A stretch of DNA of 62,114 bases from Candidatus Aminicenantes bacterium. Its GTDB lineage: Bacteria; Acidobacteriota; Aminicenantia; Aminicenantales; Aminicenantaceae. A program made the position numbers and the translations under genes. The notes under the pieces were generated by a model, which had not been told where the DNA came from, made no database searches, and worked only from the letters and a program-made list of their open reading frames with translations. Shown here piece by piece: positions 1-62,114 of this stretch. The stretch lies in NCBI GenBank assembly GCA_011773465.1, contig WVXO01000012.1, positions 2,368 through 64,481 on the forward strand, written 5' to 3'. Numbering within the stretch: the stretch's first letter is position 1; every line of letters starts with the position of its first letter.

Positions 1-407
1 GAAGCAGTCTCGCTTGATTTTATATCAACCGTGGGCGATTCAGCGATGACTGTAACTTCTTCCTCGATAGTGGCTAGCTTCATGGCAAAGTCAATGGTTA
101 ATCTGATCGTGGTTGAGACTCTGATATTCTCCTGGCGAACCGTGATGAATCCTGAAAGCTCGGCTGTAACTACATAATCACCGGGGGGGAGAGCAGGGAA
201 TCGATACGAACCATCTGCTCCAGTGACTGCTGTTCGAATTCCCATTAATTGAGGGCTTGACAGCGTTATTGTCACACCAGGAAGCAGAGCGTTATCTTCA
301 TCCCGCGCTGTCCCGACAATAGCACCTGTTTCTTTGGACTGAGAAAAAACGAGGGGTGCAGCTACAAGGAGTAGAGCTAAAAGAGATGCGAGAGGTTTGA
401 ATTTCAT
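1..407 (-). CDS. TonB-dependent receptor, N-terminal part (signal peptide + carboxypeptidase-regulatory-like domain); runs off the window edge
   Basis: Not in the ORF track. Manual translation from ATG at 407: MKFKPLASLLALLLVAAPLVFSQSKETGAIVGTARDEDNALLPGVTITLSSPQLMGIRTAVTGADGSYRFPALPPGDYVVTAELSGF...EEVTVIAESPTVDIKSSETAS, typical of Oar-like TBDR N-termini. AAGGAG RBS upstream. Confidence 0.85.
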   Translation of the reverse strand, partial: MKFKPLASLLALLLVAAPLVFSQSKETGAIVGTARDEDNALLPGVTITLSSPQLMGIRTAVTGADGSYRFPALPPGDYVVTAELSGFITVRQENIRVSTTIRLTIDFAMKLATIEEEVTVIAESPTVDIKSSETA

Positions 408-598
408 TCTTTTCTCCTTTTCTTTTTTATCTTGTCTTAATTCTCCCATTATTCTTTTTACCTTTTTTCTATCTCTCTGCTCGATTATCACCTCCTCTAA
501 ATTGGAATTCAGTAACAAAAAATTGTTTATTAATTTATATACTATATTTTTTATATAAAATAAAGAATACTATCTACAATCTAAAATAATACCATATA

Positions 599-615
599 AG
601 CGAATTTCATGCCAA
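599..615 (-). promoter_or_regulatory. sigma-54 (-24/-12) promoter of the TonB-dependent receptor gene
   Basis: Minus strand TTGGCATGAAATTCGCT: GG-N10-GC in TGGCA context, about 190 bp upstream of the ATG. Confidence 0.7.
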
Positions 616-690
616 TTTTTTATATACTGATAATTCTTTTTTTATCAATAAGATACATTTCTTTGTTCTTACGAAAAAGCGCCTAAATAG

Positions 691-721
691 TTCAAATATT
701 TGGATTCTCCAAATATTTGAA
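691..721. promoter_or_regulatory. Perfect 14-bp inverted repeat, candidate enhancer-binding-protein site (UAS)
   Basis: TTCAAATATTTGGA-ttc-TCCAAATATTTGAA, 75-105 bp upstream of the sigma-54 motif. IHF-like TATCAATAAGATA at 643-655 lies between them. Confidence 0.55.
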
Positions 722-907
722 TCCCTCCTCTTGCTTATTATTTTGTAGTATTATAATAAATAAAAAAATTCAAAATCTTTCTGACCTTTCTTTATTTTTC
801 AGCCGTCGAAGAGTTTCCAGCTTCTAGGGCACAGCGATAATCGATAGTAAGAAATTTGAAACTCTTTCATGCTTGTGATATTTTTAGTAGTAGAAAAGAG
901 TTTAAGA

Positions 908-2950
908 ATGAAGAAGATTTCTATTTTCTTTTTTGTCCTTCTAGTTATTGCTTCGCATCTTACACCTGAAGAAAAACTCTTGCCAGAGCATAAAAACTGG
1001 CTGGAGCTAGTGGATCCCATTATCACCAAAACAGAAAAAGAAGTTTTTTTAAAACTGAAGACAATCCAGGAAAGAAACAAATTCATCCAGCTTTTTTGGA
1101 AAAGACGCGACCCTCTACCTGACACGAGCGAAAATGAATTTTTCAAAGAATACATGAAGCGAGTTAGTTTCGCTGATCTCAATTTTGGCCGTGGAGGTGT
1201 AAAAAAGGGAAGTCAGACTGAAAGGGGCCATTTTTATCTTCTTCTTGGTCCGCCTCTTGAAAGGCACATTTATGCAACTAGCTCTGAGCTTTGGCCTCTT
1301 GAACTATGGTATTACAAAGGCGAGCAACAATATGGCCTTCCACCCTATTTTTATCTAATCTTCTATCAGCCTCATGGATTGGGTGAGTATCGTCTTTATT
1401 ATCCTGGCGTTGAGGGGCCAGAAAAACTGGTCATACCCTCAGGAGCCCAGGCGTTGACTCGAACGATTGCCTACCAAGCAATGAAAAAAATCTCAGGAGA
1501 ACTGGCCAGTGCATCTCTCTCTTATCTTCCAGGAGATTCAACTTTTGGAGTAAGCTCCTTTTCCTCAAATATTATTATTTCCAACGCCTACTCTCTGGCC
1601 GAAAAGAAATTCTCTGACGCCTATGCTCGTTCCTTTTTATACTACAAAGACCATATTGATGTGGACTACACCCATAATTTTATCCAGAGCAGTTCTAAAG
1701 TTAAAGTCTTCAAGAACGGTGATCAATTTTATATCCACTGGACTCTGGAGCCGAAAAAGATCAATTTCGCTTCTTACCAAGGAAAATATTATTCTACTTT
1801 CCAGCTTAATCTAAGGATTGAAGATACCCAGGGAAACCTTGTTCTGGAAAAAGAAGAAGAGATTCCTCTCCAGATCACTCCCGAACAATACAAGCAGCAT
1901 GAACGCCAGCTTTTCGCTCTGCAAGACATCCTGCCGGTCATCTCAGGGAATTATAAGCTCTTTTTCTTACTCAAAAGTAAAACAGCCAAAGACTTCACCT
2001 CATTCGAGACTGAGGTCTTCGTTCCTCAAGAAGAGAGTGGCCCTTTTCTCAGCAACTTGATACTTTATCATTCTTCAGAAGAGCTGAAAGAAGGACAGAA
2101 AAGAAAACTTAAAGCATTTGCCTTTGGCGGAAAACAATATATTATTAACGCCCAGAACGATTTCCTTCCTCAAAAGGATATAGGCCTTTACTGCCAGGTT
2201 TACAACCTGGAGGAAAAAAATGAAAAGTTGCTTTTAATCGAAATACTTCCGATGAATGTTGAGACGCCTGTCCAAAGCTATAAAAAATCTCTGAGTGAAG
2301 TTTTATCTCCTGATGGCAACGGAATAGATGTCCGCTCCTTTACTTCTTCCTCCTTAAAGCCTGGCTACTACCGTCTCCAGGTCTCCCTCCTTGATGAAGC
2401 GGGGGAGAAGTTTCTGACGGAAAGAGAAAACTTCGTTGTCCTTTCCCAGCCATATCCTGTCATCCCCTGGATCTATTCTAAGATGCACACCTTTCCCAGC
2501 TCAGAACAGCTTTATACGTTAGCTTCCCAGTACTTTATGACCGGAAAGTACGAGCGTGCCCATAGCTTACTCGCGCAAGCTCTCAAAATGAGGGACGAAC
2601 CTAAGACAAGGCTTTTGTCGGCAAAATCTCTTTATGCCCTCAAGCAGTATAAAGATTCCCTTGCTATTGTCTTCCCGGTCTATCATGCCACTCAGAACAG
2701 AGAGGCAGCTAAAATCATTGCTGTAAACTATGCAGGTCTCGAAGATTGGACGACAGCTCTTGTCTATTTAGAAAAGCTTATGGAGCAGGCAGCAGAAATC
2801 AGCGTCCTAAACCTGGCTGCTGAATGCTATTTAAACTTAAACCAGCTTGAGAAAGCCCTGCCTCTTCTTCAAAAATCTCTAGAGCTAAATCCCAATCAGG
2901 CGAGAATCAAGGAGCTTGAAGCAAAAACAAAAAAACGCCTGGAAAATTAG
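908..2950 (+). CDS. GWxTD-domain protein with C-terminal TPRs, secreted
   Basis: Signal peptide from MKKISIFF (908; ORF track starts at 869). WLELVDPIITKTEKEVF...FWKRRDPLPDTSENEFFKEYMKRV...GSQTERGHFYLLLGPP is the GWxTD signature (variant GSQTE). TPR-like helices at the C-terminus. Confidence 0.85.
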   Translation: MKKISIFFFVLLVIASHLTPEEKLLPEHKNWLELVDPIITKTEKEVFLKLKTIQERNKFIQLFWKRRDPLPDTSENEFFKEYMKRVSFADLNFGRGGVKKGSQTERGHFYLLLGPPLERHIYATSSELWPLELWYYKGEQQYGLPPYFYLIFYQPHGLGEYRLYYPGVEGPEKLVIPSGAQALTRTIAYQAMKKISGELASASLSYLPGDSTFGVSSFSSNIIISNAYSLAEKKFSDAYARSFLYYKDHIDVDYTHNFIQSSSKVKVFKNGDQFYIHWTLEPKKINFASYQGKYYSTFQLNLRIEDTQGNLVLEKEEEIPLQITPEQYKQHERQLFALQDILPVISGNYKLFFLLKSKTAKDFTSFETEVFVPQEESGPFLSNLILYHSSEELKEGQKRKLKAFAFGGKQYIINAQNDFLPQKDIGLYCQVYNLEEKNEKLLLIEILPMNVETPVQSYKKSLSEVLSPDGNGIDVRSFTSSSLKPGYYRLQVSLLDEAGEKFLTERENFVVLSQPYPVIPWIYSKMHTFPSSEQLYTLASQYFMTGKYERAHSLLAQALKMRDEPKTRLLSAKSLYALKQYKDSLAIVFPVYHATQNREAAKIIAVNYAGLEDWTTALVYLEKLMEQAAEISVLNLAAECYLNLNQLEKALPLLQKSLELNPNQARIKELEAKTKKRLEN

Positions 2951-3028
2951 CCAGATTTTTCAGACATCAATAATTGATGAAAAAGCTAATAATAAAAACA
3001 TAAATATGAGACAGTTAGGGAGGAAACT

Positions 3029-3943
3029 GTGATAAAAAAAGCGATAATTTTATCCTGCTTAATTGGTTTGCTTCTACCGAATCTCTGGCCCTCAGTTCAA
3101 GGCAAGATTGAAGGAATCGTCACTGATAGCCAGGGTAATCCCCTGGAAAAAGTAACAGTCTCAATTGCTTCGATAAAAGCCTCAACTGGCCATATGAACC
3201 TCAAAACAGATAAAAAAGGCAAATTTGTTCAAGTCGGACTCTGGCCTGGTCGTTATCAGGTAAGCCTTAAAAAATCAGGCTATCTCCCCATTTCTCAGGA
3301 AGTAAAGGTCAGCATCGCAGAATCGACAAAACTTGTAGTCAAAATGGAGAAAGCTGAGGAGGCAATAGAGCGAAGCCTCTCCAAGGCGGACAGATTATTT
3401 CTTAAAGGATATAAACTCTACGAACAAAGCAAATATGAGGAGGCTGTCCAAGCTTATGAGGAGGCAGTAAAACTCAGCTCAACTCAGTGGGGTTATTTTT
3501 TTAACCTGGGCTTGGCTTATGAAAAACTGGACAAGAAGGAAGATGCTATGGCGGCCTTTCGGAAAGCTGTAGAACTCAATCCAGAGAGCTTCAGTAGCAA
3601 TAAAGAGCTGGGAGAGGTTTTAGGCAAGAGCGGAAATTACGAAGAAGCAAGAGTATATTACAAGAAAGCAACAGAGCTAGGCCCGGATGAGCCGGATGCT
3701 TTCTACAATCTTGGAGTCTGTTTGATGAACCTGGGTCATTCCGTTGAAGCTCTGAACGCCTTTCTGAAAGCAGTGGAGATTAAGGAAGATTATGTTGAAG
3801 CCTATTACCAGATAGGGACAATTTATATCGGTCAAAACAAGACTGAAGAGGCGGTGATAAGTTTAGAAAAATTCCTGGAATTGGCTCCAGAACATGAAAA
3901 AGCAGACATAGCCAAACAATTGCTTGATTATTTAAAAAAATAG
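3029..3943 (+). CDS. Secreted carboxypeptidase-regulatory-like domain + TPR protein
   Basis: Signal peptide; GKIEGIVTDSQGNPLEKVTV...TDKKGKF...LWPGRYQV domain; multiple TPRs (YFFNLGLAY, AFYNLGVCL, AYYQIGTIY). Confidence 0.85.
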   Translation: MIKKAIILSCLIGLLLPNLWPSVQGKIEGIVTDSQGNPLEKVTVSIASIKASTGHMNLKTDKKGKFVQVGLWPGRYQVSLKKSGYLPISQEVKVSIAESTKLVVKMEKAEEAIERSLSKADRLFLKGYKLYEQSKYEEAVQAYEEAVKLSSTQWGYFFNLGLAYEKLDKKEDAMAAFRKAVELNPESFSSNKELGEVLGKSGNYEEARVYYKKATELGPDEPDAFYNLGVCLMNLGHSVEALNAFLKAVEIKEDYVEAYYQIGTIYIGQNKTEEAVISLEKFLELAPEHEKADIAKQLLDYLKK

Positions 3944-3955
3944 GAAGGAAAAACG

Positions 3956-5413
3956 ATGTATAAGAAGAATTTTATATTCATTTTTGCCCTGGTATTCTTA
4001 GTCTTTCTAAATTTATCAGCTAAAAAGAAAGACAAGTACGAGAAATGGCTGGATGAAGTGAATCCTATCATAACTGATGCTGAAAAAGCTGAATTTAAAG
4101 AATTAAAAAAAGAAAAGGAAAAGGAGTTTTTTACGAAGCTTTTCTGGGCAAAAAGAGATCCCACCCCTCAAACAGAAAAAAACGAGCTTAAAGAAGAATA
4201 TTACAAACGCCTGAGTCATGTAAAAAAAGCTTATATTTATGGATACAAAAAGGGGGCTGCAACGGACATGGGGAAAGCGTATCTTTATTTTGGGAAGCCT
4301 AAACTCTTTCACGCGAAAGCGCCTGTTCCTGGTGCTGACCAGACTCCTCCTCGAGTTGACTCACCTTCCATGCACACTGAAAGAGAGTTCCCCCCACAAA
4401 TGTGGATTTATCCAACTCTACCCTGGATGAATATTCCAAAAGAAGGTTTCAACCTTATCTTCTCTCATGATGGACTCGGGTATGTCCTGGACCGCGAGAA
4501 GACCGAAACAAGAGCGATGCAAGCTTTTTATGCCTATCCAGAAAAAATCTTATTATTTCCAGATTTGAAAGAAATCCCTAAGCGGAGAAAAATCGTAACA
4601 TTCTCCCCGGAGTCATTTGAAGGAAAGCTCATTCAAAAGCTAAAATCCGCTCAAGAAGATATTGTTCAGATTCCTTTTGAAAAAAAGACAATATTCACCA
4701 AGGCTGAAAATGAAAGCAGCTATTTAACTATTCTTCTAAAAATTGATACAGCAGAGAAGAAAGAAATAATCGAAAAAAAATTAAATTTTTTCGCCAGGGT
4801 TGAATCAGAATCATATTTCTACGATTTCAGCGAGGAAAAAGCTCCGATTAAAGAGAAAGACTATTTTATCTCCCAGGTCGGCCTTCCTCTCAGGCCAGGA
4901 GAATACAAACTGTATCTCGGTTTCTACTCGCCCGACAAGAAAACATATTCAATAAAAGCAGACAACATTGAAGTCCCCGATTTCTGGACACAAGAGCTTG
5001 CTTTCTCATCTTTGCTTGCTTCCTCCCAGGTTCAGGAAGTGACAGCAGCGGCCAAGAAAGAAGAATTTGATGTTTTCTCTCTAGGCCGCTATTCTCTTCT
5101 GCCGCTCTATGGCCAGGAGTACACCAAAGAAGAATCTCTGAATATATTTTATTATATCTATAATCCCGCGGTGGATGAAAACCAAAACTGTTCCCTAACG
5201 ATTGAATTAGAGCTTCAATTGGGAGAAAAGAAATTCAACCTGAATCCTCAAAAAATACAAAGAAAAGTGGGCGAAGTAAGAGCCATACTGGAAGGCCACC
5301 AAATTCCACTCTCTGCTCTTCCAGAATCAGGTGAATATCAGCTGATTGTGAAAGTGACAGATGAAATAACTAAAAAAACTGTCAGCAAAAAGCTGAAATT
5401 CATTCTCCTTTAA
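3956..5413 (+). CDS. Second GWxTD-domain protein, secreted
   Basis: Signal peptide; KWLDEVNPIITDAEKAEF...FWAKRDPTPQTEKNELKEEYYKRL...GAATDMGKAYLYFGKP; Ig-like C-terminal domains. Confidence 0.85.
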   Translation: MYKKNFIFIFALVFLVFLNLSAKKKDKYEKWLDEVNPIITDAEKAEFKELKKEKEKEFFTKLFWAKRDPTPQTEKNELKEEYYKRLSHVKKAYIYGYKKGAATDMGKAYLYFGKPKLFHAKAPVPGADQTPPRVDSPSMHTEREFPPQMWIYPTLPWMNIPKEGFNLIFSHDGLGYVLDREKTETRAMQAFYAYPEKILLFPDLKEIPKRRKIVTFSPESFEGKLIQKLKSAQEDIVQIPFEKKTIFTKAENESSYLTILLKIDTAEKKEIIEKKLNFFARVESESYFYDFSEEKAPIKEKDYFISQVGLPLRPGEYKLYLGFYSPDKKTYSIKADNIEVPDFWTQELAFSSLLASSQVQEVTAAAKKEEFDVFSLGRYSLLPLYGQEYTKEESLNIFYYIYNPAVDENQNCSLTIELELQLGEKKFNLNPQKIQRKVGEVRAILEGHQIPLSALPESGEYQLIVKVTDEITKKTVSKKLKFILL

Positions 5414-5440
5414 TATTAAGACTCTTCTTTAAAGAGTAAG

Positions 5441-5521
5441 GAAAAATTTCTTGAATTAACACCCGAACACGAAAAGGTAAATATTGCCAGACAATTACTT
5501 GAGTATTTAAAGCAAAGCTGA
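5441..5521 (+). pseudogene. Remnant 3' end of a paralog of the 3029-3943 TPR gene
   Basis: Translates EKFLELTPEHEKVNIARQLLEYLKQS* versus EKFLELAPEHEKADIAKQLLDYLKK* at the end of 3029-3943. No start codon; its TGA abuts the sulfatase ATG. Confidence 0.75.
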
Positions 5522-7651
5522 ATGAAGAAAAGACTGAAAAAAACTATTCCTTTCTTACTCTTAATACTGACCGGAATAGTTTCTGCAGATTATTCATTCC
5601 TGGTTTCACAAGAAAAACAAGCGAACTTGAATGTGCTCCTTATAACTATTGATACTATAAGACCGGACAGACTAAGTTGCTACAGCAGGAAATATTTACA
5701 GACTCCTCATATAGAAACGTTAGCTTCGAAGGGCATACTCTTTAAAAGAGCATTTGCGCACAATCCAACGACTCTTCCTTCTCATGCCAATATCTTATTA
5801 GGAACCACTCCTCTCTATCACGGAGTTCATGACAATTCAAATTTCATCGTTGCTCAAGATTTTCTTACTTTAGCCGAACACTTAGAAAGCAAAACGTATT
5901 CAACGGGAGCTTTTGTAGGTGCTTTTCCTCTCGATTCTCGCTTTGGCTTAACTCAGGGATTTGACGTTTATGATGACTCTTATCCTTCCAAATCTTCGAT
6001 TGCCTTTGCCTTTACAGAAAGAATCGCTGAGAGAGTTATCGATGAAGCTCTAGGCTGGATGAAGAAACAAAATTCTCCATGGTTTTGCTGGATTCATCTC
6101 TGGGACCCTCACGCGCCCTACATTCCTCCTGAACCTTTTAAAAGCAAATTCAAGGATGAACCTTATTCAGGAGAAGTCGCCTATGTTGATTACGCATTAG
6201 GAAAATTGTTTGATTACTTGGAAAAAAATAGTCTTATGGAAAATACGTTGATCATATTAACCGGAGACCATGGAGAATCTCTGGGTGAACACGGTGAATT
6301 AACCCATGGCTATTTTGCTTATAACAGCACTCTCTGGGTTCCTTTAATCATTGTGGGCCCAGGAGTGAATTCTGGTCAAACAGATCAATATGCCAGCCAC
6401 ATTGATATATTTCCTACTGTGTGCGATTTTCTGGGTATAGAAAAACCAGCTTTCCTTCAAGGAGTTTCCCTGCTGCCTTTAATAAGAGGAGAGAAAATAA
6501 AGAAAAGGGCCATCTATTTTGAATCATTAGAGGCCTACTATAATAGTGGCTGGGCATCTCTTCGAGGATTCATAGAAGAGGAGAAAAAATTTATAGACTC
6601 CCCTATTCCCGAATTTTACAGCCTTGAAAATGACTTTGATGAAAAGATAAATCTTATCAAGAAGATTAATTTGGAGAAATATCAGAAAAAGCTAAAAAAA
6701 ATGGAAGAAGAATTTTCTTTTCCTCTTAAAGGCCAAGTCGTTCAAAAAATTGACAGAGAAGCTCAAGAGAAACTGAGAAGTTTGGGATACCTTGCCTCTC
6801 CAGTGCCTCAGTTAAAAAAGAATTTCGGACCAGAATATGATTTAAAAACCCTTCTGCCTTTTCAGAAAAAATTGAACAGAGCGATTATGTTTTATGATGA
6901 GGGCAGAATGGAGCAAAGCATCAAATTATTGAATGAAATTATCCAGAAGAGAAAGGACTTTGCTGCGGCTTATACTCATCTTTCCCATATATATAAAAAT
7001 CAAGGACGGATAGAAAAAGCTATCCAAGTCATGGAGGAAGGATATAATAATAATCCGAACAACTATACAATCATCTCAACCTACGGCATTCTTTTGATTG
7101 AAGAAGGGAGATTGGATAAAGGTATTGAGGCTCTCCAGCAAGGACTCGCATTATTAGACTTTGATCCTGAGCTATGGAATTACTTAGGAGTTGCTTATTG
7201 GAAAAAAGGGAATTACGAAAAAGCTCTTGAACACTACAGGAAAGCCCTTTCTCTTGATAATAACGATGCTGTAATTCTTAATAACTTAGGTACGCTTTTC
7301 CTCTCGATTTTTATCCGCAACAAAAAAGTAGATGCTCATTCTCAATCAGTTGAATATTTTAAGAAAGCTATCGAGCTCGATCCCGATTTAGCTTCAGGAT
7401 ATAACGGATTAGGTGGAGCCTATAAAATAATAGGAAAAATCGATGGTGCCATATCTTGTTGGGAAAAGTCATTAGAACTGAACCCGAATTATGATTTTCC
7501 TGTTTATAACTTAGGAATGGCTTATTATGAAAAAGGGGATAAGGCTCAAGCCCTCAGATATTTCAAGAAATACCTTGCACTAAAAGCTGATATCATTTCT
7601 CATGAAGAAAAGAGAAAAATAGAAGACCTTATCCAAAAGTGCAAATTATAA
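5522..7651 (+). CDS. Sulfatase-like (alkaline phosphatase superfamily) hydrolase fused to TPRs
   Basis: NVLLITIDTIRPD, TLPSH (Thr at the CxPxR nucleophile position), HLWDPHAPY, GDHGE; many C-terminal TPRs. Confidence 0.85.
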   Translation: MKKRLKKTIPFLLLILTGIVSADYSFLVSQEKQANLNVLLITIDTIRPDRLSCYSRKYLQTPHIETLASKGILFKRAFAHNPTTLPSHANILLGTTPLYHGVHDNSNFIVAQDFLTLAEHLESKTYSTGAFVGAFPLDSRFGLTQGFDVYDDSYPSKSSIAFAFTERIAERVIDEALGWMKKQNSPWFCWIHLWDPHAPYIPPEPFKSKFKDEPYSGEVAYVDYALGKLFDYLEKNSLMENTLIILTGDHGESLGEHGELTHGYFAYNSTLWVPLIIVGPGVNSGQTDQYASHIDIFPTVCDFLGIEKPAFLQGVSLLPLIRGEKIKKRAIYFESLEAYYNSGWASLRGFIEEEKKFIDSPIPEFYSLENDFDEKINLIKKINLEKYQKKLKKMEEEFSFPLKGQVVQKIDREAQEKLRSLGYLASPVPQLKKNFGPEYDLKTLLPFQKKLNRAIMFYDEGRMEQSIKLLNEIIQKRKDFAAAYTHLSHIYKNQGRIEKAIQVMEEGYNNNPNNYTIISTYGILLIEEGRLDKGIEALQQGLALLDFDPELWNYLGVAYWKKGNYEKALEHYRKALSLDNNDAVILNNLGTLFLSIFIRNKKVDAHSQSVEYFKKAIELDPDLASGYNGLGGAYKIIGKIDGAISCWEKSLELNPNYDFPVYNLGMAYYEKGDKAQALRYFKKYLALKADIISHEEKRKIEDLIQKCKL

Positions 7652-7661
7652 GATTATTCTT

Positions 7662-8624
7662 TTATTTTTTCAGGATATAAAAGTCCCTTTTGCTTTTGTC
7701 TTTTTTTACGAGTCTGAAATCAATAATCTTATACTCCCTCTCGAATAGAGCCTTGAAAACCTGCCTTGTCTTCATCCTCCATTCAACGGGAATACTCCTG
7801 ACTTTGTTCTCAGCGACATCTGTCTCCTGGAGCATGCGATAAAAATCAACAGGAATTTCAACCAAAAGGAATTCATGGTCTAAATCAAGGTTTAAGTCTT
7901 TAACCACTTCAATCTTAAGAGCTCCGCTCCTGCCTTTGACTTCCTCGATGCCAGCCTCGAGAGCAATACAGCCTGAGTCAATCAAGCGCTCTAGATCGTA
8001 TTCAGGCCTTTGAATATCTTTCTTGAGATCCCAGGAGACAGTAAACCTGTCGCAGGGAATATCTACTCTATTCAGCAATCCGATAAAATCTTTATAAAAA
8101 GCATCTCTGTATTCGACCACATCCATTCCAAAGTGATGGATATTCCGGTAAGCATTGATTCCTGTTAAAGGATCAAAAGTATTGGTAACAGTATAAATCC
8201 CGAAGTTCTCCATCAACTTTTCTCTCTGAAACTCCTTTATTAGAATCCCAAGACCATAAAGCTGAAAATCTTGCCTGACCCCTACATACTGGGAATAAAA
8301 TAGGAGATTATCAGCTTCTCTGAAGGCAACTTTTTTGTCCTTTATTCCGACAAATCCATAAGAAAAGCCGACAAGATGCTCTCTATCCTGCTTGAATTCT
8401 CCGCTCCTGCTTTCCACATAAACGGCTATAAATAAGCTGCTTCCATCATACAGAAAATTTGTGCACATCATGTTTCTCGCACCAGGTAGGTTATCCTTTG
8501 GATCACCCCAAATCTCATTCCTCAGCTCTTCGTATTTCTGGTAGTCGCTTGGGTGGTCTGAGCTTTCCACTTTAAACAAAAAATTCTTTCCTTTGATCTT
8601 GTGAATTTTTTCAAATTCTTTCAT
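7662..8624 (-). CDS. Predicted GNAT-superfamily acetyltransferase (COG3375-like)
   Basis: LVGFSYGF, YSQYVGVRQDFQLYGLGILIKEFQRE, TFDPL...NAYRNIHHFG, DRFTVSW, WRMKTR. Confidence 0.7.
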   Translation of the reverse strand: MKEFEKIHKIKGKNFLFKVESSDHPSDYQKYEELRNEIWGDPKDNLPGARNMMCTNFLYDGSSLFIAVYVESRSGEFKQDREHLVGFSYGFVGIKDKKVAFREADNLLFYSQYVGVRQDFQLYGLGILIKEFQREKLMENFGIYTVTNTFDPLTGINAYRNIHHFGMDVVEYRDAFYKDFIGLLNRVDIPCDRFTVSWDLKKDIQRPEYDLERLIDSGCIALEAGIEEVKGRSGALKIEVVKDLNLDLDHEFLLVEIPVDFYRMLQETDVAENKVRSIPVEWRMKTRQVFKALFEREYKIIDFRLVKKDKSKRDFYILKK

Positions 8625-8795
8625 TTTTGAAAAAGTCAGCTTCAGAAAATCTTGTTTAAGATTACAATGATTTTATCCAAACGCTCTTTCCATTGCAAAT
8701 TCCTTCTGGGGTCAAGTCTTGCTTTTTGCACCCCTTTCTAGTCCCCTTTTTATGACTCCTTTCTGGTTTCTAGAAAAAGCAGACTGTTCTTCATG

Positions 8796-8965
8796 CTCAT
8801 TAATTAGGTAACACCTTCTGTAATGATATTGAAGATATAAGTGTCATTGCGAGCGACCGAGGGGAGCGTGGCAATCTCACCGGAATAAATAACTCCTTTT
8901 TATGAGATTGCTTCGTCGCTTCGCTCCTCGCAATGAAATTATAAGAGTGTTACAGGATTAATGAG
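8796..8965. repeat. MITE-like element: imperfect terminal inverted repeats enclosing a GTCATTGCGAG...CTCGCAATGA palindromic element
   Basis: Left CTCATTAATtagGTAACAC versus reverse complement of right end CTCATTAATcctGTAACAC. Internal 8843-8936 GTCATTGCGAG...GCAATCTCA...TGAGATTGC...CTCGCAATGA. Confidence 0.65.
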
Positions 8966-9095
8966 TTAGTATACCTCTCCCCTTTTCTTTATTATTTATG
9001 GATTTGAATTCCGTTTTTTTTTAGTATATGTTAATCATCTTTAATGGAAGATAGCTATCTGAAAAGACTCTACTCGACTTAACAGGAGAAATAAG

Positions 9096-11624
9096 ATGAA
9101 AGCCTTCAAAAAAATCATTATCGTGGCTTTTTCACTCCTTATTCCTTTTCTTCTCCAGGCAGCAGAATTTCAGGTTAAAGTCATAAAAAGCGAAGATGAC
9201 CTACCTGAAAAATTTTGCAGTCACTGGGAAAAAGGAGACTTTCTTATTTTTAACGGAAAGAACCTAGCCCTAATCGGTGGAGCCAAGAGACGTTTAAAAA
9301 ACCTGACTAACTATCCGACAGGCGACGCCATGGGCAGTATTATAAGTTTCGTCCCTGCAGGAAAAAAAATAGTAAGCAACCTGAATATCGGATCACCTTA
9401 CATCAGGATAAAGAGAAAAAGAGAATATATAACCTACACCTCAGTTAAACCTTTAAAAGAGACTGCCCAAAAAGCGGCTCTTGCTTTTGAAGCCGCGGCT
9501 CTTTACGAAGGGAAAAAAGGGGAAAAAGCCCGGATCAGGACTCGCTATCATTTTTCCCCTCTTGAAGGAAGAATTGACGTCACTTCAACCATAACTAATA
9601 CGGGAAAGAAAACGTTCGAAGATCTGGATTATGATCTCTATTTTTATGCATTTAACCAGTACTATTTCAGCCCTTTTGACAGAAAGAAACATCCTGACTT
9701 AAGGTTCAGAGTTTACCAGAAAAAAGGACATTATTTGGGCTGGCTCAATATGAATCCTCTTCAAGAGAAAGAAAAATCTGTTAAAGAAGACGAAGAATCT
9801 CCTCCTATACCAGGAACACTAGCTCCTAAGGAAATATTTGAAATTCGCCACATTCTGCTCGTGGATATTCAACATGAAAACTTACTACAAAAGATCTATA
9901 AAATTTTTAACGTAGAGCCAGAAGAAGCGTTCATTCATTTTAAGGATTTCAGTGGCAGTACCATGGAGGTCATTGTCAAAGATGCTTATTCCTCTTCTAC
10001 CTTTTTCCGCTCCTTTCTGGAAAATCCTTTTTCCCTCAAAGTTCCTCTTCCCAAGGGCGCCTATAAGGCGAGAGCAAATTTCTTCCCGGCCGTCTGCGAA
10101 GAGCTCCTTGTTGTCGGATTAGAAGATGAAAGTTCATGCGTTCTTCAAAACCTCCCGCAGGGGAAGGTGAAAGTAAAAATTGTAAACAGCAAAGGAGAAT
10201 TTGTGCCCGGGAAGGTCACTTTTATCGGCCTTTCGCCGACTAAAACTCCCTATTTTGAACCCGAGAATCCTGTAAAGAGCGGAAGAAAATGGGAAACTTC
10301 CAAAAATTCCTGTTTTCCTCAAGAAGAAGGGAAGGAAGTGAAATTGCCTGTAGGAACCTATCTTGTCACTGCTTCAAGAGGGCCGGAATATTCTATAGAC
10401 AAAAAAGTCGTCGAAATATTGAAGAATGAGCAGCAAGAGTTGATCTTTTGCATAGATAGGGTATTAAAGACTCCAAATCTCATCTCAGTCGATCCTCACA
10501 TGCACACCGATCAATCAGACGGAAGAGTTCGAATTTCTGAAAGAATAAGATCCGTTGTAGCCGAGGGGATCGACGTGGCTGTAGCGACTGACCACAATAA
10601 CATCACGGATTATTTTCCAACGCTTAAGAGACTTGGCCTGAACAAATATTTAGCAGTCATATATGGGAGTGAAGTGACCGTCTCAGGCTTAATCCATTAC
10701 AACACTTACTCATTAAAATTCAGACCAGAGGAAGAATACAACGGCGCAATCTACCCTGGCGTCGACGAAGCCTCCCTCCTCTTTGAAGCAAGCCGGAAAA
10801 AAGATCTCAAAGCCATTCTTCAAGTAAATCATCCAAGATCAGGGACCTTAGGTTATTTCAATACCTATCTACTTGACCTTGAATCCGCAGCCTTTGCTCG
10901 AGTGAATTTCGATACGTCCTTTGATGTCCTGGAAATAATGAATGGACCTTATTATTATTCCTCCAATTTTTGGGCGATTGAGGATTGGCTTCATCTTTTA
11001 AATAGAGGTTACTACTTCCCTCTCATCGGCTCTTCTGACTCCCATTCAATAGACAGGGGAGAACCAGGTTACTCTCGAACATATATTATGTATGAGGGAG
11101 AAGAGGGCGATAACCTGAAAGGGGACGCCCTTGCTCTTTCCATAAAGAAAGGGCGCTCTTTTGCCAGCAACGGTCCCCTAGTGGAGTTTAAAGTCAACGA
11201 TAAATACCGCTCAGGCGATTCCTTTACGTCCTCAGCCGGAAAAGCCGAGGTTTGGATTAGAGTTCAAAGCTCGCCCTGGGTAGCAGTGGATGAAGTGAGA
11301 TTAATCGTGAACGGAGAAAGGAAAATTATTTTTCCAATCAAGACTGCAAGAGAGGACATTCAAAAATTCACAGAACAAATCAGTTTGAAACTGAAGAAGG
11401 ACTCCTACATAGCTGTAGAAGTCCTGGGCAAGAAGTCTCTCTACCCTGTCTTACAACAATATTCCAAAAAGGGGCTCTTAAAGGATGCAGCCCTCCCTTA
11501 CGCTCTGACAAACCCGGTGTTTATTGATGTGGACGGAAACGGGAAGTTTGACCCTCCTCTGCCTGGAAAAATCAAGTTGCGTTCTGACATTCCAGAACCA
11601 AAAAAATTAATACAGCGCTATTAA
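9096..11624 (+). CDS. Secreted CehA/McbA-family (PHP-like) metallohydrolase
   Basis: Signal peptide; DPHMHT..SDG, ATDHN, GSEVT, HYN, NHPRS, EIMNG, GSSDSH; C-terminal TNPVFIDVDGNG. Confidence 0.8.
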   Translation: MKAFKKIIIVAFSLLIPFLLQAAEFQVKVIKSEDDLPEKFCSHWEKGDFLIFNGKNLALIGGAKRRLKNLTNYPTGDAMGSIISFVPAGKKIVSNLNIGSPYIRIKRKREYITYTSVKPLKETAQKAALAFEAAALYEGKKGEKARIRTRYHFSPLEGRIDVTSTITNTGKKTFEDLDYDLYFYAFNQYYFSPFDRKKHPDLRFRVYQKKGHYLGWLNMNPLQEKEKSVKEDEESPPIPGTLAPKEIFEIRHILLVDIQHENLLQKIYKIFNVEPEEAFIHFKDFSGSTMEVIVKDAYSSSTFFRSFLENPFSLKVPLPKGAYKARANFFPAVCEELLVVGLEDESSCVLQNLPQGKVKVKIVNSKGEFVPGKVTFIGLSPTKTPYFEPENPVKSGRKWETSKNSCFPQEEGKEVKLPVGTYLVTASRGPEYSIDKKVVEILKNEQQELIFCIDRVLKTPNLISVDPHMHTDQSDGRVRISERIRSVVAEGIDVAVATDHNNITDYFPTLKRLGLNKYLAVIYGSEVTVSGLIHYNTYSLKFRPEEEYNGAIYPGVDEASLLFEASRKKDLKAILQVNHPRSGTLGYFNTYLLDLESAAFARVNFDTSFDVLEIMNGPYYYSSNFWAIEDWLHLLNRGYYFPLIGSSDSHSIDRGEPGYSRTYIMYEGEEGDNLKGDALALSIKKGRSFASNGPLVEFKVNDKYRSGDSFTSSAGKAEVWIRVQSSPWVAVDEVRLIVNGERKIIFPIKTAREDIQKFTEQISLKLKKDSYIAVEVLGKKSLYPVLQQYSKKGLLKDAALPYALTNPVFIDVDGNGKFDPPLPGKIKLRSDIPEPKKLIQRY

Positions 11625-11740
11625 TCAGATATGAATGAGAGGAGTAAAAGTTAATAACTTAGGAAAGATCATCAATAGGAAAGGATAACACGATAATCCT
11701 CGGCTGCCTGGTGATGCATATTTTACCTCTACTCGATTGA

Positions 11741-12424
11741 ATGAAAAGCAATAATAATCTTTCAGGCCTTTCTCCTGCAAAGTCCCGTGAAATACGTTTT
11801 AGAATCAAGACATTATTATTTGCTCTTCAGATTATTGTAGTAGCTGCTCTCCTTGTGGTCTGGCTGAGTTCTGAGTCTATTCAGAAGAGCAAAAATTTGT
11901 GGGTTCTCTTCATCTATAGTTTTCCTTCTCAATTTTTAATCCCTATTGTCCCTCATGAACCTGTTCTACTCTATTTTGGCAAATTCTATCCTCCTTTAAC
12001 GGTTGCCTTGGTAGACATAGCTGGCACATTGCTGACCGAGGCCCTCAACTACTCAGTATTTAAGTATATAATTGATACAAACTTTTTCCAGAAAGTGCGT
12101 TACAGAAAAACTGTTACCAAAGTAGTTGAACTATTCAACAGAGCTCCTTTTATCGCTCTTTTTGTGGCAGGATTCACTCCCGTACCATTCTATCCTTTCC
12201 GTTTCTTGGTTGTCATGGCGCATTACCCTATCTGGAAATACCTTCTGGCTGTTTTTCTCTCGAGAACTCCTCGTTTTTATGTCCTTGCCCTTATAGGTTA
12301 CGCAATCAAAATTCCCGATTATTTGATAATCGCAATTTTTATAATTCTTATCGCCTCAGCCAATATTCCTCTTTTGAGGAAATTTTTTAAAAAAAGACAA
12401 AGAAATAAAACATATGCCTCTTAA
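11741..12424 (+). CDS. DedA/VTT (SNARE-associated)-type membrane protein
   Basis: Hydrophobic; PIVPHEPVLL, AGTLL..LNY, FTPVPFYPFR, YLLAVFLSRTPRF. Confidence 0.7.
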   Translation: MKSNNNLSGLSPAKSREIRFRIKTLLFALQIIVVAALLVVWLSSESIQKSKNLWVLFIYSFPSQFLIPIVPHEPVLLYFGKFYPPLTVALVDIAGTLLTEALNYSVFKYIIDTNFFQKVRYRKTVTKVVELFNRAPFIALFVAGFTPVPFYPFRFLVVMAHYPIWKYLLAVFLSRTPRFYVLALIGYAIKIPDYLIIAIFIILIASANIPLLRKFFKKRQRNKTYAS

Positions 12425-13388
12425 AGCTTTGGTTACTGGAGCAACTGGTTTTATCGGGAGCCATCTGGTTCAAAGCCTGGTCGAAGAAAATTGGGATGTG
12501 ACCTGTCTTATAAGGTCCAAAAGTAGGACCGATTTTCTCCAAAAATTCCCTGTCCGTTTTGTCCAAGGCTCTGCGACTGACATAGATAGCTTGGGGAAGG
12601 CGGCCAAAGGTCAGGATTATGTCTTCCATCTGGCGGGGCGAATTCACCCAGCAAGCCGTGCAGTCTATGATATAGCAAATCATCAACTGAGCAGGAATTT
12701 AGTCCAGGCATGCCTCAGGAAAAATCCATCCCTCAAACGTTTTGTTTACATCTCGTCTATATCCGCAGCCGGTCCCTCTCTTCCAAATTTTTACTCTGAT
12801 GAAAACCAGGCTCCTTCTCCTGTTTCAGAGTACGGCCGAACCAAACTCAAAGGAGAAGATGCCGTCCGTGAAGTATGGGATCTCATCCCGGCCACCATTA
12901 TTCGCCCTCCCAACGTATACGGTCCAAGGCAGCAGGAAACTGAACTTCTGATAAAACTTATCAGTAAAAGGATTGTGCCCCTTCTCAAAGAAAAAAAAGA
13001 AACAACCAGCCTCATTTATGTCATAGACCTCATACAAGGTATACTCCAGGCAGCTCTTTCGCCAAAAACTAAAAACCAGGTCTATTATTTAACTGACGGA
13101 AAAGGCTATTCCTGGCGTAAAATTATTCTCACTATAAAAAAAGTTGTTATAGGAGAGTCTTTCTTTTTTCCTCTTCCTGAGGGATTAATTTCTTTTGCAG
13201 CTTGGCTCGTTGATATGCTCAAGAAGACAAGGCTTATAAAATCCTATTTCGGGCGAAAGCTCTGGCGGGCCATGACACAAACTCCCTGGCTTTTTTCTTC
13301 ATCCAAAGCAGAGAAAGATTTCGGTTTCCGCACCAGTTACAGCCTGGAAAATGGAATCAATGAAACAGTGAATTACTATCGAAAGTGA
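12414..13388 (+). CDS. NAD-dependent epimerase/dehydratase (extended SDR)
   Basis: LVTGATGFIGSHL, VFHLAG, YISS, YGRTK (YxxxK), RPPNVYGP. Confidence 0.9.
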   Translation: MPLKALVTGATGFIGSHLVQSLVEENWDVTCLIRSKSRTDFLQKFPVRFVQGSATDIDSLGKAAKGQDYVFHLAGRIHPASRAVYDIANHQLSRNLVQACLRKNPSLKRFVYISSISAAGPSLPNFYSDENQAPSPVSEYGRTKLKGEDAVREVWDLIPATIIRPPNVYGPRQQETELLIKLISKRIVPLLKEKKETTSLIYVIDLIQGILQAALSPKTKNQVYYLTDGKGYSWRKIILTIKKVVIGESFFFPLPEGLISFAAWLVDMLKKTRLIKSYFGRKLWRAMTQTPWLFSSSKAEKDFGFRTSYSLENGINETVNYYRK

Positions 13389-13431
13389 CTCCGCGTATCC
13401 ATAAGATCTGATCCCTCCTGATAATAACATC

Positions 13432-13665
13432 GTGGGGGTCTGATTCATCAATCCCACATTTTTTATCTTCTGTAGGGGCTTGATTCATCAAGCCCACCTT
13501 ATAATTATACACAAATAATTGATTTGTATTCTGTAAGGGCTTGATTCATTTGTAGGGGCTTGATTTATCAAGCCCACCTTATGATTATGCGTAAGTCATT
13601 GATCCATATACCGTAGGGGCTTGATTTATCTTGTGTAGGTGTTTGATTTATCAAACACACCTTAT
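13432..13665 (+). repeat. GTAG-type REP array A
   Basis: Unit GTAGGGGCTTGATT(T/C)ATCAAGCCCACCTT at 13472 and 13552, variant at 13635, half units at 13533 and 13613. Confidence 0.85.
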
Positions 13666-13718
13666 GAGGTAAAAGGAATCGCACATGAGCTAAAATGCAA
13701 TAGTAACTCGATTAGTTT

Positions 13719-13747
13719 TTGACTTAAATATATCGAGATGCTATAAG
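13719..13747 (+). promoter_or_regulatory. sigma-70 promoter of the lipid kinase gene
   Basis: TTGACT-N17-TATAAG with a TGn extension. Confidence 0.55.
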
Positions 13748-13765
13748 TTCAAAGTTGGGCTACGA

Positions 13766-14695
13766 ATGAACGAAAACATTTTTTCCTCACAAGAAATTTC
13801 CTGCATCGTCAACCCGCAGGCAGCAAACAAAAAGTGGAAGAGAAGAAAGAAGCTTAGAAGCTATCTCCAGAAAAACCTGCCATGTCGAATCATTGATTTT
13901 CAAGGAAGCAAAGAAGGAACCATTGAAATGGCCAAGAAACAAAGTCTGACCCAAAAGATCATAGTGGCCGTGGGCGGAGATGGGACAGTTGCCGATGTCA
14001 TCCAAGGCATCATCGAAGCACGAAGAGAGAAGGATATCATCTTAGGAATCATACCCTTTGGAAGCGGAAATGCTTTCCGAAAATCCCTGGGCATTCCTAA
14101 AAGTGTAAAAAAGGCCATAAGGCTCCTCAAAGAAGGAGAAGAAAAAACAATCGATCTTATAGATATCGAAGGAAAAGTGACCGGAATTGCCAGTATCGGA
14201 GCAACGGCCAAAGTCACCCAGGAAAAACTTCAACATAATATTCAAGGCTTCTTAGGCCATATTTTAGCCTCAAGGATCATGCCCTCATTACCCAAAACAG
14301 AACAGCAAATAGAGCTCTTCGATGGTATTAGCGATAACGGAGAGCAATTTGATAAAAAAACTTTAAACCTTAGCCTTTATGAGTGTGTGGTAGGGAAAAC
14401 AATCTATTTTGGCTATAACTGGAAAGTTTCTCCCAGAGCCAAGATCGATGACGGATTTCTCGATATTACTCTATATGAGACAAGTGGATTAAAATACTTG
14501 TTATTTTTTCCTCTCATCTATTTCGGCCTTTATCAAAAAACACAAAAACATTTTAAAGCAAAAAAAATGATAGTTCGGGGTAAAAATCTTCCTGTCCAGT
14601 ACAACGGCGAATTTCTGGGGATGAAGGATAAGTTTGAATTTAGAGTTCTTCCTCGAGCCCTGAAAATAATCGGTGCAAAAGACGATAAAAAGTAG
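13766..14695 (+). CDS. Diacylglycerol/sphingosine kinase-family lipid kinase (YegS/DAGK)
   Basis: IVNPQA, VAVGGDGTV, LGIIPFGSGNAF, IDDGFLD, QYNGE. Confidence 0.9.
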   Translation: MNENIFSSQEISCIVNPQAANKKWKRRKKLRSYLQKNLPCRIIDFQGSKEGTIEMAKKQSLTQKIIVAVGGDGTVADVIQGIIEARREKDIILGIIPFGSGNAFRKSLGIPKSVKKAIRLLKEGEEKTIDLIDIEGKVTGIASIGATAKVTQEKLQHNIQGFLGHILASRIMPSLPKTEQQIELFDGISDNGEQFDKKTLNLSLYECVVGKTIYFGYNWKVSPRAKIDDGFLDITLYETSGLKYLLFFPLIYFGLYQKTQKHFKAKKMIVRGKNLPVQYNGEFLGMKDKFEFRVLPRALKIIGAKDDKK

Positions 14696-14738
14696 TCATT
14701 ATTCATCAAAGATTTGATGAGTTAAATCCTTATAATTT

Positions 14739-14823
14739 AAGGTGGATTTGATGAATCAAACCCCTACAATAGAAGGTGGGCTTGATAAATCAAGCCCCTA
14801 CATAAGATAAATCAAACGCCTAC
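14739..14823 (-). repeat. GTAG-type REP array B (inverse orientation)
   Basis: AAGGTGGGCTTGATAAATCAAGCCCCTAC at 14773-14801 plus a degenerate copy and a half unit. Confidence 0.85.
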
Positions 14824-14918
14824 GATTCAATTCCACAATCATCAAGAGTGCAGGATTGATTTTCTTTATCCATTAATACTAAAAATCTCTAAGTTGGTCT
14901 ATAAAAAATACAAAAAAA

Positions 14919-16052
14919 ATGATAGTCTTACTGGTCATGACCAAAAGAAAAATTCCAATTTCTCTTCTCCTCTTTTTTATGGCCGGACACTCTTTTATTT
15001 TTGCCTCTAACCTCGAGACGTTCGGGTATTATGAGAATCGGTTTTTTATACTCAGCAGCGGCAAGCTGAGCCTCCAAGATATCAGTGAGAATTTTTCCTT
15101 GGGCGATTATAACCGTCTCCGCCTTCAATTCAGGTCTTCGTTATCAGAGAACATATCATTGAATCTTGCAGTGGATTTCTTCACTTTCCATGGAATTATC
15201 AGTAGCCCCTTGGGAGTGTACGAGAACTCCGATCGGTCAGACACGACTCATACTCAGTTAGACAGGGCGTACATCGATCTTTACTTTCCTGGATTCGACA
15301 TCACTATCGGAAAACAGCGAGTCGCCATAGGCATCTCCCATCTCTGGGCACCGCTGGACCTGTTCAACAGAGTAAATATCTTCGAACCCGCTGAGGAAAA
15401 ACCTGGAGTGAATGCCATCAAGGTTTACGTTCCAATCGGGCAAACATCGAGTCTAACTGGAGTTTTTTCGCCTGAAGATAATTTCAACTCTTCAAAATCG
15501 GGCCTCAGAGCACAAACCCAAATTGCCGGTGTGGATGCGGCTTTGACGTTTATCAGTTGGGGAACGCGAAATCAAACCATTTACGGCCTGGACCTCCGCG
15601 GTGAAAACTTCATCGGCTGGTGGGTAGAGGGAGGCTATTTTTCATCTCCCGGAGAGAAAAACATGAAGCTTGTTGTCGGGTTCGATTATACTTTTCCGTT
15701 TAAAAGCGGAATCTACTGGCTGAATGAATTCTTCTATGATGAGAGTGGAGAAAAAGACAGCGGTCAGTATGACTTCGATAGGCTTTTTACAGGAGAGAGC
15801 TTCACTCTAGCTCGAGAATATTATTTTTCCGCTCTGCAGTTTCCTTTTATCGGCCTTCTCTCTTTAAGCACAACTTATATCGGGAACTGGACAGACGGCT
15901 CATATATCTTCAGCCCTGGCCTTCGGTACGAGCTTACCCAAAATGTAACTTTGAATCTGGGCATATTCTTTTTGATGGGCAGAAAAGGAGGAGAATTCAA
16001 CAGGGAAGGGGCAAATGATGTATTCTATATCTGGCTTAAAATGAATTTTTAA
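14919..16052 (+). CDS. Putative outer-membrane beta-barrel protein
   Basis: Signal peptide (start may be 14937); LDRAYIDLY..DITIGKQRVAIG..WAPLDLFN; alternating aromatic strands; C-terminal Phe (YIWLKMNF). Confidence 0.7.
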   Translation: MIVLLVMTKRKIPISLLLFFMAGHSFIFASNLETFGYYENRFFILSSGKLSLQDISENFSLGDYNRLRLQFRSSLSENISLNLAVDFFTFHGIISSPLGVYENSDRSDTTHTQLDRAYIDLYFPGFDITIGKQRVAIGISHLWAPLDLFNRVNIFEPAEEKPGVNAIKVYVPIGQTSSLTGVFSPEDNFNSSKSGLRAQTQIAGVDAALTFISWGTRNQTIYGLDLRGENFIGWWVEGGYFSSPGEKNMKLVVGFDYTFPFKSGIYWLNEFFYDESGEKDSGQYDFDRLFTGESFTLAREYYFSALQFPFIGLLSLSTTYIGNWTDGSYIFSPGLRYELTQNVTLNLGIFFLMGRKGGEFNREGANDVFYIWLKMNF

Positions 16053-16055
16053 TAA

Positions 16056-16763
16056 ATGGAGCAAGACATGTCTATCGCTAAACTGGAAAACATTCACAAA
16101 GTTTACCATATCGGAAAAATCGACTTCCCAGCCCTGAGAGGAATCTCCTTCTCTATCGAGGAAGGAGAATTTCTATCGATCGCCGGTCCTTCAGGCTCAG
16201 GAAAAACCACAATCCTCAATCTCCTCGGCTGTCTGGATAAACCCAGCCAGGGAAAAATCTTCTTGGAGGAAAAAGACATCACCGCTCTTCCGACATCCAA
16301 ATTGGCGGATGTGCGGCGGAAAAATATCGGCTTCGTCTTCCAGACGTTCAATCTTATTCCTGTTCTGACCGCCATGGAGAACGTGGAATTCCCGTTGATC
16401 CTGGAAGGTCAGCACGATCCCAAAGAGCGACGCCAGGTAACGGAGGATATTCTCACTGAAGTTGGGTTGAAAGATTTTCTTCACCGTCGCCCCAACGAGA
16501 TGAGCGGCGGCCAGCAACAAAGAGTAGCTGTCGCTAGGGCATTGGTTAAAAAACCAAAACTAGTTCTGGCAGATGAACCTACTGCCAACCTGGACTCTGT
16601 GACAGGCGAGGAGATACTCCAACTGATGCTCGAGCTAAACCAGAAAACATCAACCACTTTTGTCTTCTCCACACACGATAAGATGGTCATGGATTTCGCC
16701 CGAAGGATTATCAGGCTCCGAGACGGGAAAATCGAATCTGACCAGAAGGTTAACAAGAAATGA
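16056..16763 (+). CDS. ABC transporter ATP-binding protein, LolD/MacB-like
   Basis: GPSGSGKT, GFVFQTFNL, MSGGQQQRVAVARAL, LADEPTANLD, STHD. Confidence 0.95.
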   Translation: MEQDMSIAKLENIHKVYHIGKIDFPALRGISFSIEEGEFLSIAGPSGSGKTTILNLLGCLDKPSQGKIFLEEKDITALPTSKLADVRRKNIGFVFQTFNLIPVLTAMENVEFPLILEGQHDPKERRQVTEDILTEVGLKDFLHRRPNEMSGGQQQRVAVARALVKKPKLVLADEPTANLDSVTGEEILQLMLELNQKTSTTFVFSTHDKMVMDFARRIIRLRDGKIESDQKVNKK

Positions 16764-18016
16764 AGATGCTGTTTAAGCTCGCGTTCCGGAATGTCTTCCG
16801 GTACAGAAGACGCACGATCATCACCTTCTCCGCTATATCTTATGGTCTGGGCTTGATGGCCGTAGGAATCTCCCTTTATAACGGAGTCGACACGCATGCC
16901 ATGGATAACATCATCAACAGCCAGACAGCTCATCTCAAGATCTTGGCCGCCGGATACTTTGAAAAAAAAGATGAAGTTCCTCTTGAATTCACCATCGACG
17001 AACCTCAGGAAATAAAAAGCCTACTGAAAAATAACCGGGATATTCAAGGTATCGAGAGTCGCGTCCTCTTCCAAGCAAGCATCATCTCCGGCATGGATGA
17101 GCTTCCCTGTATGGGTGTGGCCATCGAGCCTGAAATCGACCCGCTGGTATTTAAAATAAAAGACTCCATTATAGACGGACGCTTCCTGGAACCGTCGGAA
17201 TCGAAGATCATCCTGGGCAGCGGGCTAGCCCGGGATCTAGGCCTGAAAGTCGGAGACGATTGCACTCTCAGGATTTTTTTCTCCATAGAAGATTTTATCT
17301 GGAATGCGCTCGACCTTGAAATTGCTGGGATTGCCAAAACCGAAAACCCGATGGTCAACCGAGGGACCGTATTCATTCCCCTCTCCCTCGCTCAGGAAGC
17401 CTTAAGCCTAGAAAACAGCGTGACTGAGCTTGCGGTTCGGATTGAAGACAGGAGGCGACTTCTTGAGGTAAGGGAGTCCATTGAGGGTCGACTGGCGAGC
17501 TTGAGCAAAGACTATGAGGTCGTGAGCTTCGAAGAATACGCATCTGACTTCAAAGAGCTGATGAGGATGAGAAGCAGAATGCAGGCCCTTATCCCTCTGA
17601 TGATGATCCTGATCGCCACCCTGGGAATCGTGAATACCATGCTCATGGCAGTCATGGAGCGGACGCGTGAAATCGGGATGCTGGCCGCGATGGGCATGCG
17701 GAAAATGGAAGTCATGCTCGTATTTATCTTCGAGGGCGCTCTCATCGGTATTTTTGGCTCTTTTGCGGCCTGCGTCATCGGGGGTTTGGGGGGGTGGTGG
17801 CTGGAAGCCAAGGGATTTAGTCTAGCCTTTTTGGGAGAGGAGATAGCCGAAATGGTGTCGTTTCTCCCTATGGAAGTGTACAAGGGGGATTTGACAGCAG
17901 GAACACTGATTTTTACTTTTATTTTAGGAACCGTTATCTCTATACTGGCTAGCCTTTACCCAGCCTATAAGGCTGTCAAGCTCGACCCGATTCAGGCATT
18001 GAGGCACGTGGGATGA
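16760..18016 (+). CDS. ABC permease, LolC/E (FtsX/MacB) family
   Basis: LAFRNVFRYRRRT, large periplasmic loop, NTMLMAVMERTREIGMLAAMG, YPAYKAVKLDPIQALR. Confidence 0.92.
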   Translation: MKMLFKLAFRNVFRYRRRTIITFSAISYGLGLMAVGISLYNGVDTHAMDNIINSQTAHLKILAAGYFEKKDEVPLEFTIDEPQEIKSLLKNNRDIQGIESRVLFQASIISGMDELPCMGVAIEPEIDPLVFKIKDSIIDGRFLEPSESKIILGSGLARDLGLKVGDDCTLRIFFSIEDFIWNALDLEIAGIAKTENPMVNRGTVFIPLSLAQEALSLENSVTELAVRIEDRRRLLEVRESIEGRLASLSKDYEVVSFEEYASDFKELMRMRSRMQALIPLMMILIATLGIVNTMLMAVMERTREIGMLAAMGMRKMEVMLVFIFEGALIGIFGSFAACVIGGLGGWWLEAKGFSLAFLGEEIAEMVSFLPMEVYKGDLTAGTLIFTFILGTVISILASLYPAYKAVKLDPIQALRHVG

Positions 18017-19263
18017 AAAAGTTCATTAAATTAGCCTGGCGGAACATCTGGAGAAATTGGCGCCGGACAATTCTGACCTCCCTGGCTGTGGCCTTTGGAA
18101 TGGTCTCCATCATCTTCACCAACAGCTATATTGAAGGTGTCAGCGAAAGCGTCTATAGAAGCCTGATAGAAACAGAACTCGGGCATGTAAAAATTGTCTC
18201 CAGAGAGTTCCTGAGGCTGGAAAGAGTCATGCCCAGGGAGCAGCTCGTTTATAACGCCCAGAGCATTGAAAACGGCATTTCTTCTCTTCCCGGAATATCC
18301 AACATAACGGAAAGGATCAAATTCCGTCTCATCCTCTCCTCCGAAGACGAAAACGAGCCTGCTCTAGGCGTAGGCATCAACCCAGAGAAGGAGAAAAACC
18401 TTTTTGATTTAAGACAATATTTGATCCAGGGGAGTTACTTTCAAGATTCATCGGCAGAAATGCTCATCGGTGACGGTCTAGCTAAAAAATTAGAGGTAGG
18501 CCTCGGCGACGAGCTCCTGGCTGTGACCACGGATATCAACTACTCCACTTACGCTTTGAGCTTCACCGTGGCCGGAATCTTCAAGACTGGGTTTACCTTC
18601 ATGGACAAAAATCTTATCTACATTCCTATCGAAAAGGCCCAGGAAATGCTCGATTGCGATGGAGCCGCGCACGAAATACTGCTTCTCCTTGAGGACGCAG
18701 AGACAGCAACGGAAATTTCTTCTGAAATCCTGACCTTCCTCAAAGAGAGCGGATTGGAGGATACCCTCACCGCTGTCCCCTGGCAAGACAACTTCTTTTT
18801 GACCTATCTGCCTTTTGCAACAGTCGCCGTGGGCAGCATCTTGTTGATCATCATGCTTATCGCTGCCCTGGTGATCCTGAATACTATGCTCATGGCTGTA
18901 GTGGAAAGAACCCACGAGATCGGGATCATCAAATCCATGGGAATGAGGAATGGAGGGATTGTGGCTTTGATCCTGGTTGAGGCTACGTACATAGGCCTTT
19001 TGGGCGTGTTCATAGGAGGTTTGATCGGAAGCGGTCTATCATTGCTGGCCCAGAACACCGGGCTGAATTTCACACGGATGATGGAAAAAATGGAATTCGA
19101 GATCGCCTTCTTTTCCCCCATCATCTATCCCAAGTTCAGCCTCGGGATTCTCGCTGGTGCGGCGGTTTTCTGCCTGGCAACCACACTCTTCGCAGCTATA
19201 TACCCGGCCCGGAAAGCCTCGCGAATGGAGCCAGTGGAGGCTCTGCGAACAAGCATGAAATAA
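18013..19263 (+). CDS. ABC permease, LolC/E (FtsX/MacB) family
   Basis: LAWRNIWRNWRRT, NTMLMAVVERTHEIGIIKSMG, YPARKASRMEPVEALR. Confidence 0.92.
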   Translation: MKKFIKLAWRNIWRNWRRTILTSLAVAFGMVSIIFTNSYIEGVSESVYRSLIETELGHVKIVSREFLRLERVMPREQLVYNAQSIENGISSLPGISNITERIKFRLILSSEDENEPALGVGINPEKEKNLFDLRQYLIQGSYFQDSSAEMLIGDGLAKKLEVGLGDELLAVTTDINYSTYALSFTVAGIFKTGFTFMDKNLIYIPIEKAQEMLDCDGAAHEILLLLEDAETATEISSEILTFLKESGLEDTLTAVPWQDNFFLTYLPFATVAVGSILLIIMLIAALVILNTMLMAVVERTHEIGIIKSMGMRNGGIVALILVEATYIGLLGVFIGGLIGSGLSLLAQNTGLNFTRMMEKMEFEIAFFSPIIYPKFSLGILAGAAVFCLATTLFAAIYPARKASRMEPVEALRTSMK

Positions 19264-19277
19264 TAATCGATAAAAAT

Positions 19278-19407
19278 GTAGGGGCTTGATTTATCAAGCC
19301 CACCTGCTTATTTGAATGGAATGAAGAAATTTGTAGGGGCTTGATTTATCAAGCCCACCTTATTATTTGAATGAAGAAAAATGTGTGTTTGATAAAACAA
19401 GCACCTA
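19278..19407 (+). repeat. GTAG-type REP array C
   Basis: Identical GTAGGGGCTTGATTTATCAAGCCCACCT at 19278 and 19333, plus a degenerate copy. Confidence 0.85.
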
Positions 19408-19486
19408 AAGAATATGAATTGAGCATAACATGCCAAATATACGATTCAAGCGATAAAATCTATAATAAAATAAAAGGTAACTAGCT

Positions 19487-20239
19487 ATGAATAAAGTATT
19501 TTTATTTCTATTGATCATTTGTATCGCGGTGACTTGTGGGAGAGCCGGGGAGGATTTAACGGCAGAAGAGATACTTGCCATGAGAGATCAAAACATGGTT
19601 TTCAAAACCGCTTATTCAGAAATCGACATGATCATCACCATAAAAAAGAGGATTATCGAAAAAAAACTCACGAGCTACACAGAAGGAACAGAAAAATCTT
19701 TTGTTGAATTCCTGAGTCCTGCAAGAGACCGGGGAACAAAAATGTTGAAAATCGGAAAAGTTCTTAAAATATATTTTCCCTCTGCAGAGAGGGTGATGCG
19801 CCTTTCAGGCCACATGCTGAGGCAAAGCATGATGGGATCAGATTTCTCCTACGAGGACATGACAGAAACAGCCGAAGAGCTAAGGAAAGAATATGATGTC
19901 AAGCTTCTGGGAGAAGAGGTCTTTGGTGGGGCTCAATGTTATGTATTGGAGCTTGAGTCCAAAATTGAAAATAAAACTTATTTTTTTATAAAAATCTGGG
20001 TGGACAAGGAAAGATTTATCGGCTTAAAAGTGGAATTTTACGCCAAAAGCGGAAAACTCTTAAAGGTCCTTACTGTGGAAGACATTAAATCCTTCAAGAA
20101 CAGATTTTACCCCACAAAAGTCACGATGGAAGATAAATTAAGGAAAAACTCCAAAACTGAGATGATAATCAAACGTATCGAGTTTGATCTTCTCATTCCT
20201 CGAGGGACATTCACTGAAAGAAACTTAATGCGCAGGTGA
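19487..20239 (+). CDS. LolA-like outer-membrane lipoprotein-sorting protein
   Basis: Signal peptide; FLSPARDRGTKMLK, MMGSDFSYEDM, IWVDKE, FYAKSGKLLK, FTERNL. Confidence 0.85.
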   Translation: MNKVFLFLLIICIAVTCGRAGEDLTAEEILAMRDQNMVFKTAYSEIDMIITIKKRIIEKKLTSYTEGTEKSFVEFLSPARDRGTKMLKIGKVLKIYFPSAERVMRLSGHMLRQSMMGSDFSYEDMTETAEELRKEYDVKLLGEEVFGGAQCYVLELESKIENKTYFFIKIWVDKERFIGLKVEFYAKSGKLLKVLTVEDIKSFKNRFYPTKVTMEDKLRKNSKTEMIIKRIEFDLLIPRGTFTERNLMRR

Positions 20240-20248
20240 AATAAACTC

Positions 20249-20851
20249 TCAGCGGCTCCTTGAAGAAAAAGGCATTAGGATTGCCCCATGAGTAAAATCA
20301 CCGTAGACCTCAGCTTTTCCCTGCAAGAAAAGAAGGCCTACCAGTGCCCCTGTGGCAGCATCCAGCTCGTGGCCCGAGCATTCTATCTTCAGACCTGATA
20401 TCCCTAGCTTTCTAAGTCCCTTCTTCAATCCTGAAAGACTATGTTTGGCTCGAGGAATTCCCCAGATATCTTGGGCACCACCCGGATAAACCTCAAGAAC
20501 TTGAAATCCATCTGCTTCCAGAAGACTCCGAAGTCTAATTCCCCTCTTCGTCAGGTCTCTCATCGGCCCCAGCGTGATCGGGAAAAAAGGGATTCTCCTG
20601 CGTTTCAACTCTTCATCGCAGGGACGAAAATGAGATCCTGTGGTTTCGTCAATAGAGCTTCTTCCGGGAGGAAGAGTCAGAGGAGCATCGATGGCCACAA
20701 GGTCTGGCTTCTCTTCTTGGATGCAGCTCAAGATATCTTCATCAGAGTAGAGGAGTGAAGTTCTTGCTCTTAATCCTTTCAGGATGCATAATCCAGTCGG
20801 GCGGTGAGCAACGCCTGCTAAATCAACGCCTGCGACGAGAAAATTTTTCAT
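20249..20851 (-). CDS. DUF429-family protein (RNase H-like fold, predicted nuclease)
   Basis: VAGVDLAG, VAIDAPL, EVYP, HELDA. Probable start at 20851 (ORF track 20896). Confidence 0.8.
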   Translation of the reverse strand: MKNFLVAGVDLAGVAHRPTGLCILKGLRARTSLLYSDEDILSCIQEEKPDLVAIDAPLTLPPGRSSIDETTGSHFRPCDEELKRRRIPFFPITLGPMRDLTKRGIRLRSLLEADGFQVLEVYPGGAQDIWGIPRAKHSLSGLKKGLRKLGISGLKIECSGHELDAATGALVGLLFLQGKAEVYGDFTHGAILMPFSSRSR

Positions 20852-20931
20852 TTTAACTTTATTCCCTGCTATATCATCCGGGCTGCCTGAAGTCAATAAG
20901 CCTCATCGAGATGGAAGAATCTTTTTTTCGT

Positions 20932-21023
20932 AAAAAAGGGGACGTGCTGCTTTTTCTGTATGAAATGTCGATGAGTAAAGACAGTCCTCTTCCTTCCAGA
21001 AAAAGTAGCCTGTCTCCTTTTTT
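20932..21023. repeat. Imperfect inverted repeat of the GGGGAC/GTCCCC family
   Basis: AAAAAAGGGGACGTGCTGCTTTTTCTG ... CAGAAAAAGTAGCCTGTCTCCTTTTTT; related GGGGACAGGCTAC near 35489. Confidence 0.6.
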
Positions 21024-21118
21024 CAATCACGGGAAAAAAGATGATTACTATCGAGATAATCGCCTTAGTAATATGGTATAATTACTAAGGATACGAACTT
21101 CAGAGCCCAGGAGGAGAG

Positions 21119-22090
21119 ATGAAAAAGAATCTTGTCTTAATCATTACCGTTTCTTTGTTGTTATCCGGTTGTGCACCCCACATCCACCTCGATTTTCTTG
21201 GAAAAGAGGAAATTCACGAAGTGCTCCTTATCAAGAGTCCGGCTAAAGAAAAAATCCTCATCCTTGATGTCGCGGGTCTCATCAGCACCACCCTTAATCC
21301 TGGATTGTTCGAAAGAGAAGGGGATATCCTCTCGAGAGTTTATTACAGGCTGGAGAAAGCCTCAGAAGATAAAAGGATTAAAGCGTTAATCCTGCGCCTG
21401 GATACTCCGGGCGGGGAAGTCACAGCAAGCGATATTCTTTACAACGAAATTATAAGATTCAAAGAGAAAAACCGCATCCCTGTCGTGGGCTTAATGATGG
21501 GGCTGGCCGCATCCGGGGGGTATTATGTCGCTTCAGCCTGTGACCATATCATTGCCCATCCTTCAACAATCACCGGGAGCATCGGTGTTATTTCAATTTT
21601 TCCCAACCTTCAGGAGCTCTTTACGAAAATCGGAATAAAGGTAAATGTCATTAAATCAGGAGAGATGAAAGATTCAGGAAGTGCCTTTAGAGATTTAACC
21701 GAAGAAGAGAAAAAGATTTTTCAAGATGTCATCGATGAACTGCACAACAAGTTTCTTGATGTGGTCTACCAAAAAAGGAAAGACTCGCTTTCCTTGGAGG
21801 AGCTAAAAAAAATAGCGGATGGCCGGATTTACACTGCCACTCAAGCCCACGAGCTAAGATTGATCGATGAAATTGGCTATTTTGATTCGGCTTTGAAGAA
21901 AGCTCTTTCTCTGGCTGACATTAAAGATGCAAAAGTTATCGCTTATACCTATTATCCTAAGAGAAAAACAAATATCTACGCCACAAAACTAGAGAAGTCT
22001 TCTCTGTTTGAAGGGAAAAGCTTTGAAGATATGCTTCGCTCTCTAAAAAGTGGCTTTTATTATCTCTGGTTGCCGCAGGTTTCTAGGTAA
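21119..22090 (+). CDS. sppA: Signal peptide peptidase SppA (S49), lipoprotein
   Basis: Lipobox LLSGC; LRLDTPGGEV, AASGGYYVA, GSIGVI, KSGEMKD, ADGRIYT. Confidence 0.92.
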   Translation: MKKNLVLIITVSLLLSGCAPHIHLDFLGKEEIHEVLLIKSPAKEKILILDVAGLISTTLNPGLFEREGDILSRVYYRLEKASEDKRIKALILRLDTPGGEVTASDILYNEIIRFKEKNRIPVVGLMMGLAASGGYYVASACDHIIAHPSTITGSIGVISIFPNLQELFTKIGIKVNVIKSGEMKDSGSAFRDLTEEEKKIFQDVIDELHNKFLDVVYQKRKDSLSLEELKKIADGRIYTATQAHELRLIDEIGYFDSALKKALSLADIKDAKVIAYTYYPKRKTNIYATKLEKSSLFEGKSFEDMLRSLKSGFYYLWLPQVSR

Positions 22091-22193
22091 TATAACAGCT
22101 CTCGCGGGAGAAGCTCTAACAAGAAAGGGGCAACTTAATCTCTGGTGATTGGTCGTATTTTATAAAATCAAACTAATTCGAATTTCTAAAATT

Positions 22194-22378
22194 GTGGGCT
22201 TGATGAATCAAGCCCCTACAAAAGAAATTAAATCACTACAAAAGAAATCAAGTCCCTGCATATAATAAAAAATGTGTTTTTGATTAATCAGATCCCTTTG
22301 AATAATCAAAAGGTGGGCTTGATGAATCAAGCCCCTACAAATTAAATCAAGCCCCCTCAAGATAAATCAAATCCCTGC
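22194..22378 (-). repeat. GTAG-type REP array D (inverse orientation)
   Basis: GTGGGCTTGATGAATCAAGCCCCTAC twice, plus tandem half units. Confidence 0.85.
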
Positions 22379-22386
22379 AATTTAAT

Positions 22387-22791
22387 CTATTTGCTAATCT
22401 TGGCTTCAATTTCAAAAGCTGGCGGATTTAAAATATGTATTTTAACAGAACAACCATCCACAGCTTTGATCACAGCGTTTTTATACTTCTCAGGAAACTC
22501 GGAAGGAAGTTGAATCTCGATTGATATTTTCTCTATCATCTTTGTCTCTGGGCTCCTGCTCGTCCTCATTATTAGGGATGCTTTTTCAGCAGATATCCCT
22601 CGCTTGTTGCAGAAAGCAAGAACATAATAGCCAGCACAGGTAGCAATAGAGGCCAGAAACAAATCAAATGGGGAAGGTTCCGAGCCCTCACCATCTTGGT
22701 ATGCTGGCTGATCGGTTTTTATGACAAATCCTTTGTATTCGGCTTCCACCCGCACACCACCCGGGAAGGAAACGTTCATTTCTCGATCCAT
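22387..22791 (-). CDS. OsmC-family protein
   Basis: TDQP..GEGSEPSPFDLFLASIATCAG and a second Cys in GCSV. Confidence 0.9.
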   Translation of the reverse strand: MDREMNVSFPGGVRVEAEYKGFVIKTDQPAYQDGEGSEPSPFDLFLASIATCAGYYVLAFCNKRGISAEKASLIMRTSRSPETKMIEKISIEIQLPSEFPEKYKNAVIKAVDGCSVKIHILNPPAFEIEAKISK

Positions 22792-22812
22792 ATCTTTCCT
22801 CCTCTCCGCTTA

Positions 22813-23517
22813 TTATTTTACAGTTTGCCGGATAACAGCTTTCGAAAAAATAGCGAGCAACAATTTCCTATCTTTTGATGTCAAAGCGAATCTTCCAAAA
22901 AGGTCATAAATCATTTCTGTCATATGGCGTTTGTTTGTGCTGTGAATAAAATTACTCTCCTCCAATTTGAGAAGAATAAGGCGTATGCATTCCTCCTGTT
23001 CCTTTCGGGAAAGAGGCTTTTCTCTTGTAGCCTCAACTTCTTTAAAATAACCAAAGGCGAATATATGAAACAGGGTCAGGAGCACAGCAGAAGCAAGGTT
23101 ATAAGAAGGCTGTCGTGTGGCTTGGGGAATCACAAACCTGAAATTTGAGGAGCGCAGCTCCTCTGAAGTCAGGCCTGTCCTTTCACTTCCAAACAGAAGC
23201 CCGATCTTTGTAGAGGCGGGAAATTGAAACATTTTTTCCACGGCATCCTTTAGTGAAACAGAAGGAAAATTCTTCCTTATCTTCGAGGTGGAAGCAAAAA
23301 TTATATCCAGATCAGACGTCGCTTCGTTCACGTCAGGATAAAATCTGGCTCTCTCCAGTATATCTCGGGCATGAACTGCAGTCACATAGGATTTCTTGTC
23401 TAAGTTCTTAACGCCCACAAGCCTTAATTTATCAAATCCTGTATTTTTCATATTTCGAGCGACAAGGCCGATATTTTCTGGATTTTTAGGACGGACAAGA
23501 ACAACAGTGAATTTCAT
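22813..23517 (-). CDS. trmJ: SPOUT RNA methyltransferase, TrmJ/LasT family
   Basis: VVLVRPKNPENIGLVARNMKNTG, LLFGSERTGLT, SYNLASAV. Confidence 0.85.
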   Translation of the reverse strand: MKFTVVLVRPKNPENIGLVARNMKNTGFDKLRLVGVKNLDKKSYVTAVHARDILERARFYPDVNEATSDLDIIFASTSKIRKNFPSVSLKDAVEKMFQFPASTKIGLLFGSERTGLTSEELRSSNFRFVIPQATRQPSYNLASAVLLTLFHIFAFGYFKEVEATREKPLSRKEQEECIRLILLKLEESNFIHSTNKRHMTEMIYDLFGRFALTSKDRKLLLAIFSKAVIRQTVK

Positions 23518-23652
23518 CTTCTGATTAGTTTTGTTTGTCTGGCTGACAAGAATCTTTTTAATTATCTTGGTCGCTTTCTTTCTTTTCTTTCTCTTTTTCC
23601 ATGCTTTTCTTCTTTCTCTTTTTCCTCCTTTTTGGCTCTGGCATTTCTTCGG

Positions 23653-24324
23653 TTATTTTTTTGCCAGACTCTCGCTTTCTATCCAGTTTACCGTTAAATC
23701 AATAATCACCTTTAGGTCATTTAGATCTTTATCCCCCCATTTTCTATAATAATGACTTTCCCCGTCACTAAGCCATGCTGCCATTTTTGCACATTCTTTT
23801 ATCCTTGGATCATCAATATATTGTTCAACACAATCAAGCAAGCTCTTATTTTCTATTTCTTCCTTTTCATCTTTTTTTTCATGGATTAAATAGTCTTTTA
23901 TTAAAAATTCAATAGCCCTCCTAAAGCCTGGGCCATAGATATTCTTTAGTCTCCTTTGCTCTGCTATTCGGGCTTCATTATAAACTTCACAGAATTGAGC
24001 TGATATGTTTGCTATCGTTTCAGAAAAAACCTTCTCTTTAACTCTTATAGGCTCACTGCTACTGTAATAGTATTCAATCTCCACCTGACTTCTTTCATCT
24101 GCTGTCGAAGTGCGATAGTAAGCAATGAAAAGCTTTTGACAGTTCTCTTTTGGGCACTCAAATACTGCTTGTAGGCCTCTATTATCCACCGATGCGTACC
24201 TGTAGACAGGTTTTATACTACTGTGGCATAAAGGACAAAAATCTTGAATCTTATTTACTTTGAAATCCTTTTTATGTAAGGCGAGGTCAATCTCGTATTC
24301 TGCTTTTATGGTTGTAGTCATCAA
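23653..24324 (-). CDS. DUF4145-domain protein with N-terminal Zn-ribbon
   Basis: CPLC...CPKENC; FCEVYNEA..AE, GFRRAIEFLIKDY, AAWLSDGESHYYRKW. Confidence 0.7.
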   Translation of the reverse strand: MMTTTIKAEYEIDLALHKKDFKVNKIQDFCPLCHSSIKPVYRYASVDNRGLQAVFECPKENCQKLFIAYYRTSTADERSQVEIEYYYSSSEPIRVKEKVFSETIANISAQFCEVYNEARIAEQRRLKNIYGPGFRRAIEFLIKDYLIHEKKDEKEEIENKSLLDCVEQYIDDPRIKECAKMAAWLSDGESHYYRKWGDKDLNDLKVIIDLTVNWIESESLAKK

Positions 24325-24493
24325 TCACATCCTTGATCAGAGATTTATCCAGGCGAGTACTACCATTTTACATTAGTCCCTCCTTGAAAAGCAACGAAGA
24401 GATCGATGGTAATTAATGTGTGGTTTTTCTGCCCCCGACAAACTAAAAACTATCTATCAGCGCTATTCCAGCAAGATTGATTAATAATTCTAA

Positions 24494-24916
24494 CTAATAC
24501 TTCCCCGTGCTTCCAAATCCTTCTTTTCCGCGCGACGTGTTCTCCAGTTCATCTGCTTCGACAACCTTCACCTCAGTAACGGGCTGGACTAAGAGCTGAG
24601 CAATCTTCATCCCTTTTTCGATAAGATAAGGCTCGTTTCCGAGGTTCACCATAACAACCCGGACCTCCCCCCTGTAGCCTGAATCGATAACTCCTGCTAA
24701 CCGATGGACTCCTTTAAGGGAGATGCCACTCTTATCCCAGACCAACCCTACGTAGCCTTCTGGAACAGCCACTCTAATCCCTGTGGGAACAGGCTTGACA
24801 TCTCCTGCTTCTAAAACACAATCTACAGAAGAGAAAATATCCAATCCAGCATCCCCCTTATGCTGATAAAGGGGGAGTTTAGCATCCTCATGAATTCTTT
24901 GAATTTTGAGTTCCAT
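24494..24916 (-). CDS. dut: dUTP diphosphatase (trimeric dUTPase)
   Basis: GDAGLD, KSG, GVIDSGYRGE, IAQL, RGKEGFGSTG. Confidence 0.97.
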   Translation of the reverse strand: MELKIQRIHEDAKLPLYQHKGDAGLDIFSSVDCVLEAGDVKPVPTGIRVAVPEGYVGLVWDKSGISLKGVHRLAGVIDSGYRGEVRVVMVNLGNEPYLIEKGMKIAQLLVQPVTEVKVVEADELENTSRGKEGFGSTGKY

Positions 24917-24919
24917 GGT

Positions 24920-25618
24920 TCAAACGCCTTCGATTCTGACTTCTGAAAAATAGGGCTCAGCAATCTTGGCTAATCCCTGAACCTCTTCGCGACGATAAGG
25001 CTTTTTTTGAAGATAATGACTATCCATGGTGTTTAAGGGAACGAATTGCTGTAGCTGGAAAATATTTGCTCCATCGAGCATCTGACAGATTTTTTTGATA
25101 TCTTCCGGTCCTACAAGACCAGGTACCAAAGTGGTCCGGAATACATACCCAAGGCCTGAATTTTTGATGATGTCAACGCTTCGGACAATGTCCTCTTGAT
25201 TCACCGTGGCTCTGGTTACCTCTCGATATCGCGTTAACGGAGCCTTCACATCCATGGCGATATGATCAATGAGTCTCTTCTGAATGAGATCTTCAAGCCT
25301 TGAAGGAAAGGAGCCATTTATGTCGACCTTCACTAAAAGGCTCCTATCTTTTATGAGAATAAGCAAGGTTTCTAGATCATCATGAAGCAGTGGTTCTCCG
25401 CCGGAAATACAGATGCCCTCAAGCCAGCCTTTTCTCAAATCAAGGAAGCTGAGGAAATAATCCAAGGGAAACGTGGGCAGAATCTCCGGCCGAAGCACCA
25501 GATCCGCATTGTGGCAAAAGGGACATCTGAAGTTACATCCGCCCAAAAACACAGTTGAGGAAATATGCCCTGGAAAATCTTTCGGGGCAAATTTTTCTAG
25601 GCCTTTGATCTCAACCAA
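24920..25618 (-). CDS. nrdG: Anaerobic ribonucleotide reductase activating enzyme (radical SAM)
   Basis: DFPG...GCNFRCPFCHN, ISGGEP, AMDVKAP, FRTT; adjacent to nrdD. Confidence 0.93.
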   Translation of the reverse strand: MVEIKGLEKFAPKDFPGHISSTVFLGGCNFRCPFCHNADLVLRPEILPTFPLDYFLSFLDLRKGWLEGICISGGEPLLHDDLETLLILIKDRSLLVKVDINGSFPSRLEDLIQKRLIDHIAMDVKAPLTRYREVTRATVNQEDIVRSVDIIKNSGLGYVFRTTLVPGLVGPEDIKKICQMLDGANIFQLQQFVPLNTMDSHYLQKKPYRREEVQGLAKIAEPYFSEVRIEGV

Positions 25619-25863
25619 TCCTCTAGCTCCGTACGGTTATTTAACACGGTAACAACTTCTCCATTCTCCTGAAGGACTAAGGTGGGGATGATGATTGCTC
25701 CTTCATCATCTCGTTTGAGAAAGTTTAGAAACTCTCTTATTTTCAGCCTGTTTTCTTTAAAAACAAGGTTACATTCCCGTACCTTAAAATCAGCCCCTCC
25801 TAAATATTTCTTTATTTCGTCGCATTTTGAACAATTTGGATAGGTAAAAAGGAAGTATTCCAT
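25597..25863 (-). CDS. Small glutaredoxin/NrdH-like redoxin
   Basis: FTYPNCSKC (CxxC) and IPTLV (cis-Pro motif); lies between nrdD and nrdG. Confidence 0.75.
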   Translation of the reverse strand: MEYFLFTYPNCSKCDEIKKYLGGADFKVRECNLVFKENRLKIREFLNFLKRDDEGAIIIPTLVLQENGEVVTVLNNRTELEDWLRSKA

Positions 25864-25866
25864 CGT

Positions 25867-27939
25867 CTAACCTATCTTTGAGTAAGGAGTTCTTTCTTGG
25901 AATTCCTGCTGCTTGCCGTCGTTCCAGGTGCTAACGGGCCTCAGGTAACCCACTATCCTGGAGTAAACTTCTGTCTCTTCGTCGCATTCAGGACATTTGG
26001 GGAACTCTCCCTTAACATATCCATGATTCGGACAGACGCTAAAAGTGGGAGTGATACTGAAATAGGGGAGTTTTGTTTCAGCAATCTTCCTGACTAATTT
26101 TTTGCATGTTTCCTTGTCAATTGCTTCGGGGAGAAAGGAATGAAATATAGTCCCCCCTGTATAAAGCGGCTGAATATCCTTTTGATGCTCCACAGCTTCG
26201 AAGATATCTCGAGTTGCGTCCACGTTGAGCTGAGTTGAATTAGTGAGATAGGGATACTTATCTGTTCCTGCAGTGATGATGCTGTGGTATTTCTGTTTGT
26301 CAAGCCTTGCCAGGCGGTAAGAAGTTGATTCCGCCGGTGTTGCCTCCAAATTATAAATACTGCCTGTCTCTTCCTGAAATTCTTTGATGGTATCTCTCAT
26401 GAATTCGAGCACTTCCAAGGTGAATTCCTTTCCTTCTGGAGTGCCGATTCCTTTTCCCAGAAAATTCAGACAGGCCTCATGCATGCCGCAAATACCGATG
26501 GTGGAAAAATGATTATCAAAATGACCAAGGTAGACCATGGTGTAAGGCATCATTCCTTTGGCCATCATGTTATTGACGACTTCTCTTTTCGTCTCGAGCG
26601 ATTCTTTGGCTAATATCATTATATTCTTTAACCTGGCAAAGAACTCCTCACGCGAGCTTGCTTCATAACCAATTCTGTTGAGGTTTATGGTCACCACACC
26701 TACCGAACCTGTAGAATCTCCTGGTCCCCACATGCTGCCAGGTCTTCTCTGGAGTTCCCGCTGGTCAAGGTTTAAGCGACAGCACATGGCTCTTATGTCA
26801 CCGGGATCCAGGTTTGTACCGATATAATTTTGAAAATAAGGGATTCCATACTTGGCCGTGACTTCAAACAGAAGATTGGCGTTCGGAGAATCCCAGTCAA
26901 AATCTTTGGTTAAATTGTAAGTAGGTATCGGAAAAGTAAAAACACGGCCCTTCTGGTCTCCTTTGAACATCAACTCCAGAAAAGCCTTATTGATCATATC
27001 CATTTCTTTCTGGTAATCTCCATAGGTCGAATCCTGCTCTTCTCCTCCGATAATAACATTCTTATCCTTCATGTCTGCGGGAACCGTCCAATCAAAAGTC
27101 AGGTTGGAGAAAGGAGTCTGCCATCCCCATCGAGAGGGAACGTTCAGCCCAAAGATAAGCTTCTGGATATCTTGTTTGACGCTTTCGAAGTCAAGGTTGT
27201 CGGCTCTAACAAAAGGGGCCAGAAGAGTATCGACACTGGAAAAAGCTTGAGCCCCAGCAAATTCTCCCTGCATTGTGCCGATAAAATTCACCATATGCAG
27301 AGTTGCCGTTTCCATATGTTTAGCAGGAAAAGAATGGACTTGATTGGGCACATGACCGAATCCTTTTTTGAGAAGGTTCTCCAGTGACCAGCCCGCACAA
27401 TAGCCCACGATAGGGTAGGAAAGGTCATGGACATGGAAATCTCCTTCCATATGAGCCTTCTTGATTTTGTCTGAATAAAGCTGGTTGAGGGCGAAATTCG
27501 AAAGAACCTCGCCGGCCACTCTGGCATTCAGCCCTGAAAAACTCATCACGCCTTCGTTGCTGTTCTCTTTTATCTTCCAATCAGCATCATTGATGTAATC
27601 CTTGATTAGTCTCTCTAGATTGATACCAGTCTCCCTTGCCTCCCTGATCTCTTTGTGCCTTTCCCTATAAAGTATGTATGACTTAGCAATCTCATGATAT
27701 CCCCGCTTCATAAGCACCATCTCTACGATGTCTTGGATCTGTTCCACAGAGGGAATGGTATAGCCTCCGAATTTTTCTTCCAGCATGAAAGTCACAATAT
27801 CAGAGACTGTTCTGGCTGCGCCATTATCTGTAAGCCCGTGAGATTCCATCGCCTTATAAACTGCGTTTGTAATCTTATCCTGAACAAAGTCAGCAATATT
27901 GCCATCTCTTTTCTTGATTCTGGAAATTGTCCTCGGCAT
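25867..27939 (-). CDS. nrdD: Class III (anaerobic) ribonucleoside-triphosphate reductase with ATP-cone
   Basis: IKKRDG ATP-cone, HVHDL, GYCAGWS, AMCCRL, NLEATPAE, Zn site CPNH...CPEC, glycyl radical YSRIVGY. Confidence 0.97.
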   Translation of the reverse strand: MPRTISRIKKRDGNIADFVQDKITNAVYKAMESHGLTDNGAARTVSDIVTFMLEEKFGGYTIPSVEQIQDIVEMVLMKRGYHEIAKSYILYRERHKEIREARETGINLERLIKDYINDADWKIKENSNEGVMSFSGLNARVAGEVLSNFALNQLYSDKIKKAHMEGDFHVHDLSYPIVGYCAGWSLENLLKKGFGHVPNQVHSFPAKHMETATLHMVNFIGTMQGEFAGAQAFSSVDTLLAPFVRADNLDFESVKQDIQKLIFGLNVPSRWGWQTPFSNLTFDWTVPADMKDKNVIIGGEEQDSTYGDYQKEMDMINKAFLELMFKGDQKGRVFTFPIPTYNLTKDFDWDSPNANLLFEVTAKYGIPYFQNYIGTNLDPGDIRAMCCRLNLDQRELQRRPGSMWGPGDSTGSVGVVTINLNRIGYEASSREEFFARLKNIMILAKESLETKREVVNNMMAKGMMPYTMVYLGHFDNHFSTIGICGMHEACLNFLGKGIGTPEGKEFTLEVLEFMRDTIKEFQEETGSIYNLEATPAESTSYRLARLDKQKYHSIITAGTDKYPYLTNSTQLNVDATRDIFEAVEHQKDIQPLYTGGTIFHSFLPEAIDKETCKKLVRKIAETKLPYFSITPTFSVCPNHGYVKGEFPKCPECDEETEVYSRIVGYLRPVSTWNDGKQQEFQERTPYSKIG

Positions 27940-28059
27940 ATGCCGCCTCCTCTATATATACAAAGAATTAATTGCTCTTTTTTTCTCATTCCCCAACAGA
28001 AAAACCCCAGAATTAACGCTCTCTAACCCCTTAAAAAAAAGAAATAGGGAATGAAAAAA

Positions 28060-28107
28060 ATGCCATATGTTGTATATTCCTTGAATGAGAGATACAAAAT
28101 ATTGTAT
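28060..28107. promoter_or_regulatory. Tandem NrdR boxes
   Basis: ATGCCATATGTTGTAT (28060) and ATACAAAATATTGTAT (28092), 32-bp period, match acaCwAtATaTwGtg; just downstream of a minus-strand TTGACA (28142-28147). Confidence 0.8.
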
Positions 28108-28184
28108 CTGCGACAAAAAATTTATACCCTACTATCTTCTTTGTCAAGTGTTTTTTTAAATTTTTTTATTTTTTTTCAATAAGT

Positions 28185-28348
28185 GCGGGTTTGATGGATC
28201 AAACCCCTACAATAAAAATATAATTTATCTTGTGTAGGCGTTTGATTTATCTTATGTAAGGGTTTAGGTTTATCCAGTGTACATGTTTGATTTATCTTAT
28301 GTAGGGGCTTGATTTATCTGTAGGGGCTTGATTTATCAAGCCCACCTT
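28185..28348 (+). repeat. GTAG-type REP array E (tandem ~22-bp half units ending in a full REP)
   Basis: Units start at 28234, 28256, 28279, 28301 and 28320 (full); one inverse copy at 28185-28210. Confidence 0.85.
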
Positions 28349-28375
28349 TTTATCGTATTAATAAAGAGGTGATAA

Positions 28376-28768
28376 ATGAGATCAATTGAAGTCAGGACTC
28401 AGGCAAGAGAAGAATTGGTGGATATAACAGCAAAAGTCAGAGAAGAGCTGGTTTCTACAGGTATTAAAGACGGAATCTGCTATGTCTATGTCCCCCACAC
28501 AACAGCCGCAGTGACCATCAACGAGAGTGCTGATCCCTCTGTTAAAGAAGATATCCTCATGACTCTGAGAAAAATCGTCCCGGATTCCCTCCCCTACAAA
28601 CACTCTGAAGGAAACTCCCCTGCCCACGTTAAAGCCTCTCTTATCGGCTCCTCGATCAAGGTTATCGTAGAAGAGAGACAGCTTTCTCTCGGGACTTGGC
28701 AGGGGATCTTCTTCTGCGAATTTGATGGTCCAAGAAATCGCAGGGTCTTTATAAAAACTTCTTCTTAA
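28376..28768 (+). CDS. yjbQ: YjbQ/UPF0047 family protein
   Basis: PHTTAA.TINE, GNSPAHVKASLIG, LGTWQGIFFCEFDGPR. Confidence 0.93.
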   Translation: MRSIEVRTQAREELVDITAKVREELVSTGIKDGICYVYVPHTTAAVTINESADPSVKEDILMTLRKIVPDSLPYKHSEGNSPAHVKASLIGSSIKVIVEERQLSLGTWQGIFFCEFDGPRNRRVFIKTSS

Positions 28769-28851
28769 GAATCTAGGAAATTGCTTGTTAGAAGGACATA
28801 ACTCACGAACGATGAAAATGGATTAAGGTTATGCTTTCTTAGGTTCAATAT

Positions 28852-29025
28852 AGATAGGTTTGATAAATCAAATTCCTACATTACAAAAGGTGGGCTTGAT
28901 AAATCAAGCCCCTACACAAAATGAATTATGCTCCTACACAAGATAAATCAAGCCCCTACATAAAACGAATAAAGATCCTACATAAGATAAATCATGCCCT
29001 TGCACAAAATGAATCATGCCCTTGC
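28852..29025 (-). repeat. GTAG-type REP array F (full REP then tandem 22-bp half units, inverse orientation)
   Basis: Unit ends at 28915, 28937, 28959, 28981, 29003 and 29025 (exact 22-bp period). Confidence 0.85.
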
Positions 29026-29112
29026 AGAATTGGATATTCTCTGACTAATTACCCTGCTACGAAGGGATTATCGCCAAAATCTATTTTTCAAACAGCAAGG
29101 CTTATCTTTAGG

Positions 29113-29997
29113 TTAGGGAACTTGCCTGGCATTAGATCCATCCACCTTGATCCTCTCTTCCAAAATCGGGATAATCTCCGGCGAAAGGAGAAAGCCTTCG
29201 ATCTTCCGGGCCAAATTGTGCGCAGGAATGTCAGGCTTAAAAGGGGAAATAAGATCCTCGGCCAATCTCTTCTTCTGAATCTCAAACTCTGGATCATCTA
29301 GTCTTCTTGTCTCGTCATACACGGCTTGAATATGACTTTTCATCTCTTCTTCATCGATATCAACCCAAAGGGGAACATGAATTTTCATCGCTTCTAATGT
29401 TCTACTCAAAATTTCCTCTTTTCTTGTTTGGTACAAACGGGAAGGAATACGCCTGATCCTTTCTAAGCTTCTTATCTGGCCTTTGTAATTACTGGCTTGG
29501 CCTATACGCGCCTCTCCTTTAGGAGGAATGATGCAGGGGATAAACTCTTGAAGCTGAAAAATTTGATGGGATTCAAGTCCTTCTTCAATTTGTCTGGCTA
29601 AATCCCTTACACTTTCCTGCATCTCTAATCTTGCTTTCTTTATCTCTTTATCAAGACGGCGATAGTTCTGGACCACATCAGGAGGAATCTCTTTTCTCTC
29701 GCCAAGGTAACTCTTAATCTCTTTGAGAGACTCCTCCATCTTGTCCTGCTGGTAGAGGAGGGTAGCTATAAACCTTTCCCTCAATTTTTTGCTCTCTTCG
29801 GCACTTCTTAGAATCATTTCCATCTGCTCCTGCGTGAGATCTAAGCCGTTGATCAGGTTAAGCAACCTAATTTCCCTTTGCAGCTGCTCAGCTTTTTCTA
29901 ACTTTTCTGCAGGAAACTTCGTAGGGCCCCCAAAAAGACCTATATTCAAAAAGAAAACCATTACCAGCCAAGAAATCAAAATTTTTTCCTTTTCCAT
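29113..29997 (-). CDS. Secreted helical protein with a Spy/CpxP-like LTxxQ motif
   Basis: Signal peptide; LINGLDLTQEQMEMI; second LESHQ motif; all-helical composition. Confidence 0.55.
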   Translation of the reverse strand: MEKEKILISWLVMVFFLNIGLFGGPTKFPAEKLEKAEQLQREIRLLNLINGLDLTQEQMEMILRSAEESKKLRERFIATLLYQQDKMEESLKEIKSYLGERKEIPPDVVQNYRRLDKEIKKARLEMQESVRDLARQIEEGLESHQIFQLQEFIPCIIPPKGEARIGQASNYKGQIRSLERIRRIPSRLYQTRKEEILSRTLEAMKIHVPLWVDIDEEEMKSHIQAVYDETRRLDDPEFEIQKKRLAEDLISPFKPDIPAHNLARKIEGFLLSPEIIPILEERIKVDGSNARQVP

Positions 29998-30063
29998 GTC
30001 AACCTCCTAATAATTAGACAAAAAATAGAAAGAATTCTTTGTCTTAGTTCCCCTGAATAAAAT

Positions 30064-30669
30064 TTAGAAAGAAAGTCCTATTTCCCTGAGAATGGCTTCA
30101 AGGTCGGTTTGAGGCCCCATGTGGATAGCGTTTATTCCTAGTTTTTCGGCTGCTTCGATATTCTCTTCTCTATCATCGATAAAGACGCATTCCTTTGCCG
30201 GAAACCCAGCCCTCTCCAAAGCTTTTCTGAAGATTTGTGGATGGGGCTTCATAAATCCAACCTCGAAGGACAGGACATATTCATCAAAAATCAAGATTTC
30301 AGGAAATTTCTTTTTAATGAAGCCATAGCGCATAATATCTGTGTTGGAAAGCAAGACAAGCCTGTAATTTCTCTTCAACCTTTTCATGATTTGAAGCACA
30401 GGTGGATTAAGAGAAAAGACATCGTTATAGATAGAGAAGAAGGTATCGTAATCTATGCGGGCTTCTAGTTCTTGTATGACTCGTGTATGAAAATCCTGGG
30501 GAGTTATCTCTCCTTTATCGAAGAACTCAACAAGGTCAAAATGAGCAGAGGCCAATTCTCGAATCTCTTCTTTTGAATAGGGAGAATAATTTGCAATCTT
30601 TTCGAAGAAAATATTATTGTCGAAAAAAATAATCACCTTGCCCAGATCAGAAAACACACACCGAATCAT
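30064..30669 (-). CDS. HAD-superfamily phosphatase (YihX-like)
   Basis: SDLGKV, LLSNT, KPHPQIF, FIDD. Confidence 0.9.
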   Translation of the reverse strand: MIRCVFSDLGKVIIFFDNNIFFEKIANYSPYSKEEIRELASAHFDLVEFFDKGEITPQDFHTRVIQELEARIDYDTFFSIYNDVFSLNPPVLQIMKRLKRNYRLVLLSNTDIMRYGFIKKKFPEILIFDEYVLSFEVGFMKPHPQIFRKALERAGFPAKECVFIDDREENIEAAEKLGINAIHMGPQTDLEAILREIGLSF

Positions 30670-30784
30670 AGAATCACATCTTCCTCAAAGATGGGAGAGA
30701 GATTTTATAACAGAAACAAGGAAGGGAAGCAATATTTTGTGTCTGGGCTAGTTTATATGTGGGATTCCTTGAAGAGGCCTTGCC

Positions 30785-32050
30785 TCAATCTCCGGCCTGG
30801 GCAAGTTTTGTGGGAAGTTCAATTCCTGCTTTCTCTCTCTTATCAGCAAATTTCAGCAATAGAGAAAAGACAAGCCCAACAAAGCCCAAGCAAGCAAACA
30901 TGATCATCGTATTCGTGAATTCTCCTCCCGAAAGATCCCTTATTTTTCCCGCAAACCAGGGGAAAATCGTTAATCCGATATTCTGGATGCAGGTCATCAT
31001 GCCAAAAGCTGTACCCAGTCGCCTCTCCTCTACCATGATAGGTATCACAGGCCAGAGAGCCGCTGGGACCAAAGAGAAGGATATCCCTATCATGATCATG
31101 GGAATAACAGGATGAATATAGGTAAGCCCCAGCATTGAATGAGCGGGGACAAGCAATAGAGAGCCAAAAATCATCATGATTCCCCTTTTGCCGATTTTAT
31201 CCACGAGAAGTCCCAAAAGAGGCGTGAAAATCATGGAGGCTGTAAAAATCATAGACGTGTAACGGCCCCCCAGAACAGCACTAAACCCGAATTTCGTCTG
31301 GAGTAATAAGGTTGAAAAAGCTGTAAAAGGGAAAATTGCAGAGTAAAAGGTCATGCAAAGCAGGCAAACAAACCAGTAAGAAGTCCTAAATCTATAAATA
31401 TCTTGAAAAGAGAATTTTTCTGCTTCACTCTCTTTTTTCTCTTTCTTAAAATACTTTTCTTTGGACTTATCTATGCCTGAATAAACCAAGAAGAGAGTGA
31501 AGCTTACAAACATGATCACTGCCGATACCCAGATTGCCATTCGCCAGGAGCCGCTCCATTCTTGAATGTTAGCTGCAGAATTAAAGGCAGCAATAGTGCC
31601 AAGCCTGGCAATGGTTATGAGCATCCCAAAAGCAAAAGCAAGTTCTTTTCCTTTAAACCATCTGGAGAGAATTTTATCCATGGTTATGATGAGAGATTCT
31701 GAACCCAGGCCATATATAAATCTTCCTAGAAGCATTATCAAGAAAGTGGAGCCTGATGCTGTTATAATTACTCCGATAGCACAAAGAGCCGCAAATATTG
31801 TACCTGCTTTTCTGATACCGATTATGTCCAGAAAAATGCCTCCCAGAAGGACCATGATTATATTGGGAAGTGAATATACGCTGAAGAATAGCCCGAACTC
31901 TGCACTACTTATTCCCATTCCTTTTATGATAAAATCTGCAACAGGGCTTACCGCATCATAGGCATAATAGGAGCCAAAAATCACTAAACCCATCAACACC
32001 AGGATGAGCCATCTTAGTTTGAGGACCGTTTCTTTTGTCTTCTCGGCCAT
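30785..32050 (-). CDS. MFS transporter (MFSD1-like)
   Basis: About 12 TM segments; GSYYAYD, GIFLDIIGIRK, GRFIYGLGSE, WFKGKELAFAFG. Start at 32050 after an AGGAG RBS (ORF track 32095). Confidence 0.9.
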   Translation of the reverse strand: MAEKTKETVLKLRWLILVLMGLVIFGSYYAYDAVSPVADFIIKGMGISSAEFGLFFSVYSLPNIIMVLLGGIFLDIIGIRKAGTIFAALCAIGVIITASGSTFLIMLLGRFIYGLGSESLIITMDKILSRWFKGKELAFAFGMLITIARLGTIAAFNSAANIQEWSGSWRMAIWVSAVIMFVSFTLFLVYSGIDKSKEKYFKKEKKESEAEKFSFQDIYRFRTSYWFVCLLCMTFYSAIFPFTAFSTLLLQTKFGFSAVLGGRYTSMIFTASMIFTPLLGLLVDKIGKRGIMMIFGSLLLVPAHSMLGLTYIHPVIPMIMIGISFSLVPAALWPVIPIMVEERRLGTAFGMMTCIQNIGLTIFPWFAGKIRDLSGGEFTNTMIMFACLGFVGLVFSLLLKFADKREKAGIELPTKLAQAGD

Positions 32051-32240
32051 CGTCTCTCCTTTTTTCCCTTTGAGAATCCTCAAGATGAATCTCAAAGGGC
32101 TTTTATGAATTTCAAAGGCGTTCGATTTGTCAAAAGTGAATCAATAAATTTTCCCTCGAATGCCTTAGAAAAATATGATAATAAAAAGAAGGTGTCAAGA
32201 TTTTTTTCTTTAATTATCAGAATATGAATCTAGACAGACC

Positions 32241-32588
32241 ATGAAGATTTGCCCTTACTGCAACAGTTCAATTCCAGAAAAGGAAGAAAAATGCCCTTCC
32301 TGTGGCGCAGCCTACTGGGAACCAGAACAGGATAAATTAGAAAAGACAGTTGAAACGCAAGAAAGCGAAGAAGGGCGGGGCTGTCTTTCTCTTTTTCTCG
32401 TGCCTCTTTTTCTCGCGATTGGAGTAGCCGCCCTTTTAATCGCAGCTGGATTTGCCGTTAACCTTGTGGTCCATTTTGAAAGCAACCAAGTTAAAATCAT
32501 TTGGATTGGTTCTTCTCTCCTTGCGGGAATTGCCATATATCTTTTGCTTTCAAAAATCAAAAAGCAAAGGGAGAGGAAGAGTACATAG
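32241..32588 (+). CDS. Zinc-ribbon membrane protein
   Basis: CPYC-x9-CPSCG followed by two TM helices. Confidence 0.7.
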   Translation: MKICPYCNSSIPEKEEKCPSCGAAYWEPEQDKLEKTVETQESEEGRGCLSLFLVPLFLAIGVAALLIAAGFAVNLVVHFESNQVKIIWIGSSLLAGIAIYLLLSKIKKQRERKST

Positions 32589-32792
32589 CTGAGCAAAGGA
32601 TAGAGGCAATAAAATGGATAGATGTGAACAATGGAAAGACATGAGTTGGGGACAGATATAAGTAGCAAGCAGCAAGAAAGAAATGGACTATCGTTTTAAA
32701 TTGGGCTATCGTTTCAAAATGAACCTGGTTTGACCTCTCTACAAAAGATCTATTCTAATGAAAAAATTTATTGAAGGAAGGAGAAAAAATCC

Positions 32793-34493
32793 ATGGAAAC
32801 TTTAAGAAAAAAGAAAGGGTCCTCCGCGGTCTTGGTTTTTATCGCCATAGCTTCTGTTTTTCTTCTGATTATAGTTGGAGCCTTTGTTCTGTACCATATC
32901 AAAGGAAAGAGAATAACAACGAAAGATATCGCTGCAAGTGAAAAGGTGATCGGGCTCGAATTCACCTCCAAAGAAAGAAAATTGATGCTGGATGACGTAA
33001 GGAGAAATCTTTCGACGTACGAGGAGCTGAGAAAGATTTCCCTCCAAAACAGCGTCCCTCCAGCCCTTCTCTTTAATCCTGTCATACCTGGGATGCATTT
33101 AGATAAAGACCGGAAGCCTTCAAAAATACCAGAGGCGTCAGGCGTTCAAGTGCCTTCGAATTTTGAAGATTTAGCCTTTTATTCGGTAACAGAACTAGCA
33201 CAGCTGATCAAATCGCGGAAGATAACTTCCACCGAGCTTACAAAGCTTTATCTCGAACGCCTTAAGAAATTTGGCCCCCGCTTGGAATGTGTTATCACCT
33301 TGACTGAAGAATTGGCTTTAGCTCAGGCAAAGCAGGCTGACGAGGAGATAGCTTCAGGCCGCTACAGAGGACCTCTTCACGGCATCCCCTGGGGAGCAAA
33401 AGACCTACTATCTACAAAGGGAATAAAGACAACCTGGGGAGCCATGCCTTACAAAGACCAAATCATAGATGTGGATGCCACTGTGGTTAAGCGACTTGAA
33501 GAAGCAGGAGCAGTGCTTGTGGCCAAACTTACGATGGGGGCCTTGGCTTGGGGAGATGTCTGGTTTGACGGAAAAACAAAAAATCCCTGGAATCCAGAAC
33601 AAGGTTCGAGCGGCTCGTCTGCTGGTTCGGCCGCTGCAACGGCTGCTGGCCTTGTTGGATTCTCCATCGGTACGGAAACCTGGGGTTCGATTGTCTCCCC
33701 TTCTACAAGATGCGGTGTAACCGGACTGCGCCCGACTTTCGGCCGCGTGAGCCGCTACGGGGCCATGGCTTTAAGCTGGAGCATGGACAAGATCGGCCCC
33801 ATCTGTCGCTCTGTTGAAGATTGTTCTCTGGTTTTCAATGCGATATACGGCCCCGATGGAAAAGACTTTACCGTGGTCAACCTCCCCTTTAACTGGGATC
33901 CGTCGCTTGATCTCAAGGATATCCGTATAGGCTACCTGAAAAAGGTCTTTGAAAGAAAATACAGAAACCAGAAAAACGACGAAGCTTCGCTCGAAGCCGT
34001 GCGTTCTCTAGGAGTGGAACTTGTACCTTTTGATCTTCCTGAACTTCCGGTTAACGCCCTTTCTTTTATCCTGAATGCAGAGGCCGCAGCAGCCTTCGAT
34101 GAGCTCACAAGAAGTAACAGGGATGATTTGATGGTTAGACAGATAAAGCAAGCCTGGCCCAACACCTTCCGGCAGGCAAGACTCATTCCGGCAGTGGAAT
34201 ATATCCAGGCTAACCGCGTCAGGACTCTCCTCATGGAGGAGATGGCCGAGAAGATGAAAGGAATAGATGTATATATCGCTCCCTCCTTCGGAGGGAACAA
34301 CCTCCTTTTAACAAATCTCACCGGACATCCTGCAGTCGTTGTACCCAACGGATTTGGTGAGAAGGGAAGTCCGACTTCTATTTCTTTTATCGGGAATCTC
34401 TTTGAAGAGGCCAAAACTCTAAGGGTAGCCAAAGCCTTCCAAGATGTAACGGGCTTTCACCGCAAACATCCTGACCTCGAAAAGAATTTCTAA
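32793..34493 (+). CDS. Amidase (amidase-signature family), membrane-anchored
   Basis: GPLHGIPWGAKDL, GSSGSSAGS, GTETWGSIVSPS, GLRPTFGRVSR. Confidence 0.93.
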   Translation: METLRKKKGSSAVLVFIAIASVFLLIIVGAFVLYHIKGKRITTKDIAASEKVIGLEFTSKERKLMLDDVRRNLSTYEELRKISLQNSVPPALLFNPVIPGMHLDKDRKPSKIPEASGVQVPSNFEDLAFYSVTELAQLIKSRKITSTELTKLYLERLKKFGPRLECVITLTEELALAQAKQADEEIASGRYRGPLHGIPWGAKDLLSTKGIKTTWGAMPYKDQIIDVDATVVKRLEEAGAVLVAKLTMGALAWGDVWFDGKTKNPWNPEQGSSGSSAGSAAATAAGLVGFSIGTETWGSIVSPSTRCGVTGLRPTFGRVSRYGAMALSWSMDKIGPICRSVEDCSLVFNAIYGPDGKDFTVVNLPFNWDPSLDLKDIRIGYLKKVFERKYRNQKNDEASLEAVRSLGVELVPFDLPELPVNALSFILNAEAAAAFDELTRSNRDDLMVRQIKQAWPNTFRQARLIPAVEYIQANRVRTLLMEEMAEKMKGIDVYIAPSFGGNNLLLTNLTGHPAVVVPNGFGEKGSPTSISFIGNLFEEAKTLRVAKAFQDVTGFHRKHPDLEKNF

Positions 34494-34525
34494 ATGATTT
34501 TAATTCGAGTGTATAATAATATTAT

Positions 34526-35326
34526 TCAGAAAAGGCCATTAAAAAGAACATCGGCATGGAAGAGCTCTCGAGTCCTTCGCCTGACTCTCCACTCTACTGT
34601 ATCTTTTACAGTGAAATAAAACCAGAGCTTATCAAAAAATCTTAACTTTTTTATGTAATACTGAGAAAAATCTGTGAAGTTATCGACAATGATACTTCCG
34701 ACTTCATTGTCTTTCTCGTCAAGAACAATAATCCTGAAGATTTCTTTCTCCTCCTCCCCTTCTGTTACTGTTTCTGTCTCCAGCTTTCCATATATCTTTG
34801 CTTTTTCTATTCCTTCCCATCCCTCTTTTTTATCGAAGGAAAGGGTTTTTATGACATGAAATTCATTTCTTGCTTCTAGGTCCAAGTAATCATCCATTAC
34901 GAATTCTTCTGTTCTAATAAAAATGCTCATCCAATTTCTCCCTGACTCTTTAACTTCGATATCATTCGCTATTAAAATGGACGGCCTTTCAGGGGAAAAC
35001 GCTCCTTTGCCTCTTACCTCTTTGCCGACAAGTGTACTAGCATCACCTGACTCTAGGGGTCCTTGAACAATGATGTCAAATCCACTGGCTTCGGGAATAA
35101 AAAGATACCTTCCAACACCGACATTGACAACACCTTCAAACTCAATAATGCCTTCTTTAGCCACCAAGCCCTCTTCCCCCAAAGCCATCTTTTCTCCTGC
35201 TTTTTTCTTGCAGGAAATACTTCCTCCAATCACCAATAAAAGCGCTAATAAGCTAAGACTAAGAGTCCGGACGATCATCTCCTGCTTACTTTTTCCTTCA
35301 GTTGATACCGATATCCTAATAGCCAT
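34526..35326 (-). CDS. Hypothetical lipoprotein
   Basis: GGAGGT RBS; hydrophobic stretch ending SISC-KKK; OB-fold-like beta-rich body. Confidence 0.6.
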   Translation of the reverse strand: MAIRISVSTEGKSKQEMIVRTLSLSLLALLLVIGGSISCKKKAGEKMALGEEGLVAKEGIIEFEGVVNVGVGRYLFIPEASGFDIIVQGPLESGDASTLVGKEVRGKGAFSPERPSILIANDIEVKESGRNWMSIFIRTEEFVMDDYLDLEARNEFHVIKTLSFDKKEGWEGIEKAKIYGKLETETVTEGEEEKEIFRIIVLDEKDNEVGSIIVDNFTDFSQYYIKKLRFFDKLWFYFTVKDTVEWRVRRRTRELFHADVLFNGLF

Positions 35327-35536
35327 AACTCATACCTCCAAATCTTTAATCATTCTCCAAAATGGTAATTAATCGGGAGCGAAAAATCTCCTCTTTATTA
35401 AATAAAAAAATCCTTTCTCTGGATTTAATTTATCGTATTTTATACCACTGAAAAAGACAAAAGTAAAGAAGAAAATTCAATATGTAAAAGGGGACAGGCT
35501 ACTCCACGAGAGCCACATCTTCAATAACTATCGCTC

Positions 35537-36061
35537 TTAAAAATTCCAGTCTCTTCTCCAAAAACGGTGAAATCTTTGCCGGAAAAAACCACGCCTGAAA
35601 AATCCTTTCCGTCCCATGAATCTGTCTCTCCTCCAACCTATTCGCTTCTTATACTTTTCCAGCTTTTCCCACTGTTCGGGAGTCAGCATCTTTTTTATTT
35701 CTTTTCTGTGCTGGATAGACTTTTTAAAACGATCCGATCGAAATTTCGCTTGCTTGTCATAAATTTCCAGGATTTTTTTCTCGTTGGCTTCTGGATCGCG
35801 CATCAACTCTCTGAGCTCTTTCCGAACTGCCCGCATGTTCTTCATTGACTCTTTTCTCTCCTCCTGCCGCTTCTTTCTGAACTCCTCCAATTTCGATTTC
35901 TGATCAGGAGTCAAATCGAGAAATTCCTCCCAGGTAGAAGGAAAATCCCGGGATACTTCCTTTTCGGGTTTCTTCGCTTCTTGACTATGGGCGCTTGGAG
36001 GGAAAATAGCAAAACTTAAGAAAAAAAGAATCAAGGTCATAAACAGGACATGTCTTTTCAT
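35537..36061 (-). CDS. Spy/CpxP-family periplasmic chaperone
   Basis: Signal peptide from MKRHV (36061, AAGGAGG RBS); LDLTPDQ and MLTPEQ motifs. Confidence 0.85.
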   Translation of the reverse strand: MKRHVLFMTLILFFLSFAIFPPSAHSQEAKKPEKEVSRDFPSTWEEFLDLTPDQKSKLEEFRKKRQEERKESMKNMRAVRKELRELMRDPEANEKKILEIYDKQAKFRSDRFKKSIQHRKEIKKMLTPEQWEKLEKYKKRIGWRRDRFMGRKGFFRRGFFRQRFHRFWRRDWNF

Positions 36062-36144
36062 TTTAAACCTCCTTAATGTTTTCTCAGATTTTTTAGACAA
36101 CAAGAAAACTAAATCCTTGGCTAGCATGGAGGTATAATTAATCT

Positions 36145-36331
36145 GTATGGATTTGATTTATCGAACCCCATCTTTTGATCATGCAAATGCAGAGGCCTGA
36201 TGAATCAACCCTTTATCGTATATATAAGGTGGGCTTGATAAATCAAGCCCCTACGAACAATAAGAAAGTGGGATTGATTTAACAAGCCCCTGCGAGCAAT
36301 AAGAAGGAGTGATTGATTTATCAAACCCGCC
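36145..36331. repeat. GTAG-type REP array G (mixed orientation, partly degenerate)
   Basis: AAGGTGGGCTTGATAAATCAAGCCCCTAC at 36226-36254 plus degenerate copies. Confidence 0.8.
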
Positions 36332-36410
36332 CTTTTGACTTGATAGACAGGTAGGGACACAAGAGATTGAAAATTTAATAAGATTAAGAGTTAATAAAGA
36401 TCTTAAAATC

Positions 36411-36431
36411 CAGCCTCTAAGCTGGAGGCTG
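36411..36431 (-). terminator. Candidate intrinsic terminator after the fadL-small gene unit
   Basis: CAGCCTC-N7-GAGGCTG hairpin with short A/T tracts on both sides. Confidence 0.4.
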
Positions 36432-36529
36432 TAAAAAGCTACTTCTTCCTCAGCTCTTGACCTCCCCTCATTTTTGTGAGGCTCTACTACTTGATTTTCA
36501 GGAGCCTTAAATCAAATCAGGAGAAAATA

Positions 36530-36727
36530 TTATTTCTTTTTCAGGATGGGCATGCCCGTTCTTTCAGTTTCAATAACTTTGTATCCATCAGGAACTGCAT
36601 CTAATGATCCACTCCTCACATCACGGGCAAAAAAGTAGATTCTCTGTACACGACCCCCTTTTAGGTTAACATCCTTAAAATGGAGATAATACTTTACCCC
36701 TTTTGAGTTGGTGAATTCATATGCCAT
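36530..36727 (-). CDS. Small hypothetical protein (65 aa)
   Basis: GGAGGT RBS, ATG; MAYEFTNSKGVKYYLH...GGRVQRIYFFAR...ERTGMPILKK; 30 bp downstream of the fadL-like gene. Confidence 0.8.
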   Translation of the reverse strand: MAYEFTNSKGVKYYLHFKDVNLKGGRVQRIYFFARDVRSGSLDAVPDGYKVIETERTGMPILKKK

Positions 36728-36757
36728 TTACTTTACCTCCAATTTTAATATTATTGA

Positions 36758-38038
36758 CTAAAAAATAAAGCCGATGCTTACTCCGATAAGATGGGCAGTT
36801 GTTGAATATGTGCCCAGCCCAAGATTATCTCTAGTCACGGGATGAAGCACGAGACCCCTATTTTCGCTTTCCCTATCCTTGAAAGGCTCATATTGATAGG
36901 CAACATCGATGACAAAGTTACCGCTTTTATAACCAAATCCTCCTGTAAAGGCCAACCGATTTGCATCAGGAAGGATGGGATCCATATATTCAACAGGCTG
37001 GGGCGTTTTATCATAAAGAACTCCGGCCCTCAAAGCAAAATTTTCATTAACCATGTATTGAAAGCCCCCCCGAATGACATAAGAATCCTTCCAATTTTCC
37101 TCGAATGTTTCAGTTTCATCTGGAATAGGTTCAGGATTATCAACTTCGATAACAAATTCTTTGAAGCTGCTCCAGAGGATATAATGAAAATCAGCAGTAA
37201 CAATCAAGCTTTCGGTCAAATTAAAAGCTGCTCCAAATCCGAGTATATGCGGTATATGGAAAGTAGTAGCAACATCTGCTTCAGTGGGTACAAATGGCTG
37301 TAGTGGTAGGGGAATATCTGAATTATCGAGCATCAGGTCTCCTTCAAGATCAAGATCGAATCCTCCGCGCCAGTTGAATCCCAGGGAAAAATTCTCTCCC
37401 CTATAGAGAGCTCCCGCATTCAAGCCAAATGCATCGCCATTCCCTTCTACAGTAATAGGCGCTTCATAGAAAGTACCACTAAGTGGGGGAAGTTCGAGTA
37501 AATTAACACGTTCAAAGGTTAAAGTCGAATAGATGTAAGTAACACCAACTGCTACAGAGAAATTATCGGTGAGCTTGACGGCAACAACAGGATTGAAGAA
37601 AAACGTCTTCATGTCAGCTTCTGTGGAAATATACTTTAGTGCCCACTCTTCAGGCCATTTTGTCCCCAGGCCGTAAGGACTAAAAAAGCCGAAGCCAGCC
37701 GCAATTCTATCATTTATCTTATGGGAAATGTGAAAATTTGAAGGGTAGAACCATTGACTTACCGTTTCTACAGTTGTGGCTAGGTTTGTTAGCTCCAAAG
37801 AGGTGTTGGATGTGATCAAGGTTGTCCCCAGAGAAATCTGGGTTCCATCCAAAAAGGCTATGCCAGCGGGGTTGTGGAAAACGGCTGAAGGGTTGTTGGC
37901 GAGAGCAACAAATGCACCACCCATGGCCATCGCTGCAGCACCGTGCTCATAGATCAGAAAACCTGCACCATGAGATAAAGAACTAAAACCAAAAAACACT
38001 AAAGAAAATATTGCTATTGCAGTGATGTATTTTCTCAT
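36758..38038 (-). CDS. fadL: OmpP1/FadL-family outer-membrane long-chain fatty acid/hydrophobic compound channel
   Basis: GAGFLIYEHGAAAMAMGGA, NPSAVFHNPAG, PYGLGTKW, LPDANR, terminal Phe. Start at 38038 after GGAGG. Confidence 0.9.
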   Translation of the reverse strand: MRKYITAIAIFSLVFFGFSSLSHGAGFLIYEHGAAAMAMGGAFVALANNPSAVFHNPAGIAFLDGTQISLGTTLITSNTSLELTNLATTVETVSQWFYPSNFHISHKINDRIAAGFGFFSPYGLGTKWPEEWALKYISTEADMKTFFFNPVVAVKLTDNFSVAVGVTYIYSTLTFERVNLLELPPLSGTFYEAPITVEGNGDAFGLNAGALYRGENFSLGFNWRGGFDLDLEGDLMLDNSDIPLPLQPFVPTEADVATTFHIPHILGFGAAFNLTESLIVTADFHYILWSSFKEFVIEVDNPEPIPDETETFEENWKDSYVIRGGFQYMVNENFALRAGVLYDKTPQPVEYMDPILPDANRLAFTGGFGYKSGNFVIDVAYQYEPFKDRESENRGLVLHPVTRDNLGLGTYSTTAHLIGVSIGFIF

Positions 38039-38356
38039 TAGAACCTCCAAAAAGATGTATTAAAAACTCCTGCTAAGAGTGCTTTAATATTAGTAACTTT
38101 CTCCAAGTCCTCAGCCTTGTCCAAGTATTTATAAAAAACAGGCTATAATGTCAAGATAAAATTTGAAAAAAAATTTAAAATTTTCAATTTTTTCTTTACA
38201 TTTATTTTATTTCTTGTATAATGATAGTGGTTCTTTTTTGCGGGCTGGAGAGAACCCCCGCCTTTTGGTTCCCATCATCAACCCCCCTTTTGCTGACAAC
38301 AGCCCGCACTCCTTCTCTATAAAAATAGTATGGCTGACTTGCGAAACGAAATTTTT

Positions 38357-39619
38357 CTATTTAAGGCAATATATCAAAAGCAAGATTTGTTTCATCGCCA
38401 AAAAGAGGCCGTCTATTTCAGCCTCCTCCCTAAGAGTGTGCTTAAACCGGCCGTAAGTTCTCCCTAAATTCACAGAGAGGATGCCTCTTTCTATGCCCGC
38501 GTTGGCCTCTGTGGAACCCAGAGGATCCACTTCTATTTCTTTAACCTCGAGAAATTTAAGAATATCGAAAACCGTCCTCACTAAAAAAGAATCCCCTGCT
38601 CCAGGAATTTGATAGGCTTTTGAACGTTCATTAAGGTTCATTTTCAACTCAACTCCCACATCAGCGGCAACATCCTGGCAGATCTTTTTAATTTTACGTT
38701 GGGCTTTCTTAAGCTCTTCCTGGTCGGCCGAACGAAGGTCTACAGTAAAATAAGACTCCTGAGAAACAGCATTCCTGACTTTTCCTCCTCCAATCATGCC
38801 AACATTAATAATAGTCCATTTTTCCGGAGGCTTTGAGCGAAGCTCAATCTCACAGATCCGCTCTATGGCCTTGGCTACGGCCAAATTCGGATTGGGCACA
38901 CCACGACTCTGCATTGTATGGGCCCCAGGACCGCGGAAAGTAATCCTTCCTCCCCCAAATCCTAAAGCACCATAATGAACTTTTCCCAAGTCCCCATCAA
39001 GGGCGATGACTAAATCAAACTTCTCTTTCGTAGAATCCAGGAAAGCCTCCATTCCGACAAACCCGACTTCCTCTCCTACGCTTCCCATGAAATAATAGGT
39101 ATTCTTAGGCTTGAACCCCGCCTGCTTTAAAGCCCGTATTGACCAGAGAAGGTTTACCAAATTGGCTGTATCATCCCCTATGCCAGGAGCCTTAAGAAGA
39201 TTTCCCTCTCTTTTGACTTTGATCTCCCATACTCCCTGGAAGACAGTGTCCATGTGGGCGGAAATGATGATCTTCTTTCCCCGACCAGTTCCTTTCCAGA
39301 TGCCGATAACATTGCCAGAAGTATCGATAAATACTTCATCCAGGCCAGAAGCTTCGAATTGTTTTTTTAGGTACTCGGCTCTCTTCTCCTCATGTCCGGA
39401 AGGCGCAGGAATTTCTGTTAGATAAATCCATTCTTGGATGATCTTTTCTCGATTCTGCGCGATAAAAGAAAACACCTCCCGAACCAAAGGGGAGTTGACC
39501 ATCTCGCGTTTAAAGAGGGACTCCTCGCCCTTAAGGCTGGCTAAAGAAACAGTTGAGAAAACGATTATACCAAGCAAGCCAAATTTAAAATATTTTTTCA
39601 TTATTTCTGCTCTTCTCAT
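38357..39619 (-). CDS. Secreted M20/M25/M40-family metallopeptidase
   Basis: IPAPSGHEEKRA, SAHMDTV, PGIGDD, VGEE, GPGAH, INVGMIGGG, HTLRE. Confidence 0.88.
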   Translation of the reverse strand: MRRAEIMKKYFKFGLLGIIVFSTVSLASLKGEESLFKREMVNSPLVREVFSFIAQNREKIIQEWIYLTEIPAPSGHEEKRAEYLKKQFEASGLDEVFIDTSGNVIGIWKGTGRGKKIIISAHMDTVFQGVWEIKVKREGNLLKAPGIGDDTANLVNLLWSIRALKQAGFKPKNTYYFMGSVGEEVGFVGMEAFLDSTKEKFDLVIALDGDLGKVHYGALGFGGGRITFRGPGAHTMQSRGVPNPNLAVAKAIERICEIELRSKPPEKWTIINVGMIGGGKVRNAVSQESYFTVDLRSADQEELKKAQRKIKKICQDVAADVGVELKMNLNERSKAYQIPGAGDSFLVRTVFDILKFLEVKEIEVDPLGSTEANAGIERGILSVNLGRTYGRFKHTLREEAEIDGLFLAMKQILLLIYCLK

Positions 39620-39648
39620 TATTTTTTCCTTAATTTCTTTAGCAAAGT

Positions 39649-41142
39649 TTATTCGCTGTAGTATTTGATGACCCGAACAACTGCTTGCTCACAGACCTTA
39701 CAAAAAGGCTTCTTTCCTTTGGTGAACATCAGGCAGTCGAGCATAGGCCGATAGAGGCCTTTGGCTGAATAGCCTGCACCCTCAAAAACGCCAACCTTTT
39801 CTTTAAACCTGCTTTTTGAAAGATAGTCATCCACTTTTTGGGCATGTTCTTTGGAAAGCCGTTCAGACTCTTGTTCAACCTTCTCTACTTCAGCTTGGGG
39901 AGCCTTCTCTCTTTTCATCGTCGCAATCTTTTCGTTTATTTCACGGCGTATCTTCTGGTAAGCCATATCCATCTTGTCAAAACCTTCCTTTTCCCAAGGG
40001 GTTGGAATTTCAATATGAGGAGTCAGCAAATCTTTCCATTTAAGGTTCTCGGAATCAAGCAGAGCGGTGATATTAGGCTCTACGGGCTCCACTCCTCTTG
40101 GATAAAATTCATTATAAGCTACGGACGATGTGTAATATTCGTCCGCGAGACCGGCAAAGGAATGGCCAAACTCGTGCAGGAAGAGATACTCATACCACTG
40201 ATTGTCTACCGTAAAAGTGCAGTACAGATTGTAGATTCCTCCACCTCCATAGCGTTTATGATTGATCATGATAAACAGGGTGTCGTAGGGAACATGGGCT
40301 GCTATATCGCGAAGGGATCTGTTGTCTTCTGTCAGTAGATAACGTTCTGAGCCCAGAGAGTTAAAGGTAGCATTGAGCGCAGTATTTTTGAAGATTCCAG
40401 GTCTAGGTTCATCACAACCGCTTTCCTCTGAAGGTTTAAACACGCCATAGATATTGAAACTGTCTTTGTAAGTTATGTAAGGTTCATGGTTAAAAAAAAT
40501 CTCGGTAAACCGCTTTAAATCTGCCTCAACCTTTTCTTCTTCTTTAGAGGTATACCCTTCGGCGATGAAGGCTATATCTACTTTCTCATGAGGACTTCCA
40601 CTTTTCAGGATTTCAAAGACTTTGACTTTTTTGTCCAAATTTTCTTTTATGATGCTTACCGAAAAAGGATCGATCCCCTGGCTGAAAAGAACGTGAAGAT
40701 TATTCTCTCGATCCCTCACTTCCAGGGTAAACTTGATGTTTTTCTTTGGATAAGGAATGAGAATTGTCTCGTGATAAGCTCTTTTTATACCCTTTAGAGC
40801 CTGATTAGTTGTCTTGTACTCGCCGAAGTAGCTATCAAATCCTTTGGAATAAATAAGCTTTCCTGATGAAGAATCGTAAATTTTAGCGTGGTAGCGGCCA
40901 TTATCGAATTTATCAATAAGGTTGCGCTGGCTCCCTGCCCAGATACCCTGCTCGTAAACCTGATCGACTGTGATCCATTCTTCTTTAGCATCACCAATGT
41001 GAAAATAATCCAGGCGCATGGTTCTATCGACAAAATAATCATCAAATCTAAAAGATGCTTGAGTAGACAGGGCTCTTAAGAAAGAGAGAGTAATAATAAT
41101 AAAAGATACAACGGCACTAAAAAATATAATTTTACGTCTCAT
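39649..41142 (-). CDS. Peptidase M64 (IgA peptidase-like)
   Basis: TMRLDYFHIG N-terminal domain, IAEGYT, YGGGGIYN, HEFGHSFAGLADEY, FEGAGY...YRP..DCLM...FCKVC. Confidence 0.92.
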   Translation of the reverse strand: MRRKIIFFSAVVSFIIITLSFLRALSTQASFRFDDYFVDRTMRLDYFHIGDAKEEWITVDQVYEQGIWAGSQRNLIDKFDNGRYHAKIYDSSSGKLIYSKGFDSYFGEYKTTNQALKGIKRAYHETILIPYPKKNIKFTLEVRDRENNLHVLFSQGIDPFSVSIIKENLDKKVKVFEILKSGSPHEKVDIAFIAEGYTSKEEEKVEADLKRFTEIFFNHEPYITYKDSFNIYGVFKPSEESGCDEPRPGIFKNTALNATFNSLGSERYLLTEDNRSLRDIAAHVPYDTLFIMINHKRYGGGGIYNLYCTFTVDNQWYEYLFLHEFGHSFAGLADEYYTSSVAYNEFYPRGVEPVEPNITALLDSENLKWKDLLTPHIEIPTPWEKEGFDKMDMAYQKIRREINEKIATMKREKAPQAEVEKVEQESERLSKEHAQKVDDYLSKSRFKEKVGVFEGAGYSAKGLYRPMLDCLMFTKGKKPFCKVCEQAVVRVIKYYSE

Positions 41143-42002
41143 GATTCCTCCTCTGACCTTGGTCTGTTTAAAATAGCTATCCCGCCCACCACTTCTTTAA
41201 TGATTTTTACTGCAGCTGCGGCTGTGATTCCTGATTTATCTCGATCAGGATAAACCTCTACTACATCCAATCCCACAATTCGAGCATCTAAAGCATGAAG
41301 GATGTCTAAGGCCTGACGCGTAGAAAGGCCCCCTGCCTCGTGGTGGGCGACTCCGGGGGCAAAAGCAGGGTCAAGGGCATCCATATCAAAAGATATATAT
41401 AGGGGATTTGAAAACTCCAAAGAAAGCGAGCCTTTAATATCTTTCATCTCAATCATCCTAACTCCATGTTCTGATGCTTTTGTTCTCTGCTGACCAGTAG
41501 CAGCTCTTATCCCTACCTGAACAAGATTTTGAGCCAGGCCCTCTTCCATGATTCTGGCAAATGGGCAGGCATGGGAATAACGGTCTCCGCGCATCTCTTC
41601 GTATAAATCCGGATGGGCATCGAAATGGAGGATATCCAAGGGCTCAAACTTTCTGGCAAAGGCTCTCACAACAGGATAGCTGATAGAATGGTCTCCGCCC
41701 AATACAACAGGTACTGCATTCTTTTCTAGTATCTTAAGGACGTTTTCTTCTATTCGGGAGAACGCATCGAAAAAATCTCCTGAAGCATCCATATCCCCCA
41801 GGTCCGTCAAAATTATCTCTTCATCTAAATTAGCACCTAGTTCAGTCCACGGATTGATGGCTCTCCCGGTGGATGCGGCCCTGATGGCCTGAGGTCCTTT
41901 GGAAGCTCCCCTTAAGTAACAGGACTTCTCATCAAAGGGAATTCCGATAATAGCGATATCGTAGTCTTCGGTTTGCTTTACTGCCCCTCCAAAATCAGTC
42001 AT
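41139..42002 (-). CDS. Agmatinase/arginase-family ureohydrolase
   Basis: GIPFD...GASKGPQAIR, GGDHSIS, HFDAHPD, SHACPF, SFDMDALDP. Start at 42002 (ORF track 42059). Confidence 0.92.
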   Translation of the reverse strand: MTDFGGAVKQTEDYDIAIIGIPFDEKSCYLRGASKGPQAIRAASTGRAINPWTELGANLDEEIILTDLGDMDASGDFFDAFSRIEENVLKILEKNAVPVVLGGDHSISYPVVRAFARKFEPLDILHFDAHPDLYEEMRGDRYSHACPFARIMEEGLAQNLVQVGIRAATGQQRTKASEHGVRMIEMKDIKGSLSLEFSNPLYISFDMDALDPAFAPGVAHHEAGGLSTRQALDILHALDARIVGLDVVEVYPDRDKSGITAAAAVKIIKEVVGGIAILNRPRSEEES

Positions 42003-42079
42003 TTCTGTTCTCCAGATGTGGCATATTAAAGATCCATCTCTAAAAAAAGAAGAAAGCAAAAAAGATTATACAGTGAATG

Positions 42080-42281
42080 CGGTCAGACTTGCAAAACTTG
42101 AGTTTTTTGCGGGATAAAATAAAATCATACAAACTGAGGCCGTCAAATAAGAAACAGATAAAAACTTAACTCTTAAAGACCTGACCGACCAGGGAAAACA
42201 GGGTACAATAGAAAGCTCAAGTTTTGCAAGCATGATCCCAAATTTTTAATTCAATAATTCAAGTTTTCAAAGTCTGAGCCC
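42080..42281. repeat. ~160-bp MITE/REP-like element (TIR GGTCAGACTTGCAAAACTTGAG) plus an extra right end
   Basis: Collinear with 44401-44561; extra right end at 42256-42281. Confidence 0.8.
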
Positions 42282-42315
42282 TGTGTTACAATCGCTCTTT
42301 GGCAAAAGGCTTGAA

Positions 42316-43410
42316 ATGTTCACTAGAAGAACTGCTAAAAAGTTCAGCAAGATTTATAAAGAGGCAAAGAAACCAGAAAATCGTTTCCACTTTGATCTTG
42401 AGAAAGACTGCCTGGTCCTTTTTTCTGACCATCACAAAGGCGATGGAAGTGCAGCGGATGACTTCAAGAAAAACGCTCTCCTTTATGAATCAGCTCTTTC
42501 TTTCTACAAAGAAAACGGATTCAAGCTTATCGTTCTCGGAGATAACGAAGAACTCTGGGAGTGCAGCTATGATCAGATTCTGGCGATACACAGACAAATA
42601 ATCGAGAAAGAAATCGAGATCGCTCTAGTCTCCCCGAATCAAAAGAAGATAAGAATATGGGGAAATCATGACAAAGAGGTATCTCTGTGGAGGTTCAGAA
42701 GGTTTTTAAAAGCTCTGGGTGAAAAGATCCTGAATAAAGTTGATCATAGAAAAGGTCTCTGTCTTGGTGAAGATATTTTTCTGATCCATGGTCACCAGGG
42801 GAGATTTTTTGAGGACAAAGCCTGGAGGGTGAGCCGCTGGGCTGTCCAATTTGTTTGGAAAACAATGCAAAAAATCTTTAAAATCGGAATTGACGGCCCC
42901 GCAGAAAATTATGAGATCAGGGACGACTTGGAGTTTCAATACTATGAGTGGGCCAAGAAAAATAAGGTGATGTTAGTCTGCGGTCACACTCATCGAGCAA
43001 TTTTCGCTTCCTTGACTCATTTTGACCGCCTTCAAATAGAAATTCGCCACTTGGAAAAACTCTTAAAGGAAACGCCCACAGAAGGGCGGGAGAAACTAGA
43101 GAAAGAAATAAATAGGAAAAAAGCAGAGAGAGAAAAAATACTGAGGAAAAGATCGGGAATAATGCCTAAATCCTTTGCTAAACATCCTGGGTGGCCCATT
43201 CCTTGTTATTTTAATGCCGGCTGTTGTGGCTACACGAACGGGATAACCTGTCTTGAAATAGAGAGACAAACGATTCGTCTTATCAAATGGCAGCGTGACA
43301 GCGGCGAGAGAATCGTCTTGGCTGAAGAAAACATTCAACTCCTTCTCAAATACATCAAAGAAAGTCGCTCTGTGGATGAATCCCTGGAGCCAAAATTGAA
43401 AGACTACTGA
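42316..43410 (+). CDS. Calcineurin-like metallophosphoesterase
   Basis: FSDHHKGDG, LGDNEELW, GNHD, IHGHQ, GHTH, YFNAG. Start at 42316 (ORF track 42283). Confidence 0.85.
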   Translation: MFTRRTAKKFSKIYKEAKKPENRFHFDLEKDCLVLFSDHHKGDGSAADDFKKNALLYESALSFYKENGFKLIVLGDNEELWECSYDQILAIHRQIIEKEIEIALVSPNQKKIRIWGNHDKEVSLWRFRRFLKALGEKILNKVDHRKGLCLGEDIFLIHGHQGRFFEDKAWRVSRWAVQFVWKTMQKIFKIGIDGPAENYEIRDDLEFQYYEWAKKNKVMLVCGHTHRAIFASLTHFDRLQIEIRHLEKLLKETPTEGREKLEKEINRKKAEREKILRKRSGIMPKSFAKHPGWPIPCYFNAGCCGYTNGITCLEIERQTIRLIKWQRDSGERIVLAEENIQLLLKYIKESRSVDESLEPKLKDY

Positions 43411-43420
43411 TGTCGTGAAA

Positions 43421-43688
43421 GGGATCAAACTTGTAAAACTTGAATAATTTCTTTCTTTTTTATAAACAAATGGCATTAGAATTCTAACGTGTGTAGACCA
43501 ACGGATCCATGCCTTCAAGACTCGAATTTCTTGCCTTTTCTTGTGCTAGACCAAGGGGATCAGACCTTTAAAATTTATGTTTATCACTTTATCTTGAAGG
43601 CCCGATTTTTTATTATATTGAAAAGCTCATGTTTTAAAGGTCGGATCACAAAGATTTAAAATAACTCAAGTTTTGCAAGTCTGACCCC
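43421..43688. repeat. Longer member of the GGGTCAGACTTGC TIR family with internal degenerate copies
   Basis: Left GGGATCAAACTTGTAAAACTTGAAT; right AACTCAAGTTTTGCAAGTCTGACCCC; inner GGGGATCAGACCTTTAAAA / TTTTAAAGGTCGGATC. Confidence 0.75.
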
Positions 43689-43838
43689 CTGACTTTGTTT
43701 TTGTTTGAAAAATAATTATAATTCGAAAAAGATAAAAGTTTCAGGAGAATCCGAAAAAAGGATTTCAAATAAGTAAAAGGTTTACTGCTTAGCTCAAAAC
43801 TTAAGCGGACATCAAGCGTGTCATCCTAGGAGGTGGCT

Positions 43839-44399
43839 ATGAAAAAAATAACAACTCAAATCGAAAAATTTCAGCATTTTTATCCTTATACTGTGGCCAT
43901 TGTGGGCGCTCAATCAGAAAATCAAATCAATTACATGGCCTGTGCCTGGCATACCGCCCTTTCCTTTGATCCACCGCTCTTCGGTGTTCTTGTCGCCAAA
44001 AAGAGACTTACGCATCAAGTTATCTATGAGGCAAGAGAATTCACCGTGAACTTTATCAGCTCAGAACGGGTAAAACTCTCTGCTCAGATGGGAAGAAAAT
44101 CAGGTCATGATATGGACAAGATCAAAGAGTTTAAGGTTAAACTTTCGCCCGCAAAAATTATCCAAACCCCTGTCTTCGATGAAGCTTATGTCTCTTTCGA
44201 ATGTAAAGTGGCAGATATCAGAGCTTACGGAGACCACGATCTTTTCGTAGGTGAAGTCTTAGCAATCCATGAAGAAGAGAAAAGCTTCAACTCAGAAGGG
44301 ATTCTCAATACCGGAAAAATTCATCCTCTTCTTTATCTTGGAAACGACTTTTACATCACCATCAACCCTGATACTCTCAAGCATGTCATTCCCGATTAG
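43839..44399 (+). CDS. Flavin reductase-like FMN-binding protein
   Basis: NYMACAW, SFDPPLFGV, EFTVN, GRKSG..DK, FECKV, GDHDLFVGEV. AGGAGG RBS before the ATG at 43839. Confidence 0.9.
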   Translation: MKKITTQIEKFQHFYPYTVAIVGAQSENQINYMACAWHTALSFDPPLFGVLVAKKRLTHQVIYEAREFTVNFISSERVKLSAQMGRKSGHDMDKIKEFKVKLSPAKIIQTPVFDEAYVSFECKVADIRAYGDHDLFVGEVLAIHEEEKSFNSEGILNTGKIHPLLYLGNDFYITINPDTLKHVIPD

Positions 44400-44400
44400 C

Positions 44401-44561
44401 GGGATCAGACTTGCAAAACTTGAGTTTTTTGTAGGATAAAATGAAATCATATAAACTAAGGGCGTTAATTAAAAAGCAGAAAAAAACTCAACCTTAAAAG
44501 GCCTGATCCCTCAGGAAAAACAGGCAAAAATAAATAACTCAAGTTTTGCAAGTCTGACCCC
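44401..44561. repeat. 161-bp MITE/REP-like element with near-perfect 26-bp TIRs
   Basis: GGGATCAGACTTGCAAAACTTGAGTT ... AACTCAAGTTTTGCAAGTCTGACCCC. Confidence 0.85.
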
Positions 44562-44574
44562 AATGGAGGTTTAA

Positions 44575-46941
44575 ATGAGGCATATGAAAAAAAAGCATTT
44601 TCTTTCCCTTATCTTTGTACTGATCATTATTTTTGGGATTATTCATGCCCAGGGAGAAAGCACAAAGGCTTCAAAGTTCGAACTGACGATTGACACCATA
44701 ATGAAGGGTACTGAGCTTGTCGGCACCGCGCCCTCAAACGTTATGTGGTCAGTGGAGGGGGCAAAGCTTTATTTCCGCTGGCAAAAACCTGGAGAGGAAA
44801 AGTCTGAATTTTATTCGATTACAAAGTCGAATCTATCCCCAAAAAAGACGACTATCGAAGACCTTCTTAAGCTTCCTCCCATTCCCTCTCGCCGTTCTTC
44901 CTACTCCCGCTACTTTCGTTCTGGACTCCGCGGGGTGGAGATAAAATTCGACAGGAAGAAAAAAAGAGCTCTTATTGTACGGGAAGGGGACATAAGTCTT
45001 CTGGATATTGCGGCAGGAAAAACCACCCAGCTTACGTTCACAGACGACCGGGAGTCAAACGCAAATTTCTCGTTTGACCAGAAAAAAATCTATTTTACCT
45101 ATCAAAATAACCTCTTCCTCCTCTCTCTTGAAAACAACAGCCTTCGCCAGATGACTTCTATCTCTAAAAAGACTCCTCCTCTGGGTAAAAAGCCAGATGA
45201 GGTCGAAGAATGGTACCGTGAACAGCAGCAAGAACTCTTTCAAGAATTCAAGAAAGGGCAAAAAAGAACGGATCAGAGGGAGACACTTCCCTCTTCTGGC
45301 AGAATAAAAAAAAGAAAGCCTTTTTTGCTGGGCCAAGATCAGAACCTTTATAATTTCGATCTTTCTCCCGATGAAAAATACGTTGTTTTTATGATTTCTG
45401 AAAGTCTATCTGCGGCTAAACGGACAATCGTCCCCAACTATGTCACCAGAACAGGATTCACCGAAACAATAAATTCCCACACAAAAGCTGCCCAATCATC
45501 GAGAGATTACAAAGCAGGAATCATGGATGCCTCCAATGGAGAAGTTAAATGGGTCGATTACAATCAAGAAGGAAAAAAAATTCTTCCATCAACTATATTC
45601 TGGTCTCCAGACGGGAAAAAATGTGCCCTGACCGCAAGTTCTGATGACAGGAAGGACGAGTGGCTTTTACTCCTAGATATAAGCAGCGGAAAAACATCCG
45701 TCATCGAATATATCCATGATGAGGCCTGGGTTGGCCCGTTGGGGTTGACAAACATCACCTGGTATCCGGATGGCCGTCGTATTTTTTATATCTCGGAGAA
45801 GGATGGCTATGCTCATCTTTATAGAGCTTCTCCTGACGGGAAACAGAAAAAACAACTTACCAAGGGCAAATTTGAGGTTTACAGAGCCCAGCTCTCCAAG
45901 GATGGTAAAAAATGGTATTTGCTATCTAATGAAGAACACCCGGGGGAGCGCCACTTGTACTCCATGAAAGCGGAAGGAGGCAAAAGGACGAAAATCACCT
46001 CTTTGAGAGGTCGCAACCAGGCCATTCTATCCCCAGATGAATCTTCTCTGGCCATTATTTATTCCTCTAGCAACAATCCTCCGGAACTCTATTTCCAGCC
46101 TAACAGGCCAGGAGCTGAGGCAACCCGGGTGACTCTATCCTCAACAGAAAAGTTTCGCTATTACGATTGGCATGAACCGGAAATCATAACATTTAAAGCT
46201 CGCGACGGAATCAATGTCTACGCCAGGCTCTACAGACCGAAAAACTGGCATGCTCAAAGTCCGGCTGTCATCTTTATCCATGGCGCCGGATATTTGCAGA
46301 ATGCCCATAGGGGTTGGAGCAGCTACTACCGGGAATACATGTTTCATAATTTATTGATGGACAAAGGCTATCTTGTCTTGGATGTTGATTACAGGGGGAG
46401 CGCTGGTTACGGCCGAGATTGTCGGACAGCCATCTACCGTCACATGGGAGGAAAAGACCTTGATGATATCGTCGACGCTGCTCAATTTCTGGTAAAAAAA
46501 TTGAATGTCAACCCGAATAGAATTGGAGTATATGGAGGGAGTTATGGAGGCTTTCTGACACTAATGGCTATGTTTAAAGCTCCTGATGTGTTCAAGGCAG
46601 GCGCTGCTTTACGACCTGTCACTGATTGGGCTCACTACCATCCAGGCTACACCGTAGATATTCTCAATCTCCCCCATGAAGACACCAAAGCTTATAAACA
46701 AAGCTCGCCCATCTATTTTGCAGAAGGACTCAAAGGTTCACTCCTCATCTGCCACGGTATGGTTGACACCAATGTCCATTTTCAGGATACAGTCAGATTG
46801 GTGCAACGTCTGATTGAACTAAGGAAGGAAGGCTGGGAAGTGGCTATTTATCCTGTGGAAGGGCACTCTTTTCATAACAGCTCCTCCTGGGCAGATGAAT
46901 ACAAGCGGATTTTCAAACTCTTCGAAGACAATTTGAAATAA
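44575..46941 (+). CDS. S9-family (DPP IV-like) peptidase, secreted
   Basis: Beta-propeller N-terminal part; IHGAGY, DYRGSAGYG, GGSYGG nucleophile, HGMVDTNV, EGHSF. Confidence 0.93.
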   Translation: MRHMKKKHFLSLIFVLIIIFGIIHAQGESTKASKFELTIDTIMKGTELVGTAPSNVMWSVEGAKLYFRWQKPGEEKSEFYSITKSNLSPKKTTIEDLLKLPPIPSRRSSYSRYFRSGLRGVEIKFDRKKKRALIVREGDISLLDIAAGKTTQLTFTDDRESNANFSFDQKKIYFTYQNNLFLLSLENNSLRQMTSISKKTPPLGKKPDEVEEWYREQQQELFQEFKKGQKRTDQRETLPSSGRIKKRKPFLLGQDQNLYNFDLSPDEKYVVFMISESLSAAKRTIVPNYVTRTGFTETINSHTKAAQSSRDYKAGIMDASNGEVKWVDYNQEGKKILPSTIFWSPDGKKCALTASSDDRKDEWLLLLDISSGKTSVIEYIHDEAWVGPLGLTNITWYPDGRRIFYISEKDGYAHLYRASPDGKQKKQLTKGKFEVYRAQLSKDGKKWYLLSNEEHPGERHLYSMKAEGGKRTKITSLRGRNQAILSPDESSLAIIYSSSNNPPELYFQPNRPGAEATRVTLSSTEKFRYYDWHEPEIITFKARDGINVYARLYRPKNWHAQSPAVIFIHGAGYLQNAHRGWSSYYREYMFHNLLMDKGYLVLDVDYRGSAGYGRDCRTAIYRHMGGKDLDDIVDAAQFLVKKLNVNPNRIGVYGGSYGGFLTLMAMFKAPDVFKAGAALRPVTDWAHYHPGYTVDILNLPHEDTKAYKQSSPIYFAEGLKGSLLICHGMVDTNVHFQDTVRLVQRLIELRKEGWEVAIYPVEGHSFHNSSSWADEYKRIFKLFEDNLK

Positions 46942-46960
46942 AAGGCAATTTCCGTATAAT
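46933..46960 (+). promoter_or_regulatory. sigma-70 promoter of the ABC-pilD operon
   Basis: TTGAAA-N16-TATAAT ending 13 bp before the ATG at 46974. Confidence 0.5.
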
Positions 46961-46973
46961 AGGGAAGAACTTC

Positions 46974-47891
46974 ATGGGCACGGTACTCAAGATAGAGAAC
47001 CTTCACAAATCCTTCAAGCTGGGCTTTCTTCTCAAAAAAAAGGAAATCCTTAGAGGCATATCTCTATCTGTAGAACAGGGTGAGGTCTTCGGCTATCTCG
47101 GTCCGAATGGAGCAGGAAAAACCACGACCATCAAGTGTATTCTCGGTCTTATCTTTCCCGAGAAAGGAAAAATAGAAATTTTCTCTCATCCCCACCTTTC
47201 CCCTAAGGCTAAAGAGAAAATTGGATTTCTCCCTGAAAATCCTTATTTTTACGATCATCTGACAGCCTCGGAGTTTCTCGATTACTACAGCCAGTTGTTC
47301 TTGCTAAAAAAAGGGGAAAAAGAAGAAAAAATAAAAAACCTGATTCGCCTTGTTAATCTAGAGGATTCCGCAGACCTTCAGCTTCGAAAGTTTTCTCGAG
47401 GGATGCTGCAAAGAATAGGCATGGCTCAGGCTCTTCTCAACGACCCCTCTCTCGCCTTCTTGGATGAACCTCTGGGAGGCCTTGATCCTCTGGGAAGAAA
47501 AGAGATGAGAGACATCATTGTCCGACTCAAAGATGAAGGAAAAACCGTTTTCCTTTCCTCCCATATCCTTCAGGATATTGAAATGATATGCGACCGGGTA
47601 GCAATAATCGTCAACGGAAAGATTATCAACCAAGGAGCTCTTCATGATCTGATATCAGAAAAAATCCTGTTTACAGAAGTCATTCTCTCAGGCGTAGAAG
47701 AAAAAGAGCTTGAAGGACTGGGAGAATATTTTTCTGGGCATGGGGACAGGACACTGCTTAAAGTCTTCAAGGAAGAAAATGTTGAGAAAGTCCTCCAGCA
47801 TGTCCAGTCCAAAAACGGAAAAGTTCACTCTCTTATCCCCAGGACTGAAACCCTTGAAGATCTTTTTGTGGAGATCGTGAAGCAGAGATGA
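46974..47891 (+). CDS. ABC-2 type ATP-binding protein, pilus-associated (PilH-like)
   Basis: GPNGAGKTT, GFLPENPYFY, FSRGMLQRIG, LDEP, SSHIL; operon ends in pilD. Confidence 0.9.
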   Translation: MGTVLKIENLHKSFKLGFLLKKKEILRGISLSVEQGEVFGYLGPNGAGKTTTIKCILGLIFPEKGKIEIFSHPHLSPKAKEKIGFLPENPYFYDHLTASEFLDYYSQLFLLKKGEKEEKIKNLIRLVNLEDSADLQLRKFSRGMLQRIGMAQALLNDPSLAFLDEPLGGLDPLGRKEMRDIIVRLKDEGKTVFLSSHILQDIEMICDRVAIIVNGKIINQGALHDLISEKILFTEVILSGVEEKELEGLGEYFSGHGDRTLLKVFKEENVEKVLQHVQSKNGKVHSLIPRTETLEDLFVEIVKQR

Positions 47892-48652
47892 AAATAAAGG
47901 CGATTGCTTTCAACACATTCAAGGAAGCCATAAGAGATAGAATTCTCTATCTCCTCCTCTTTTTTGCAGCGGTCTGCATTATTTTCTCCCGTTTACTGGC
48001 TCTCCTTACTGTGGGAGATAAGGTTAAAATTATCAAGGATGTCGGCCTCACTTCGATCTCTCTCTTCGGTGCTCTGATGGCGATTTTGATGGGAACAGGG
48101 CTTGTTTTCAAAGAAATAGACAAGAAAACAATTTACACCATCGTCTCCAAGCCCATTCACCGTTATCAATTTCTCTTGGGAAAGTTTTTTGGGCTGATCT
48201 TTACCCTCTTCATCATGCTTCTTCTTATGAGCTTTATTTTCTTGGCTTGGGTCTTTTTCCACACCTTCACGATTGAATGGGAAATGTTTGTCGCCATCCT
48301 CTTCATCTTTTTCGAACTCTGCCTCGTAACTTCTGTCGCCCTTCTTTTCTCCTGTTTCTCCACGCCAATATTGAGCTCCATCTTTTCCCTCGCTTTTTAC
48401 GTGATCGGCCACACCGCCTGGGGGCTAGAAACTCTCATCAAAAAGATTCCACCAGGAATGGGAAAAACGCTAGTTCAAGCCCTCTACCACTTTATCCCCG
48501 ATCTTGAAAATTTCAATTTTAAAACAGAAATCGTGCAGCACCTGGATATTCCTTCTGAAGTATTTCTGTATTCGATCCTTTACGGTTTTTTTTACACTCT
48601 TTTTGTCCTGATAATAGCGGTCCTTGTCTTTAGAAAAAGAGATTTTATTTAA
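47888..48652 (+). CDS. ABC-2 permease, pilus-associated (PilI-like)
   Basis: IAFNTFKEAIRDR, KEIDKKTIYTIVSKPI.R..FLLGKF, C-terminal FRKRDF. Confidence 0.88.
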   Translation: MKIKAIAFNTFKEAIRDRILYLLLFFAAVCIIFSRLLALLTVGDKVKIIKDVGLTSISLFGALMAILMGTGLVFKEIDKKTIYTIVSKPIHRYQFLLGKFFGLIFTLFIMLLLMSFIFLAWVFFHTFTIEWEMFVAILFIFFELCLVTSVALLFSCFSTPILSSIFSLAFYVIGHTAWGLETLIKKIPPGMGKTLVQALYHFIPDLENFNFKTEIVQHLDIPSEVFLYSILYGFFYTLFVLIIAVLVFRKRDFI

Positions 48653-48657
48653 GAGCT

Positions 48658-49521
48658 GTGAAAATATTTAAGAGAGAAAAAGATTTCAGCGCCATATTTC
48701 TTGTCGCACTCCTTATCTTATCCTGCGGCATCTTTATGAGTCTAAAAGTTAAAACCGATAATATTTACCGCAAAAAAATCCCTGGCTCTTCGATCATCTA
48801 CATTCCCTCAGGGCAATATCTCAAGTATGCTACTTTTGGCAATTCCTCTCTCCTGGCAGACCTTATTTACATCTGGTCTATCCAGTACTACAGCGACTAC
48901 ACTATCCCCGACATGTATGAATATCTAGATCATATTTTTTCAATCATAAACGAGCTAGACCCCGGCTACCTAGATCCATACGATGTCGGAGCTGTGATCG
49001 CTGCTTATGAAGCTAGAGATTTGGATCTAGCTTTTAAAATCCTGGATAGAGGCCTGGAGAAAAATCCGGAGCAGTGGCTTTTTCCCTACATGGCAGGCCA
49101 TTATGCCCAGATGATAAGGAAAGATCATAAGCTGGCTCAAGAGTACTACAAAAAGGCGATGAATATTGAGGGAGTTCCGCCCATTGTGAAGCGGCTTTAC
49201 GCTGACGCAATCTTCAAGTCCATGGATTATAAAAGAGCCCTGCAGACCTGGCTTGAAATCTACGAGACAGCAAAGGATGAAAGAACAAAAAAAATTGCTT
49301 CAAACCACCTGTATAATATCAAGGCTACAATAGATATCGAGAAGATAAATGGAGCCATCGAGAAATTCAAAGAGAGATACGGCCGTAATCCAATGGAACT
49401 ATCCCAGCTTGTTAGAGCCGGATTCCTTGATTCTCTGCCAAAGGATTTAGATGGAAAGGAATATATTTATGATTCCCGGACTGGAGAAGTGAAGCCCCCA
49501 ACAATCCCATGGAAACGATAA
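48658..49521 (+). CDS. Pilus-associated membrane-anchored TPR-like protein (PilG-like)
   Basis: N-terminal TM; LADLIYIWSIQYY, ELDP, RGLEKNPEQW; C-terminal GspG-like RYGRNP..LSQLV..GFLDSLPKD.DG..Y.YD. Confidence 0.65.
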   Translation: MKIFKREKDFSAIFLVALLILSCGIFMSLKVKTDNIYRKKIPGSSIIYIPSGQYLKYATFGNSSLLADLIYIWSIQYYSDYTIPDMYEYLDHIFSIINELDPGYLDPYDVGAVIAAYEARDLDLAFKILDRGLEKNPEQWLFPYMAGHYAQMIRKDHKLAQEYYKKAMNIEGVPPIVKRLYADAIFKSMDYKRALQTWLEIYETAKDERTKKIASNHLYNIKATIDIEKINGAIEKFKERYGRNPMELSQLVRAGFLDSLPKDLDGKEYIYDSRTGEVKPPTIPWKR

Positions 49522-50285
49522 TCATTATAGCCTGCTTCGGCCTTGCTTGGGGAAGCTTCCTCAACGTGGTGATCTACCGCCTTCCCCTCAGAATGAGCCT
49601 TTTCAAACCTTCATCCTCTTGCCCCCACTGTAAAGAGAAGATAAAATTCTATGACAATATTCCTGTTCTTTCTTTTTTGCTCCTTCGAGGGAAGTGTCGC
49701 CATTGTAAAGGGAGAATTTCTCTAAGATACCCTCTGGTAGAGATATTGACCGCTGTCTGTTTTCTTCTTCTCTACTCCAAGCACTCGTTGAGCTTCTTTT
49801 TCTTTGCCTCCTGTGTATTTGTTTGCGCCTTGATCGCTTTAGGCTTTATCGATTTTTACCACCAGATACTTCCTGACGAGATAACTCTCTCCGGGTTGTT
49901 ACTGGCCCTCATCTACTCGCTTTTCCGCGAAGATTTAAACCTGAGGCAGGCCCTTATAGGGGCTGTGGCTGGAGCTGGATTTTTACTTTTCATCTACGTC
50001 GCTTATTATCTATTGCGCAAAAAGGAAGGGCTTGGGCTGGGAGACGTGACCATGATGCTTTTAATCGGAGCTTATTTAGGCTGGCGGCAGGCTTTTTTCA
50101 CCCTGATCTTGGCTTCCTTTGTCGGAGCCTTGGTTGGAATCTTCTTTATTTTCTACAGAAAGAAGGACTTTCAGTATTCCCTTCCGTTTGGGACCTTTCT
50201 TGCCCCGGCCGCATTTGCCGCACTTCTCTGGGGAGAAAGAATAATAAGTGCCTATTTGAGCCTTTTCAAGAATCTGACCCCTTGA
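49509..50285 (+). CDS. pilD: Prepilin peptidase (A24A)
   Basis: GSFLNVVIYRLP, CPHC/CRHC, YPLVE, FIDF..QILPD, GLGLGD, PFGTFL. Confidence 0.96.
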   Translation: METIIIIACFGLAWGSFLNVVIYRLPLRMSLFKPSSSCPHCKEKIKFYDNIPVLSFLLLRGKCRHCKGRISLRYPLVEILTAVCFLLLYSKHSLSFFFFASCVFVCALIALGFIDFYHQILPDEITLSGLLLALIYSLFREDLNLRQALIGAVAGAGFLLFIYVAYYLLRKKEGLGLGDVTMMLLIGAYLGWRQAFFTLILASFVGALVGIFFIFYRKKDFQYSLPFGTFLAPAAFAALLWGERIISAYLSLFKNLTP

Positions 50286-50358
50286 AACCAGGAGGCTATC
50301 CGGAGAGATATTCGTCTTCAGCAGAAGGATTAATCTATTAAGCAGAAGCGTCTCTCTA

Positions 50359-51639
50359 TTAAAATGTGGCTGGGATTACTTCTTGCCAGGATTTGATTTT
50401 AAAAGGAGTGTCATCAACGCCGTCAAGAGCTAGGGCAGCTAAAGCCAGGTCGTAATGAATTTTTGAGTTGGAATCACACTCAAAAGATTTGGCCGAGATA
50501 GAACCGTAAAAATCGGCATTGCTGTTGAAATGCACGTCGGCTTTGGGCACGTAAACAGCACCCCAAAATTGGGAATTGGAATTCCACTCCATTTCTCCGT
50601 TAAAAGTATCTGTGCCCAGTATCAGGAGATTGGTAGGGTCTTCGGATAAATTATTGATTTGAGTGTTGCTGTGTTGGATAAAACTTCCACCAAGATAAAT
50701 TGTGACCTTAACTCCAGGGGCAATTTCAAGCTGCGAATTGCTGCGCATGGCGAATTCGCCTGTCACATAAAGGGATACATCAGCCGCAATTGTTACCGTA
50801 CAGTTGGAATCTAGCCTGAAAGAGGTATATACGCCGCTTTCGTCTATTGTATCCGAGTCGTTACCGCCAAGAGAATAGTCACCACTATAAAGGAGGTCTT
50901 CAGGAAGAGGAACTGAAGGCATATCATTGGGCTCGGATAAAGAATCCATTTCTCCAAATATTTCAGCGTTGCCCCGGGTTATTATCACATCCTCCGGAAT
51001 GGTCTCAGGCCCTGATAAAGCATTCCCGTAGATTCTGGCGTTTGAGTCTAAATCAATACAGCCATAATGAGTGCCGTTGGTGCCCACATGTCCTTCAGAA
51101 CCCATGTTCGAGCCGCCATAAGCCCCGTCCCTGGAGTCATAACTATCTACATATGCGTTTGAAGCGAAGTCCAATTCTTCATCGCCAAAAATTCCGTTAA
51201 TCCAGGGTTTATACTTCTCTTCTTCCAAGACTATTCTGGCGCACTTGGATAATACTCGAGACTCAACCATGGCTACTCTGCCTAAAGACGATATAACAGG
51301 ATACTCTCCATCAGGATCTTCAACCCTAATTTCGATATCCCCGATCACATTGCCATCTGGAGTTTGAAAAGATGAAATGGTCATATTCCTCAGGGAGCTA
51401 TCTCCATCCCAGGTCGTGATATCTCCATAATTCAGTTCCCAGATAGCTCTCTCAACCCCAGCTTCAGCCAGAGAGAGGGCTGCGGAAGATTTGTAAGATT
51501 TAGTGGTGAGCTTATTCTCAAAAGAGAGTTGGTATAAAAAAGGAATAGCCAGAAGAAGCAAGAATGACATGACTACCAAACCAACAATCAGGACAAAGCC
51601 TTGTTCCTCACCTTTCCTTTTTAAATCCTTTTTCATCAC
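50359..51639 (-). CDS. PilX-like minor pilin with C-terminal beta-solenoid domain (paralog 3, SN ladder)
   Basis: EQG|FVLIVGLVV (no Glu5), ALSLAEAGVERAIWEL, DSYDS..G.Y, GAVYVP.A, IHYDLAL, KIKSWQE. Confidence 0.8.
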   Translation of the reverse strand: MMKKDLKRKGEEQGFVLIVGLVVMSFLLLLAIPFLYQLSFENKLTTKSYKSSAALSLAEAGVERAIWELNYGDITTWDGDSSLRNMTISSFQTPDGNVIGDIEIRVEDPDGEYPVISSLGRVAMVESRVLSKCARIVLEEEKYKPWINGIFGDEELDFASNAYVDSYDSRDGAYGGSNMGSEGHVGTNGTHYGCIDLDSNARIYGNALSGPETIPEDVIITRGNAEIFGEMDSLSEPNDMPSVPLPEDLLYSGDYSLGGNDSDTIDESGVYTSFRLDSNCTVTIAADVSLYVTGEFAMRSNSQLEIAPGVKVTIYLGGSFIQHSNTQINNLSEDPTNLLILGTDTFNGEMEWNSNSQFWGAVYVPKADVHFNSNADFYGSISAKSFECDSNSKIHYDLALAALALDGVDDTPFKIKSWQEVIPATF

Positions 51640-51824
51640 CTCTTTTGCTTTCCCAATCCTTTGTTTCCTTTTCTGTATTAATCAGCACTGTTTTAATTGT
51701 TTGGTAAAAAAAAGTTTATCACCCATTGCAGCTGATTTTTACGGTTATTTTTTCCTATCTCCATCGCCTTTTGAGGCTAATCTATTTGATGAACTGATTG
51801 CGTGTTTGCGATCTATTCCTAACC

Positions 51825-53141
51825 CTAGTCGGAAACTTTTATTTGCCAGGATTTGACTATGTACAAAGATCCCATCGAAGGAAGAATTTCAAGATCTTCT
51901 AAAGCCTTATCATAATGCAGTACCGTGTCTTGATCAAAAAGGACATTGTTAGCTATTATAGCGCCATAAAAACCGTCTGCCTGATCCAATTCCACAAAAG
52001 CATTAGGCGCATAAATTGCCCCATAAAACTCAGAATTTTGGTCAATATAAATATCTCCTGTAAAGCTTTCTGTTCCAAAAAGCACAAGCTTGGTTGGATC
52101 TCGGGATAGATTGTTCATACTAGACGTCTGGTCCATCTCAAAGGTTCCACTCCCCATGATAATCTGAAGGCTTGCGCCGTCAGCGATATCAAGCCTTGAA
52201 TTCTGGTCCATGTAGAAATCGCCTGTTATGTAGAGGATAACATCATCTTCAATTGTCACTATGGAGTTTGCTTCCATCGTGAAAGAGCCATATTGGCCGC
52301 TCAAGAAAATCGAATCCGTGCCGCTCATCGAATAATCACCCACCCAGAGAAGTCCGCTAGGAGGAGTAATCTGAGGGAACTCTATCGGAACGGTCAATGC
52401 CCGCTTTTCACCATCAATATGGGCGCCGGGAGCAGTTATTATAACCGATTCTGGGTCGCTCTCATAACCAGATACTGCATCGCCGGCTAAATCAGAACTA
52501 TTGTCCATATAAATAGCACTAAAACTGACCGAGTTAGTTCCGATATCTCCGTCCGAGCCCGAATTGCCGGGATTGCTATAGTCTCCATTCCTTGAATCAT
52601 AACTATCGATATATACTTGCCGGTCGATCATTATTCCATCATCCCCAAAAGCTGCAAACTTAAAAGGAGGAAATCCACCCAACTCTGATCTCACTGTCCT
52701 CACCACTTTTTTGTCCCCAACATACAAAACTGTACCCCTTGATTCCACAATAGGATGATCTGCAGTAGGATACACAACCTTTATCCCCACATCGCCTATC
52801 ACACTCCCTCCAGAAGCCTGGAAAGAAGAAATGTCCATAGTACGCAAGGTATCATCACCCGTCCAGCTCGAGATGTCTCCATAATTCAACTCCCAGATAG
52901 CTCTATCAACTCCAGCTTCAGCCAAAGAGATGGCTGCAGAAGATTTGTAAGACTTATTGGTGAGCTTATTCTCAAAAGAGACTTGGTATAAAAAAGGAAC
53001 AGCAAGAAGAAGCAAGATTGCCATAACTACCATACCAACAATCAGGACAAAGCCTTGTTCCTCATGCCTGCTTTTAAAACCCTTGCTTATAACACTTTTT
53101 CTTTGAACATCGTTGCTTTTTGTCTCATCCATTTTGCTCAC
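51825..53141 (-). CDS. PilX-like minor pilin with C-terminal beta-solenoid domain (paralog 2, DQ ladder)
   Basis: EQG|FVLIVGMVV, AISLAEAGVDRAIWEL, DSYDS, GAIYAPNA, LHYDKAL, VKSWQ. True start may be ATG at 53132. Confidence 0.8.
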   Translation of the reverse strand: MSKMDETKSNDVQRKSVISKGFKSRHEEQGFVLIVGMVVMAILLLLAVPFLYQVSFENKLTNKSYKSSAAISLAEAGVDRAIWELNYGDISSWTGDDTLRTMDISSFQASGGSVIGDVGIKVVYPTADHPIVESRGTVLYVGDKKVVRTVRSELGGFPPFKFAAFGDDGIMIDRQVYIDSYDSRNGDYSNPGNSGSDGDIGTNSVSFSAIYMDNSSDLAGDAVSGYESDPESVIITAPGAHIDGEKRALTVPIEFPQITPPSGLLWVGDYSMSGTDSIFLSGQYGSFTMEANSIVTIEDDVILYITGDFYMDQNSRLDIADGASLQIIMGSGTFEMDQTSSMNNLSRDPTKLVLFGTESFTGDIYIDQNSEFYGAIYAPNAFVELDQADGFYGAIIANNVLFDQDTVLHYDKALEDLEILPSMGSLYIVKSWQIKVSD

Positions 53142-53153
53142 CTTTTTTTTAAT

Positions 53154-53193
53154 AATTTATCTCTCATCTTCTGCTGAAAAGATGATGATAAAT
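53154..53193. terminator. Intergenic hairpin between pilW2 and pilX2 (terminator or attenuator candidate)
   Basis: AATTTATC-tc-TCATCTT-ctgctgaa-AAGATGA-t-GATAAATT. Confidence 0.35.
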
Positions 53194-53207
53194 TCACCAA
53201 TTCTCCC

Positions 53208-53831
53208 TTAATCAGATTTGTTCCTCAGCTTTACTCCAGTCTTAAGAGTCTCCTGGAAAGTGCGACCCAACAGATTCTGAGTCGTTATCAAGGTGATATC
53301 CACGCAGGCAACTTGACTGAAATCAGCTACACCAGAAAGCTCGACTCCTGCAGAGCTTAACTGAAAAGAATTCACTCTTGTGGCTATGGTTCTGCTACTG
53401 TCTGCCCTGCTGCTAACCCCATCATTGGCATCAATAATTCTTTCTAACCGGTTAGGATATTCAGAATTGAGACGATAGACTATATAGTCAAACTGACTAC
53501 TAATATCGATTATGATACCATTAGAATCCAACGAGGGAACTTGAAGAATAATACATTCTGTGGAAGTAGCATAGACATCCCAGCTCGGCACAACTTGGAT
53601 CGCCTCTTTTATATCTCGAGAGATATAATTGAGCACATGCCTGTTATCCCGAAGCACATCAGACCTTGCGCTTCCGTTCATATAATATCTCTGTCCGGCA
53701 ACATAGAGAGAAAGCATAGCCAGGATCATAAAAGAGACAATGGAAACTGTTATCAAGACCTCAACAAGGGTAATGCCCGTTGGCTGGAATTTTCTCTGCT
53801 CGGATTTCCTGGATTTTTTTAAAATCATCAC
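53208..53831 (-). CDS. PilW-like minor pilin (cluster 2)
   Basis: PTG|ITLVEVLIT prepilin motif; ISRDIKEA; C-terminal VKLRN. Confidence 0.85.
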   Translation of the reverse strand: MMILKKSRKSEQRKFQPTGITLVEVLITVSIVSFMILAMLSLYVAGQRYYMNGSARSDVLRDNRHVLNYISRDIKEAIQVVPSWDVYATSTECIILQVPSLDSNGIIIDISSQFDYIVYRLNSEYPNRLERIIDANDGVSSRADSSRTIATRVNSFQLSSAGVELSGVADFSQVACVDITLITTQNLLGRTFQETLKTGVKLRNKSD

Positions 53832-54259
53832 TTTCTATTGATCCCCTTCCTGGTTATAAAAGTAACCACATCCTTACGCATCTGCGTTTCCCTGTAAGTC
53901 CAGAAAACACTCACAGTTAGTTTTTTGATGTCGTCTCCTAAAGAATCTTCGACATTTACGGCTCCAGTGCTGTTTTCCAGGAGAGAGAGACTTTCGTTCG
54001 TAAAAGAACTGTCAAGAGTTAAAATATCATTAAAAGACATGTTCCGAATAAGTTCTAATTCTTCTTGAATGGCTTGAGTGGCAATGGCTATTTGTTTCAT
54101 TCTGGAAAGGACGTTAAAACCATGGAGAAAACAGCTAAGGAGAGCAATTAAAACCAGGGCTAAGATCACCATGGTGACCAAAACCTCGATATAAGTAAGT
54201 CCCTCTTCTCTTTTTTTTCTTTTGACGGCTGCGCCTTTTCTCTCTGCTGGTTCCTGCAT
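53828..54259 (-). CDS. PilV-like minor pilin (cluster 2)
   Basis: EEG|LTYIEVLVT; AIQEELELIR; KKLTVSVFW. Start at 54259 after AAGGAGG (ORF track 54277). Confidence 0.85.
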   Translation of the reverse strand: MQEPAERKGAAVKRKKREEGLTYIEVLVTMVILALVLIALLSCFLHGFNVLSRMKQIAIATQAIQEELELIRNMSFNDILTLDSSFTNESLSLLENSTGAVNVEDSLGDDIKKLTVSVFWTYRETQMRKDVVTFITRKGINRK

Positions 54260-54277
54260 ATTATTTTCCTCCTTCAA

Positions 54278-54796
54278 CTAGATAGTGCTTCCATGTACAC
54301 GAGATGTTGGAATTTGCTTTTGGGGAAAGGAGCATACCCAGTTATATCCACTCTTTTCTAATCCCACTCTGGTGGTTCTCTCCAAATACACTCTGGCAGT
54401 CTTGCCTTCTGCGAGAGGGCTAGTATAGGCTACTCGACCAGTAGACCTCACTTGAGGATTCTCTCCCTCAAGATCTTCAATCCTTATCTTGATATCCCCG
54501 ATCACCTCGCTGGCAGGAGCTTGATAAGAAGAAATAGTCAGTGTTCTCGATGTGCTATCCCCTTTCCAGGTTGAAATATCCCCATAATTCAGCTCCCAGA
54601 TCACTCTCTCTACTCCAGCTTCAGCCAGAGATAGAGCAGCAGCGTAATTGGCAGATTTATCAGTGACCTTGTTCTCAGGAGATTGCTGGAATAGATGCGG
54701 AACAGCAAAAACAAGCAAGAATGCCAAGATGGTCAGTCCGATAATCAGGAGGGAACCATCCTTTCGTCCTCTTTCAATTTTTATTATAACTTTCAT
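54278..54796 (-). CDS. Short PilX-like pilin (paralog 1) without the C-terminal solenoid
   Basis: KDG|SLLIIGLTI; ALSLAEAGVERVIWELNYGDISTWKGD nearly identical to paralogs 2 and 3; ends soon after STGRV. Confidence 0.75.
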   Translation of the reverse strand: MKVIIKIERGRKDGSLLIIGLTILAFLLVFAVPHLFQQSPENKVTDKSANYAAALSLAEAGVERVIWELNYGDISTWKGDSTSRTLTISSYQAPASEVIGDIKIRIEDLEGENPQVRSTGRVAYTSPLAEGKTARVYLERTTRVGLEKSGYNWVCSFPQKQIPTSRVHGSTI

Positions 54797-55158
54797 CTCC
54801 TTAGCCTCCTAACGTCCCTTTTATTGTAACTACTGTTTTAGTCGGAGAAGAAGGCTAAAAGTTCATCATCTTCGGAGGCGATTTTTATGATGATCTTTAT
54901 ATCACCCCCCATACCTCCGACGACTAATCAACTTAATGACAGGGTGAAGAGGTTCTTAAGAGAAACGTATGAAGGAGAAGAAGGGGAAAGATAAAAAAAC
55001 TACGTTTTTTGTGCCCCTATTTTTTATAATAATAAAAAAATAGGGAATATAGAGATCTGATTTTGTGGTAAATAATGACTAAAATTTGGGCAATAATGCA
55101 AAACAGGGACTAACCACTTTCTTTGGAATGGCTAACCAAATTGGAATTAAAAAAAAAT

Positions 55159-55232
55159 GGGGACAGTCCCCTTTGTTGGGACAGCCCCCCTTTCAGGGAC
55201 TGTCCCTCTATCCCCATTTTTGGGACTGTCCC
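55159..55232. repeat. Cluster of four GGGACWGTCCC-type palindromes directly downstream of pilY1
   Basis: GGGGACAGTCCCC, GGGACAGCCCC, GGGACTGTCCC twice; flanked by A-tract and T-tract, so it could act as a terminator. Confidence 0.7.
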
Positions 55233-55239
55233 TATTTTT

Positions 55240-58200
55240 TTATCTGAAGATCCTGTAGACTTCTCTCCAGGATTTTACTTTGAGCATAGAAGTGCCTAAC
55301 TGCTCCAGCTTCTGAATAGTCGAATCATACTCTTGAATATAAACCTCTCTCTTCCGGGCACCACCCGAAGCTCTCTCTCTTTCACCTATGGTAACCGCTG
55401 CTCTTGTCTTTATGGCCAGGTCCAGGCTCTCTTTAGGACCGGTGGCTGTTTCAAAGGCCGTTCCACCAAGGGTGGTTCCAGCTTCAGCTTGGATATATCT
55501 TGCATAAAGCTTTCCCACACCGGTTATGCTTTCGCAGGGATCAACACTATCAATACTTCCTGTTAGGGTACTAAAATAAACAACGTAATCAGCAACTTTA
55601 GGATCTGCCCACACCCTCTCTCCAATGCTGATATCGCCCATATCTTTTTCTGGTGGCAGAGCTAGTATGGCATTGTTGCCGAGATACCATTCTACCTCAG
55701 GAATAGGAGAATCCTTAAGTGCAATAAAAGAGTAGACTGCATCACTCGGAGCTCTATCATCGCCCCCTGTCCCAAAATACAGACGGGGGATGGGTCCTCC
55801 TGAAACATAATCAACCCAGACAGCTGGTTTGCTTATAATCGGATAATTGTTAGAGTCTTTATAGATTGTCACCGCGGCCCAAGAAGTGGGATCTTGATAT
55901 TCTATACTCACATCTACTTTCCACATTCTTCCATCCAAATCTGCCACATAGACTCTATCTACATAACCATCTTGATCGATATCGATTATCGTAGGAGATC
56001 CAGGAATGGTGTTAGGAATGTTCCAGCCTAAAGCAGCTGTAGTGTCCACTTCCGGTGCATAAAACGCCCAGAAATATTCCCCTGTCTCCGCGTCTACTGC
56101 ATAAAAAACATTGCCGACAACTTCGCTCGGGCTATTATCATAGCCAGATCCCATAAAGGCAAGCCAAGCGTCCTCTCCGTTGCTTCGGATTTTACCCGTT
56201 ACAGGCACAGACCAGCTTTCTCCCAAAAAGTCATGAGTGAACTCCCAAAGCGGCTCAGGACTATCAGGATCAGTAATATCCAGGGCAAAGTAATAATTTG
56301 TTCCTCCTCCGATGCCGCTTCCTTTACCAGCCCCCTGACCACAGATAAGAATCGTTGTCCATTCTTTGCTGGCATCTCCGTTAACATCTATGTAAACATC
56401 GGCAACCATCGGGCTCCCGTCGACATAAATATCTCTGGCAAAGTACCTCTCTCCTGTTACCTCTGCGACTGCCCATATGTTCTTCATCTTGGGAAGAAGA
56501 TTATAAGGGATAAAGCCCCACAACTCTTCTCCTGTAAGAACATCAAAACAATGAATCATTCCGTCATTCGATCCTACATAAACCACCTTTCGTCTGTCTG
56601 CCCAGGTGTTCATAAACTCCTCGTATCCGTCTCCCATAATAACAGGGGCTTCATCTGGGGGACCGACAACAACGGGATTGGAATGGTTGCTGTCTCCTAG
56701 TTTCCACTCGCGCCCTTCTCCTCTTATAAAATTTATCAATCCTTCATTATCGTTGTTTACATCCTGTAGAATCGGCCCCAGGATAGCCACATTGGAAACA
56801 TTGAAGTCGATTCTTGTTAGAACAGAACCCTCGGCAATGGCCGTGTATATTGTTCTGGTGGCAGCTGAGCGGGCATTCAAGAGCTCTCCCGCGTCCCAGA
56901 CAACCTCCACGCCGGAAGGAACAATCTCTCTTCCTGAAGGCTGGGTTAAATCCTGACGACTCACTGTCCTGAGAACAGAGTAAGCTGTGGTCTCAGGAGT
57001 CATTGCGGTTAAATCATATGCTCTTAGATGTCCGTTCCAGGTCGGAAAGAAAAACGTGCTGGCCAGGAGATATTTTTTCTTCTGATTGCTTTCATCCACA
57101 ACATTGGTTACCACAACAGAGGTTCGAGAGTATTCTTTTTTGTCGACAAGAGTATATGCGAATGTAATCTGGCTAATTATGGGAGAATCGAATGATGCGC
57201 CCGAATATTCTTCCATCGGATCCTCGGGGGCGGTCATGATGGCTTTCCACCTGAGGTGGGAACCAAAGTGTTTAAACGCGTGTATGGGTAGATTATTGTA
57301 ATTTTGGATATCACTTCCCTCAAAAGTTGTGTAATACTCCCAATCTTTTCCGTTATTATTGGATAGATAGTATTCCACTTTAAGGCCGGCTGCGGACGTG
57401 CCTCGAATCTTCTGGCTGAGTCTTGTAATCTGCACTTTGGTTATGGCATAGAGCTCGGGATCCAATGCCCCTGAAATATCAGTAGACCAAGCCTCTCCGT
57501 AGGTGGTATAAACATTGGCTAATTCATTCCTAGCCAGATAATAATCTCCTGAATGGTTGGCATCTGCAAAAACCCAATCAACATCTCCGTCCATGTCAAA
57601 ATCCACGGATATGCCCATATCCACATCATGATACTTTTCATCAACACCATCACCATCACCATCCCTATAAATTGGAGGTGTAATCGGCAGACAATCATTT
57701 AAGCATTCAAATTGGAAGTTAACGGGAATACCTTCGATTTCTGCAAGTCCCTTACTTCTATACATCCACATCCTGGCATCATTCCCTGCGTTCCATACAT
57801 CATTGGAACACATTAGATCGAGCCATCCATCTTGATTAAAATCACCAGCACAGGTCGCAACTGCACCTATACAATCAGGATTGGGAATCAGAAGTTCATG
57901 ACGAGTGAAGTATCCAGTCCCATCATTCTCATAAAAAACTAAAAAGGGAATAGCTTCCACTGTACCGGCGATAACATCTATATCTTCGTCGTTATCCCAA
58001 TCAGCAGCCTCAATAGTAGAGCCTCCCATGTCTATCGTAAAACCTGGTGGTTGGTCATAATTAAGTTCAACTATGTCAAAATTAGCTATATCAAAACTTC
58101 CTGTTCCGGGATTCCTCACGAGAAATATTTGATTCTGACTGATAACCAATACATCTACATCTCCATCTTTGTCTATATCTACAGAACAAAGGTGGTCAGC

Positions 58201-58896
58201 AGACCATCGACAGTAAATCCCTTCAGTCTCGAATCTGCTTGTAAAATCCAAGTTTGGAGAAGAACCATGGGGATAAAAATCTGGATCAGTTGCTGTTCCC
58301 ACATTGATATACATGGCAGCCACAAATTTATCGTAAATTGCATCGTCGCTATCATTCTTATAGAAGAAAAAATCAATTAATCCGTCATTGTTGTAATCTG
58401 CGGTGGTTATAGAAGCTGGCCCCGCATCTAAGCCTGTCTCATAGATTTCGCTCTCATCTGTCTGAAAAATAAGGCCATCATCATCTAATCCATCATTATT
58501 AAGGTCTTCAAATGTATTTCTTACAAGAATCAATACATAACGCCTATCTGTGATACCTGGATCTGGATCCATATCTGTGATATCCAGACCAATCAAATCA
58601 GGAAGACCATCACCATCAAAGTCACCGGCATCACAGACATAAATTTGTGATCCCATCCCCGTGGGTGCTGTAATCTCCAAGTTGCCCCCCAACCAGTTCA
58701 GCGTTATCGGTCCAGGAGGCCAGTAGGCGACTGAAGTGTGGTCCGTGTCTTTATAATCTTCTGTGTTGAAATTTTCGGTAAAAATTCCTCCTACATATTC
58801 TACACAGCCTTCCTGAGCCCAAAACTTCACAGTGAAAAAGCAGATCAGTATGACTAGCGGCAAAAATAGCAGCATGGTTTTCTTTCTTTTATTCAT
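55240..58896 (-). CDS. pilY1: PilY1/PilC tip adhesin with N-terminal FG-GAP/VCBS-like repeats
   Basis: Signal peptide; DFDGDGLPDL, DYNNDGLIDF, DIDKDGDVDV, DWDNDEDIDV, DFNQDGWLDL repeats; C-terminal LGDSNHSNP, VYVGSNDGMIHCF, ELWGFIP, YVDGSP, YFALDITDP, Ca loop DIDQDGYVD, SWRE. Confidence 0.9.
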   Translation of the reverse strand: MNKRKKTMLLFLPLVILICFFTVKFWAQEGCVEYVGGIFTENFNTEDYKDTDHTSVAYWPPGPITLNWLGGNLEITAPTGMGSQIYVCDAGDFDGDGLPDLIGLDITDMDPDPGITDRRYVLILVRNTFEDLNNDGLDDDGLIFQTDESEIYETGLDAGPASITTADYNNDGLIDFFFYKNDSDDAIYDKFVAAMYINVGTATDPDFYPHGSSPNLDFTSRFETEGIYCRWSADHLCSVDIDKDGDVDVLVISQNQIFLVRNPGTGSFDIANFDIVELNYDQPPGFTIDMGGSTIEAADWDNDEDIDVIAGTVEAIPFLVFYENDGTGYFTRHELLIPNPDCIGAVATCAGDFNQDGWLDLMCSNDVWNAGNDARMWMYRSKGLAEIEGIPVNFQFECLNDCLPITPPIYRDGDGDGVDEKYHDVDMGISVDFDMDGDVDWVFADANHSGDYYLARNELANVYTTYGEAWSTDISGALDPELYAITKVQITRLSQKIRGTSAAGLKVEYYLSNNNGKDWEYYTTFEGSDIQNYNNLPIHAFKHFGSHLRWKAIMTAPEDPMEEYSGASFDSPIISQITFAYTLVDKKEYSRTSVVVTNVVDESNQKKKYLLASTFFFPTWNGHLRAYDLTAMTPETTAYSVLRTVSRQDLTQPSGREIVPSGVEVVWDAGELLNARSAATRTIYTAIAEGSVLTRIDFNVSNVAILGPILQDVNNDNEGLINFIRGEGREWKLGDSNHSNPVVVGPPDEAPVIMGDGYEEFMNTWADRRKVVYVGSNDGMIHCFDVLTGEELWGFIPYNLLPKMKNIWAVAEVTGERYFARDIYVDGSPMVADVYIDVNGDASKEWTTILICGQGAGKGSGIGGGTNYYFALDITDPDSPEPLWEFTHDFLGESWSVPVTGKIRSNGEDAWLAFMGSGYDNSPSEVVGNVFYAVDAETGEYFWAFYAPEVDTTAALGWNIPNTIPGSPTIIDIDQDGYVDRVYVADLDGRMWKVDVSIEYQDPTSWAAVTIYKDSNNYPIISKPAVWVDYVSGGPIPRLYFGTGGDDRAPSDAVYSFIALKDSPIPEVEWYLGNNAILALPPEKDMGDISIGERVWADPKVADYVVYFSTLTGSIDSVDPCESITGVGKLYARYIQAEAGTTLGGTAFETATGPKESLDLAIKTRAAVTIGERERASGGARKREVYIQEYDSTIQKLEQLGTSMLKVKSWREVYRIFR

Positions 58897-58932
58897 TTTT
58901 TCACCCCGCTTATTTATGTTTAATCATGTAAA

Positions 58933-59544
58933 TCATGTTCCTGGTCGTTCAAGGACCAATTCTATTTCTAACCTTGTTGTCGTAATAGTATTCCCTATCT
59001 CAACACTTCCGATGCAGACCAAAATAGCATCGGTAGGATCAGGGATTCCCACGGCGGCCTCATCGTCAATCAAAAACGCAGTGTACCTGTAACGATTGTC
59101 CAGGCCGCTCTCGGTTTGAATATAGGGCTGTCGACAAAAAATAACGTTTACCAGATTAGATGTCCCATCCCAGTCTGAATCAATCAGGTTCAGAAGTTCT
59201 ATATCGCTTAATCTTCTAAAATAATTATCCGCTTGAGGATTATCAATCCCTATAGGTTCAACGACATAATGTCCTTCAAAATGAGCCCATTCGCCAATGC
59301 CAAAATATTCTTCGATATTTGTCCAGGCCACATCAAACCCTGCTTCAGCAGCATTATAAGCCTGCTGTTGAGTCCGAATGTTTCCGGCTACCTTTGGACC
59401 GGTGCCTGTCACCTGAAGAAGCACAAGCCCGACGACTTGCAGAAATGCCAGCACAATGACGACAATAATTAAGGCCATTCCCTTCTCATGTTTCGAAGCT
59501 GGCAATTTATGGTTTATTTTCAGAGATCTCTTTTTTTCCTTCAT
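58933..59544 (-). CDS. pilX: PilX-like minor pilin (cluster 1)
   Basis: EKG|MALIIVVIV (no Glu5), QAYNAAEAG. Start at 59544 (ORF track 59667). Confidence 0.85.
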   Translation of the reverse strand: MKEKKRSLKINHKLPASKHEKGMALIIVVIVLAFLQVVGLVLLQVTGTGPKVAGNIRTQQQAYNAAEAGFDVAWTNIEEYFGIGEWAHFEGHYVVEPIGIDNPQADNYFRRLSDIELLNLIDSDWDGTSNLVNVIFCRQPYIQTESGLDNRYRYTAFLIDDEAAVGIPDPTDAILVCIGSVEIGNTITTTRLEIELVLERPGT

Positions 59545-59554
59545 TCTATCCTCT

Positions 59555-60778
59555 TTACATCGTGCCGCTGTTATATACGCCCAAGGACATATTCCTGATT
59601 TGAGCCGTTGACTCAAGCAAAAATCTTCTGTGTTTATCCGGCTGAGTTTGCTCAGGAGAATCAGCAATAGCGGGCTTCCCGTAGAGTTTTATCACTTCAT
59701 CTGGGGGAGCTCCTGTAAAACTAGCATAAGGATTAGCAGTTTTGCCCAGAATTAATATTCTTACAGAGCGAATTCCTGCTACCACCAAAGATTTACTTGT
59801 AAATTCTTTGCTTACAACTTCTTCTTCGTCGTCTTCTACCGGAAAGGGAAGATCAACCCAATTCTGGAAATCATTCACATCGACTGTCCCGTCGCTGTTG
59901 TTGTCATCAAGCTGTTGGTCGTCATTAATATCACCATGGAATTGGAACTGGAGATCTTCGATATTCTGGGCAAGGGCCAGATGCTCGTAACCATTAACCA
60001 GTGGATTCCATTGAGATACATACAAAACTCCTGGGACCCCTAAGTAGCCGTCTGTTCCGGTAATGCAACCCGGATAGTTGCCGTCAACATCAAGCCAGTA
60101 CGTTCTAAACTCGATAAAATGAACAGTGCCTCCGATGTAATCAGCTGGATCCCCTCCAACGGTCAATCCGTTCGGCAGCTTTGCGTTTGCCGGATCGACC
60201 CGCTCAAACGTGATTGTGTTGGCTATAAAGTCTACGGCGGTCATTCGACCGACTTCTCCTTTTCGCTTGTTTAATTCGGGATTGGGAAGAACAATGATTA
60301 ATCTGTTTATGAAACCTACAGGATCATCAGGATAGGCATTTGTATTATAAGGATAAATCTCAAACTGATTTGGTTCAACGGTAATAATGTTTGAACCGGG
60401 AGCAAAGCTTTGAATGAACAGCCTTAAAGGGTCTGCGTTTCCAAGGATTGTTAACCTATCAGGATAAGTTAGCGGACCGCCTTTACTGTCGTTGTTTTCT
60501 GCCTGAACAAAATAGCCAGCAAGTTGCTGAGGCAAGCCTGCTCCAGCGGATTTTATATCTCTGGAGATAAAATACATAGCGGCCCGAACATCGTGCTGAA
60601 GCTCTGCAAATCCCTGCTGGTCGACTGATACTGCGTTGCTCTTCGTGTAGAGAGCCAAGGTTGCGACAACAATAGTCAGCATGATTAAACTGCCGACTAA
60701 AACCTCTACTAGAGTGAACCCGCGTCTAGAAGAAACGCTTAAAGATGAAAACCTTCGATTTGATATTTTGGCTTTCAT
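59555..60778 (-). CDS. pilW: PilW-like minor pilin (cluster 1)
   Basis: RRG|FTLVEVLVG; RAAMYFISRDIKSAG; LAQNIEDLQF; IRSVRI; QIRNM. Confidence 0.88.
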   Translation of the reverse strand: MKAKISNRRFSSLSVSSRRGFTLVEVLVGSLIMLTIVVATLALYTKSNAVSVDQQGFAELQHDVRAAMYFISRDIKSAGAGLPQQLAGYFVQAENNDSKGGPLTYPDRLTILGNADPLRLFIQSFAPGSNIITVEPNQFEIYPYNTNAYPDDPVGFINRLIIVLPNPELNKRKGEVGRMTAVDFIANTITFERVDPANAKLPNGLTVGGDPADYIGGTVHFIEFRTYWLDVDGNYPGCITGTDGYLGVPGVLYVSQWNPLVNGYEHLALAQNIEDLQFQFHGDINDDQQLDDNNSDGTVDVNDFQNWVDLPFPVEDDEEEVVSKEFTSKSLVVAGIRSVRILILGKTANPYASFTGAPPDEVIKLYGKPAIADSPEQTQPDKHRRFLLESTAQIRNMSLGVYNSGTM

Positions 60779-60815
60779 TTTTTCCTTTCTTTTAGGCTTA
60801 TTCGTAGCTATTCCC

Positions 60816-61319
60816 TCACCTGCTTATAACCGTGCCTATGTCAGCTCGGACTTGATAATAGGATGGATTGGCGATAAGATTATCCAGCGCCGCTTGCGCC
60901 TGGACTGCTGGGAAGACCAGAACTCTCACGTCCCAATAAAATCCTGAGGCTGCGATCTGAGTTATTCTTCTGAAATCAACCGTTCCATCGCTATTGATAT
61001 CCATTAGTTCATCAATCGGACTCAAGGATAAGTTATGCAATTCATCGGCTGATAAGTTCCTCAGAAAGTCAATCTGTTGCTGAGCTAAAAAAGTTGCATT
61101 AGTCATTGCGTCTGAGCGAGCATTATTCATCACGCTCAAGCAGAAAAGCTGGGCCAATCCTAATAAGGCAACACCCACAAGGGCTATCCCCACCACAATT
61201 TCTATCATAGAAAAACCCTTGTTTTTAGCATCATCCCTGGAATTATTATCTAACGATCCCTCACTGGGAATCTGTGATTTTTTATCAAAAATTTCTCTCT
61301 TATTAATCATTTTATTCAC
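60816..61319 (-). CDS. pilV: PilV-like minor pilin (cluster 1)
   Basis: NKG|FSMIEIVVG; ATFLAQQQIDFLR. True start may be ATG at 61310. Confidence 0.85.
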   Translation of the reverse strand: MNKMINKREIFDKKSQIPSEGSLDNNSRDDAKNKGFSMIEIVVGIALVGVALLGLAQLFCLSVMNNARSDAMTNATFLAQQQIDFLRNLSADELHNLSLSPIDELMDINSDGTVDFRRITQIAASGFYWDVRVLVFPAVQAQAALDNLIANPSYYQVRADIGTVISR

Positions 61320-61875
61320 CTTCAGCTACTATGTATTGAATTGAGCCCCCGGCTATCACCTTAATAACTCTCTGGTCAGGTTTGCCATAGATTGCTAATT
61401 TAAGACTCTTGAAAGTGATGCTGTTTTGTGTGGAGCTGTAGTTTGCAACAAGACCCAATGGTGAGAATTCGACAGTCTCATTCGGAAAATTGACATTCAC
61501 TTGAAATTCACGTGGGATTGATTTTTTTATGAATCCACGCATTATATTCCACTGGGTCGGATTATCTTCTCTTTCAATAGAATAAATCCAGCCTTCACCC
61601 ACAGCCTCAAACCTCACCCTATGGTTCAATTTTGTTTTAACAGCCTGAAATTTTGCCCTTTGTAAAGTTGTCAGGACTCCTCTTGCTGAACCCTCAATCT
61701 TTCTTGTCTCCAAAGTGTTCAGGATGTTCGGATAGAATATTAAAGCCATGATGCCTATTATCGCTACGACTGCCAGAATCTCAACCAAGGTGAAGCCTTT
61801 TTGAGCAGATGTAGATTTATCCCTGGTATTTGCTTTTTCGTGTTTGTGCTTAGAAATTCTTGATATATTGTTCAT
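61312..61875 (-). CDS. fimT: FimT/FimU (GspH-like) minor pilin
   Basis: QKG|FTLVEILAV; LQRAKFQAVK; VEFSPLG; VIKVIAGGSI. Confidence 0.85.
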   Translation of the reverse strand: MNNISRISKHKHEKANTRDKSTSAQKGFTLVEILAVVAIIGIMALIFYPNILNTLETRKIEGSARGVLTTLQRAKFQAVKTKLNHRVRFEAVGEGWIYSIEREDNPTQWNIMRGFIKKSIPREFQVNVNFPNETVEFSPLGLVANYSSTQNSITFKSLKLAIYGKPDQRVIKVIAGGSIQYIVAEGE

Positions 61876-62114
61876 TATCTTCCTTGCTTAGGAAAAAATA
61901 GGCGCTTCAGGCACGATAACAACTTTCACCTGGTATCTAGGCTATCTTCCTCGCTCCAGGTATTTCTTTTTCGTAACTTTATTAATCTTGGTCCTGTCCC
62001 TGTTGTTCTAATAACATGCGTTTTCTGAAACAGTTGCAAGATGTCCATCATCTCGTAAAAACAAGCAAGCGGCAAAACCAGGGCTAACTGAACCCAAGCC
62101 TCCACTCAACAAAA

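Follow-up and report, generated by a model that had tools for sequence, protein, structure and literature searches.

A locus from an uncultured Aminicenantes-like bacterium raises the question of what tip a type IV pilus gene cluster with three PilX-like genes and no PilY1 of its own may build directly beside a cluster that has PilY1. In the window, i.e., the whole stretch of 62,114 nt analyzed here, all tip genes lie on the minus strand: cluster 1, fimT-pilV-pilW-pilX-pilY1 (61875-55240), is followed after a gap of 443 nt by cluster 2, consisting of X1s, V2, W2, X2, and X3, with neither a PilY1 nor a FimU/GspH-type gene of its own within the window. Re-inspection bore out the gene order and coordinates of a first-pass annotation, and the PilX motif that it had described as shared was found in X1s, X2, and X3. 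The features are as follows.

49509..50285, plus strand: prepilin peptidase PilD (PF06750 122 bits, PF01478 72 bits), convergent with X3
50359..51639, minus strand: X3, putative cap pilin, 426 aa (PF23981 81.1 bits; AF2 pLDDT 88)
51385..51615, minus strand: 5' conversion tract in X3, roughly 230 nt (residues about 9-85)
51825..53141, minus strand: X2, putative cap pilin, 438 aa (PF23981 77.1 bits, pAdhesive_15 28.6 bits)
53208..53831, minus strand: W2, GspJ/PilW-position minor pilin, 207 aa, Glu5 (N-terminal matches only, all below cut-off)
53828..54277, minus strand: V2, small GspI/PilV-position minor pilin, Glu5 (N_methyl 21.1 bits, cut-off 21.2)
54278..54796, minus strand: X1s, putative solenoid-less PilX/GspK-type cap pilin, 172 aa (conserved tail SGYNWVCSFPQ)
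55108..55243, minus strand: GGGACAGTCCC-type palindrome array plus T-run, directly 3' of pilY1
55240..58896, minus strand: PilY1 adhesin, 1218 aa (PF05567 62.8 bits; FG-GAP_3 70.9 bits)
58933..59667 as listed ORF, minus strand: PilX of cluster 1, PilXc1 (PF14341 PilX_N 31.2 bits, cut-off 25.5)
59555..60778, minus strand: pilW-like minor pilin of cluster 1, 407 aa (named by position and size)
60816..61319, minus strand: pilV-like minor pilin of cluster 1, 167 aa (N_methyl 25.7 bits)
61312..61875, minus strand: fimT/GspH-like minor pilin, 187 aa (N_methyl 31 bits; IV_pilin_GFxxxE 33 bits)

In cluster 1, the matches of the fimT-like protein to GspH (17.9 bits) and of the pilV-like protein to type_IV_pilV (25.9 bits) were below cut-off, and the pilW-like protein reached 20.2 bits against N_methyl (cut-off 21.2) with a weak match to PilW (E 0.078). 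The listed PilXc1 ORF overlaps pilW1 by 113 nt; its real start is probably an internal ATG near 59547, and the ortholog in a related locus (L013) begins at the internal Met. The C terminus of PilXc1 immediately follows the final strand. PilY1 carries FG-GAP repeats in its N-terminal part and the PilY1 propeller in its C-terminal part; its KSWRE tail lies 11 residues before the C terminus. W-R-E is a tail motif known for PilC/PilY proteins (PMC13711793), where, according to the available parts of the literature, it is the docking strand (PMC13711793; PMC12918778). The palindrome array with its T-run is probably the terminator between the two clusters, as a consensus match only; the region contains no excess of such sites (5 versus 4.8 in shuffles).

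V2 and W2 both carry Glu5, which is kept in 12/12 aligned V2 orthologs and 11/11 W2 orthologs, and both genes are under purifying selection (dN/dS of 0.25 and 0.17, respectively). V2 probably starts at an ATG at about 54259 (its Atlas record begins at residue 7), and its matches to the gspI and pilV models were below cut-off. The W2 family comprises 986 representatives (E<=1e-10); N_methyl was present in 25 of the 41 members scanned, with no other Pfam domain. Matches of V2 and W2 to HpsB/HpsC were weak and below cut-off. Since the globular domains matched no named family or solved structure past the N-terminal helix, the I and J roles of the two proteins rest on gene order, size, and Glu5.

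Unlike V2 and W2, the proteins X1s, X2, X3, and PilXc1 have no Glu5; position -1 is a Gly, the helix after it is hydrophobic, and +5 is occupied by I or V. These features agree with the earlier description of the X proteins as PilX-like tip subunits and support their classification as putative PilX/GspK-type cap pilins, while searches of X1s, X2, and X3 against the PilX_N and T2SSK HMMs gave no match at E<=0.1. X1s is 56% identical to X3 (140 aa) and 50% identical to X2 (127 aa).

Both long proteins harbor a DUF7305 beta-solenoid (PF23981; Pfam cut-off, 27 bits), located at about 51897-52649 in X2 and at residues about 146-405 (nucleotides about 50425-51204) in X3, and pAdhesive_15 was matched alongside it in both. 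The AF2 model of X3 comprises a helix (residues 3-70), a four-strand sheet (83-140), and a terminal strand (413-421, KSWQE); the terminal strand of X2 reads KSWQI. In the model, the solenoid is placed between the fourth pilin strand and the terminal KSWQ strand. The idea of a head fused to PilX thus holds as far as a beta-solenoid of the ice-binding/adhesive type is concerned, but this domain is an insertion that precedes a conserved terminal strand, not a simple appendage. Likewise, X1s indeed lacks the C-terminal domain, but those of X2 and X3, previously described as divergent, are homologous (42% identity, compared with 61% for the N-domains). The solenoid parts are acidic, both with a pI of 4.05 (K+R 11 and 13, D+E 44 and 44). 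The X2 ortholog in L003 (phmmer E 8e-251; 86% identity by tblastn) gave a dN/dS of 0.17, and among 32 close X3 orthologs conservation was 0.89 in the solenoid versus 0.91 in the pilin sheet, with no sign of rapid surface diversification of the solenoid.

X1s is preceded by a strong AGGAGG ribosome-binding site and has 51 homologs, 37 of them with 172-175 aa at 57-100% identity. Its dN/dS was 0.23 against L003 and 0.23-0.35 across three orthologs. No match to Pfam or NCBIfam was found, and its AF2 model (pLDDT 77), which combines a helix with four long strands and one short one (152-155), had no match among PDB structures at E<=0.001.

The terminal strand links the two clusters. The pattern [KR][ST]W[QR][EIVL] occurs three times in the 24,667 residues of the window ORFs, once each at the C-terminus of X2, X3, and PilY1; among 28 long X proteins examined, 20 terminate in SWQ. 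Beta-strand complementation has been described in trans for the PilC/PilY1 tail and in cis for GspK and CpaL (PMC12918778, PMC13711793, available parts). As in that PilK/GspK scheme, PilY1 ends in W-R-E and X2 and X3 end in a nearly identical W-Q-E in cis, and X1s resembles the engineered CpaL "delta-middle" variant, which consists of the pilin domain plus the last strand. Unlike there, a putative trans form (PilXc1 plus PilY1), a short cis form (X1s), and cis forms with solenoid (X2, X3) lie adjacent in a single natural locus. Strand pairing in the X proteins is predicted here from single-chain models only.

The conserved 5' regions of X2 and X3 had been proposed to permit recombination. A repeat search returned a 300-nt family at 51295-51594, 52749-53048 (80%), and 54452-54751 (73%), and the longest exact X2/X3 match was 31 nt, so that the reported DNA similarity is real. 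Within the 5' tract of X3, whose partner in X2 spans about 52839-53069, nucleotide identity was 0.85 and third-position identity 0.83, compared with 0.41-0.49 at third positions downstream. Codons for the same residue were identical in 46/58 cases in the 5' block versus 64/134 elsewhere (Fisher p = 3e-5), an excess indicating DNA similarity beyond protein constraint. Together, third-position identity and the codon test make past gene conversion between the two 5' blocks detectable. The solenoids belong to old, separate lineages: in the tree, L007_Xc and L001_X fall together with that of X3 (support 0.97) and L003_X2 with that of X2 (support 1.0).

A survey of related loci confirmed the expected variability, with long X genes ranging from one (L003, L009, L011, L012, L015, L025) to two (window, L002) and three (L007). 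The order V2-W2-X was found in L001, L003, L007, L011, L012, L015, and L025 as well as in L023 from Omnitrophota, and pilD follows the final X gene in seven loci (L002, L003, L007, L009, L012, L015, L025). The PilY1 cluster was seen in just three of the loci, including the window. Cluster 2 is therefore not the accessory "second" set it had been taken for: V2-W2-X is what recurs in Aminicenantes-type loci.

Taken together, we favor, with a probability of about 0.6, the reading that cluster 2 encodes a module initiating the tip of a type IVa pilus independently of PilY1, in which V2 and W2 would form a platform for alternative X caps. The X protein, of the PilX/GspK/"PilK" type without Glu5, would be the first and topmost subunit. 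In the long caps X2 and X3, the terminal KSWQ(E/I) strand would complete the cap's own sheet in cis, a step performed in trans by the PilY1 KSWRE tail in cluster 1; X1s would be the same cap minus the solenoid. Because a pilus has one tip and the X proteins lack Glu5, X1s, X2, and X3 would be alternatives on a single platform. We infer their assembly with V2/W2, their mutual exclusivity, and the adhesive role of the solenoid.

The three X genes might instead encode redundant caps that give the same assembly and no functionally different tips. In Synechocystis, the PilX paralogs look redundant rather than specialized: double mutants transform at wild-type level, and the triple mutant alone is nontransformable (PMC13759059, available part). 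Moreover, the X2 and X3 solenoids share Pfam family and acidity, and one long X gene suffices in most related loci. However, both old solenoid lineages have been retained, each is conserved among its own orthologs despite the low mutual identity, as is usual with divided functions, and the headless X1s is nonetheless conserved. We therefore consider redundancy unlikely.

Somewhat less probable is a V2/W2 platform common to both clusters, taking X caps or PilXc1-PilY1, or an X1s able to take up the tail of PilY1; either would make PilY1 another interchangeable head on one base. The order V2-W2-pilXc1-pilY1-X(long) in L013, where fimT1, pilV1, and pilW1 were undetected over the 3.7 kb preceding V2, and the near identity of the KSWRE tail to the cis strand of X2/X3 would fit. 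L013 is, however, a single metagenome-assembled contig with an N-run just ahead of the X gene, and the window holds a full V1/W1 set for PilY1. In addition, X1s has its own conserved tail, with the modeled strand at 152-155, and in L014 it comes after a response-regulator gene and not after pilY1.

It is very doubtful that X2 and X3, rather than being adhesins, serve a competence pilus as DNA receptors in the manner of ComZ. A Foldseek search with the X3 model had ComZ (6qvi) as top match (E 9e-7, probability 1.0), and ComZ 6qvi accounted for three of the four PDB chains matched at E<=0.001, the fourth being an ice-binding protein. For ComZ, DNA binding at the tip of the pilus has been described (PMC6561018, available part), and cyanobacterial PilXCom caps act in DNA uptake (PMC13759059, available part). 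Against this, the TM-score to ComZ was low (0.26-0.30, at about 10% identity), the PDB sequence search gave no match and thus no sequence-level likeness to ComZ, and Pfam groups the solenoid domain with ice-binding-like adhesive domains. ComZ binding also requires lysines (PMC6561018, available part), whereas the solenoids here are strongly acidic.

A type II secretion-like pseudopilus rather than a surface pilus is highly improbable. In T2SS, too, the order is I-J-K and the K subunit is completed in cis (PMC12918778, available part), and among the distant relatives that the N-terminal motif brought in are true T2SSK proteins (L034, L036, L040). Yet related X genes adjoin pilB-pilT-pilC-pilS-pilR-pilin (L010) or stand in the order pilC-pilB-...-secretin-tilS-V2-W2-X-pilD (L012), no GspC/L/M-type genes were seen among the loci scanned, and large solenoid heads have so far been described for pilus tips. 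Finally, although X1s comprises the N-domain alone, which forms a sister group to the X3 lineage (support 0.94), its reading as a functionless, truncated relic or decayed pseudogene is contradicted by its 51 homologs, monophyly (support 0.997), conserved tail, low dN/dS, and strong ribosome-binding site.

Caps that contain their own head and have exchangeable paralogs, as first suggested for this locus, are already published for cyanobacterial PilX (2026; PMC13759059, available part) and match the work on beta-strand complementation. Cyanobacteria are stated there to be generally without PilY1, PilX solenoids are proposed as its replacement, and any one of three paralogs suffices; the proteins compared are PilXCom, PilXEPS/HpsA, and Synechocystis PilX1-3 and PilA12. 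As in these proteins, an ice-binding-like solenoid interrupts the pilin fold between the penultimate and last strands, and one core minor-pilin set can work with several paralogs. The present locus differs in phylum and Pfam family (DUF7305, no HpsA match), in its tandem paralogs beside V2/W2, in the adjoining PilY1 cluster, and in its conserved solenoid-less paralog. Thermus thermophilus ComZ (PDB 6QVI), argued to be tip-located, also has its solenoid inserted after the penultimate pilin strand and ahead of the last one (PMC6561018, available part) but differs in the structural, sequence, and charge properties given above. Myxococcus xanthus, too, has multiple gene sets for tip complexes, interpreted as different pilus tips, but each of its clusters comes with a complete pilin set and a PilY1 of its own (PMC13190605), whereas cluster 2 multiplies the cap gene alone.

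Under the favored reading of cluster 2 as a PilY1-independent module, the resulting pili would end in one of two solenoid heads, A or B, or have a bare tip, and cluster 1 nearby would supply a PilXc1-PilY1 tip. As the solenoid-bearing cap design has been described for cyanobacteria and Thermus (2019-2026), the locus adds a new example of it with some local peculiarities and does not define a kind of system of its own.

The two minor-pilin clusters lie on the minus strand of the window (G+C, ~42%), whose proteins are, among named relatives, closest to those of Candidatus Aminicenantes MAGs, and are followed by a convergent prepilin peptidase gene.

Minor-pilin clusters and adjoining features
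61875-55240, minus strand: cluster 1, with a fimT/GspH-like pilin, pilV-like and pilW-like genes (pilV1, pilW1), a PilX (PF14341; here PilXc1) and a 1218-aa PilY1
Gap between the clusters, 443 nt: opens with GGGACAGTCCC palindromes and a T-run
54796-50359, minus strand: cluster 2, with X1s (172 aa), V2 (149 aa), W2 (207 aa), X2 (438 aa) and X3 (426 aa)
49509-50285, plus strand: pilD, prepilin peptidase gene, convergent with X3

The gene set and the motif shared by the three PilX-like proteins X1s, X2 and X3 are as the first-pass annotation had described them, and its interpretation of cluster 2, modular PilX tips with a built-in adhesin instead of PilY1, found support in part. Immediately 3' of pilY1 lie three or four palindromes of the GGGACAGTCCC type, accompanied by A/T runs (55108-55243; repeat families D4, I1, I3, and I6), which are probably stacked terminators but could be a repeated element. 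Scans for sigma-70 promoters and terminators gave counts not above those in shuffled sequence, with the hairpin after pilY1 as the sole notable site. Sigma-54 promoters were rejected (16 matches to the consensus versus 22 expected, none of them in the gap upstream of X1s), as were invertible or phase-variable elements, since the repeat search turned up no inverted repeats on either side of a promoter or gene segment. The listed starts of the pilXc1 and V2 open reading frames are probably too far upstream; pilXc1 (58933-59667) overlaps pilW1 by 113 nt and has a likelier start near 59547, and the Atlas record of V2 (53828-54277) begins at the ATG of residue 7. Elsewhere, two GWxTD-domain proteins and TPR proteins are encoded at the start of the window (869-5413), and the anaerobic ribonucleotide reductase genes nrdD and nrdG (24920-27939) are consistent with an anaerobic lifestyle.

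In type IV filaments, absence of Glu5 marks the GspK/PilX-type subunit, which is assembled first, at the tip. All four X proteins of the window have a prepilin leader with Gly at -1, a hydrophobic alpha1N, and no Glu at +5 (G/SLLII in X1s, G/FVLIV in X2 and X3, G/MALII in PilXc1), and Glu5 is kept in 12/12 aligned orthologs of V2 and 11/11 of W2. Furthermore, X genes lie 3' of the I-type and J-type genes (V2-W2-X) in the window and, among the related loci listed from a genome-contig scan (L numbers), in L001, L003, L007, L011, L012, L015, L025, and the Omnitrophota locus L023; X1s, upstream of V2, breaks this order. X1s, X2, and X3 have their N-terminal 130 to 140 residues in common, including the shared motif, with 50 to 56% identity between X1s and the long forms and 61% between the N-domains of X2 and X3. 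PilXc1 matches PF14341 (PilX_N), and neither this model nor the T2SSK/GspK models matched X1s, X2, or X3 at E<=0.1. Sequence and profile searches of the PDB with X3, X1s, V2, W2, and the wider W2 family returned only N-terminal pilin helices; X3 had 0 matches to PDB sequences at E<=10, hence no detectable homology to ComZ, and no HpsA model was among the NCBIfam matches. We therefore assign X1s, X2, and X3 as putative caps by their leader type, gene order, and predicted fold, and not by an HMM.

The AlphaFold2 model of X3 (16-row alignment, pLDDT 88) consists of a helix (3-70), four strands (83-140), a beta-solenoid (~150-400), and a final strand (413-421). A Foldseek search of the PDB gave four matches at E<=0.001, namely, three ComZ chains and one ice-binding protein; the best match was to the competence pilin ComZ of Thermus thermophilus (6qvi; E, 9e-7; TM, 0.26-0.30), and ranks 4 to 17 were ice-binding or antifreeze proteins. 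X1s was modeled (pLDDT 77) as a pilin fold with strands at 83-149 and a short extra strand at 152-155, and its model had 0 PDB matches at E<=0.001. In both proteins a small pilin sheet completed by the terminal strand is predicted, a strand pairing that we infer from the models. A complex prediction of V2 (52-149) and W2 (45-207) with X1s (37-172) as partner reached a median score of 0.26 against a mark of 0.32, which speaks neither for nor against binding.

The first-pass annotation regarded the C-terminal domains of X2 and X3 as divergent; they are only 42% identical but nevertheless homologous, as both match Pfam DUF7305 (PF23981; 77.1 bits for X2 and 81.1 for X3, cut-off 27) and pAdhesive_15, the "putative ice-binding-like adhesive domain" (28.6 bits for X2 and 26.6 for X3, cut-off 23.8). 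PF23981 is present in 119 of the 120 X3 homologs listed. The solenoid parts of both proteins are acidic (pI 4.05; 11 and 13 Lys plus Arg versus 44 and 44 Asp plus Glu), which argues against the DNA binding through lysines that ComZ, the best structural match, would suggest. A surface- or cation-binding head fits these sequences better and agrees with the "adhesive" label given by Pfam. Among 32 close X3 orthologs, the mean majority-residue frequency was 0.89 in the solenoid versus 0.91 in the pilin sheet, and no hypervariable solenoid surface was seen; with a solenoid about as conserved as the sheet, each paralog lineage looks functionally stable.

V2 and W2 gave only N-terminal pilin matches in Pfam, NCBIfam, the PDB, and the Atlas, those to family models being below cut-off, and the ESM Atlas placed both just in unnamed N_methyl clusters. 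A W2 profile searched against 1.84 billion representatives found 986 at E<=1e-10, i.e., a large family without a name. Among 41 of the 150 W2 relatives listed, Pfam detected N_methyl in 25 and PilW or T2SSJ in none, so that neither the profile nor this sample yielded a sequence link to PilW/GspJ. Assignment of V2 and W2 to the GspI/PilV and GspJ/PilW positions is thus a putative one, resting on order, size, and Glu5. A Verru_Chthon cassette (TIGR02596/02599/02600) was rejected (W2, 30.9 bits versus a cut-off of 256.5; PilXc1, 12.7 versus 332).

Of 158 candidates between 94 and 301 aa in length, 51 were homologs (E<=1e-3) of X1s, the paralog without a head, and 37 of these 51 measure 172 to 175 aa (57 to 100% identity). 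Decay to a pseudogene, a possibility raised in the first reading of the locus, is contradicted by these homolog lengths, by the conserved tail SGYNWVCSFPQ, by an AGGAGG ribosome-binding site, and by dN/dS values of 0.23 versus L003, 0.35 versus L014, and 0.27 versus L001; the comparison genes V2, W2, and X2 gave 0.25, 0.17, and 0.17 versus L003. The X1s proteins form one monophyletic group (support 0.997), with the N-domains of the X3 lineage as its sister (0.94); X1s arose from an X3-like cap through solenoid loss. The gene is present in L001, L003, and L014 and was not found upstream of V2 in L007, L009, L011, L012, L013, L015, or L025. A role as strict companion of PilY1 is weakened by L014, in which X1s follows a response-regulator gene and not pilY1. 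Three homologs of X1s (54278-54796), P0158, P0160, and P0161, are 183 to 185 aa long and have, immediately past the transmembrane helix, an NKVTD-like pentapeptide-decapeptide in one or two additional tandem copies.

The similarity of the X2 and X3 5' regions at the DNA level, already seen at first reading, was confirmed by a 300-nt repeat family (51295-51594, 52749-53048 at 80%, and 54452-54751 at 73%) and a longest exact X2/X3 match of 31 nt. Across X3 residues 9 to 85, DNA identity between the two genes is 85% and third-position identity 83%, and the latter drops to 41 to 49% downstream of this block. Where X2 and X3 encode the same residue, the codon is identical at 46/58 positions in the 5' block versus 64/134 elsewhere (p = 3e-5). 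Furthermore, the X2 ortholog of L003 is matched in the 5' block as closely by X3 (43/54) as by X2 itself (47/65), and in the solenoid tree X3 groups with L007_Xc and L001_X (support 0.97) and X2 with L003_X2 (1.0). Because its 5' block is X2-like while its solenoid groups with L007_Xc and L001_X, X3 is a mosaic, in which an X2-type 5' end was joined to an X3-type body or the exchange ran the other way. The suggestion that the 5' blocks could recombine thus finds a record of past recombination in the window. General 5' homogenization of tandem paralogs was rejected; only two of nine tested within-genome pairs of long X genes (window X2/X3 and L017, the latter with synonymous homogenization of 20/22 versus 87/176) show it and seven do not, i.e., it is sporadic.

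The scan behind the related loci gave at least 601 stretches fitting the search patterns, of which 54 were confirmed, in at least 49 loci, mapped with phmmer and tblastn using the window proteins and with Pfam. In seven loci (L002, L003, L007, L009, L012, L015, and L025), pilD comes after the last X gene. L012 has the order pilC, pilB, four small genes, secretin, tilS, V2, W2, X, and pilD; secretin and tilS lie upstream in L002 and L007 as well, and the X gene of L010 adjoins pilB, pilT, pilC, pilS, pilR, and a pilin gene. Judged by this synteny of V2-W2-X with pilD, pilB, pilC, and secretin, cluster 2 is no add-on; it is the minor-pilin set that recurs for the type IVa pilus machine across these Aminicenantes-type loci. 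A PilY1 cluster was found, among the matches listed, only in the window, L003, and, in part, L013. The number of long X genes varies between related MAGs, as anticipated at first reading, with one in L003, L009, L011, L012, L015, and L025, two in the window and L002, and three in L007. The closest relative among the matches listed, L003 (dS 0.3-0.7), has X1s, V2, W2, and X2 and no X3. In L013:3773-10513, on a single MAG contig with an N-run (9959-9973) before X, the order is V2, W2, pilXc1, pilY1, and long X, and the 3.7 kb upstream contain no cluster 1 fimT, pilV, or pilW. Here a PilX-PilY1 pair appears to be inserted between W2 and the solenoid cap, which hints at a single V/W pair that can accept either type of cap.

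Several loci differ in other respects. Elusimicrobia loci (L029:349-2979, L032, L035, L039, and L042) have a V-position pilin of 830 to 876 aa, with CarboxypepD_reg and other Ig-like domains in L029, and after it a W-like gene and an X-like gene for ~430 aa; in these loci it is the I-position subunit, not the cap, that carries the extra module. Planctomycetota (Sedimentisphaerales/Pirellulales) loci L016, L017, L021, and L027 have DUF7305 X genes, in tandem or as pairs, whose products terminate in KRW(S/Y)E, and phmmer detected no V2- or W2-like gene in them. The pilus secretins of L012:4547-6691, L007:1666-3807, and L002:616-2754 (712 to 714 aa) combine a TPR region at the N-terminus with a cohesin domain at the C-terminus. 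Short contigs labeled Candidatus Cloacimonadota (L014) and Desulfobacteraceae (L006) carry X1s-V2 and W2-X2 genes 63 to 87% identical to those of the window, and the taxonomic labels of these bins may be wrong for them.

The PilY1 of cluster 1 (55240-58896) has FG-GAP/VCBS-type repeats in its N-terminal half and a PF05567 C-terminal propeller (62.8 bits, cut-off 28.1), and it matches the Neisseria PilC model weakly. Better-studied PilY1 proteins carry vWA or DUF4114 domains. Its tail KSWREV, situated 11 residues before the end, is also conserved in L003 and L013. The C-terminus is KSWQI in X2 and KSWQE in X3, and in PilY1 it is KSWRE with hydrophobic residues after it. The pattern [KR][ST]W[QR][EIVL] occurs at three sites in the 24,667 residues of window open reading frames of >=100 aa, and these are the C-termini of X2, X3, and PilY1 only. 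An SWQ strand stands at the extreme C-terminus of 20 of the 28 long X proteins examined, including those of Omnitrophota L023 and Armatimonadota L030; together with the order of predicted secondary structure in X3, this conserved strand supports the modeled X2/X3-type architecture. A 580-aa protein, L018:8669-10411, combines an X-type N-domain and terminal VSWQEK with a middle of ~400 aa that has no Pfam match, and appears to carry a different module at the same insertion point.

According to PMC13711793 (2026), the PilC/PilY tail is conserved, with Trp followed by Arg, Glu, and hydrophobic residues, and augments the PilX sheet. In systems without PilY1, as described in PMC12918778 (2026), a PilK-type pilin provides the strand itself, and a CpaL variant minus its middle region still allows some piliation. 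Read against the strand-complementation model of these two sources, the X and PilY1 termini of the window would represent three cap states. PilXc1, which ends immediately after its last strand, would be completed in trans by the PilY1 tail; X2 and X3 would be completed in cis, after the solenoid head; and X1s would be completed in cis with no insert and no head. We consider it possible, with a chance of roughly one in five, that this one locus is a natural series of all three cap completions, in which near-identical KSW(R/Q)E strands would let heads swap on a common V/W platform, as the gene order of L013 hints, so that the cell would mix adhesive, bare, and PilY1 tips, and 5' gene conversion would keep the platform-facing part of the cap compatible.

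The core of the idea put forward at first reading, i.e., a cap whose own head replaces PilY1 and exchangeable paralogs on one core set, is already published for cyanobacteria (PMC13759059, 2026). As stated there, an ice-binding-like solenoid separates the penultimate strand from the last one in every cyanobacterial PilX homolog and is proposed to assume the capping role of PilY1, and any one of PilX1, PilX2, and PilX3 is enough for competence pili in Synechocystis. Several minor-pilin/PilY1 clusters give different tips in Myxococcus (PMC13190605). A literature search found no use of DUF7305 by name, no study of Aminicenantes pili judged by titles among the 8 listed of 9 matches, and no further work on solenoid PilX among the 3 listed of 5 matches to that topic. 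The local twists are that genes stand in tandem beside V2/W2, that a PilY1 cluster is present alongside, that a headless paralog is conserved, that the termini share a KSW(R/Q)E strand, and that the 5' blocks show conversion.

The design is instantly recognizable to a specialist, and its value lies in the natural series of trans, cis-short, and cis-solenoid caps for testing the strand-complementation model. The headless cap, headed caps, and PilY1-dependent cap would be natural counterparts of hand-made beta-strand complementation constructs, and the window proteins, among which X1s, V2, and W2 are currently without informative family names, form a convenient set for structural tests of tip-complex licensing. 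With this locus, the recently described solenoid-capped tip would reach beyond cyanobacteria and Thermus into an uncultured, anaerobic lineage of sediments, with relatives in Omnitrophota and Planctomycetota, and on the predicted structure DUF7305 would acquire a definite function, that of head domain in a PilX/GspK-type cap.
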